Assembly: GCA_013115125.1 (NCBI GenBank)
Contig: JABANN010000333.1
Coordinates: 1 to 38,170 of the forward strand
Direction: 5' to 3'
Source: Perkinsus olseni
Taxonomy: Eukaryota
Length of the DNA: 38,170 nucleotides
Shown here: piece by piece, positions 1-38,170 of the stretch
Layout of the letters: each line of letters starts with the position of its first letter
Position numbering within the stretch: the stretch's first letter is position 1
The notes under the pieces: generated by a model
The model's input: the letters and a program-made list of their open reading frames with translations, nothing else
What the model was told of the DNA's origin: nothing
The model's database searches: none
Program-made: the position numbers and the translations under genes

Positions 1-97
1 ATATGAAAGCTTCGTATTAAGCAAGATATCTCAATTTTGGTCATTTGCATATCAAAATGGCACACACAGTATGCGGCATTGTTATGGTGTGTAGTAG

Positions 98-252
98 GTG
101 AAACTCCTTCTAGCCCTAATGCAGCAGTTCACCAGCTCAAGTCCCCTTCCACCACGACCAAGCATGTCCGCTTTGCGAAGTCCGTGACGGCGGACAGCAT
201 CGCCAGCACCCAAGCCTCGGTCGATATCTCGACCGAATCGCCTGTGACATAG
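98..252 (+). CDS. Last exon of an unknown gene that starts before the window (Ser/Thr-rich C-terminus)
   Basis: Candidate acceptor tag| at 95-97, then an open frame ETPSSP...TESPVT* followed by T-rich 3' sequence. No recognisable domain. Confidence 0.4.
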
Positions 253-688
253 TTTCACTTAGTTTTATTTTTAACCGCCAAAAATCTGGTTGTTCGCTTC
301 AGAGGGATCCACTGAAGTCTGCAGCTTCGTTTGCTTCCTTAAAGTACTGACCGTCATTAGTCTGCGCTTGCCGGAAGCTTTCGGGATTCTCGCTTTTATG
401 AGACATCCCCTTGTGTACTATAACATAGTTTTCTCGAGATTATACGGATGATGATCGGCGTAAGCCTTTCGCAAGACGATATCATATTGTAATCCAAGTA
501 ATATCCAACTTATAGTCTTACTCGACATTAAGTAACCGCGTATACCGTTTCGTGAGAGTGATCTCACCCACTCGCAATAACGACCGTTACAGTATCACGC
601 ACCCTTGCTTTGGTTCGTTAATCGTTCTGGGGAGCCTTTGGACTGTTCCGGGCCTACACCGTCCACAGTGTGGCAGCGGTTAGTCAGT

Positions 689-2360
689 ATGAATGTCATA
701 GTGAGGCTGCGACGCTGTGACGAAGCCTCGCCCGTAGCGGTCAAGAAAAGCTCTTCATCAGTTTTGGTGAGTGGCCAGCCCTTGGCAAGTGCAGCTGATT
801 TGCCTCGATCAGGTGTCAGCAGATCGTGACGGAATTCGAGGCACATCGCCGGCCACCGACTATAGCGGCTTTGCCGCGGTTATCGACGGGGAGGGGCCGA
901 ACTCGGATCAGAGAGAGGTGTATCACAGAGTCGCTTCGAGGGCTGTTCACTCAGTGGCCACTGGTAGGCGTAGATCTTCTGACCCAGGTTCGAACCCGGC
1001 ATGACGCACTTTTCCCTGTTCATTTGCAGGCCTATCCGACGCCTGTGTTCTGGTCTATGGTCAGACTGGTGCTGGAAAAACAAGGACAGTTTTTGGAGAC
1101 CCCGGCTTCTGGCGAGGCCGTATCGATAGCGCGAAAACCGACGATGCCGCTTCCGCCGGGATTCTTCCCAGATCGGTCGGGGTTATGTTCAGGATACTGG
1201 CTGAATATTCCTGTAGGAGCCCTGAGATCTTCATCAGCTGCGCGGAGCTTTACCAGGGCCAAATTAGAGACCTCCTTTTCCCTGAACGAAAACCTCGCCT
1301 TCTAGGCAACCGAGCAGGGTCTCATAGTCTAGTTGGCATTGGCTGGCTGCGGATAACCAACACGACGGAGTTTTGTGATTCGGTCCGGAGGTGCGCCTCC
1401 CATCGGATGACATCAGCGACGACAGGGAACAGCCTGAGCAGTAGAAGTCATTGTTTTTTCTACATTAAGGTTGGGGCTCGAACTTTGACTATAGTGGATT
1501 TGGCTGGCAGCGAGCGCCTCGCCAAGCATGGCAGTTCTCAAGCGGCTCATCGCATCACAGAAACCAAAACGATCAACCTCAGCCTCAGCTGGCTGTCACA
1601 TTGCTTCAAGGCGGTGTCGGACGGGCAGAAGCCACCAGTACGCGAGTCAGCTCTCACGAGATTGCTCCACGGTGCGATTGTCGGTGACCAGCCAGTGGCG
1701 GTGTGTCTGTGCATAACCGACCGACCGAGGGACTTGGAAGAAACGCGTGGGACCCTAGCTTTCGGAAAACTCGCCCAGCGTGTCGGCCGGAGGCTGCGTG
1801 CACGGGATGTGGTTTGCGAGAATGACATCAGTCAGGTTGGAGCTGAGGAGGGGGCGATTGAGGTGTATGTTTCTGCAAAGCTCGAACCATCCGATGAGAG
1901 AGAGGAAGTTAACGTTGCGCGTCTACAAGCATACGTCAAGCACTTAAGGCGACTTTGTTCGGGCACAGACGAGGACTTCAGAAAGGCATTGAGAGCTGAT
2001 GTGGAGCTGCTGAAGGAAGGAATCACGGTTGAGGAGTTGGAGACCAGCTCGGTGTCCTCGGCTGGGGACTCGGACTCGCCTGCAGTGTTTTCAATACGCA
2101 ACGCAGCGGATCGAATATTGTCGCGATTGAACGAACGAGCGGCTCCTAAAGACCCCGTGGAGCTTTTGAAGAAGGACATAACTTCGGATGAGGATGACTT
2201 GAAGACGTGTAGAGTGTCCAACTCGGTGAAAACGGTCACCTCACTTGCTCACAGGAAGCGCCTGAACGAGTCAACGCCGGAGACGGCCCGGACACGCAGT
2301 ACTGCCGCAGATGAGAAACATTGCTTTAATCCATGTTACGAGCTTTTGAGCGCTGGTTGA
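689..2360 (+). CDS. Kinesin motor-domain protein; exons 689-766, 813-963, 1030-2360
   Basis: Spliced frame gives MNVIVRLRR, the P-loop GQTGAGKT (1059-1082), ELYQGQIRDLL, switch I SSRSH, switch II DLAGSER, INLSL and RESALTRLL. GT-AG introns 767-812 and 964-1029 keep the frame. Confidence 0.93.
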
Positions 2361-2523
2361 TGAGGCTGGGTTGTTGCGTTAGGGTGATCGGGACGAGGCA
2401 ATGTTTGGCTGGAAGTTGAGCGACTAGCGGTCGTTGAGCCGTCCGCCTGGGGTTGCCGGTTCCTCACAATCTACGGCCGTGTATGCATGCTGTTCGGCAG
2501 TCTCTTTCTGAGATAATCTCTCA

Positions 2524-3624
2524 ATGTTTCAACTCCCCCATCACTTTGAGGCCCTTCGTTGTAGGGTCGTCGAATCACTGTGGGATGGTCCGCATGGGAG
2601 AGAGCCGATGTGCGATCTTCTAGGTGATATCATGAGTTTTTGCGAGGCGCCAGAGTTGCCTTTGGGCAGTCCTAATGAGAAGGCATTGACCCGCTGCGCG
2701 CCTGAATCGGACAACTTCACCTTTATGGACTGTGGTCTCATCTACGAGGTTTTCCGGGAAGCTGCATCCATTATTTTGGCTCGCATTTGTACCCCTGGTG
2801 GGCGTTGTAACTGGGTATCGACTCTCTGTGCTGATGCTACCCCAGGGCTTGCTTGCGCCTGTTGCTACGACGAAGACACTCGCAAGCTTTATTTGACGTA
2901 CGAGCATCGTTGTCGCTTAGTGGAGTACGACATGGCGAGAAATAAGACTGAAGGGCCAATTAATGTTGGGTCGCGGCCTCCACCCAGATTGAGTAGGTTC
3001 TTCATTACTGTTATTGATGAATTGCTCTTCGTGGTGGTGGAGGCCGCGAAGTCAGCTCGTGTCATTGGATTTGACGTTCTATCTGTGCCGTTGTCCGTGA
3101 AGAGAGAGGGATTGAAGCTTGTCCGCTCAGTTGGCAGCGGCGATGCCGACGATATGTCTGTTGCCGGAATCTTCGCGGTCCCTGATACGCCTCGGAGTGC
3201 CAATATCATCTTCAGATGCCATTCAAGATGGCATTCGTTCCGGATCGACAACCTGAGCTTTTGGGACATGCCTCTTGGCGGCCCTAAGGTGTGTAGAAGA
3301 GAGGAGGACGAAGTCATCAAAGCTCAGCGAATAACGGGCGATCTCGTGAAAAACTGGCCAGACTTGGGGCTCTTGTTGATGAAAAAGGGAGACCGCTACG
3401 TACTGCGCCGTCCTAGTGGTCTCGGGGAAGTGGCAACTTTTGAGAGCAGTGATGATGCCCTACTGACAGATTCCCCCGTGTTATTTGACCGGTGGGCCTT
3501 CCGCTGTATTCGACATTTCTTTTGTACTCGAACCCGACCCGGTAACAGGATTCCTGGACTCCCCGCTATTGAACGCTATCACCCCTATTTCATTCAGCGT
3601 TCAACGCTCAAGGACTTCAGATGA
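2524..3624 (+). CDS. Hypothetical protein, single exon, 366 aa
   Basis: ATG-to-stop ORF of 1.1 kb lying between two genes. I recognise no motif. Confidence 0.65.
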   Translation: MFQLPHHFEALRCRVVESLWDGPHGREPMCDLLGDIMSFCEAPELPLGSPNEKALTRCAPESDNFTFMDCGLIYEVFREAASIILARICTPGGRCNWVSTLCADATPGLACACCYDEDTRKLYLTYEHRCRLVEYDMARNKTEGPINVGSRPPPRLSRFFITVIDELLFVVVEAAKSARVIGFDVLSVPLSVKREGLKLVRSVGSGDADDMSVAGIFAVPDTPRSANIIFRCHSRWHSFRIDNLSFWDMPLGGPKVCRREEDEVIKAQRITGDLVKNWPDLGLLLMKKGDRYVLRRPSGLGEVATFESSDDALLTDSPVLFDRWAFRCIRHFFCTRTRPGNRIPGLPAIERYHPYFIQRSTLKDFR

Positions 3625-4396
3625 GGAGCTTTCAACGCCTCAGTGACTCCGTTGGGTTACAGCATGGGTAGAAGGTGCCGTCTTTGTGATTTTATATCGC
3701 ATGTTTGATTTTGGTGACATGCGCTGAGTTATATAGTTTCGGGGTTTCTCGGCAGAGTTGGCCTCACGAACACTGAGTGGGTGATGAACTTCGTCTAAAT
3801 CTAGATCTAGTACTGATTCTGAAAAACCCGCATCGGCTCTGACTGGTTGAGGAAGCCCTGGTGCACTGCTCCCAGTGAGGGACCTATATCTGAAATGGGG
3901 CAATCGGCCGCGTCCCGCGGGCGAGCAGCAGCAGTCACGAAAGCGAACCAGAGCAGCCGCAACTACGGTGTGGGGTGGTGCCCATCTCCACACCAGTGCT
4001 GAAAGGCATGGATGTATCAGGTGTTGTGAGCGCTGGTGGATGGAGTCGTGATGTCACGCCTAATTGAACATAGCACGGCACGGCGTTGCTGGCACCATCT
4101 TGCTGCGGATGTCGATGAAGAACTTTACATTAATCGAAGCCTGCCTTGTGGTCTCCAGCGCCCAAGCTGAAGGTGTCCGAATTTCAGTCTATTCACTCGG
4201 CGATACTCGAACGCAACACCAAAACAGCACATGAACAAATCTATCCACTCAGAACTTGCTCCAACTGGTGAGAGCGATGACAGTGGTAATGGTGCAACGC
4301 TTCATGATATCGCTTCAAGATCGTAGACGGCAAAGATAATAGTTTCGAAATTGAACTAACATATACTTCGTCGCAGCACCAATAGCAGCCTGCTGC

Positions 4397-5785
4397 TCAG
4401 TAGGCAACAAAACGAGCAGCAAATACTGGAAGATACAGTGCGAATGCGAGGACGGCAATGAGCGTGATGACGCACATAATCATATCGGAGAAAAAGAAGA
4501 TGAGGAATACCGTCTTCGCGGAGAGCCTGACATGCGGCTCAACGGAATCATCATGATGGGCCAGAACTAGGTTTTTGAAATTCCCGCGCCATCTCTCATG
4601 AGCTAAGATTCTCTTCTCCTCGTCCGGCTCGGTGGTGATTCTGCCCATGCTTCTGAAGAACACGGCGAAAGTGGGCATGAGGAGGTTCTCGACCAGGGCT
4701 GCCCTCATGGCGAAGAGGCGATCGACTATCTGGCTTGTAGCGCTGGGACTCTTCACGTTGTTAGTGCCGAAGTTGCGGGCCCGCTCGATGTACCGAGGAC
4801 CGCCATGGTTGATCACGGTCTGGCCGAAACCTTTCATAATCATCATTTCAAATCTGTAAACCTCGATGGGCGCTGTGAGGGGGTGTCTGAAGGCAGCTTT
4901 ATTCTCGGGAACGGCAAGCAACGCCTGCGTCAGAATTGGCCCCAAACCCATGAGGTGGTAACCGAAGGAATGCAGGAGAACCTGGAAGAGCTCATAGCCG
5001 GATCCCGAAGATGGCCCTTTGCTGTAGTTGTAGGAGTCCAAGGTTAGCATGAGGTGAAGGTCGGCAACGAGCTCTGAGCACACCTCCACCGAGCTGCAAG
5101 GGTTATAAGTGTCATCCAGGCCCAGTAGGTAGCCCACCAGTCGACAGAGGTGGATGTACGCATCAATATCATCAGACGACAGACCTTCACAACCGAGGTC
5201 GTTCTTGACGACATCAACTGCCATACCGGAGAAGGCCAGTAGCGCGAGGGCCATATCAAACTGGGAGACCGGCACGCCTACGTCACAGCGACCGAGGCTG
5301 TTGATGTGGTCCCTTGCCAGGGAGTGCATAGCTCGGACACGGGAGAGACTCCGTCGGGCGGTCGAGGTTGGGTCGAACAGATCTGAGCCGGGGGTCATCC
5401 ACAGAGCTACATGCCCGACCGTGTCCTTGTAGCGGCGACAGGTTTGCAGTAAGTCAGAAGCATAACCACCAGGACTGTGGACGAGGACGTCGGCGAAGCG
5501 TGAAATACGAGAGCCAAGGACAAGATTGATGAGCATCCCGTAGCAGAAGGCCGGCGGGCGTTCTCCAAAGACTTCTTGGCCTCGAATAACCCTTTCCTTG
5601 TTCACCCATTCCGGTAGCGTCTCCACCTGGCTCAAGGTGGCCATCTTGAAGGGACAACGGGCATGGCCATCATGTTGAACGAAGCGATCAGGAATGGTGT
5701 GGCCCTCCATAATGCGTCTTAGAGCTCGGCACTTGCCCTCTGGGAGGCGAGGCAGAGCGTAATCGGAACAATCAGAAATACCCAT
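4397..5785 (-). CDS. MpaB/rubber-oxygenase (Lcp)-like DUF2236 oxygenase, copy A, with a C-terminal hydrophobic segment
   Basis: LPEWVNKERVIRGQEVF, SRVRAMH, PVSQFDMALALLAF and AYIHLCRLVGYLLG match the DUF2236 family pattern. ATG at 5785 chosen because it aligns with the paralog start (YALPxxPxxxCxALR). Intronless. Confidence 0.82.
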   Translation of the reverse strand: MGISDCSDYALPRLPEGKCRALRRIMEGHTIPDRFVQHDGHARCPFKMATLSQVETLPEWVNKERVIRGQEVFGERPPAFCYGMLINLVLGSRISRFADVLVHSPGGYASDLLQTCRRYKDTVGHVALWMTPGSDLFDPTSTARRSLSRVRAMHSLARDHINSLGRCDVGVPVSQFDMALALLAFSGMAVDVVKNDLGCEGLSSDDIDAYIHLCRLVGYLLGLDDTYNPCSSVEVCSELVADLHLMLTLDSYNYSKGPSSGSGYELFQVLLHSFGYHLMGLGPILTQALLAVPENKAAFRHPLTAPIEVYRFEMMIMKGFGQTVINHGGPRYIERARNFGTNNVKSPSATSQIVDRLFAMRAALVENLLMPTFAVFFRSMGRITTEPDEEKRILAHERWRGNFKNLVLAHHDDSVEPHVRLSAKTVFLIFFFSDMIMCVITLIAVLAFALYLPVFAARFVAY

Positions 5786-5982
5786 GCAATGCCTTGGTTT
5801 ACGGCAGAGCAAGCTGGAATACAACAAACTGAAAACATACCATCCGCTAGGGCACAGAAACGTGGTGAACAACGCAACGTCCGATCGATCACACAGAGCT
5901 GCCACTCCTCCTGTGTCTTCCTCCCCATCATTCAACGCGAAGCTCGAGCTGTTGAAAATGACTCGTTGCGCTCAGCCCCGTG

Positions 5983-7404
5983 TCATGCAGCATAACCCAG
6001 CCGCAGTATGCTCAGACAAATTCGTAGTAGGGCGTACATCAACAGCACTAAAGTAGGCGCGACAAGGGATATCCACACTGAGGCGTCGAGCATCAGGAAG
6101 AACTTCAAGACAATCTTTGGGCGATGGAATGATACAAAGGGAGTGAAACTCTCACCGTCCCCAAGTATGAGATTATTGAACTTCTCGCGCCATCTGTCAT
6201 AGGCTTGCAGTCGCCTCTCCTCGTCACCATCCAATAGCATGCGGGGCCCACGGCCGAGGACAAGAGCCAGCAAAGGGAACGATAGGTACTCGACGACCAA
6301 GCCCTTAGCCAGTAAGAAAGCATCCAGCAATTTCACGAACCACGTGGGCTCGGTAGCTGAGTTCAAGCCCAGCCGGCGGCTCAGAGTCCGGAGGGCGGTG
6401 GCCTTAGTGCGAGTTTTCCTGCTGAGGAGCCCGACAAGGAGGTGCACTTCCAAGTAGCGCACATCAGCCGGCAGCATACTAGGGTGAGCGAAGCCGGCCT
6501 TGGAGAGCCCCACATAGGGAATAGCTCTAGTCACCGTCGGACCCATACCTATACCAAACACCCCGAACGAGTTGAGAATGGTGTGGTATAGAGTATCGCC
6601 GGAGCCATTGGCCTTGCGTCTGTTGGCATCGAGATTCGAGGCAAGATAGAGGTCGGCTAGCAGCTCTGAGCACCGACCGACGGAACCACAGGGGTTGTAG
6701 CGATCCGCGATGCCGAGGAGCCAGCCTGTGTACCGCCAGAGGTGGATGTAGGCATTGATATCACTCTGAGACATCTCATCGAAGCCGAAATCGTTCTTAA
6801 CATAGTCCACTGCCATGCCCGAGAAAGCCAGCAAAACAATGGCAAGGTCGTATTGAGACACAGGGACCCCGACATCGCACCTGCCGAGGGACTCCACCCG
6901 CTTCCTGGCAGCTAGATGCATCGCTCGCACTTGAAAGAGGCTCCTACGGGCCGGAGACTGTGGATCGAATAAGTCGCTTTCGGGTGTGAGCCAGCACAGG
7001 ACATGAGCACCAGTGTCACGGAACCGACGGAAGGTCTGCAGCGGCGCTCGGCAGTAGCTGCCGGGACTGTGCAGGAGGACGTCGGCGAATCTTGAGATTC
7101 TTGAACCCAGCATGAGCGACACCATCATAGCGGAGAACAGAGGCCGGCCTCTCTCGGCGAAGACAGCTTGACCACGCCGTACGAGATCCGGGTCGACCCA
7201 CGACGGTAAGGGCTCGGGCAAGGCGGTTTGAGGAGGGGTACCACCCCGGGCCACCTTGGCGAGGGCAACAACGTCCAGGTCTCGAAGGTCGGGCCCACCG
7301 TCATCCATCAGGACGCAGGCCTCCGCCAGTAGGCGCAGAGCGGGGCATCTTTCGGGAGGCATAGGAGGGAGTGCATAGTTCGGTTGGCTGAGCGGACATA
7401 CCAT
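5983..7404 (-). CDS. MpaB/rubber-oxygenase (Lcp)-like DUF2236 oxygenase, copy B (tandem paralog)
   Basis: LPSWVDPDLVRRGQAVF, QVRAMH, PVSQYDLAIVLLAF and AYIHLWRYTGWLLG. Collinear with copy A (shared SRISRFADVLxHSPG, SDLFDP, LGRCDVGVPVSQ). Intronless, with a hydrophobic C-terminus. Confidence 0.82.
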   Translation of the reverse strand: MVCPLSQPNYALPPMPPERCPALRLLAEACVLMDDGGPDLRDLDVVALAKVARGGTPPQTALPEPLPSWVDPDLVRRGQAVFAERGRPLFSAMMVSLMLGSRISRFADVLLHSPGSYCRAPLQTFRRFRDTGAHVLCWLTPESDLFDPQSPARRSLFQVRAMHLAARKRVESLGRCDVGVPVSQYDLAIVLLAFSGMAVDYVKNDFGFDEMSQSDINAYIHLWRYTGWLLGIADRYNPCGSVGRCSELLADLYLASNLDANRRKANGSGDTLYHTILNSFGVFGIGMGPTVTRAIPYVGLSKAGFAHPSMLPADVRYLEVHLLVGLLSRKTRTKATALRTLSRRLGLNSATEPTWFVKLLDAFLLAKGLVVEYLSFPLLALVLGRGPRMLLDGDEERRLQAYDRWREKFNNLILGDGESFTPFVSFHRPKIVLKFFLMLDASVWISLVAPTLVLLMYALLRICLSILRLGYAA

Positions 7405-7512
7405 AAAAATGATCGCAAAAAGTCGCTGCCAGAGCAGCTCCCAGCACGGTGAATTTTTCCGAAATTCAGTTGTCACAAAAACATGATAAACCCAGCCGTG
7501 CCCAACAACGAA

Positions 7513-7549
7513 TTGTCATAATCTTGTCTTAATCCATTGTCTTAATCCA
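7513..7549. repeat. Short tandem repeat: TTGTCATAATC followed by 2x TTGTCTTAATCCA
   Basis: Read directly, about 110 bp upstream of the oxygenase copy B start. Confidence 0.7.
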
Positions 7550-7758
7550 GCGAACAGGATAAAAGTCAGATGAGTTGGACCCGACTTAGGCCGTGACTCC
7601 TTCGTGCAAGATAGATGTGTTCGAAATTTGGTATTAACGACCTCACTCTTACACTTCGAAGCGAGAACCCTTTCGCTGTCCACAAGAGCAACTCAAAGCA
7701 TTGTAAATAACCGTAATCACGCAACAGCATGGGACACCGTGTGGAGAGCTTCTCGGCG

Positions 7759-9291
7759 TCACTTCTCCAACCCTTCCAGGAAGGTCTGCAGATGCTGCCC
7801 TTGATGCTTCAGAAAGTCGATCTGAGAACTTCACACTATACAAAGCGAGAGCGAGCACCTCACCTCCTCCTTCCGTTTCCTCTCGTCGATGTTGTTTCTC
7901 TCTGTCTCCCTCCTCTCGATGGCCTCACATCTTCGCTCCAACTCAGCCAATTTCGTGGCCAACGTTCGCCTCTTCTCTCTGAGCTCTTGCAGCTGACAAA
8001 GCATGACCGACGTGTCTACCACAATTGGCCTACTGATCGTGGCTCCATGTCAACGCTACAGAGAGTCTCCAAATGAGCATATCGGCAAGAGTCTAACTAA
8101 GCCGGAATCGGCGTTGGACTATAAGCTCACTCACCCATACTAATTGTGGAGGAATTGCAAGTGTGCAAGATGCCCGAGGCCCACCCACTGTTGACAAAAA
8201 ATCTGGAATAGACGCTGCCGCATCGTGGTTCAAACTGTTTCGTCACATCACGGCTCGTGTACTAGGTGGCGGCAGCAGTGAGAGTAGCGAGACCTCACCT
8301 TGTGCTCAGCCTCGTCCTTGCCCTCCTCCGACTGGATCTGTTTGCGAGTGCCAAATACGACCGAGGAATGGTATCTGTTGTATCTTGATGATGGTGGCGG
8401 CGGCGGTGTTGTAGACCTCACAGTGTTTGGTAGGCGGCAATTGTCATCCTTATCTCATTGCGAATTCGCAGTAGCAGTAGCCCTCTCTCGGGGCAGTCCA
8501 ACGTCACTTGCCGAATAAGCTCATCTGCGGGACCCCAACTTGGCGAGGGACAATATTCTCAGTTCGAATGGAGTAGTAACAAGCGCACATCGACATGACC
8601 AGAGGTCAAGGCAGAGAGATAGATAACACAAGCCGACTTCCAACAGTGGCCGTGAATTAAGAATGTCAATGCGCGCAAAGCCATCGCGCACTGGTATCCC
8701 ACAGCATCGAATGAGCTCACCGAAGCACTGGCCATAGAGTTCCTCTCGAACCGGACATATGCCGGTCTCTCGGGCCTGTCTCTCCATGAGTTTCTCATCC
8801 AAGGCCTCCTGCAACTGTATAACATCCAGTCTAGTGGAAGGCTGGTTGTTAACGTGCTGCACATCAAAGGAAGAATGACCTCAACGGTTAATTACGAATC
8901 GATATACCTGTAGGATATGTCTGCCATTCTCGGCCCACTCTCTGGGCGGGAGGAGGATGTGCAGCACCTAACGAGATCGTGAGAGGCACAAGTTTACGCT
9001 GGAGAGCGCTCACGTCCTCAATGGTCGGCTTGCTATCCATAGGAGGAAGTTCAGCTGACTCGGTTAGCTGGGCGGCTATGGCGTCCGCTATCGCTTTGTC
9101 CGGATCCGACGCCTCGATGCCGAGGAATTTCAACTGAGGCAGGGATCAAACCCGACCCGGCAACAGAGTGGGAGCACCTCATCCTCTTCGGGATTGACTG
9201 GCGGCTCAGGGGCCTCTCCGACGTCCTGTGGGGGGTCGTAGCGTACCAATGACTCGCGAGGGCACTCTTGCGGCAGGACAGCCGGAGCCAT
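7759..9291 (-). CDS. DNALI1: Axonemal inner-arm dynein light chain p28, multi-exon
   Basis: Exons encode SLVRYDPP, ILLPPREW, TRLDVIQLQEALDEKLMERQARETGICPVREELYGQCF, IRQVTLDCPERGLLLLRIRNEIRMTIAAYQTL, YHSSVVFGTRK and FLKHQGQHLQTFLEGLEK*. These are the p28/DNALI1 signature blocks. Confidence 0.93.
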
Positions 9292-9702
9292 GTGGGCCGA
9301 GATAATGCTGCGCCGCCCAATAGATTTTCCCCACTGAAATTGATAGCGCAACCGATTAAGATGCTGTGGGCTTTTCTCTGTATCACAGAAGCTCTTCGGA
9401 GGCACTCTACAGCGACCTCTACTAGAATTGGCCAGCCGCGACTTAACGTCGTTGAGGGCCATCGGTCTCAGTTGCTTATGTATCGCAACCGAGCGGAAAA
9501 TGCAGTATAACGTATGCAGTAGTATCAACATAACCTGAATGCTCATCAGTTCAACTTTCACTAAGGTACAGTTCTCAAGGTTAATATTGACAGAGATATG
9601 ACAGTGATGCAATGCAACAGGTAATAGAAGCATCGTAACGGATGCAATTCTTTCCTCGACCATCACCGAAAAACAGCATGTCGGAATTCTCAAGGGCCCT
9701 AG

Positions 9703-10555
9703 TCAAGAGCGGCGCGAGGCTCGATGGCGAGCTTGACCAGGCTTGCGTACCTAACACCGAAAGGGACAGACGCCCTTGCTGCCGCTGGCTTACGTTCATC
9801 TCCATATACACCTGGCCCTCGACCAGTTCCTCGTCCGGATCGCCTGAGTTATGATCATCATCGGCTACAGTCGCACTGCTCCTGCTCACTTTGAGTGATG
9901 GTATAAATTTTCTTGAAGCCAATCTTCTTATAGAGTTTAATAGCCGCTGGGAGACTAGATAGTGTAACAATGTCGACATTCGGATTGGCCTTGCAGGATT
10001 CCTTAACCCACTTCATCACGAAAGTGCCGAGACCCTGACCGACAGAAATAATTTCCGGGCGCGCGATCAGGCTTCGGCTCAACTACCCTTCCGCGCATGG
10101 TCTTGGGCACAGCTAACTTGCCAACGCTGAAGGCCCTGCGGTCGTTAACGAATTTGTAAACGATAAATGCACAGAGCTGGTCGCCACTGGCAAGGATAGA
10201 CAACTTCCAGGGAGACCTCCCAGAGATCTTTTCGAGGCAGTTTTCACCTTCAAACTCAGCCTCTGAGAGTTCTTTCACCTGGCAAACCCTGGAGTTTACC
10301 CAAAATCGAGACACCGAGGCAGCCTTGACTCACCTGGGCGAGCAGCTTCATCATGACGGGGTCGGCCCTGGTAGCGGGCTTGCGAGGATATACACAGTGG
10401 TACCACTGCGGCGAGAAGACGGCTTCCTTCTCAGCAGGAGTCGAAGGGCAGCAGTTGTTAACAGCTGCCTTCGGCTTGGGCTCGTCATGAACGACCGAAT
10501 TGACCATGTGGACAGACACGACGTTATTAGTGTTGTTGTTTTGGCTGGAGCACAT
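9703..10555 (-). CDS. GNAT-family N-acetyltransferase, multi-exon
   Basis: Spliced motif A LAVPKTMRGR|GLGTFVM and motif B AAIKLYKKIGF, ending DEELVEGQVYMEMN|VRKPGQARHRASRRS*. Confidence 0.82.
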
Positions 10556-10957
10556 TTAGTGTACAGTCGTGTTGGTACACAAAAGTGAAACAGGAAAGAG
10601 AACAAAGTAAACTGACGAAGGGAAGGGGGGCGAGTACACAATCTGAGGCGGCAGAGAGCGCCACGGCGACAACTGTCGTGCAGCTACTCCTGCCAAACAC
10701 TACCAAAGCTTTCCGGAATCACCAGCTGAGCACTGTAGCAAACGTTAAAAGAGAGGACTGGAGTGAGGATGAAGCGTTAGGTGCGTCCAGCCCGAATGCA
10801 TGTCGGATATTCTCGATCCCATGCGTTTGCTACGAATCATCAGCGGTTGAAGATGAGCTCGATGGCGATCACCCAGAAAACGCAGAAGTCACAATGACAG
10901 TGCACGAGATGAAAAAGAAACTAGTCACAGGATCATGGTGGGGGGGATCTAATTTCT

Positions 10958-12061
10958 TCACACCAACGTCCTTGGGCCCTGCAGCCAGACCGCCAGATCG
11001 CGCAGAGTGATGAACCGTCGCCCATCACAAATAGCGTTGAAGATGAGGCCGAGCTCCTCGGCAGCGAATACTATACCGGCGTTGTTACCTGAGCGGAATA
11101 ACGGCACCTGCCGGGATCGAACCTGGGCAGAGCTAACGCGCGATATTGTTGAATTCCTCTTGAGTAAGGCCCTCGCTCATATGGGAAAGAGCATTGTTCT
11201 TATATAGTAGAGACAGCTGCTCGGGGCTCTGGACCACCAGCTTCCGAGCCACCTGATCGGCAAGTCGATGGCCTCGTGCCTAGCTAGTCGCCTCTCACAG
11301 CATCGAGAGCTCGGGTCTTGGCCATTCCTATGTATGCTCCAGCACAACCGACAAGGAAAATACCGGGACCCAGGATGAGCCCAGCAAAGGGCCAGGCATC
11401 GTTGGTCCAAAGAGCTATGAAAACATGGATGCCTAGAAAGACGTACCTACTCGGAAAAATACCCGTGCTGGGGTTCGAACCCGAGACTTACCAGAAGCCT
11501 TTGCCTGTAAGCCTGGTGAGGAACTTCACATACCGACTGACGAAGGCTTGGTAAAACAGTAGCTAACAGAGAAAATCGTCATTGCGAAAAACCATCACGA
11601 ACGATTCAGACCCCTCGGGGCTTCACCGGTGCATCAACAACCAGCATGATGAGACCGAAGGCGAGGAGGTAGATGTCGTCTGTGAGGTCGAAAGGGGCGA
11701 ATTCTGTGAAGGCTGTGGTCAAGGTTGAAGATACCCCCGCCACTACTGTGCCTGAGTCCATGAGTTGATCAGGTGATCCAGGAAAGTTAGGCTCCTCCCG
11801 CTAACTCGGGAAATTCTGGCAGTTAGTCGACACTTTAAAGCACCGCGCAAACAGCTCACCCAGAGCAGCGAAGAAGAATGCCACCTCCAACTGCTGCAAA
11901 GCGGCACCAGCTTGATTTCCGACAACCTAAGTGGAAATCACCAGCAATTTGGATTACAGCTTTACCATAGGTGCCGGCATCCCTTCGCCGTAAGGGCGCG
12001 AGGCCATCAGTGGCTGATTCTCAGTCATCTGTTGCTGGTGCTGCTGATCGGGGATCGGCAT
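10958..12061 (-). CDS. COPI-associated/Tvp15-like membrane protein with a soluble, EF-hand-like C-terminal tail, multi-exon
   Basis: Not in the ORF track; assembled from short exons: DIYLLAFGLIMLVVDAP, YVKFLTRLTGKGFW|YVFLG (family pattern FL...GRG.FY.F.G), further TM segments, then GLTQEEFNNIAR...EELGLIFNAICDGRRFITLRDLAVWL. Confidence 0.65.
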
Positions 12062-12342
12062 GCTGACGAGTAGTACTCTGAGCGCTCACCCCATAGTTCC
12101 CCAACGCGAGACCAAGCACTGCTTGGCAAGCAGGTCACAGAAACGTTCTTTCATGCCGCATCCACACGCTTAGTGCCGCGCATCTCGAGGGTACTGTATA
12201 TCGACCCGCTGTAGGCCCCTTGCAGAAAGTTGGCCTCATTCAGTCTCGGGGCTGCTGTGGGTGGCTGCACCGTTATCGGCGGGAGTGGGTGTACTGGTCG
12301 GCTCTGAGATGCAATGAGGAGGTCGGCACAGGGCCGCCACGG

Positions 12343-15300
12343 TCACGACGAAGTAGGGAGATCTATGACGCCCATCAGAAAATAGCAGAAGATAATTTCC
12401 ACCACTAATGATTCAGAGTTGATGTGTTCGCTCGTGAAAATGCATGACAAAGCGGCAGTGTAGTGTTCGCCTACCGCGCCATCAATAGCAGCCATGAGGC
12501 ACTCCAGGCTGTGGGGCGAGAACTTCTTCTCGAGCAGCTCGCTGCGGAGTAGCTCTCCAACCAGGCCCTCCGTCACAGGCGGGGTGTTGTAGACGCTATT
12601 AGTGCGGCCTTTGGCGGATGCTCGGAGACGACCTGACCGTGCGAGTGCCATCAGCATACCGCTCGAAACTTCGGTATTTCCACGCTATATCCGCTCAGGT
12701 AGGGAAACCAAGAACGAGCTCTCACTCAATAACGAGCTCGCTCGCATGTGTGCGAAGAGGTACCCCAACTTCTCAGTGGCGCCCTCGGACACAGTCCACA
12801 TCCCTGCCTCGGCCGTCAAAGGATGGTAGCTAGGGGCTAGTTCGACCGGCGAGAACCTGGCATACGATTCGACGGCTTCTTCTCGTACACACCGTACGCT
12901 CTGGCAACCTCCTTCGCCTTGTTGCGGAGGTCCTCCACAGTGGCCGTGTCCGGGTCAAACTCACCAGAGTGCAGCACGCATATGACCGCTATTTCTCGAA
13001 GGGCCCTAAGGGAGGATGGAACAGCTCAATGGCCCGACCTTGGACGGCAAGTGACGCTTTCCTACCAGACGTAGAAGTAAACGTCTCGCCGGACTGAACG
13101 GATCTCATGCTCGCTAGGCACTCGGCCCCCATCCCGAGCCATGTAGCGGATGACCTGGGGGAGGAGTGGTACAGTGAAAGCGCAGTTTAGTGGCAGCGGC
13201 TACATCAGAGTCCAAAGCAGCCAGCTCGGCCAATGAGCCTGCTAGAGCCTTGGCGTCAAGTGGAAGATGGGCAGTCTTCTGAGAATGACAACACGTCGGT
13301 CGCTGCCGAGCTCAGACGACACTTTTATATCGCACACAGACCGGTGACGATCAGCACAGAGACAGCAGCCTCCCACAACGGCCTAGCTCGTTCTAACTCC
13401 GAAATCTCACTGGACAATTCTCTACAACGCCACGCGGTTGAAAATGCCTCTCTCACCGATTGTCCGAAGAGCATATGCATAGCGGTGCCCATCTGGTGAC
13501 CGAAGGATAGCACCTCCTCATAGTACAGCTTCCTGAGAAGGGACCACCTAACACTGTACGGGACAATGCGTATTCACCTCACTACGTTAACCTGAGGCCT
13601 CACGAAGTTGAGCTCTGTGAACACATGACCGTCACAGAGAGACACAGTGCTGGCTAGACCGGTCTTGTACTTCTTGCTACGAGCAAATACCCGCACGTAC
13701 CTGCTAGCCCGTGAATTTAGTGGCGCGTGACGGTGAGTCCTCACCAGTATCCGATGTGAGCGTTGGTAGCCGCATTCACCACATGCATAATCTGATATTG
13801 TCAACTAGAGCCGGCGGAGCGAAGCGGGTCCCCCCTACTTTAACATCCCTGTCCCAACCCTCGTGACTGAACGTGACGTTGTCGCTCTCGTCTATGAGGT
13901 CCACATTGAACAGCCTAGAGGCCAGCTCGCTATACCGCTTCAAAGCCGGGCCAAAGACCATATACTCAGCCAGTTGGCGTTGAAGTCGGTCTTGCCGGCA
14001 CATAGTGACGTAGAAGAGCTCATCGATGAGGTCCACATTGGTCGTGAGAGGCCCCTTCGGCTCCGGTGTGACCTTGCCGGCCATCGCTCCCAGTTTCAGT
14101 TGCTCTAGGCGCTTCACGAAGGGCACCAACAGCGGCAAACCGTCGTTCCAACAGTGCTGCAATACCCGCATCAAGTGGGCGTCATTGTGGATGCCCAACT
14201 GAGCGTTCTCCATCTCACCCCAGCTGGCAAAGCCAAGGGACTCGGCCACGCGTTTCCGAGCCTGCAGTACTGCTAGGATGCTTCGGTCGTGGGCCTCATT
14301 CTCGTAGAAATGCCTATGGTAGGCGTTAAAGATGATCTCTCTGGTCTTCCTATTATGACACTCGCCGACTACTCGATAATACGTAGCCCTATCCGCCTAA
14401 TGAAAAAAGTTGGAAAAATCGCTTCGCTCCGCTAGAACCTGGTTGCTTACCCTGAGACAGTAGCTATCGGTCCTATACCACACTCTAAAGTACCGCATAG
14501 CGTCCTCAGTGAGGCCTATGAGGTCCTTCTTCCTGAGGGGTACACCGCCTGTCGAGCTGAGACGCAGAGCCGAACCCGCCGGTACTTGAAGTAGTTCCTC
14601 TCTCCCTTCATCTTCTTATAAACCACCTTATGGCCCTTACCCATCGCCTTGAGTAGCTTCTTTGCCTGGCCTTTGGACTTCTCGTCCAACAACAACTGCC
14701 AGGCAGAGGATATACGTCACACCAGGCAGCCAGATGGCACTATAGGGCACTCCACCAGAGAGAGTCCAGCGACGAAGTGTTTTTTGGTAATACAGTTTAC
14801 AATCGGTGATCCGCTACCCTCCGAGACCACAGAGAACACTACCACCGAGCAACGCTGGCGCCCCGCTGAGACCACCCGTTGATACCTCTAGCAAGCGTGT
14901 ACCACTGAAGTGGCCGACCTCCTCCTTGCTTATTCTACCGCCCTTGAATAGCTTCCGCGTCACGTCGCACGAGTTGGATATCATCCAGCTGGACCATAGC
15001 CGCAAATACCGGCCACTGAAAACAGCGAACCTCTGATCAACAGCATTCAGCCAGCCAACAGCTACCCAGAGATGGCTGGGTTGGAGACCGCCTGGGCCTT
15101 CTCGACGTGGCGCATGAAGGCCAAGTACCTCTGCTTCAACTCCTTGTCCTCAGTAGCCTTACTGAGAGATCTCCTCAGGGAAAAATATCTGACAGTGCTT
15201 CGCTCCGCTGAGGCTTTATTGAAGGATGAGTAGTGTTGCATGAGGGGTCGCTCAACAAACCAATTCTGACACTCAGAATCGATACTGGAACCGCATTTTA

Positions 15301-15719
15301 CGCGCAAAAATCAATCCTAGAATCGATTCTGACATTCAGAATTACTTCATTCGGGGGGAATAGTTCATCCCTGCACGCCCACTAGCCTGGAAAGGTCCCC
15401 TAGTACTACTTCAATACCATCTTGCTCCCACTTCGCATTTGTCTGAGGTCCAGCGGCCCTTCAGCCCTCTCCCCTCGAGCAAAGGCTACTGTATTGAGGA
15501 TGGGATTGAATAACCGTATCCCTGGGAAGGCCACTCGCATGCCCTTCTCCATCACCGGCATGCCGACTGAAGTGGAACGCGACCTGTCGTCCTTCCGCCG
15601 TCCCCTAGACCAGTACGCTTGTTCCGGATGACACCGTCTCCGGGCCGGGCCGGGTCGAAGCCCATGCGCTTCAGCGTCTTCTGCTGCTTTGATAAGGCCC
15701 TCGCCACGGCATCACCCAT
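12343..15719 (-). CDS. Peptidase M3 family homolog (oligopeptidase A/mitochondrial intermediate peptidase-like), predicted catalytically inactive; ends approximate
   Basis: Exons encode CHNRKTREIIFNAY, ILAVLQARKRVAESLGFASW, ASRLFNVDL, WDRDVK, ELNFVRP and EEVLSFGHQMGTAMHMLFG (aligns to EVxTLFHEMGHAMH), in the expected M3 order. Confidence 0.75.
15262..15343. repeat. 22-bp inverted repeat pair (19/22 match) at the ends of a predicted 80-nt intron
   Basis: AATTCTGACACTCAGAATCGAT (15262-15283) versus the reverse complement of 15322-15343 (AATTCTGAATGTCAGAATCGAT). Confidence 0.85.
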
Positions 15720-15851
15720 CAGGTAAAGGGTTAACTACTAGGCAAGTCGAAGAGATCCTAGAAGAGCGCCGAAGGTATTGGGGCGCGCGCGATGAATTAG
15801 TTCCGTCGCGTTGAGAAACTGCAAGAGAGCAAGATTGCACAATCTTGCCCA

Positions 15852-17662
15852 ATGGTCTACGGTGACGATCATCCGAAGGAGTTTCCGGTAATGTCATCGA
15901 ATGCCATACCGATAGAAGTGCTTCGCTCCGCCTCCCGACCAGCTGCTTCAATGACGGTACGAGCGGGAGGAGACTGGACTGTGGAGGAGTTACTGTCCAA
16001 GGCTGGCTTGGATAAGGCAGAAGAAACCGTTATTGCTACTCGGAGTAGTATTGGCACCGGGGATCGAACCTGGGTGCTTCCTCACCTTCATTAGGTGTAT
16101 GGGAGTACTACAGGGAGCTAGAGGCCCGGAGCGCTGCGGACAGAAGCGTAAAGTGAACTACGGTGGCAGATGGGAAGAGTTTCATCTTATGCAGTCCTTG
16201 CGGCTTGCCGAAGAGAACCGTCGTCTCTCGGAGGAGGTAGTTCGGTTGGAGACCTTGCTACAGCGCAAGGCCGGGGAGACGTCGGTCGAGCAAGACGTAG
16301 TAGGGCAGAAACGGTCCTGATTTGGGATCGGGATGGTATGACGAATATGTGGACCTCAGGGTTCCGTGACTGCACCTAATAGTGCTCGGAGTCATTTGTC
16401 AAGGCGCAATAGTGTTACTTCGATGCTCAGCTACCAGAGCGAGGCGTAGGTCAATGCACAGACTCATTCGTACCAAATTTCTCACAAATCGTGACTAGGT
16501 ATATGGAGCATCAGGAGAGTGAGATCCTCCGACTTGACCAGGAGGTCAAATCTTTGAAAGATACCGTGAGTGAATCCTCCTGGAGATCTTCCCAACCTCA
16601 GTGGCCTCAGAATCGGAACCTTCACGATGAGTTGTCACGCATGCGGACGGACTTGGACAAGGCGAATTCTGATAATGTACAGTTGAAGCAGCAGGCGGCT
16701 GATCTACTAGCAGATAGGGACAGTCTTTTGCGAAGGCTTTCCAACGAATCTGCCGGAGCCCTACTGGGCGGCGGGAGTCCGGACTCGGCCGCTGGGGCGG
16801 AGACGAAGTCACCTGAGGGTGAAATGCCTCCACTCCGCTCGTATGTGGTGATGCACTTTTGATAGGGTCTTCGGCGGAGGGGAGCCTGCGTGTAACGCTG
16901 TCGCCAACGTCTTCCCCTCCTCGTCAACCTCCCCCTGCTTCCCCTGGGGGGTTCACTGAAGCATCCAGTCCTACCTGGTGTAGCAGTAATACCCCGGCCA
17001 TTGTCTTGGACGGGCTACTGCCGTACAGCCCCGACACCGCCGCTGGGGGTCTGGATCGAACAAGGACCGACGAGTAGGTGTGCAACTATGGACGGCTTTC
17101 GGGAGGGCCTCTTCAGTGTCGTCCACACGCTGACTATCAAAGTAGCCGAGCTAGAGCGCGATAAGGAGCAGTTGGTAGAACGTCTTAGTAAGGCCCTCGG
17201 AGGCGACCCCAGTACGTCACGGTAGGTCACCGTGCAGGGGGTGGTAGTGGCAGCGATGCCCCTCAGGCCCAGCTGCTCCCCCTCCTCGGTCGGGCGGTCC
17301 TTCGGTACATTCCCGTATCGTTGTCTGCCTTATTGGGAGTCTCATGTTCAGGCGCCTCGCTATGTGATGAGCTGACAGCGTTCCACAATGCTGAGAAGGT
17401 GGAGGAGCTAGAGGCGGAGTCGGATATGCTCCGGGACACTGTGGCACGATATCGGTCGTTAGTGCAGCGGAAGGTGGGCAAGGCCGGAGGGCAGCCCCTT
17501 GGTTTTACACACTCTGAATGATAGGTGTTGTTTCCGACTAATTTCGTGGTCGCCTTTCAGGACGAGTACCTTGCTAGGATCGTTGCGGTACTGCGAGAAG
17601 ATGCCGGCCAGAAGCAACGGCGGCCAGTGGGCGAGGCAGCAGGTCGCTTGAAGGGCCAGTAG
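15852..17662 (+). CDS. Hypothetical coiled-coil protein, multi-exon; start uncertain
   Basis: Successive exons with heptad-like E/K/L/R content (LAEENRRLSEEVVRLETLLQ, EILRLDQEVKSLKD, KVAELERDKEQLVERL, KVEELEAESDMLRD) separated by short GT-AG introns. Stop TAG at 17660-17662. Confidence 0.6.
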
Positions 17663-17689
17663 TAGTATAATTCACACTGTGTTTCTTAT

Positions 17690-17885
17690 CAGTACTTTTT
17701 ATCAAGCATGTATCAATGAACAACAGTACACGGGTTTGGTTGTGGTGGTCACGGTAAAACTGCTTCGCTCCGCTAAGTTTTTTGTCCCAGAAAAGGACGC
17801 AGCAGTAGTTTTACCCAAGCATGTATCTGGGAACAGTACGAGGGTTTGGTTGGGGTAGCAAGGGAGAAAGCTGCTTCGCTCCGCT
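17690..17885 (+). repeat. Degenerate direct duplication (period about 112 bp) in the intergenic region before the DGK gene
   Basis: 17690-17774 and 17803-17885 share CAGTA-TTTT, CAAGCATGTATC, AACAGTAC, GGGTTTGGTTG and CTGCTTCGCTCCGCT in the same order. Confidence 0.85.
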
Positions 17886-17916
17886 CAATCTCTCGTCTCA
17901 GAATTGAATTTATTCT

Positions 17917-19944
17917 ATGCCTATCGACTGGGTGTCTGTGGTGACCACGGTCCTGGTGGGGCTGGTCTCCATCTACCTCCTCCACAAAATTGCCAATGCG
18001 CGTTTTGCTTCCTACAAACAGCGTCTCAATCGGGACCGCATGACAGCCGTTGCGGGATGGCTCAAGGCCATGGCCTCGAGAGATCGTCCCTCGAGCAACC
18101 ATCGCTGGCGAGCCATCTTCTCCTGGGAGTCGCCTAAGATCTGTGACATATGCGGCAAGAGCATCTACGTGGCTGGCGAGACCTGGCGGCGAAAGGCCTT
18201 GGCGGCAGTGCTGGTCCCTTCGAGAGCGGAGCACCAGCAGCAGGGCTGTGAGTGCATCATCTGCGGCCAAGTGGCGCACTTTTACTGCGCTCACAGGCAC
18301 GCCCATCGCGTACCGTGCCGCTGGGACTTCACTGAGTATCCTCCCAAGCATCGCTGGTTGAGGGGCAACTTGCCAGCTGAAGCGATGAACTGCCAAGCTT
18401 GCTATAAACCGTGCAGTTCCGAGCAGGATTACCGTTGTGTTATGTGCCGCCGCTACGTCCATGGAGGGAAGTGCCGGGAGAAAATCGGTGCCAAGTGCGA
18501 CCTCGGCCCGCTAGGCTTCGCCTGTCTCAAGCCGGCCTGCTTTGTGGACAGGGCGTCCTCGACGCCCAAGGCGAGGACCCAGAGTGACGTTGATGGGGTA
18601 TTGAGCCCGAGGGCCTCTACTGAGTGCTCCACGCCTCTCCTGGCGGACACTGCCGAGCCGACGAGGAGCAGGTGGTCTATAGCGAAACTGAGTTTGGGAC
18701 TCTATAAACTGGTACAAGCCGTTAGGGGCCGTAGGAAGCCTTCATCACCCAAGGCAGCACCGCCGAAGGTCGAAGACCCTCCTCCTGTTGTCACTCCATC
18801 GTTCGTTGTCTCTCGGGAGGGCTGTCAGGCCTGTAGCACCACCAGCCCGGTGCTGTGTTTTATCAACCCTAAGAGTGGAGGGCTGCAGGGACGGCAAGTT
18901 CGAGATCTCCTTTACGGCACTTTGCACCCTAGGCAAGTCGTTGATGTTACCAAGCCGGGCCAGCCACGGTCGGCTCTGCTGGCCTTCAGCCCGATAGCGG
19001 ACTCCCTCCGAGTGATGGTGTGTGGTGGTGACGGTACCGTTGGGTGGATACTCGGGGAAATAGAGGCTGCCTACGGTCCGAAACAGTTCAGTAAAGTACC
19101 AGTGTCTATCATGCCTATGGGGACTGGCAACGACCTGTCGGCCATCCTGGGTTGCGGTCGAGAGATAGATCTTTCCGAGGTCTCCATGCGGACGGCGATG
19201 GCAGCCCACCCGGAAGGGCACCTCCAGCGCCTTGACCGGTGGAATGTTAAGTTTGACTACTACCGCCCTCACAACAGGATACGACGGTCCCTGTCGGCTC
19301 CTAGGTTGTATGGCGAGTTCATCGAGGATGAGGACTACACGGCTGGCCTAGACACGGCACTGCAGGTCCTCTCGCCTGAGACTGAGCGGAAGGTGATTAT
19401 TAACTACCTCGACATCGGTGCAGCGGCGAGGATTGCGGGGCAGTTCCATCACCATCGGGAGACCTTCCCGGAGCTATTCACTACGAGGTTCGAGAATAAG
19501 GTCCGCTATGGCGAGTTGGGCTTTGCGGATTTCCTCGGCGAGGAGCCTGTGTCTCTGAAGGACGTCTCTCTGGTGTGTGACGGCGTACCGGTCCAGCTGC
19601 CTTGTAATGGCGATCTGGCCGATATTATCATCGTTAATATACCTAGTTTTGCGGGAGCGGTGGACCTCTGGGGTACCACCAGCCCGCGCTCTCACGGCTA
19701 TCAGCGACAGAGAGTCGACGATGGCGTCATCGAGGTGGTGGCTGTGAGTTCCCTCTTCCACCTGGGCAAAGTCCAAGTCGGGCTCTCCTCGCCCTACGCT
19801 GTCTGCCAAGGCAAGCAGATCACATTATCGCTGTCCTCTGGGGCCCGGCTGCCGGCCCAGCTGGATGGAGAACCCTATACACTGCTCGGCCCCTGCGAGC
19901 TTACTGTCTCTCTTAAAGACGATGCTTTGATGGTTGAACGATAA
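17917..19944 (+). CDS. Diacylglycerol kinase (N-terminal TM, two C1 domains, catalytic and accessory domains), single exon
   Basis: Two Cys/His C1 patterns, FINPKSGG, VCGGDGTVGW, PMGTGNDL, LDRW, NIPSFAGAVDLW, DDGVIEVV and QLDGEP. Confidence 0.95.
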   Translation: MPIDWVSVVTTVLVGLVSIYLLHKIANARFASYKQRLNRDRMTAVAGWLKAMASRDRPSSNHRWRAIFSWESPKICDICGKSIYVAGETWRRKALAAVLVPSRAEHQQQGCECIICGQVAHFYCAHRHAHRVPCRWDFTEYPPKHRWLRGNLPAEAMNCQACYKPCSSEQDYRCVMCRRYVHGGKCREKIGAKCDLGPLGFACLKPACFVDRASSTPKARTQSDVDGVLSPRASTECSTPLLADTAEPTRSRWSIAKLSLGLYKLVQAVRGRRKPSSPKAAPPKVEDPPPVVTPSFVVSREGCQACSTTSPVLCFINPKSGGLQGRQVRDLLYGTLHPRQVVDVTKPGQPRSALLAFSPIADSLRVMVCGGDGTVGWILGEIEAAYGPKQFSKVPVSIMPMGTGNDLSAILGCGREIDLSEVSMRTAMAAHPEGHLQRLDRWNVKFDYYRPHNRIRRSLSAPRLYGEFIEDEDYTAGLDTALQVLSPETERKVIINYLDIGAAARIAGQFHHHRETFPELFTTRFENKVRYGELGFADFLGEEPVSLKDVSLVCDGVPVQLPCNGDLADIIIVNIPSFAGAVDLWGTTSPRSHGYQRQRVDDGVIEVVAVSSLFHLGKVQVGLSSPYAVCQGKQITLSLSSGARLPAQLDGEPYTLLGPCELTVSLKDDALMVER

Positions 19945-20416
19945 TAGCATTTCTGACTTTCATTTTGACTGTCTAGTGATGTAATATTATACACCTGTGT
20001 TAATGGCCTTGGCTTGAGCATGTCATTCAATCAGAGGGCGATACTGCCAGGGTCTTGATTGGGACAAGTGTTACTTCTGCCCGTTCCTGTGGACTCACCC
20101 GGGTTCAGTTCCTGGTTCCGACATCGGTATGGCCAAACAGTCCTAAGTGGGTGACAATGAAAACCTTCATTCACCGACTGAGATATGACGGCCTTCATAA
20201 GACTCTTTTTAGTAGTGCTCTTGACTGATATTGATTTTATAGGGACTAGGCCTTCAATCTTCGGATGATGAGGCTTCCGGGAGTTACTAGGAGGAATTCG
20301 GTGGAGTGCGGTGAGAATCTTCGCATGTTCATTGGCGCATCTTTGCGCACGCGTGCACATGTCGCACGGGCCCGATGTCTTGTTTTTGATTGTTTTTACC
20401 ACCGCTCACACTCTAC

Positions 20417-22259
20417 ATGGTTCAATTTGACAGCCTTAAGATCTCTGCTGGCGAGGCGGATGTTGCCGCTGAGAGGCCGCTGCCGGATAACGACGCTTTC
20501 ATTTTCAAACCTCCCGTCACTCCACCACCCCCAGTCGGGGACGATGAGGGAGAAGCTTGCGCTGAGCCAAAGCGCCCGATCACCCCGCCAAGCCCGGATG
20601 GGCTCTTCGGTGATATCTACTGCGTCCGGTGAGCACTTATCGCCTCTGCATCTCAGCTGGCTTCTCTCTGGAGGCTGACCCCATTGGCGCCCCGGCCTTC
20701 CTGAGCACCTCCACTGTAACGGAGTCTGGGGGTGCTGATGTTGGAGATCTCATCAGCTACAGCAAGCTAGACGATGCGTATATGGTGAGAGCCATTCTAA
20801 CGTTCTTGATTTTACGTGCAATGTTTTGTCTCAGGCGTCGACCCCTTCTCTCTATTCCCCGTCATTCCTGTCCATGCCCATGCCCCTCAACCTCATCGAG
20901 GCCCTAGTCGACATCGGTATCGAGGAAGCCGGCGCTCCACTGCCTAGTCGGTCCAGCCTCGAGCTACTCTCTAATGCTGCTCTCACTGCCGCCAAAACGA
21001 CCGCTGGCGATGCGGTGGCGACGGCCAGTCAGGAGCGTGCAACTCGGGCCCTCACTCGCATGCTGGAGAGGTTCGCCGTCATCTGGGAGGACTACTGTAA
21101 GGAGCTGGCCGCAGGCGCCGTCACCTTGGAGCATCAATTCTCGACAGCTACTACTACGACTGCTGGTTCTGCTAAGGACGCTTCTCCCTATTTCTTCGGC
21201 GCTGGCTTCAATTACGATACGGCTTTAGCTTTGGCACCGCTCACTGCTACTACTGCCGAGCCCCCTACACCGGAGGGATCTCCGCAAGTGGCTTCTCTCG
21301 AGCCCACCCTCAGAAGGCCTAAGAGCTTCTCAGGCTCTTCGTCTAATTCCAACAACAGCCTCTCTGTGCCATCCAGTTCGCCGAGTGGGGTACCGTCGTC
21401 ATCGCATCCTGCTCCCACTACTGCTGCACATGCTGCCACCCCCTTCAGCACGTTACCGCAACACTTAGTGGACCCAAAGGACTGGTGTACCGTCATCCTC
21501 AGGAACATTCCCAACAAGTACGATGAGGTGATGCTGTTGGAACAGTTCACTGCCTCGGGGTTCTCGAGCGACTCTCACATTCGCTACGTTTACACTCCCA
21601 AGGACGCTACCAACAACTGCAATTTGGGATACGCTTTCGTCGACTTGGTCAACCACGAGGTGGCAGTCAGGTTCACTTCGGTCTACGAAGGCTTCCGTCT
21701 GCCGAGCTCGAAGTCTCGTAAGGTGTGCAGTGCCAACTGGGCTAAGATGCAGTCGGTGCCGGCCCCTGTGCTAGGCTCTCTCGCCAGTCGTGTGGGCGGT
21801 CTCTCAACTACTGGGAGGAGGGACAGTCGTATCCTGTCGGGTGTGAGCAGCAGGAAGGCGTCTTTGACTACGGCGACGCCTCGGAGGCATTCAAGAAGGG
21901 GCGATAATCTCCGCATGGCTACTCCTTCGGGTCTGAGCTCGTCTACGGACAAGATTGCCAGCGAGGTCATCATCGTCGGCATCCCTTCACGACGTTACCG
22001 TGGGCAGATGGTGGAGTTACTGTCGTCTCGGTTCGGACCGGTGGTCTCGTGCCTGATTGATGATAACAACCAGTGCAAGGTCACGTTCGAGAGCTCTGCT
22101 TTGGCCCGTTCAGCGAAGGACGCTATCATCGCGGGAACGCTCGAGGTTGATGGTAAGGTCTTGAAGCTCGGTGAGAATACCTTCGACCGTCGTTATGGTG
22201 ACGAAGACTCCGATCTCCAGTTCAATGTGGGCCCTCTTGATGACTACCTCACCCAGTAG
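20417..22259 (+). CDS. Mei2-like RRM RNA-binding protein; probably three exons
   Basis: TVILRNIPNKY...YVYTPKDATNNCNLGYAFVDL...SRKVCSANWAKMQ is the Mei2-type RRM (RRM_2) signature. An intron at 20610-20677 and one near 20784-20834 join the upstream exons in frame. Confidence 0.85.
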
Positions 22260-23748
22260 TGATCGTTCAGTGATGATGAATTCAGAAGCATCAGCCTGTG
22301 GCGAATGCTCGTGTGGTTTTGATAGTAATTTCTCTCTTCTTCCTCCTTCTTCATTCACAGTGGCGGACTATTGTCCCCACTACTATGAAGTCCATCTTAT
22401 TGCCGCTAGATAGATTCATCGTACCGCCGTCGACTGCTCGTATTAAGTTGCCTAATATGATTGTAGTAGTACCTTCACCGTTTCAAATATCATTCTGCCC
22501 ATTCTCGACAGTCTGACATGAACCACAACAACATCCCTCGAAATCTCATCTCCCGTAAATTGGTGGCCGCCGTTTCGGTTCTTCCGTCAGCGACTACCAT
22601 CATTAATTTGCTCTGTATGATCGTGACGTTCCTCTGTACTGCTGGCCTAGTAGAAATCTGCCTCCTTCTACTCCTACTGCTACCGCTGTAACTACAACAA
22701 AAGTATCATCATGATGTCGGTGTCACGTCCTCGTTGGGATTACCAGTGAATACTCCCTTGTTCTCTCAAGGATGTCGTTACTGTTGTCCCAGGTTGGTCC
22801 CTCACTAGCCTGCTCTCGAGCAGTGAGTTCTCATAGTGCTTTTAATAATATTCAAACCTAGGTCTTTTTTGGAAGTAGACAATGTTTCACAATCATCAAT
22901 CGTTATCAGGTTCTTGGTGCTCTGTCGCTCGAAAACTGTCGAGTTCAGTCGCCTAATTCGGACATTTCTCGGCGAGCTTTCAACCCGATGTCCTGAGCAG
23001 AATTTTTGTCTCAACAAATGCCACTTCATCTGCTTGCCGTTGTTGTTTCGGCGTGGGTGGCAGCAGCCTTCGACCCACTTGCAGAACCGGGTTCATTATG
23101 GGACAGTGGCCCCGTTGATGTGAGGCCGCGGCGAACGGTTCAGACCGGTTGGTAACTCCTTCTTCTGATGCGGCGAACTTTTTGGAATAACGCTCCCGCT
23201 CATTTATACAGTATTACCTCGGCCTCGCTCCGGCAGTGGATTTTTTGTCGTTCAGATATGTCTTCCTTTATCTCCATCCGTTCAGCACAGTAAAAAGTTT
23301 TCTATTTGGGCGTCCAGAGCTACGCAGCGGGCCTATGGCGATATTGTCCATCTCAAGAGATGCCCGTTTTTGGCATACGAGTGTCTGGACTTCCGAGAGG
23401 TGAGCCAACATCGATCAGCTCACTGGGCAGGTGGCGATTTGCGTTCTGGGATAACCTGAGTGCTAACAGCGCTCCAGTTCACGGAACTGTTTACGGAGAG
23501 TGACAGTTCGAAAGCTGGCGGGAGTGCTCAGTTTCACGCCTCGGATTCGGGGAGATTCCCTTGTGTTGGGGCTCAAGAAGTTGGCTTCGTTCTATTCTCG
23601 ACGACCCAGTCTCGGCTTATAGGGGGTCAGAGCTAGGTCGTACGGTCAGTTGACTAGGCCCGGAACCCTTTAAAACTGTATCCGGGCGCCTACCAGTTCG
23701 ACATGACATCCGATGGTAGAGCTGCTATTGGTGTTGTTGATGTTTCAG

Positions 23749-26700
23749 TGGCTCCTCGAGAACTCCTATCGTCGGCAACAGGCGATAGGAGGAATGATGC
23801 AGCACGCCTATGGACGGTATGAAGCCGTCGCGCTTGGCGCTGACGAGACTAGTACTCTGTCTGGGGAAGGTGGCATTCTTCATAGCTGCTTTCTTGCCTG
23901 CTTCTTTCCGCTCGGCAGGTGTCGACAATTGGGGCGGCCTCAGTTTGACGATGGTCGACTCTCTCGACACGCTGGCTTTGATGGGCATGCGAGCCGAGTT
24001 TGATCGGGCTGTCGACTGGCTCCATCAGCATTACAGAGAGGCTCATAGCAAGAATCTTTCTGTTAATACCTTCGAGTCTACGATTCGGATACTAGGCGGG
24101 TGAGATGGGAAAGGAGTGGTAGCAAGCAGCCTGAAGGATGGCCGAAAGTTAACGCTTCGGGCCTTTCCTCCATCAGGAGGCTTCACGAGAGTTTGTAACG
24201 GATGTTCCTCGGTTAATACATTCCAATCTGGGCGTGTCCGACCATATTTCCAATCATCGTGGCAGCATCGTATGGGGCATTGCTAGGAAGCGTCTCACCT
24301 CCGCTCAGGTACTTGGGCGGATGGACCCTCACGGTTCCTAATTCTCGCCAGAGAGCCATGCTGGCCGAGATGGCTGAGGATATCGGGCTGAGGTTGGTGA
24401 AGGCGTTCTACGCTCACGCTAATAACCGGGAGAGAAAGACCCCACATTTACCGTATTCGGACATCAACCTTGCGACAGGTGTGTGCGAGAATACTGTGGC
24501 CGAAGACTCACGCTTTGCTCTGTTGGCAGGGGAAGGCGCTCTGCTCGGGGGATACGTTAGTTTATCGGAGGCGAACGTCGGCCTCGATCTCAGAGCGGCC
24601 ACAATGGTCACCGGCAACCCTGTTTTCGCCGAGGCAGCCGCCAACGTATGCGTAGTATACGAGTAGAACGCGTAGTAGAACGAACTCATTCGCGAGTGTC
24701 GAAGTTATCGCGCTCCCAAATAGAGCGCTATGGCATCAAGAATGCACGTTGCTGTGGTAGCGGGCCTGCACTTTGTTCGAGCGGTGCCGGAAGCTTAACC
24801 CACTGCTGCAAAGGCCACGCTAGATTGAGAGTCGGGAGTTTATCTCGCCTAGTTTGCATACACCTCATCCGCCTGAGAGTTCGAGTTGCGCAAACGATTG
24901 ACTGATTTCGGGTCGACGGGTTGCAGATGAATAGTCCTGGCTCGCTGCTTCTCTGTTTGGGAGTTGCCAATCGCGGCTTTCTGGTGCCAGGTTCGTGCGC
25001 TATTGCGAACGCACTACAATGTTGATGCCGGCGGACTTCTCCCGGTCCTACTGCCGCTAGTTCCACAGGGGACGGATGACTTCAAAGATATCCCCGGAAA
25101 TAAACTAGGTCTCGGAGCACGAGGCGACTCCCACTATGAGTAGGCCATGGGCGTCCCTCGGAATATCAGCTCGAGCAGTGGGCCAGGTACATCATAGAGC
25201 TCTCCATGCTTAGGTACTTGTTAAAGGAGTGGATCCTGGGAGGCAAGAGCGATTCCTCGTTGCTGAGAAGCTGGCAGAACAGCCTGTATAAGATCTATCA
25301 TAACTTCAATTCGCATGCTGAAGTGGACGGTCTGGGACAAGACCGCATCGCTGAGTAGTGAGGATGATATAACTTGGGTCTTCGCCCTGAACGATGTGCT
25401 AGCTCCCAGAGGTTGCCCACGGTCGCTACGCGTCCCTGCTCAAGCATCTTTGGACCTAGCGGGACATTGTTTCTGATGTCAGTTTCGAACTCTACTGGTC
25501 GGTGCCGAAAATGGACCACCTTACCTGTTTTCTACCAGGGACTCTAGCGCTGGACTACATCGTTCGGAGAGACTATAACGAGTACGGGTGAGCTCACTTC
25601 TCCCGATTCCAGAGGAGGGTCATCGCGAGCTTCATTTGTGAGAGAGTGCGTGGGTGGCAATAGGGCGACAAGGCATTGCTGGGCCGTTCACTCGAAGGTC
25701 CCCTTGAGCTTACATGGCTCCATTGTGCCTCGACTCAGATCGAATTCGTATTCGCCGTCCACGCGAGAGCGTTGGCGCACATCAACGGCTTTCGAGGATC
25801 TGCTACTGTCAACTGGAGGAACGCTGAGTATCGATCAAGAGCTTGACTGGGCGAGAAACCTCACCTCAGCATGTATAGGGATGTGAGTTGAGGCGGTATG
25901 GCTGGGCTTTCTCAGTGCATTAAGGCTCTGTTGATCGCATGAGCATGCTCGCAAACACATACCGTAACATAGCTCACGTAGGCCAGATTTTATATAGCCA
26001 TTGTATGCAAGTCGCTTCGTATCACCGTATTAATGCACACCAATGTTGCGATACCACTGTTTCCGCCGATTGCTGAAAATCTCGAACGCCTGCTTGATCC
26101 TGCTGCGGACTGAGACACTACTGTCCTTCCGCTGTAGCGTTGTGAACATGTTCTCCTCAGGTATTCAAGAATCTCCGAGACCGGTTTGGCCCCGGAGATC
26201 ACCCGCTTTGACGCCCACGGCCTAGTGGACGACGTTGGCGCCATGCACAATCTCCTCAGACCAGAGGCTATTGAGGCTCTGTGGTACATGTGGAGAGCCA
26301 CCGGAGATTGGTGAGCTCATGGGGTTCCCAATGGAACCGGTGGGCCATAGCATTAGTGGTTCCGCAAGGTTCGTTCGTATGGACGCTCGAAAAGTGACGT
26401 CTGGTCTAAGTGGTCGCATGGCACTGAATCAATGGGCTGTCATTCTCACGTTTTGAGAACTTTTCACTCGCATTCTCACGTCCAATTTGATGACCGAGGT
26501 ACTACAGAGAAGCTGGCTGGCGTATGGCTCGAGCATTCGAGCGTTATGCACGCACACCTTATGGATACTCTTCACTGGGCAACGTCAGAAAATCCGGCAG
26601 TTACACAGGATGGCAACCGACCTACTTCTTTTCTGGTATGATTCTGCGGGGAAAGCTGGTGTCGTTGGGATTCCCGCGGACTGCCTCGGTCCTATTGATG

Positions 26701-26988
26701 ATATCTTGCAGCAAGATTCTTGCTGCATCTCGCGTGGCCAGGAAATTCCGGCTCATCTATCTAGCCTGCGACGAAGGTATAGGCATTGAGTGACTAGGTC
26801 CATCATAGCTGTTGCGGCACCCTTGGAATTAAGCATCGGATCTAATTTCAGAAACCTTGAAGTACCTTTACCTCCTCTTCTCCCCGGACTCCATTGGTGA
26901 GAGTCCTGGCGTGCAGGACGGTATCCTCTTACATCACAGCGTGTACGTTCTCAACACTGAAGGGCATCCGTATGCTATACCTACGTAG
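23749..26988 (+). CDS. Glycoside hydrolase family 47 alpha-1,2-mannosidase, multi-exon; true start lies further upstream and is unresolved
   Basis: Exons encode HAYGRYEAVALGADE, LTMVDSLDTL, FESTIRILGG, GARGDSHYE|YLLK, KMDHLTCFLPGTLAL, GLAPEI, LLRPEAIEALWYMWRATGD, QPTYFFS|ETLKYLYLLF and VLNTEGHP. Confidence 0.93.
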
Positions 26989-27456
26989 CTGTCTTTGGCG
27001 GCGAGGCAGGAAAATTGTGATCGACAGGTTTAGCAGAACATCTCATGGCTTCAGCCGCTTGCTTCTGTGAGCTGTGCTACTTGTGAATTAAAACGGGGTT
27101 AGAGACTCTGGGGTCACGGGGATCGAGCGCTGTTCTTCACGGCACGGAGGGCTCGGTAGCTCGTCGTGAGGAGCAGAGGCCGAAGGAGAGAAAGCCTTCC
27201 AGTTGTTTGTTAGCACCTCTGAATGGCCACGAGTAGGAACGCTGGAGCAGTTGATAGAACCGAGGTATGATTGGGTGGTAGGCGTTCCGGAAGGGAATCG
27301 AGAGTGACCAGCCTTCAACTCACACTTCACTTTCTAGTTCGAACTCACGTACCGAATGAGAAGGAGTGTATGAAGTACTTGTGCACTTTGGGACTTGACG
27401 ACGCTGGGAAAGCGAACACCACTCAGGATGCTGCGAGAATACATTTTGCCAAGGAA

Positions 27457-30400
27457 ATGAGTACTCAGTTCGGTACCGAGTGTCCCGTTTGATTAACGGT
27501 CTATGACAGAGTCTTTGTGGTGGTCAGGTTGCCAATACTAGGCAAGTCGATGAGAGCCTAGAAGTCAGCCTGCATCCTCGGTATGTCTTCGGCGTCCGCT
27601 CGGACGTGAACAATGGGGTAGGAAAGTTCAGGTCACGTGTGTATCGGGCGTATCCAAGGCGGGCAGTAGCCCGAATCCCTATCGAGTATTCAGTCAGTGT
27701 CATTTATATCATGTGCCGACTGAGCGAATCGCTCAGTCGGCACATGGCACATCGCTCCGAGCGATACGTGGCTGAATTACATGCAATCTTCATCCTCTCT
27801 CGAGAAGTAGCACCTCAAGGACTGGCGAAAGTATGACGGGAAGGGCGTATAAAATTGGCGTTTTCGAAGGTACACTTCGTTGACGATCAACATGTAGCCT
27901 GCGCTGCTGGAAATAACATCGTAAGTTCATGCAATCGCAACTTCCGGTCTCGCTTTTTCCGGGGTTGCAAGTGACGAAGGGTTTTATCAGACCCAACTTC
28001 ACGTAGACCAGCGGACGCAAACGTTCATGCCAGCTACGAAGGGAGCCCTAGGGATCAGCTGCACTACAATCTCAGCTGAGCGGAGGTGGGTCAAGTCACT
28101 CGACAGCTGCTCGACCCGAGTAGCTAAGCGTTCCGCTCATTCTCATTGCGGCGAGGCGACTCTGTAGCGGATGACGAGCGATCTTGGTTGCTGCTCCTTC
28201 CGGCACTTCGGCACTTCATCGCCATTTCCAATTGAGATGCTACGCGAGGCATATCCGTAGGTACTTGGCTGTGGGTGAGCGCCACTCTGAGCAGGCCATC
28301 GTCAGCGTGTTCGATCTCGCCTCTTCTAAGAGAGTGAAAACCCTGAGGACTGAATGTGGAGTGAAGGATGTGGACTGCATAGCATTCTCTGGAGGAGAGG
28401 GCAAGTAAGGATGCAACCCGTAGTGGGACGCAATGAATACATCCACTCCTCGATGACTTGAGGATGTACTCGTGAGTGTAAGCGAACGCCTATGATTGAT
28501 CGATTGGAGCAATTTGCTCTGTATGTCATGATTGATTGAAGGCATTCACTGAAGAAGAGAAATGCTGTTCTGTCTTGGATTTCGTACGCTTTCGGGTCTG
28601 TAGGTATCTGGTAGCTCTGTCAAAAGTCCACCCGTATGGTTCGCAGCTTAGCCCAGCCAAGGGACCTCTTCAACCAATGGCGGAGTGTGGATCCAGGCCG
28701 GACTACAGATTGAGCTGCTGGGTGAGCAATGTTGTCGCTCTGCGGTACACATCATATCTGCAGGACTGGGATCAAGGGCGAATGACGGCTAGCGTCAGGC
28801 TCTTGGACGGTTATCCGTCAGACCTGAGGGCTGTGGTGAGTTCGGATTCCATCATTCCCGCTGTAATGATGCATCTCTCTTTCAGCCCTCTTGTGTCTTG
28901 TTTTCTGTCTCGGATGGGATAAAACTATGCACCACCGGAGTCAATTTCGTGGCAGTTCATCACGTATCCCCTGCTGGAGAGCTCACTGCGGCGGTGAGAG
29001 TCGGGCTTCTGTGGTCCCACATCTCGCTCCTGTCCCACTTGAGTGGATCTAGCAGCTCAACGTTTTGCTAGACGCCCAGCGCGAAAAATGGAGTTTGAAG
29101 GGACCCGAGTTGCTTCGTTCGTGGCACGAAATTCGTGTATTCTCTATTGGTCGCGGCTGACGCGCGATCGCAGAATACACAGACGCTGCGCACAGTTGGC
29201 AGAAATGGCCCGGAGGTGACTGTACTCGCGACGGTGTCTTGAAGACACTGTCTTCACAGATACCCGTGCCGGAGCAGCTCAAGTGTTTGCCCGAAGAACA
29301 TCAGTACTCGATGGGTGAACCGAACCTTTCTAGTGATGCTCCATCCGGATTCGAAGTCACGAGTCATATTTGGACCGAGGTGGGGCTGCTCGCGCTCCCC
29401 GAGACAGCTGAGCTAAGCACCTTCAGGCTGGCGACGTCATTTGTGGGACTTCGAATGGGAAGCTTCTGCTTTTCGACGAGTACGGAGTATTCAAGTAAGC
29501 TATGCCGCATAGCCTATGCGACATACTTTTTCGTTGCCTCGACTCAAACGCCGTGGCGCAAGTGCACCATGCATGCCATGTTAATCATGTTATGGCGCAC
29601 CGTGTGCTATGATACGAACGAAATCCAATCAATGCCAATATACGAGCCTCGTATTACGGGCGGTGTCACGAACGTCTCGATTCGTTCAAACATGTCTTCA
29701 TGGCGGACTGTGAGAGTCCGACTCTCAATGGTGCGGACTAAGTAAGCACTTAACGCGTCTGCGCCCCTTCTATTGGGGAGTCACCGATGGTGACATGAGA
29801 GGAGGTCGGTTGCGTAATACTGAATGCGCGTGCGGGCGCAGCAGTAGTAACTACTGAGTTCGCACCGGCATGGAAGATCGAACGCGTGTACCAGGACTGA
29901 CTCTTCCTGTGCAGTAGACGGCGCCCATGGCGGCCCATGTCTTCCAAGGTTTCCTGACTGAGCTATTAGCGGCTCCTGATGAGCTGTAGATGCGGCAGCG
30001 CAGTGTTCATCTAATCCGACCGAAAGCTTGATCACTGCAAGTGACCGACGCTCGCCAGGCGAGCCGGCGTCTGTGGCTTGGTTGCTATTCTGAAAGTGGG
30101 CGACCCGGGGTTCAAGGGCTACTCTGATGGACATTTCGAACAAAGTCCTGAGCAAGTTCTCGCCTTTGGAGTGCAACTACTGATGCCGGACGAGCTCTCT
30201 ACATATCTTCGGGATTATTTATGAATGTTAGCGATGGTTAGCTAGACTGATGAGGTACGGTACGTCACATACCTGAGCCGACATATGTCGGTTTTTCACA
30301 TTCGGTGACTGTACCTACGACATCGTCGCTGATAAAACATTCCGTGAAAGCATCGTGCGCTTCGCATACCCAGACACCTTGCGGGTATGGGCGGCGAAAG

Positions 30401-33400
30401 GATTTTCTCGCTTCAAAGCACAGCCGAGCGGGTTGTCGGACATCTGCTTAGTACGTTCCCATTTGCCGCGAGGAGATCTGTACTGCACTACGCTCCTTGA
30501 GCGATGCAGCAAATTCGTTCAACGAATTTGCAACGAATTTCGTTGCATAGATACTCGTACAGCCCGTTTGCCGGGCTCTGTCAGCGACGGGTATTTGCCT
30601 CGGCGTGAAAATCTCGATTCTGATATTGGGATTGTAATTCTCCGAGGAGAATGATCTGCTTCGCCGAATGGGTTTGGACACCCCTGTTACCCGGTAACAG
30701 GCTAATAGCCTGAGGCTATACTTCTCTTGGAGGTGGCCATATGATATGGCTCATATCTGTCAATTATCGCGATCAAGTTTTTCATTCAAGCCAAGTGGCC
30801 TGTCTGGCTGTAAGTTGTGATGTGTTGCTTTCGGGTTAGTCTTCGGGACGATATTGTGGAGCCCGAGGTAGAGGCTGTCCGAGTTATACTTGGCTCTGAA
30901 ATTTGCTGAGGATGTGGAATCTGAGCTAGAGACTGCCGGATGAAATCGGAGACCACAATAGGCCGTACTTTTGTCCTACTGACGACCGTCATCACTCATT
31001 GTAGTCCTCGTCTTGGACTGGGTCCCCCGCGGCTTGAGCCTCCAGGCGTTAGAGTAACCGATTATTAATCTCATCAACCTGAAGCTAGGACTCGCCATAC
31101 ATAGCAGAATCGTGAAGTGCGGAGCCTAGACCGGCGAGTCTCTACACGAAGGTCGATGCTCCTATGAATGCCGCGCTTCAGTGACTCGCGAGTGGGCCCA
31201 AATCGGGTCAAAAACTGTCGATAACATCAGCAGCTGATGATCAGCTGCTATCTTTATGGTATGTGTTGTCGATCAGGCAATCACTGATCATCGACCCCAC
31301 AGCCACCAACGGTGCCTACCGCATTATGGCACCATGGTCGAGGGGAGGCTTTCTCACGGCTAGTGATGACGGTATAGTGAGGACGTTCAGGAAGAACTCC
31401 GATGACCCAGAACAGGTGACGCTCCTCCTTTGTTCCGATTCTGATGTCTGCTTCCTCTCAGCCCTACCGTCTCTCGAGGATCTTCTCGGTGGATCCACCG
31501 GGAAAGCACCCCTCCGGAAGTGAAAGCCAACCCGAAAGTTTGTCGGGTAACAAAGGAACTTCGCTGGTTTGCAAGAGTCGATTTTTTCCCAGCTGCTGGA
31601 CTGTCTTCGCCACACGGAGAAGCAAATACCACGAGCAAGGTCCGGACCGGATGATATTATGCGTTTTCCTGGGGAAAATTTGTTACCCCAGGCCCGTAGC
31701 ACGAAGCTTTTATCGATATCCTTGTCACCCTCGGAGGATTGCTTGGCAGCCATCACAGACCGTGGCCAGCTACTCTCCATCCCGCTTCGCTCCGCCAAAC
31801 GTGAGCCACGAATAAGTTATATTCAACTGATTAGATGGACATCCTCTGCCATCAGGCCTGAGGGAAGCACCTCTTAAAGGAAGCAGAGGAGAAGAGGAGT
31901 ACTTGCCAGAAAAGCAGCCCGCAAAGTGGATGCTGTGTAACGAAATTCTACGTGAACTACGATCGAGCTTCAGTCTTAGGTTCGTTCCACACGGGGCCAG
32001 TGCTGGGCATGGACGTCTGCGTTCGGAGGCCGATAGTAGCTACTTGTGGAGCTGACCATACGGTGAGGGAGCGAATGCCCGCCCGGGAATGAGTTTCTTT
32101 CTGCAGGTGAGGCTATGGAACTTCTGGGAACGTCGTTGCGAGCTGGAGCAGTATTTTATGGAAGAGGCCTTCTCGATCGCCCTGCACCCCAGCGGACTAC
32201 AAGCTCTAGTCGGCTTCGTCGACAGGCTCAGATTGATGGATGTGAGCCCCCGGGGATCCAAGATTGTCAACTGTGCACTGGCGAGGGCCACAAATTTTCT
32301 GATAAATCTAAAGGTTTGAGTTTTTGCTGTCTAGCTGATAATGACTACTGGTCGGTAGTAGTTCAATGACATTCGGCCATTTTTACTTTGTTTTCCGGCG
32401 CAGGTCCTCAAAGATGAGCTGAAGACTTACAAGGACTTCCCGCAAATCAAAAGCTGTCGGGAGTGTCGCTTCAGTAGTGGCGGCCACCTATTCGCAGCAG
32501 CTAGCGGCAACAACGTTGAGGTTGGGAGGAAAGCTCGAGTGCTTTCTGTAGCCAATTGCTCTCAGATCTACAAGACTTTTACATGCGAACGCGTCTATCA
32601 GCTGAAGGGTCATAATAATAAGGTGCGCAACTCGCGGCTGTGATGATGAGGATATTCTCTCCTAGGTTAGAGCCATCTGCTGGAACTGGGATGATACGAG
32701 GCTGGTCAGTGGCGGAATGGATGGTGCTGTGTGAGTGTCACTAGCGTTGATCGGGTATTTGCGTACGCATCGACCATGCCACAGTCGTTCGCTCATCTTA
32801 TACCCTACAAACTAGGTCCACGAAACGATGCCGTCTCGTTTGCAGGGCGCTTCATTCTGGCCGTCGATTGCGGTCAGGCAAATCCATAGTACCAGTATGT
32901 TGAATAAAATATTGTATGTTAATATAGGTATATTATGGTCTGACGTATGAGTTATTTTACTTCTTATCTTTCTCAATAGCCGTCTCGCTAAGGTACGAAT
33001 ATGACATGGTTGGCAGCGGCCAGCGCCTATCGGATTGGGTCAACAAGAGCTCCTTAGTATCCTCGGCCGCAGTGTGGACTGATACATCTGCAGTCAGCAA
33101 GAGAGGCTTATTGCAGAACGGCTTGCCGGTGACCCGAGTGTAGCTTCCGATGACTGTGTGTTGTCTCCATACGCTCGGCCACGCTGAGATACGCTGTTGG
33201 CAACAACAGCAGCATCCGTGAGGTCTACTCCTCTCAACTTCAAGGCTCCATCGATGCAAAACCGTCCTGCGACGACGATGTGACTGGCCCTGTCTATTTC
33301 GGTCAAATATGCCTTGGAGAGAGTAGTACGCTCTCGGCCTTAGGGATAGGCCGATAGGCTCCACTCAATGTGCGGTCGCTAGGTACCAAGACTCTGTTCG

Positions 33401-36400
33401 TAAGTACTTCTTCACCAGAGGACAGTGAAGGTGGGGGATGATCGTGCACAGCTGTAGTTGAGTTGCCTCTCAGTTCTCGGTGGAGCAATCCGATGCTATC
33501 GTCTCCTCTCGGAAGAGAGCTCCGATAATGATGATAGTGGAGTTGTTGGGGATGAGGTGGCATCGGCTCCCACTTCGAGGCCCGATGCCATGTACGTCGG
33601 TGTCTGGAGCATTCCTTTGTGGAGTCGCCAGCAAACTCATTTGTCTTCCCCCAGCGGGCATACCACCGGCCCACTCTCAGCATGCATCATCGGTTACCTT
33701 CGACTCGGGCGGCTCAACATGGAGTGCTCTGTCAGATTCTCAGAGCAGCTGTGTCACTTTGGTGAGGTTACAAGGATGGCAATAACCGCCGATGAAAGGC
33801 AAGATATGCACGTGGACAGGCCTCGCGACTCGCCCAGGGTCCAGTGGTATTCTACTCGCTCTGCATCTTCTTGGGTTTGCGCGACTGCCCTTCCTCTGTC
33901 TATTCATTCGGATGGGCGTTGTGCTGACAAAGCTCGATTTGGTAGTTGCTTGCGGTTGCGTTCTCAGGATGCTCTTCACCTGTGGGGAGGACGGTTGTGT
34001 ATATGTCTTTGAGATACGGTGGGCATTGCATCATCCGTGATAGACATTCAGGCTTACGTGATCAGGAATAAGAGTAGGCTGCTGTCCATTCCGCAGAGTG
34101 GAGGTGCTGAGGGATCTGAAGAAGACGAGGAATTGCCGTGAGTATCTCCCGTTTCCCTGCCTGGACGACAGTGTCTCGCGTGGTCGGCTTCTCGTATTCG
34201 AGGGATCGCCTTGTGTGGAATGTGATTTAAACCTTCACGGTGGCCGGTTGGTACTGTTGTGAGTAGGTGTCTCTGAGTGGATATTCTCCATTGTTTGTCA
34301 GTGGTTATTTGATAGCTATTTTGCAGGTACTCGGAAGAGGTGCTGATGACCAAAACGGCACTGGACGAGAAGCAACATCAACGGAAGGATCTTCGGCGCC
34401 AAGTGGAGGAGCTCGCCAACCAAACGGACTACCAGCTACGCCACAGGTCGGGGGGGGGGGCGAAGCGAATGCGCGCGTGAAACTCGTTCTGTAGGGACTC
34501 GTACCACGCTGAAAGGATTGCGGCGTTGCAGGGGAAGTTCGAGAAGTCGTTGCAGGAACAGAGGGACAAGTACGGCTCGCTGTAGCGGAGTTTATGTGAC
34601 GGTCAACTCTCCGGCGGCTATCGTGGAATTCCAGAGTGGAATCAGTAGTAGCAAGTCGGTCTTTGTAGATACGAGATGCTTCGAGAAGAGAAAGACGACG
34701 TTCAAGGAGGTGCGTGGCTGGGCGTGGTTCCTACCTAGACGCACCTCTCCACTGCAGAGTACGAGCGGAAAATCAGAGATCTCTTGGAGACGCAGAAAAG
34801 CGAGCTGCAGGAACAGGAGATTGCCTACCAAGAGAAGATAGTGGCTCAAGTTACGAAGTAAACTACTCGGAATGTCGTCTGCGTTTGGGGTGGTTAGTCA
34901 CTACTTGGTATTGAGAGAACGGTACAGGCAAATCCGTCAGAGAGGAATTGGTGGCTACGCATTGAGACGTGTGGATCTCGCAAATTCCTGAGCGGTATTG
35001 CGCGGCTGGTAGGTGTCAGCAGCTAGCGCAGCAGCGGCACGAGGATCGGCGGCAATGGAAGCAGATGCATCAGAGCCTCTTGGACATGCACGAGAACAAG
35101 GTTGCCGAGTTGCGACAGCAGTAAGATGGTCGTAGGTCGTATTTCACTCCGCCCCAGGGTGTCATCGCACATTTGCTATAGTGGCTCTCGCGACCGCTGC
35201 CTTGCTGAGGCTGACGGTTCAGGTACCAGGAGCAAGAAGCGAGGGATCGCCTGCATAAGCAAAGGGTGGATGACGAGAAGGCTCTGGCGATAAAGGTGAT
35301 CGGAACTTCTCAGCTCTCAACGGACAGGAGCATTGAGTAGGTTCACAGCGAGACTGTACAGCAATTGGAGCAGGATGCGGTTGGAGAGCTGAATGATATG
35401 AAGGCTCAGTAGGTGTGCAAAGTTTGGGCTAGCTGGAACTTGGGTATCCAAGGAATGGTCGTGTGCCTGAATCAGGCAGTTTGATGCTTTGTTCTTCTGT
35501 TGCATGGCGTAACCTTGAGAACAAATTTGCGACATACCAAGTTGGTATTGGATCAACCTTTGTTAATACTATTACCTACGGTTGATCTTTAGAGCCTACC
35601 ATCCATGGGGCAGGAATGCGATCCGCTCGTCGTGCCAATATTCTTCTTCATAGTTTTCTTCTGTCTTCGTGCCATGCAAGGCAATCGGCTGTATGGTCGC
35701 TCTGGAGCGGGTTCTGATCATGTGTTGCGAACATTTTTAGGTACGAGCAGCTGTTGTCTTATGAGAGAGACGACAAAGTTAAACTGAGAGGAGAGGCTGG
35801 TATACATAAGAAGCATCATGAGGACTTGAGGAAGCAGATGCATAAGAAAGAAGAGGAGATAAGAGGTGACACTGGAAGGGGCCTCCTCGGTATCTGGCGT
35901 CGAGCGAACTGTGTTGCGGTTATGGTTCCTGATACGTTGAGTGTTTCGACGCAGGCCAACAGGAGGAGGCCAGGAGGAAGCAGGACAGGATAGACGAGTT
36001 GATGGCTGAGCGGGAGAAGAGCTTGAAGAACATTAAAGAACAGGACAAGGTTATCGGGGAGAAGGAACAGAAAATATATGATCTCAAGAAACAGAATCAG
36101 GAGCTGGAGAAGTTCAAATATGTAAGAAGAAGATGTCTGGTATGTTGCGCGATCTTCCGATTGCCCGATGCTCGTGGGCGTCAGATTATGGACTATAAGA
36201 TCAAGGAGCTGAAGGCACAAGTTGGGCCGAAAGAAGGGGACATAGCGGAGATGAAGAAACAGATCTCGGATATGGACCGGGATCTGGAAGAGTTAGTTGG
36301 GGGTTGCGGTTGACCTCGTCCATCCGGTGTGGCAGACATCACAAACAAAATAAACATTTAATGGATGACATCAAGCAAATGAGGGGGAAGCAGAAGGAGC

Positions 36401-37559
36401 TGCAGCGTGAGGTGGTTAAGAACAGGCAGCGGCTGTCAGACTTGCGCCGTGTATCGAGGGCCTTCAAGACGGACCTCTATCATACCACGCAGCACATATT
36501 GGTAGTTGCGCTCCTGCTGCTAGCCGTAGGGGAGCCTCATGCTCGAAAGCGCGTCACACGCTCATCGCTGGACTCGCGCATATTGCGACAAGGCAACGGC
36601 AGAATCGCTCAGGATCCCGAGAAGCTTAGAGACAGCTTCGTAGCCATGGCGAAGAAGTATGTGGAACTGCCTGACGACGATGAGGAGGCAGCGGAGAAGG
36701 AAGGAGAGGAGGAGGAAGAAGAAGAACGGGATGGGCAGGAACCCCCCACGAAAGATGTACATGACCTTAGCGAGGAGATCCGCGATGTAGTAACTTGGTA
36801 ACGTATCAGGGGTACACGGGGGATCATTAGGAGTAGTTTTGCGCATGCGGACCAGCTCTTCACTATAGGAGTACGAGCAGCAGAGGGGGTATCTCGAAGA
36901 GAAAGTGAATAAGCTGCGGACGAAGCTGCAGAAAGATGCAGAGGCTCGTCGGAAGGATAACTCTCGGATAATGGGGGTGAGCATTTGCCCGGCAGCTGGA
37001 CAGAGTACGAGGCTTGCAGGAGAATATTGCTCTACTGACTGAGATCGGCGAGCTTCGTAAAGAACTACAGGCTTTGAAGATGGAGCGTCAAGAGAGGAAG
37101 ATGAGCGTATCCAGGCCCGGACCTTCTACTAGAGCTGAAGCTGCGGGTACCACGGGGGCCCGTGCAAGCGATATCTCGCGTCCCCAGGAAGAGGAAGTCG
37201 CCCGATATAGTCTCTCGTGACTTCATGTATGATCTGCGTAGCATACTGGTTGTGACATATCGGTTCACGCTATATATTTTATTCTATACACGGAGTTGTG
37301 GTGACGCCTGGCGGGAACTGCCTGCGAACCGCGGTTCGCGTATCCGACTCGCGCCGAAGTGATCCTCTGTTTCTACGGGTTTGCTGTTTCAGCTGGAAGA
37401 AGACCACTCGGTGTGGGCAAGAAGGCTCCTGGACGTGCTTCAGAAATTGAACAGAACAGGAGAACCATAGCGGAACTACGTGAGAAAATTAGAGGCAGGG
37501 AGGAGATCATACGGAACTACGGAGAAGCGCTAACTAGAGGTGAATCTAAGCTACCATGA
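27457..37559 (+). CDS. CFAP57: Cilia- and flagella-associated protein 57 (WD40 repeats plus coiled coil), many exons; start approximate
   Basis: PRYVFGVRSDVNN, RYLAVGE, FHTGPVLGMDVCVRRPIVATCGADHT|VRLWN, EEAFSIALHPSGLQALVGFVDRLRLM, EQDKVIGEKEQKIYDLKKQNQELEKFKY..DYKIKELK and QENIALLTEIGELRKE match FAP57/WDR65 conserved blocks. Confidence 0.9.
27710..27746. repeat. Perfect palindrome with 18-bp arms and a 1-nt centre, in a CFAP57 intron
   Basis: CATGTGCCGACTGAGCGA-A-TCGCTCAGTCGGCACATG read directly. Confidence 0.95.
29495..31276 (+). other. Unusually long (1782 nt) CFAP57 intron rich in short palindromes
   Basis: Donor AA|gtaagc at 29495 and acceptor gatcag| at 31276 join FDEYGVFK to QSLIIDP in frame. 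Internal ORFs show no recognisable domains. Confidence 0.65.
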
Positions 37560-37980
37560 AAGATGAGACATCCTCATTGAGGATCCCTCCTTCGACGTGA
37601 TTGTTATCTTAGCCGAGGAGCTCAGTATTGGGTTGTTAACAAATCTTCGTGGGAGAATCCCTTTCTTTTGTCTCTCCGCAACCAGGTTTTGAAGACCGTT
37701 TTCTTCCGCTTAGCTGGGACTGTCGGGCACTCCGTAGCAGTTTTGTGCGTGGTCCGAGGTACTCACTCAAGATCGGGCCCAGTCATCTCGGTGTTATAAT
37801 AAGGCCCTGCGGCTGTGAAATGAAACTCTCGTTCCACAGCGGCAAGCTCTGCCGGGCAGAGTGGTATGCTCTGCTCGAACGACCTGATTTCGGAAACTAG
37901 CTTTCATGTGCCCGCCTCAACCACCGGTGAGATTGACGTGAGTTGTCGAACTGCTTCAACTCAAAAACCGGTGCCGATGT

Positions 37981-38048
37981 AGCTAATGAGCGTGATCCCA
38001 TCAGATGGGACCCGAACTCATTAGCTCATTAGCAGATGGGACCCATCT
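37981..38048. repeat. Nested inverted-repeat cluster
   Basis: AGCTAATGAG (37981-37990) pairs with CTCATTAGCT (38017-38026) and encloses TCCCATC-A-GATGGGA; then AGATGGG-A-CCCATCT (38034-38048). Confidence 0.9.
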
Positions 38049-38119
38049 TCAAGTATACGTTGAGCATGAAGCTACGAGGCTGGACGTCGTCTCAGTAACT
38101 ACACCATTTCCAGACCTAC

Positions 38120-38170
38120 TTAGTAAAACCCCAGAGCAATTTAATAAAGCCCAGAGCAAATTAGTAAAAC
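38120..38170 (+). repeat. Tandem repeat of 20-21 bp running off the window end
   Basis: TTAGTAAAACCCCAGAGCAAT / TTAATAAAGCCCAGAGCAAA / TTAGTAAAAC... Confidence 0.8.

What the first reader, a model, noticed from the sequence alone, without database searches (positions are those of the whole stretch)
29118..31249. Flip-flop hexamer triplets X-n-X'-n-X with palindrome centres exactly 7 nt apart
Seen: four sequence-unrelated cases of a 6-mer, its reverse complement, then the 6-mer again, each separated by one base: TTCGTG-G-CACGAA-A-TTCGTG (centres 29124/29131), CTATGC-C-GCATAG-C-CTATGC (29506/29513), AGGCTA-A-TAGCCT-G-AGGCTA (30705/30712) and ATCAGC-A-GCTGAT-G-ATCAGC (31232/31239). Decayed versions appear at 37570/37577/37584 and near 37847/37854. 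Most isolated palindromes also have 7-bp arms. Inference: a fixed 7-nt step suggests an enzyme with a ruler, for example iterated hairpin sealing followed by nicking 6-7 nt from the tip, or a double template switch of fixed length. I know of no named element with this form.
Basis: partly seen in the sequence, partly recalled or inferred. Interest (0 to 1): 0.78.

Follow-up and report, generated by a model that had tools for sequence, protein, structure and literature searches.

The report
Transposon excision scars in Perkinsus introns
The "word, reversed word, word" motifs are most likely scars left where a hAT-type jumping gene cut itself out of the DNA of the shellfish parasite Perkinsus: a known kind of scar, here unusually uniform, dense and easy to read.

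Summary
The window holds 7 exact X6-n-X6'-n-X6 triplets against about 0.002 expected, and no other unit or spacer length gives independent sites. Odd palindromes with arms of exactly 7 number 20 against 1.6 expected.

The true unit is 22 nt: T[1..7] + revcomp(T) + T[2..8], where T is an 8-bp word. Fourteen 22-mers meet at least 12 of the 14 pairing constraints (0.05 expected). Three more sites hold the same two palindromes pushed apart.

In 17 of 20 cases the palindrome centre is the complement of the outer base of T. That is the published signature of Ac/Ds (hAT) excision footprints: 8-bp target-site duplication and flank hairpins with a one-base tip. The 7-nt step is therefore set by the 8-bp duplication, not by a ruler nuclease.

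A diverged relative (runs X7/X8) carries a single copy of T at one site, an empty site, and shares another scar with substitutions.

All scars lie in introns, a doubtful annotated exon or intergenic DNA of a Perkinsus (olseni-like) contig. Eleven sit in one 1,782-nt intron.

No transposase or donor element is in the window, and no genome was available, so hAT membership is inferred and not shown.

The parts
12112..12133 (.). compact 22-nt scar, T = CCAAGCAG
   Evidence: 14 of 14 model constraints. All six frames carry stops around it.
26703..26724 (.). compact 22-nt scar, T = ATCTTGCT, in an intron of the GH47 mannosidase gene
   Evidence: 14/14. The intron 26635-26841 is set by the spliced X9 contigs (table 8) and by the tblastn map of P0023.
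27710..27765 (.). split scar: an 18-nt-arm palindrome (centre 27728) and a 7-nt-arm palindrome (centre 27758) that share GAGCGA in direct orientation
   Evidence: The left centre obeys the complement rule and the right one does not. X7/X8 replace 27705-27758 by 16 letters (tables 5 and 5c), but 10 nt remain unexplained.
29117..29138 (.). compact scar, perfect in the three 6-mers but with both outer bases off the rule
   Evidence: 12/14. Lies in intron 28994-29259 of the CFAP57/WDR65 gene.
29234..29255 (.). compact scar, T = GTGTCTTC, just upstream of a 3' splice site
   Evidence: 14/14; intron 28994-29259.
29499..29520 (.). compact scar, T = GCTATGCG, starting 4 nt into the 1,782-nt intron
   Evidence: 14/14; intron 29496-31277.
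29640..29661 (.). decayed compact scar
   Evidence: 12/14; third unit matches 5 of 7.
29705..29726 (.). decayed compact scar
   Evidence: 13/14; first unit matches 6 of 7.
29842..29856 (.). lone 7+1+7 palindrome
   Evidence: No recognisable third unit (3 of 7).
30050..30064 (.). lone 7+1+7 palindrome
   Evidence: 3 of 7.
30252..30273 (.). decayed compact scar found only by the model scan
   Evidence: 12/14.
30509..30547 (.). split scar: palindromes with arms of 11 (centre 30520) and 9 (centre 30538) sharing TTCGTT in direct orientation; T = ATTCGTTG
   Evidence: both centres obey the complement rule. The two arms extend 4 and 2 nt beyond T into reverse copies of the left and right flanks and meet at a TGC overlap (read).
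30683..30701 (.). lone 9+1+9 palindrome whose right arm overlaps the next scar by CAGG
   Evidence: Read as a one-sided hairpin product joined at microhomology (inference).
30698..30719 (.). compact scar, T = CAGGCTAT
   Evidence: 14/14.
30736..30757 (.). decayed compact scar
   Evidence: 13/14.
31225..31246 (.). compact scar, T = CATCAGCT, shared with the diverged relative
   Evidence: 14/14. X7 and X8 contigs run through it with 31224 A>C and 31236 G>T (table 3).
35464..35485 (.). decayed compact scar inside an annotated exon that CFAP57 homologues lack
   Evidence: 12/14. Annotated exon 35454-35540 encodes residues 906-934. Solved CFAP57 chains align to query 905 and resume at 966-968 with contiguous chain numbering.
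35534..35548 (.). lone 7+1+7 palindrome at the end of the same doubtful exon
37563..37584 (.). decayed compact scar 7 nt after the last codon of the CFAP57 gene model
   Evidence: 12/14; last exon ends at 37556.
37840..37861 (.). decayed compact scar, intergenic
   Evidence: 12/14.
37996..38048 (.). split scar: two 7+1+7 palindromes (centres 38003 and 38041) 38 nt apart sharing CCCATC; T = TCCCATCT; 23 nt of filler partly copied in reverse from the left flank
   Evidence: both centres obey the rule. X7/X8 contigs carry one copy of T followed by TCAAG, an empty site (tables 5 and 5c; alignment by eye).

Best explanation
The motifs are fossil excision footprints of a cut-and-paste DNA transposon that behaves like a hAT element.

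Proposed steps:
1. On insertion the element duplicated an 8-bp target word T.
2. On excision the transposase nicked one strand one base inside each flank and sealed each flank into a hairpin. Its single unpaired tip base is the complement of the T base that touched the element.
3. Host enzymes opened both hairpins at least 8 nt from the tip. The unfolded 3' tails then end in revcomp(T) on the left and T on the right, which are perfectly complementary over 8 nt because of the duplication.
4. The tails annealed, flaps were trimmed and gaps were filled. The product is T[1..7] + revcomp(T) + T[2..8], which is 22 nt and 14 nt more than the empty site.

This product reads as X-n-X'-n-X with palindrome centres 7 nt apart. 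When the tails joined elsewhere, at short microhomology or with templated filler, the same two palindromes lie further apart with longer arms.

The scars are neutral relics. They sit in introns and spacers and decay by mutation.

Shown here: the structure, the complement rule, the 8-bp unit, one empty site, sharing with a relative, and the non-coding location. Inferred: the transposon itself, the opening and joining enzymes, and local hopping as the cause of the clustering.
For: 1. Unit specificity. There are 7 exact triplets, and no other unit or spacer length gives independent sites, against 0.0023 expected. Fourteen 22-mers meet at least 12 of the 14 model constraints, against 0.05 per simulation.

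2. Complement rule. The centre base is the complement of the outer base of the other T copy in 12 of 14 centres of the compact exact triplets, and in 17 of 20 when the three split pairs are included. The binomial tails at p = 0.25 are 3e-6 and 3e-8. [quoted passage not shown] The same passage reports arms of up to 20 nt in yeast and joining at microhomology. PMC1978519 (passages) places the nick at the flanking 5' nucleotide.

3. Odd, not even. Only palindromes with a 1-nt centre are enriched. The MULE Muta1 makes a 43+43-nt, even, hairpin (PMC5499845 passages). An 8-bp duplication is the hAT hallmark (PMC4763223 and PMC4423477 passages).

4. Split pairs. Three further pairs of odd palindromes, 18, 30 and 38 nt apart, share the 6-mer in direct orientation. 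Simulations gave 0.03 such pairs. At 30509-30547 the arms extend into reverse copies of the left and right flanks, as unfolded hairpins should.

5. Decay series. Six of the 16 odd palindromes with no partner 7 nt away still match the expected third unit at 5 or more of 7 positions (null 2.8%, p = 3e-6).

6. Empty site. X7/X8 contigs carry one copy of TCCCATCT where the window has 45 extra nt.

7. Age spread. The scar at 31225 is present in X7/X8 with substitutions.

8. Location. All scars lie in introns, spacers or a doubtful exon.
Against: - No transposase domain was found in any ORF of 90 aa or more (12 + 89 ORFs). No element with inverted ends plus an 8- or 9-bp duplication is in the window.
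- No genome is held, so a hAT element in this organism is not shown.
- The papers I found on Perkinsus transposons report Dada (6-7 bp duplications), Merlin-like ORFs without ends, and a Tc1-like element. None reports hAT.
- Classical small hAT footprints, two tandem T copies with a changed middle, are not visibly enriched. Direct repeats at offsets 7-9 are at expectation.
- The scar at 29117 breaks the complement rule at both centres. The right centre at 27758 breaks it too, and the matching X7/X8 site leaves 10 nt unexplained.
- About 20 events in 38 kb, with 11 of 14 intronic events of one gene in a single intron (p = 1.4e-4), need an extra assumption such as local hopping or a hot spot.
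- The empty allele could instead have arisen by slippage deletion between the two direct 6-mers.
- The hAT target preference nTnnnnAn (recalled, not from a call) is only weakly hinted: 12 of 32, p = 0.054.
Confidence: 0.7

Rival explanations
1. The same hairpin mechanism, but the agent is not a hAT element. It would be another or undescribed cut-and-paste superfamily with 8-bp duplications and a one-base hairpin offset, or a domesticated transposase-derived host nuclease.
For: No hAT is shown in Perkinsus. P. marinus keeps Merlin-related ORFs with an intact DDE motif but no ends; Merlin makes 8-9-bp duplications and its excision chemistry is unknown to me (PMC8101967 passages). Strong clustering in one intron.
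Against: The combination of an 8-bp duplication and an odd hairpin centred on the complement of the adjacent base is documented only for hAT in the passages I read. A nuclease without prior insertion would not duplicate T.
Confidence: 0.15
2. Transposon-independent break repair: double template switching, or polymerase-theta snap-back synthesis, creates short inverted triplications.
For: Two split scars carry filler copied from nearby sequence, and the joints show short microhomology (27739-27752 and 38013-38035). This shows that an alternative end-joining activity took part.
Against: The fixed 8-bp unit in 14 compact cases, the 1-nt centre (a snap-back needs a loop, established knowledge) and the complement rule in 17 of 20 centres are not predicted. 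No priming microhomology is seen at the switch points. Even palindromes and other loop sizes are not enriched.
Confidence: 0.08
3. One reading: one broken end is sealed into a hairpin, nicked 6-7 nt from the tip, unfolded, and the cycle repeats.
For: The step between centres is constant at 7 nt in the compact cases. Two triplets are followed by 3 nt of a possible fourth unit, at 26724 and 31246.
Against: Arms of 9, 11 and 18 nt in the split scars show variable opening distance. In the empty allele the base after CCCATC is T, the outer base of T, and not its complement A as iterated sealing of a single copy would require. No run of four or more full units exists.
Confidence: 0.05
4. The palindromes are functional sites, such as protein-binding sites or RNA hairpins, or an assembly artefact.
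For: None specific.
Against: The sequences are unrelated to each other and no repeat family was found. They decay, including within the relative. Six runs from two studies hold all sampled words of 26000-32000, although these may be the source data.
Confidence: 0.02

Closest known systems
Ac/Ds, Tam3 and Hermes (hAT superfamily) excision footprints: the flank-hairpin model
   Same: 8-bp target duplication; palindromic insertions centred on the complement of the base next to the element; variable hairpin opening (arms of up to 20 nt reported in yeast); joining at microhomology (PMC5873905 and PMC1978519 passages).
   Different: Those footprints come from experiments and are heterogeneous and mostly short. 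Here they are natural relics, and the dominant product is one stereotyped 22-nt form in which both hairpins are unfolded past the whole duplication and annealed over all 8 nt. I did not see this exact product in the passages I read. Yu et al. 2004 (PMC321453) was not held, and I made no attempt to fetch Lazarow et al. 2012. No element or transposase has been identified here.
V(D)J coding-joint P nucleotides and Transib or MULE flank hairpins
   Same: Hairpin on the flanking DNA, off-centre opening, palindromic additions.
   Different: Those hairpins have no unpaired tip (Muta1: 43+43 nt; the Transib 5-bp and MULE 9-bp duplications come partly and partly from recall). They therefore give even palindromes, which are not enriched here.
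Duplication-derived microhomology repair of mPing and Muta1 excision sites
   Same: The target-site duplication supplies the homology used to rejoin the donor site (PMC4561436 seen as search listing and abstract only; PMC5499845 discussion).
   Different: There the direct copies anneal and restore the empty site. Here the inverted copies created by the hairpins anneal and add 14 nt.
Template-switch and quasi-palindrome mutations; polymerase-theta templated insertions
   Same: Local inverted copies; filler copied from nearby sequence in two of the split scars.
   Different: No fixed unit length, no 1-nt centre and no complement rule are expected from these mechanisms.

Membership tests
hAT-type excision footprint (Ac/Ds, Tam3, Hermes) | Palindromic insertion centred on the complement of the flank base that adjoined the element | tested here: met
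   17 of 20 centres; 12 of 14 in the compact exact triplets. The rule is taken from PMC5873905 passages.
hAT-type excision footprint (Ac/Ds, Tam3, Hermes) | 8-bp target-site duplication | tested here: met
   The 7+8+7 layout fits only a duplication of 8 with a 1-nt offset (length = 3t - 2o; inference). One empty allele carries a single 8-bp T.
hAT-type excision footprint (Ac/Ds, Tam3, Hermes) | Odd hairpin with a one-base unpaired tip | tested here: met
   Only 1-nt-centre palindromes are enriched: 20 vs 1.6 at arm 7. Even palindromes with arms of 7 or more: 5 vs about 2.3.
hAT-type excision footprint (Ac/Ds, Tam3, Hermes) | A hAT transposase (DDE with hAT dimerisation domain) and elements with short inverted ends in the same genome | not testable with these tools
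   No genome is held. The window has no transposase domain and no end-plus-duplication candidate. Two metagenome scans gave no Perkinsus DNA.
hAT-type excision footprint (Ac/Ds, Tam3, Hermes) | The same site seen occupied by the element in another strain or haplotype | not tested
   The single read-laying run shows only the best-supported differences. No occupied site was seen.
hAT-type excision footprint (Ac/Ds, Tam3, Hermes) | Target preference nTnnnnAn (recalled, not from a call) | tested here: inconclusive
   T at position 2 or A at position 7 in 12 of 32 positions of 16 inferred targets, p = 0.054.
Transib/RAG or MULE-type footprint | Even palindromes (hairpin without an unpaired tip) | tested here: not met
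   Even palindromes are at expectation. The Muta1 hairpin is 43+43 nt.
Dispersed palindromic repeat, MITE or introner family | Copies share sequence | tested here: not met
   The scars are unrelated in sequence. The repeat search found no family covering them.
Template-switch or snap-back insertion | Variable length, a loop of several nt, priming microhomology | tested here: not met
   Single unit length, 1-nt centre, other loop sizes not enriched.

The most novel reading that the evidence does not exclude
Perkinsus repairs hairpin-capped excision breaks almost only by unfolding both hairpins and annealing them over the duplicated target. Every visit of a still unidentified element with an 8-bp duplication, or of a host-tamed hAT-like nuclease acting again and again on particular introns, would then add 14 bp of palindrome. 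The genome would hold a dense, datable record of transposon visits. This process would be a main cause of the few long introns among the roughly 50-nt ones.
Probability: 0.2. Interest if true: 0.75.

Novelty: new member of a known kind. Interest (0 to 1): 0.45.

Why it matters
If this reading is right, the scars are a readable fossil record of cut-and-paste transposition in a parasite genome where no matching active element has been reported in the papers I could search.

- Each scar gives the exact target word, the cleavage geometry (8-bp stagger, one-base hairpin offset) and the repair route (distant hairpin opening, then annealing at microhomology).
- Its decay gives a relative age.
- This bears on how Perkinsus mends double-strand breaks, which matters for interpreting genome-editing outcomes.
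- It bears on why a few introns are 5 to 35 times the 50-nt median.
- It bears on gene annotation, because one scar sits in an exon call that homologues lack.

The mechanism itself is textbook hAT biology. The value lies in the organism, the abundance and the uniform product, not in a new principle.

Tried and rejected
- **Whole genome:** not held.
- **More Perkinsus DNA from metagenomes:** a protein-guided scan found 104 pattern matches but no relative. A scan with the satellite motif from the window's end gave 24 single-match loci. I judged these unrelated without testing them, because none holds the motif more than once, and used them only as a negative control.
- **7/14-bp indel spectrum among strains:** Read laying lists only 12 of 121 indels and 40 of 1,382 substitutions. 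The listed indels (7 nt at 29169, plus 2, 3, 6, 9 and 17 nt elsewhere) could not be tied to scars. The skips at 29076-29177, 26645-26814, 31299-31843, 32067-32370 and 37135-37501 have unknown content. I read the sequence at the last three and saw no terminal inverted repeats or duplications.
- **Transposon in the window:** no Pfam transposase hit. No inverted ends with an 8- or 9-bp duplication, and the five 7-bp candidates look like chance. Long-range inverted repeats in the big intron are at chance level.
- **Classical tandem-duplication footprints:** direct repeats at offsets 7-9 are not enriched.
- **Codon-bias map:** weak discrimination (coding median 8.2 bits per 120 nt). It shows only that no scar lies in a clearly coding stretch. 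The exon map from P0021 was more useful.
- **Earlier scan notes:** nothing on this genome or this motif.
- **Literature:** I found no paper linking Perkinsus with such palindromes or with hAT. Searches for the exact 22-nt product found none. PMC4105704 and PMC321453 are not held. The one-base nick offset of Hermes is recalled from Zhou et al. 2004 and is supported here only indirectly.
- **tRNA genes:** none found, so the tRNA-targeting Dada elements of P. marinus are not involved here.

Full report
**What is there**

A complete scan for X-n-revcomp(X)-n-X finds seven exact cases with a 6-nt unit and 1-nt spacers. They start at 12113, 26704, 29118, 29235, 29500, 30699 and 31226. Units of 5 or 7-10, and spacers of 0, 2 or 3, give none. 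The hits for unit 4 with spacer 3 include the same seven sites. Chance gives about 0.002.

A census of all short palindromes shows one anomaly only. Odd palindromes (one unpaired centre base) with arms of exactly 7 occur 20 times, against 1.6 in 20 second-order Markov simulations. Arms of 5 and 6, even palindromes and all other loop sizes are at expectation. In 173 kb of unrelated metagenome DNA the same script finds 6 such palindromes and no triplet.

**The real unit**

In six of the seven triplets the base before the first 6-mer pairs with the second spacer, and the first spacer pairs with the base after the last 6-mer. The object is therefore 22 nt long: two 15-nt palindromes offset by 7. 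Written with an 8-nt word T, it is T[1..7] + revcomp(T) + T[2..8].

Scoring every 22-mer of the window on the 14 base-pair constraints of this formula gives 6 at 14/14, 2 at 13/14 and 6 at 12/14. Simulations gave 0.05 per window at 12 or more, over 40 simulations.

Of the 16 odd palindromes with arms of 7 or more that have no partner 7 nt away, 6 still match the expected neighbouring unit at 5 or more of 7 positions. The null rate is 2.8% and p = 3e-6. Many "isolated" palindromes are therefore decayed triplets.

Three further pairs of odd palindromes, 18, 30 and 38 nt apart, carry the same 6-mer in direct orientation on their outer arms. Simulations gave 0.03 such pairs. They are the same object with the two halves pushed apart.

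**Where it lies**

The window is eukaryotic. It encodes a kinesin, a diacylglycerol kinase, a Mei2-like RRM protein, a GH47 mannosidase and others.

The kinase is 96% identical to a protein that its source names Perkinsus olseni and 85% identical to one named P. marinus.

A 1,346-residue protein named WD repeat domain 65 (CFAP57), from the same species label, maps letter for letter onto 27223-37556 in 40 exons.

Against this map and the mannosidase map, every scar lies in one of the following:
- an intron;
- DNA downstream of the gene;
- one exon call, 35454-35540, that solved CFAP57 homologues lack. Their alignment stops at residue 905 and resumes at 966-968 with contiguous numbering.

The one exception is the scar at 12112, which neither map covers. 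There all six frames carry stops, so it too is unlikely to be coding.

The gene's introns have a median of 50 nt. Eleven of the 14 intronic events lie in the single 1,782-nt intron (p = 1.4e-4 for its share of intron length).

**Mechanism**

The formula has only one solution in terms of a target-site duplication of length t and a hairpin with o unpaired tip bases. The length is 3t - 2o and the layout is 7+8+7, so t = 8 and o = 1 (inference).

This is the hAT geometry:
- an 8-bp duplication (passages of PMC4763223 and PMC4423477);
- flank hairpins (PMC5499845);
[quoted passage not shown] In yeast these have arms of up to 20 nt and are joined at microhomologies (PMC5873905, passages; also PMC1978519).

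Here the centre is that complement in 17 of 20 testable centres (p = 3e-8). The MULE Muta1, in contrast, forms a 43+43-nt hairpin. That would give even palindromes, which are not enriched.

Suppose both hairpins are opened 8 nt or more from the tip. The two unfolded 3' tails then end in revcomp(T) and T, which are 8 nt of perfect complementarity created by the duplication. Annealing there, trimming the flaps and filling the gaps yields exactly the 22-nt product. This last step is inference. I did not find this product described in what I could read.

**The split scars fit the same scheme**

- At 30509-30547 the left palindrome is T[1..7], the complement of T8, and the reverse of T[1..7] plus 4 nt of reversed left flank. 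The right palindrome is 2 nt of reversed right flank, the reverse of T[2..8], the complement of T1, and T[2..8]. The two meet at a TGC overlap (read; T = ATTCGTTG).
- At 37996-38048 two 7+1+7 palindromes with T = TCCCATCT enclose 23 nt. This filler includes a 9-nt reverse copy of the left flank, partly duplicated.
- The arms of 7 to 18 nt at these sites show that the opening distance varies. The constant 7-nt step of the compact form comes from T and not from a measuring nuclease.

**Comparison with a relative**

Runs X7 and X8 carry a lineage whose contigs are mostly 90-99% alike to the window (table 1).

At 37965-38041 their contigs show 33 letters that align by eye to window 37965-37996, with about 4 mismatches and one indel. 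They then continue directly with CCCATCTTCAAG. This is one copy of T where the window has 45 extra nt (tables 5 and 5c). It is an empty site of the predicted form. The base after CCCATC is the outer base of T, as the duplication model requires, and not its complement.

At 27705-27758 they have 16 letters in place of 54. The right half fits, with a single GAGCGAT, but 10 nt on the left are unexplained.

Through the scar at 31225 their contigs run on with two substitutions, one of which breaks a pair (table 3). That scar is therefore older than the split and is decaying.

The tool lists only the best-supported differences, so no indel spectrum could be drawn.

**What speaks against, or is missing**

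- No transposase domain and no element with ends and an 8-bp duplication is in the window.
- No genome was available, and two metagenome scans gave no Perkinsus DNA.
- Papers I could search report Dada, Merlin-like and Tc1-like elements in Perkinsus, but no hAT. None mentions such palindromes.
- The scar at 29117 and the right centre at 27758 break the complement rule.
- Ordinary short footprints are not visibly enriched.
- The density, about 20 events in 38 kb, and the clustering need local hopping or a hot spot, which I did not test.
- The empty allele could be a secondary slippage deletion between the direct 6-mers.

**Verdict**

The best explanation is relic excision footprints of a hAT-like cut-and-paste element (confidence 0.7). 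Whether the agent belongs to the hAT superfamily remains inferred.

The ruler and iteration ideas are not.

The mechanism is known biology. What is new is the organism, the abundance and the uniform 22-nt product. I rate it a new member of a known kind, with interest 0.45.

Noticed in passing
window 35454-35694 and 32286-32357: Three exons of the annotated CFAP57/WDR65 model (P0021 residues 906-934, 935-968 and 418-441) have no counterpart in solved CFAP57 chains, whose numbering runs straight across. They look like intron sequence called as exon. One of them contains a scar.
   Followed up: partly
window 27223-37556: The CFAP57 gene model has 39 introns with a median of 50 nt. A few are long (1,782, 677, 376 and 309 nt). 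The scars lie in three of the introns longer than 250 nt (1,782, 677 and 266 nt), and 11 of 14 lie in the 1,782-nt one.
   Followed up: yes
window 38097-38170: A satellite-like repeat of about 20 nt (CCCAGAGCAA-TTA-TAAA...) runs off the window's end. Word depth in the runs is 3,484-8,206 against about 100 elsewhere, and many contigs end or loop back there.
   Followed up: partly
window 14421, 15197, 17762, 17873, 31784 (and reverse at 13813): A 13-15-nt motif, GCTTCGCTCCGC-, recurs six times. Two copies lie in a tandem duplication of about 110 nt (17690-17903) just upstream of the diacylglycerol kinase ORF. It may be a promoter or other regulatory word.
   Followed up: no
window 15262-15343: An 82-nt imperfect even palindrome (41-nt arms, 73% complementary). 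It is of a different kind from the 15-nt scars.
   Followed up: no
window 983-1001, 11109-11127, 16060-16075: tRNA T-arm-like words (GGTTCGAACCC and its reverse) occur, yet ARAGORN finds no tRNA gene. They might be tRNA or tRNA-derived remnants. Dada transposons target tRNA genes in P. marinus.
   Followed up: no
window 25853-27034: Contigs of run X9 (coded as another organism) match at 100% and skip 25883-26160, 26310-26497 and 26635-26850. They behave like spliced transcripts of the GH47 mannosidase gene.
   Followed up: partly
window 26724-26726 and 31246-31248: Two of the seven exact triplets are followed by the first 3 nt of what would be a fourth unit (GCA, GCT), which extends the second palindrome to 10-nt arms. 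This may be chance, joining at microhomology, or a hint of a further step.
   Followed up: partly
window 29705-29745: The scar at 29705 is flanked by an imperfect direct repeat (ATGG-CGGACT before, ATGGTGCGGACT after, about 30 nt apart). It also contains GTGAGAGTC, the same word as the 5' splice site at 28994.
   Followed up: no

Follow-up and report, generated by a model that had tools for sequence, protein, structure and literature searches.

Uniformly built palindrome pairs in introns of Perkinsus olseni as probable footprints of hAT-type transposon excision

The window, by which we mean the whole stretch of 38,170 nt of Perkinsus olseni DNA analysed here (GCA_013115125.1 JABANN010000333.1:1-38170), contains two neighbouring genes:

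23798..26985, + strand: glycosyl hydrolase 47 gene, from a domain search of its frames and GT..AG joints
27837..38097 (approximate), + strand: CFAP57 gene (WD repeats, then coiled coil), the host gene, from chain matches and translations

The CFAP57 assignment is based on matches to the CFAP57 chains 9d2f_W and 8j07_i4 and to the axonemal WD-repeat chain 8glv_Cp. Introns of this gene hold most of the palindromic scars described below, numbered E1 to E19, and an intron of the glycosyl hydrolase 47 gene carries E2. The earlier note had placed all of its palindromes in predicted introns or intergenic DNA. An intron location is seen for E2, inside the GT..AG intron 26635-26850, and for E3, inside the GT..AG intron 27617-27868, both introns being skipped by contigs of run X7, a run labelled RNA by an automatic guess only; for the other events, a non-coding location is suggested by overlapping frames free of Pfam domains and by our reading of the exons.

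An exhaustive scan of the whole window for palindromes with a single unpaired central base (spacer 1) and arms of at least 7 nt returned 28. Centres and arm lengths of the 19 already listed in the earlier note were right in every case (19 of 19), and nine more were found, centred on 12119, 12126, 26710, 26717, 29241, 29248, 29647, 29719 and 35471. Four palindromes, making up two events, lie left of 27 kb, where that note had seen essentially none, and the large intron region, credited with twelve, holds 14. The excess itself was borne out when the window was shuffled 60 times with dinucleotides preserved: at spacer 1, arms of exactly 7 nt occur 20 times (shuffle mean 2.0, maximum 6), arms of 8 nt twice (mean 0.4) and arms of at least 9 nt six times (mean 0.1). 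Arms of 6 nt show no excess (8 observed, shuffle mean 7.5), spacers 0, 2, 4 and 6 stay at background level in the same 60 shuffles, and the excess at spacer 3 with arm 6 (and 5) consists of the spacer-1 palindromes read one pair shorter.

The 28 palindromes compared are unrelated in sequence, much as had been claimed, and a repeat search leaves them ungrouped with the sole exception of the self-palindrome at 27710. An interspersed repeat or MITE family was rejected because the palindromes share no sequence, and the reasoning that shared geometry without shared sequence denotes a process, not a repeat family, was sound at its core. Perfect stems could fold in pre-mRNA, which would favour hairpins kept by selection, or a family of palindromic repeats or binding sites. 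We consider this highly improbable, since the sequences are mutually unrelated, some are absent or broken in sister strains, an Rfam search of the window gave no matches, and the tripartite direct-inverted-direct arrangement has no structural rationale.

This arrangement is strict. The palindromes are paired in a zig-zag, the two centres lying exactly 7 nt from each other, and a pair amounts to one 8-mer duplicated directly with an inverted copy in between; written on an 8-mer t1..t8, the grammar is t1..t7, the reverse complement of t1..t8, then t2..t8. The window contains six perfect 22-mers of this form, two with one change and eight with two changes, whereas 40 second-order Markov simulations predict 0, 0 and 0.275 (16 sites with at most two changes against 0.3 expected). 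When duplication lengths of 5-11 were tested with or without a 1-nt offset, length 8 with the offset gave the six perfect hits, and lengths 5-7 and 9-11, or any length without the offset, gave 0 hits in the window. The events are:

E1, 12112..12133: perfect 22-mer on CCAAGCAG; centres 12119, 12126
E2, 26703..26727: perfect 22-mer on ATCTTGCT; centres 26710, 26717; second arm up to 10 nt
E3, 27710..27765: complex; palindrome with 18-nt arms (27728), 4 nt filler, palindrome with 7-nt arms (27758); implied 8-mers TGAGCGAT and GGAGCGAT
E4, 29234..29256: perfect 22-mer on GTGTCTTC; centres 29241, 29248
E5, 29499..29520: perfect 22-mer on GCTATGCG; centres 29506, 29513
E6, 29640..29661: decayed 22-mer, two changes, on ATACGAGG; perfect palindrome centred on 29647
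E7, 29705..29727: 22-mer with one change, on GGACTCTC; right half is palindrome 29719, left copy has one substitution
E8, 29842..29856: single 7+1+7 palindrome, centre 29849; right-hand 8-mer copy partly recognisable
E9, 30050..30064: single 7+1+7 palindrome, centre 30057; second copy unrecognisable
E10, 30509..30547: long palindromes 30520 (arm 11) and 30538 (arm 9), both on ATTCGTTG, sharing three overlapping letters, TGC; interpreted as a 3-nt microhomology joint between two long tracts of hairpin origin
E11, 30683..30701: single palindrome, centre 30692, arm 9; the right arm is reused later as part of the E12 target
E12, 30698..30719: perfect 22-mer on CAGGCTAT; centres 30705, 30712
E13, 30736..30757: 22-mer with one change, on GCCATATC; palindrome centre 30743
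E14, 31225..31249: perfect 22-mer on CATCAGCT; centres 31232, 31239; second arm up to 10 nt
E15, 35464..35485: decayed 22-mer, two changes, on TGCCTGAT; palindrome centre 35471
E16, 35534..35548: single 7+1+7 palindrome, centre 35541; second copy unrecognisable
E17, 37563..37584: decayed 22-mer, two changes, on ATGAGGAT; right half is palindrome 37577
E18, 37840..37861: decayed 22-mer, two changes, on CGGCAGAG; right half is palindrome 37854
E19, 37996..38048: 7+1+7 palindromes 38003 and 38041, both on TCCCATCT, 23 nt apart; the separator is a partial inverted copy of the left flank, and the fillers hold further inverted and direct copies of nearby flank

The full inverted 8-mer product accounts for about 14 of the 19 events; two further events have filler between the palindromes, yet in each of them one 8-mer underlies both palindromes. 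Four single palindromes (E8, E9, E11 and E16) are without a clear second copy, and eight to ten events are decayed. Because centres 7 nt apart make the 8-mer match automatic, the real test lies in the non-adjacent pairs, ten of which are no more than 100 nt apart. The implied 8-mer is identical at 8 of 8 positions in two of these (30520/30538 and 38003/38041) and agrees at 7 of 8 in 27728/27758, and in the remaining seven the 8-mers differ at five or more positions. In a second test, 6-mer direct repeats with 1-45 nt of filler were scored for both complement rules. Filler length 8 alone is enriched, with 7 of 21 obeying both rules against about 1.3 expected from the 1-in-16 chance that both hold by accident; at fillers of 2-7 nt only 0-2 per length obey them, which is background.

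Together, these features point to a probable origin as excision footprints of a cut-and-paste transposon with an 8-bp TSD and hairpin-capped flanks offset by one base, that is, hAT-type chemistry. No transposon lies in the window, so we infer the element itself, as we do the nuclease and the annealing step. The element would insert and duplicate an 8-mer t1..t8, and its excision would close each flank into a hairpin with the flank strand one base short, so that the tip would be the complement of the element-touching base (t8' on the left, t1' on the right). A host nuclease would open the hairpins several bases from the tip, leaving 3' overhangs, t8'..t1' on the left and its complement on the right, which would be complementary in register, the 8-mer being present on both flanks. 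Annealing and fill-in would then always yield t1..t7, the reverse complement of t1..t8 and t2..t8, with 22 bp replacing 8 bp (+14 bp per hop) and a pair of 7+1+7 palindromes spaced 7 nt from centre to centre. Ends pairing only at their tips would give longer palindromes with filler, as in E10, E19 and E3, and later point mutations would break one palindrome of a pair and leave the "single" ones. Against this reading, TIR pairs flanked by an 8-bp direct repeat number 0 in the window against 0-2 in 20 shuffles, and no transposase family was found in 89 open frames of at least 70 aa from 22.8 to 37.9 kb or in 25 frames from 8.5 to 15.1 kb (114 frames scanned in all). Two metagenome scans were likewise empty, and no occupied allele was seen. 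The hAT target preference has the consensus nTnnnnAn; the inferred 8-mers give no clear sign of it, with T at position 2 in 5 of 15 and A at position 7 in 6 of 15.

Other strains, represented by the divergent runs X8 (its strain about 5% divergent) and X9, bear on how the scars arose. At E19, run X8 has 33 letters between 37964 and 38042, and these align by eye with window positions 37965-37996; 45 nt are missing and there is one plain copy of TCCCATCT, the very 8-mer predicted from the window alone. The strain comparison proposed earlier has in this way turned up an empty allele with a single 8-mer, and among the site comparisons listed this one clean site is the basis for the polarity of the events. 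In the window, both E19 centres read A and so complement the T that begins and ends TCCCATCT. The earlier note had offered hairpin-intermediate repair after hAT-type excision and snap-back synthesis as candidates; the former is the one backed by the grammar and the E19 empty allele, whereas snap-back predicts an uncomplemented centre base and is contradicted at E19, the sole site with a visible empty allele.

More broadly, transposon-independent break repair could add inverted flank copies by polymerase snap-back or template switching, including polymerase theta-type templated insertion or fork U-turns. Templated insertions of flank copies are typical of the polymerase theta pathway, and the inverted and direct flank copies in the E19 fillers, the joining of E10 through 3-nt microhomology and the lack of a visible transposon in the window would all suit such repair. 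We regard it as unlikely: such repair has no reason to settle on an 8-nt unit or to leave direct copies of one 8-mer on either side; length 8 with offset 1 is the sole class present; a one-base-loop snap-back keeps the original centre whereas the E19 centres complement the empty X8 allele; and one run of the polymerase would have to make two U-turns at different positions. Polymerase theta insertion in particular resembles the E19 fillers and the E10 joint in its short inverted or direct flank copies at repaired breaks, and the E19 filler is templated. The pathway, however, has no fixed 8-nt unit, target duplication or complemented centre, all three of which the window scars possess, and in this it does not match them.

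E3 is only partly consistent with excision. In both X8 and X9, window positions 27705-27758 are replaced by 16 other letters, and this allele lacks a further 10 nt that the excision model leaves unexplained. E14, by contrast with E3 and E19, which are absent from X8 or X9, is present in both runs with 31236 G>T, a change that breaks the palindrome, and a contig of X8 is colinear over 31224-31236, a stretch that crosses the left copy of E14 and enters the inverted copy. The footprints differ in age. The odd 15-mers are reminiscent of k-mer sizes and might raise the suspicion of an assembly, polishing or amplification artefact. The sequence is not confined to a single assembly: contigs that another pipeline built from runs of two studies contain 1.00 of the 1061 31-mers sampled from 27700-37699, even if these runs may be the source samples. 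With E14 carrying a substitution in the divergent runs, and with decayed copies and site-specific 8-mers that an artefact would not be expected to yield, we give this explanation hardly any credence.

A close known parallel to the probable hAT-type excision is Ac/Ds. As described in passages of PMC5873905, Ac/Ds footprints in plants, S. cerevisiae and Candida albicans keep the 8-bp duplication minus its inner base, gain palindromes whose centre complements the base that adjoined the transposon (with arms up to 20 nt in yeast) and use microhomology in joining, all as here. In the same passages they are heterogeneous and mostly short, with a Candida P tract of at most 3 nt, whereas here there is one main product, and the element itself is not seen. 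The term "undescribed mutational signature" used in the earlier note is too strong, as complement-centred additions are already described in these passages, while its idea that the process adds sequence to introns stands, each standard event contributing 14 bp. The mechanism itself is known; any novelty may lie in the density and in the near-exclusive full-length product. The window has none of the short footprints that predominate when Ac/Ds excises in plants and Candida, so an unusual hairpin-opening regime would be required.

In the Hermes/hobo work of Zhou et al. 2004, the flank hairpin reportedly has a one-base offset and makes odd palindromes, the same geometry as the window's grammar, although that work describes the biochemistry of the cut and makes no prediction about the point of hairpin opening by the host. 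V(D)J P nucleotides and Transib are alike in that a hairpin-capped flank opened off-centre gives palindromic additions. RAG-type hairpins, however, lack the offset, so that their palindromes are even, and the duplications of Transib are 5 bp long; scars of this kind were discarded, as spacer-0 palindromes are at background and the no-offset grammar and the 5-bp class each give 0 hits.

The same hairpin chemistry could have another source, such as a MULE like Muta1 or a domesticated, immobile hAT/RAG-like nuclease. Mutator-like elements make 9-11 bp duplications, and their excision is mostly precise. No hAT element is seen in the window, and according to PMC5499845, MULEs form flank hairpins and the duplications of Muta1 are 8 or 9 bp, but more than 90% of Muta1 excisions in yeast were precise. 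The 8-bp length is compatible with Muta1, but the 9-bp class is absent (9-, 10- and 11-bp classes give 0 hits), and the complement-centred odd palindrome is described for Ac/Ds in passages of PMC5873905. An immobile nuclease, for its part, leaves the direct 8-bp duplication unexplained unless something was also integrated. We think such a source quite unlikely. For rice, excerpts of PMC4423477 report 94 DNA-transposon excisions, none of them hAT, with deletions averaging 18 bp and fillers averaging 13 bp; these are comparative evidence that excision adds filler and shapes genomes, but the rice scars are very heterogeneous and the window scars uniform and dense.

The footprints look like a known process recorded at unusual density and uniformity. 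From each scar one can read where an insertion-excision cycle took place, which 8-mer was its target and, depending on whether the scar is perfect, decayed or strain-specific, its relative age. Were the pattern genome-wide, excision history could be measured without the element itself, excision repair would be seen to lengthen introns by a fixed quantum, and hairpin opening far from the tip and joining by annealing would be revealed, a clue to the repair gene set. A tentative and somewhat doubtful extension is that every hairpin-capped break here was opened far from its tip and closed in register, each hAT-like hop adding exactly 14 bp. If true, transposon traffic at the density observed would rank among the main directional forces that lengthen introns and create new hairpin-forming sequence, and the 22-mer grammar would preserve past transposition, and the host hairpin-repair pathway with it, as fossils that can be counted and dated across the genome. 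In a bolder version, the breaks may come from a domesticated hAT-like nuclease, not a mobile element. For annotators, the caution is that perfect short intron hairpins need not be selected structures.

The scars are unevenly spread. About 19 events in 38 kb correspond to about 0.5 per kb overall and about 5 per kb in one intron, and 11 of the 19 fall inside 2.1 kb (p about 0.003 even with the null confined to 26.7-38.2 kb). Linked re-insertion is known for hAT elements, and the clustering fits it.

Perfect palindromes with a single unpaired central base (spacer 1, each named by the position of that base) are in excess in the window. When inverted repeats were scanned exhaustively across the window by arm length and spacer, with 60 dinucleotide-preserving shuffles as the control, spacer-1 palindromes with arms of exactly 7 nt occurred 20 times against a shuffle mean of 2.0 and a maximum of 6, those with 8-nt arms twice against 0.4, and those with arms of at least 9 nt six times against 0.1. 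In the same comparison, 6-nt arms showed no excess (8 versus 7.5) and spacers of 0, 2, 4 and 6 stayed at background level; the seeming excess at spacers 3 and 5 consists of spacer-1 palindromes read shorter. An earlier note had listed 19 such palindromes and described them as a large excess; all 19 entries are correct, and the excess over dinucleotide shuffles of the window is there. The scan adds nine palindromes (12119, 12126, 26710, 26717, 29241, 29248, 29647, 29719 and 35471), so that the phenomenon also reaches left of 27 kb, where the note had seen essentially none: palindromes are indeed rare there, with the first four of the nine present.

The palindromes depend on one another: in six pairs, the centres are spaced by exactly 7 nt, and each such pair is a directly repeated 8-mer, both copies short of the inner base, that encloses a complete inverted copy, giving a 22-mer in which an 8-mer t1..t8 is written as t1..t7, the reverse complement of t1..t8, and t2..t8. 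Scanning for this arrangement recovered perfect and altered copies, with 40 second-order Markov simulations as the control.

Sites with the 22-mer arrangement in the window, by number of changes from a perfect copy
0 changes: 6 sites; simulation mean 0
1 change: 2 sites; simulation mean 0
2 changes: 8 sites; simulation mean 0.275

The seemingly single palindromes at 29647, 29719, 30743, 35471, 37577 and 37854 are halves of decayed 22-mers. Of the unit lengths 5-11, each considered both with its copies offset by one base and with no offset, length 8 with the offset was the sole class to occur (6 cases), all other such classes giving 0. Furthermore, among 6-mer direct repeats lying 1-45 nt apart in the window, only those with an 8-nt filler are enriched for both complement rules (7 of 21, against about 1.3 of 21 expected from the 1-in-16 accidental chance of both), and fillers of 2-7 nt gave 0-2 repeats meeting both rules.

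The implied 8-mers match automatically for centres 7 nt apart, but not for wider pairs, ten of which lie within 100 nt. The pairs 30520/30538 and 38003/38041 each imply an identical 8-mer (8 of 8 positions) and the pair 27728/27758 implies 8-mers agreeing at 7 of 8 positions, while in the remaining seven of the ten they differ at five or more. In the event E10 (30509-30547), the two long palindromic tracts share 3 overlapping letters, as if joined by terminal microhomology.

The 22-mer arrangement follows from three known facts, among them that insertion of a hAT element duplicates 8 bp at the target and that excision leaves the flanks hairpin-capped. Each hairpin would be cut open several bases beyond its tip, in the strand leading away from it, so that the left overhang would read t8'..t1' and the right overhang would be its exact complement, since the same 8-mer stands on both flanks. 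Annealing in register and fill-in would then give an identical 22-mer for any opening positions whose tracts sum to at least 8, which would explain why the quantum is so sharp. Ends that paired at their tips but missed the register would instead give long palindromes with filler, as might have happened at E10, E19 (37996-38048) and E3 (27710-27765). The opener would presumably be distal nicking by an MRE11/CtIP-type activity and not an Artemis-type tip-proximal cut. Alternatively, the hairpins could stem from a MULE-like element or from a domesticated nuclease that forms them. Foldback of gapped integration intermediates was dropped, as it would give a spacer of 8 nt, not 1.

Contigs of other sequencing runs allow some of these putative excision scars to be compared between strains. 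Two runs with the same species label, X8 and X9, contain roughly one in five of the sampled words, which the tool equates with about 5% divergence. The comparison reached only 3-4 scars; for a further run, X6, contigs are missing along nearly all of the stretch, with some records dropped by a filter, X8 and X9 have next to none at 29510-30843, and neither gap is counted as evidence. At E19, 37964 is linked to 38042 in an X8 contig by 33 letters that align by eye with window positions 37965-37996, and X8 therefore lacks 45 nt and carries one plain copy of TCCCATCT, the 8-mer already inferred from the two E19 palindromes alone. In the window, an A stands at the centre of either palindrome, complementary to the T with which TCCCATCT begins and ends. 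This empty allele speaks against repair of ordinary breaks by snap-back or template-switch synthesis. Such synthesis would explain the inverted copies and the templated filler, but it would not account for the unit being 8 or for the target being directly duplicated, and the central base should then be the original one, contrary to what X8 carries.

At E3, X8 and X9 have 16 different letters in place of positions 27705-27758, the 37-nt palindrome included, which is compatible with a derived insertion, though 10 nt stay unexplained. At E14 (31225-31249), an X8 contig follows the window colinearly across 31224-31236 and carries G>T at 31236, within the inverted copy, so the scar is common to the strains and has mutated since. 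Together, these comparisons indicate that the scars are real, that they differ in age, and that they are at least partly derived insertions. An artefact is unlikely, given that contigs from two studies contain all sampled words of 27700-37699 and that a divergent strain has one of the scars too; the idea of a k-mer artefact was dropped. Selected structures or a repeat family do not fit, as the palindromes are unrelated in sequence, the strains differ and the window has no Rfam match; selected RNA hairpins were likewise dropped. Two other differences between strains were seen. A palindrome of another geometry at 33334-33354 (7-nt arms, 7-nt spacer) carries a strain-specific indel, with X8 and X9 lacking 11 nt (33341-33351). 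At 32832/32833, an X8 contig has at least 33 extra letters unrelated to the window, sharing at most 10-mers with it and not locally templated, which the divergent strain may have acquired by insertion, perhaps of an element.

About 19 events fall in 38 kb, 11 of them within 2.1 kb (29234-31249), a clustering with p ~0.003 even when the null is confined to 26.7-38.2 kb; a single resident element that repeatedly hopped to nearby sites would fit it. In the window, no terminal inverted repeat (TIR) pairs with at least 10/12 matches are flanked by 8- or 9-bp direct repeats, and 7-bp repeats gave one weak match, similar to shuffles. No transposase domain was found in 89 + 25 open frames of the window, and a scan of 17 frames gave only host genes. 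With neither a TIR pair with an 8-bp duplication nor a transposase domain in the window, the class of hAT footprint is a candidate assignment that rests on scar geometry, not on the element. The inferred target 8-mers have no clear consensus, and metagenome scans with a Mei2-like frame (as protein query) and with a 29-base terminal-repeat piece gave no match. A high-copy repeat of ~20-nt units, variants of CCCAGAGCAA...TAAAG/C, closes the window (38098-38170). Summed contig depth there is 3,500-8,200 versus ~100 elsewhere, and 38098-38100 is the starting point of many contigs whose left contexts differ; the repeat may be a satellite, or it may represent the subterminal repeats of a mobile element.

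The mechanism is already known, and the earlier note's suggestion of an undescribed mutational signature was therefore too strong. What appears unusual is that a single product, the complete inverted 8-mer adding 14 bp, is near-exclusive, and that scars are dense in a compact genome. Ac/Ds excision in plants and Candida leaves mostly short footprints (PMC5873905), whereas short footprints are absent here, and 94 natural excisions in rice, none of hAT type, are highly heterogeneous, in contrast to the one near-exclusive product in the window (PMC4423477). The excerpts returned by a full-text literature search held no description of a target/inverted target/target 22-mer as a standard product, and a printed description may still exist.

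The window is eukaryotic and gene-dense, with the following genes:

Kinesin
Axonemal dynein light chain
M3 peptidase
Diacylglycerol kinase
Mei2-like RRM protein
GH47 mannosidase
4397-7515, minus strand: two adjacent MPAB/Lcp oxygenase catalytic-domain paralogues, a tandem gene duplication

In addition, a coiled-coil exon of the gene starting at ~27.8 kb matches solved CFAP57 chains in a PDB sequence search, in which three other frames of the region gave no match. Contigs of run X7 skip GT..AG introns, two of which bear scars (26635-26850 and 27617-27868); the 'RNA' label of X7 is the tool's guess only, and none of the runs matching the window is listed as RNA. The placement of all palindromes in non-coding DNA is thereby supported for two scars, and for the others it comes from absent family matches and frame reading.

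Other repeats were also seen. Just upstream of the diacylglycerol kinase frame, 17690-17903 is a tandem duplication of ~110 nt (76-81% identity). An imperfect palindrome of 82 nt occupies 15262-15343, with 41-nt arms that are 73% complementary and directly adjoin; it includes two copies of a 7+3+7 palindrome, and its geometry is unlike that of the scars. Three tRNA T-arm-like motifs of the GGTTCGAACCC type (983-1001, 11109-11127 and 16060-16075) may be fragments of tRNA-derived elements; ARAGORN found no tRNA gene in the window. Finally, the 12-mer GCTTCGCTCCGC has seven exact copies (13814, 14421, 15197, 15920, 17762, 17873 and 31784) against 0.4 expected, a number reached in 0 of 100 shuffles; its flanks are dissimilar, one copy lies inside a CFAP57 exon by frame reading, and the 12-mer may act as a regulatory motif or mark a hotspot.
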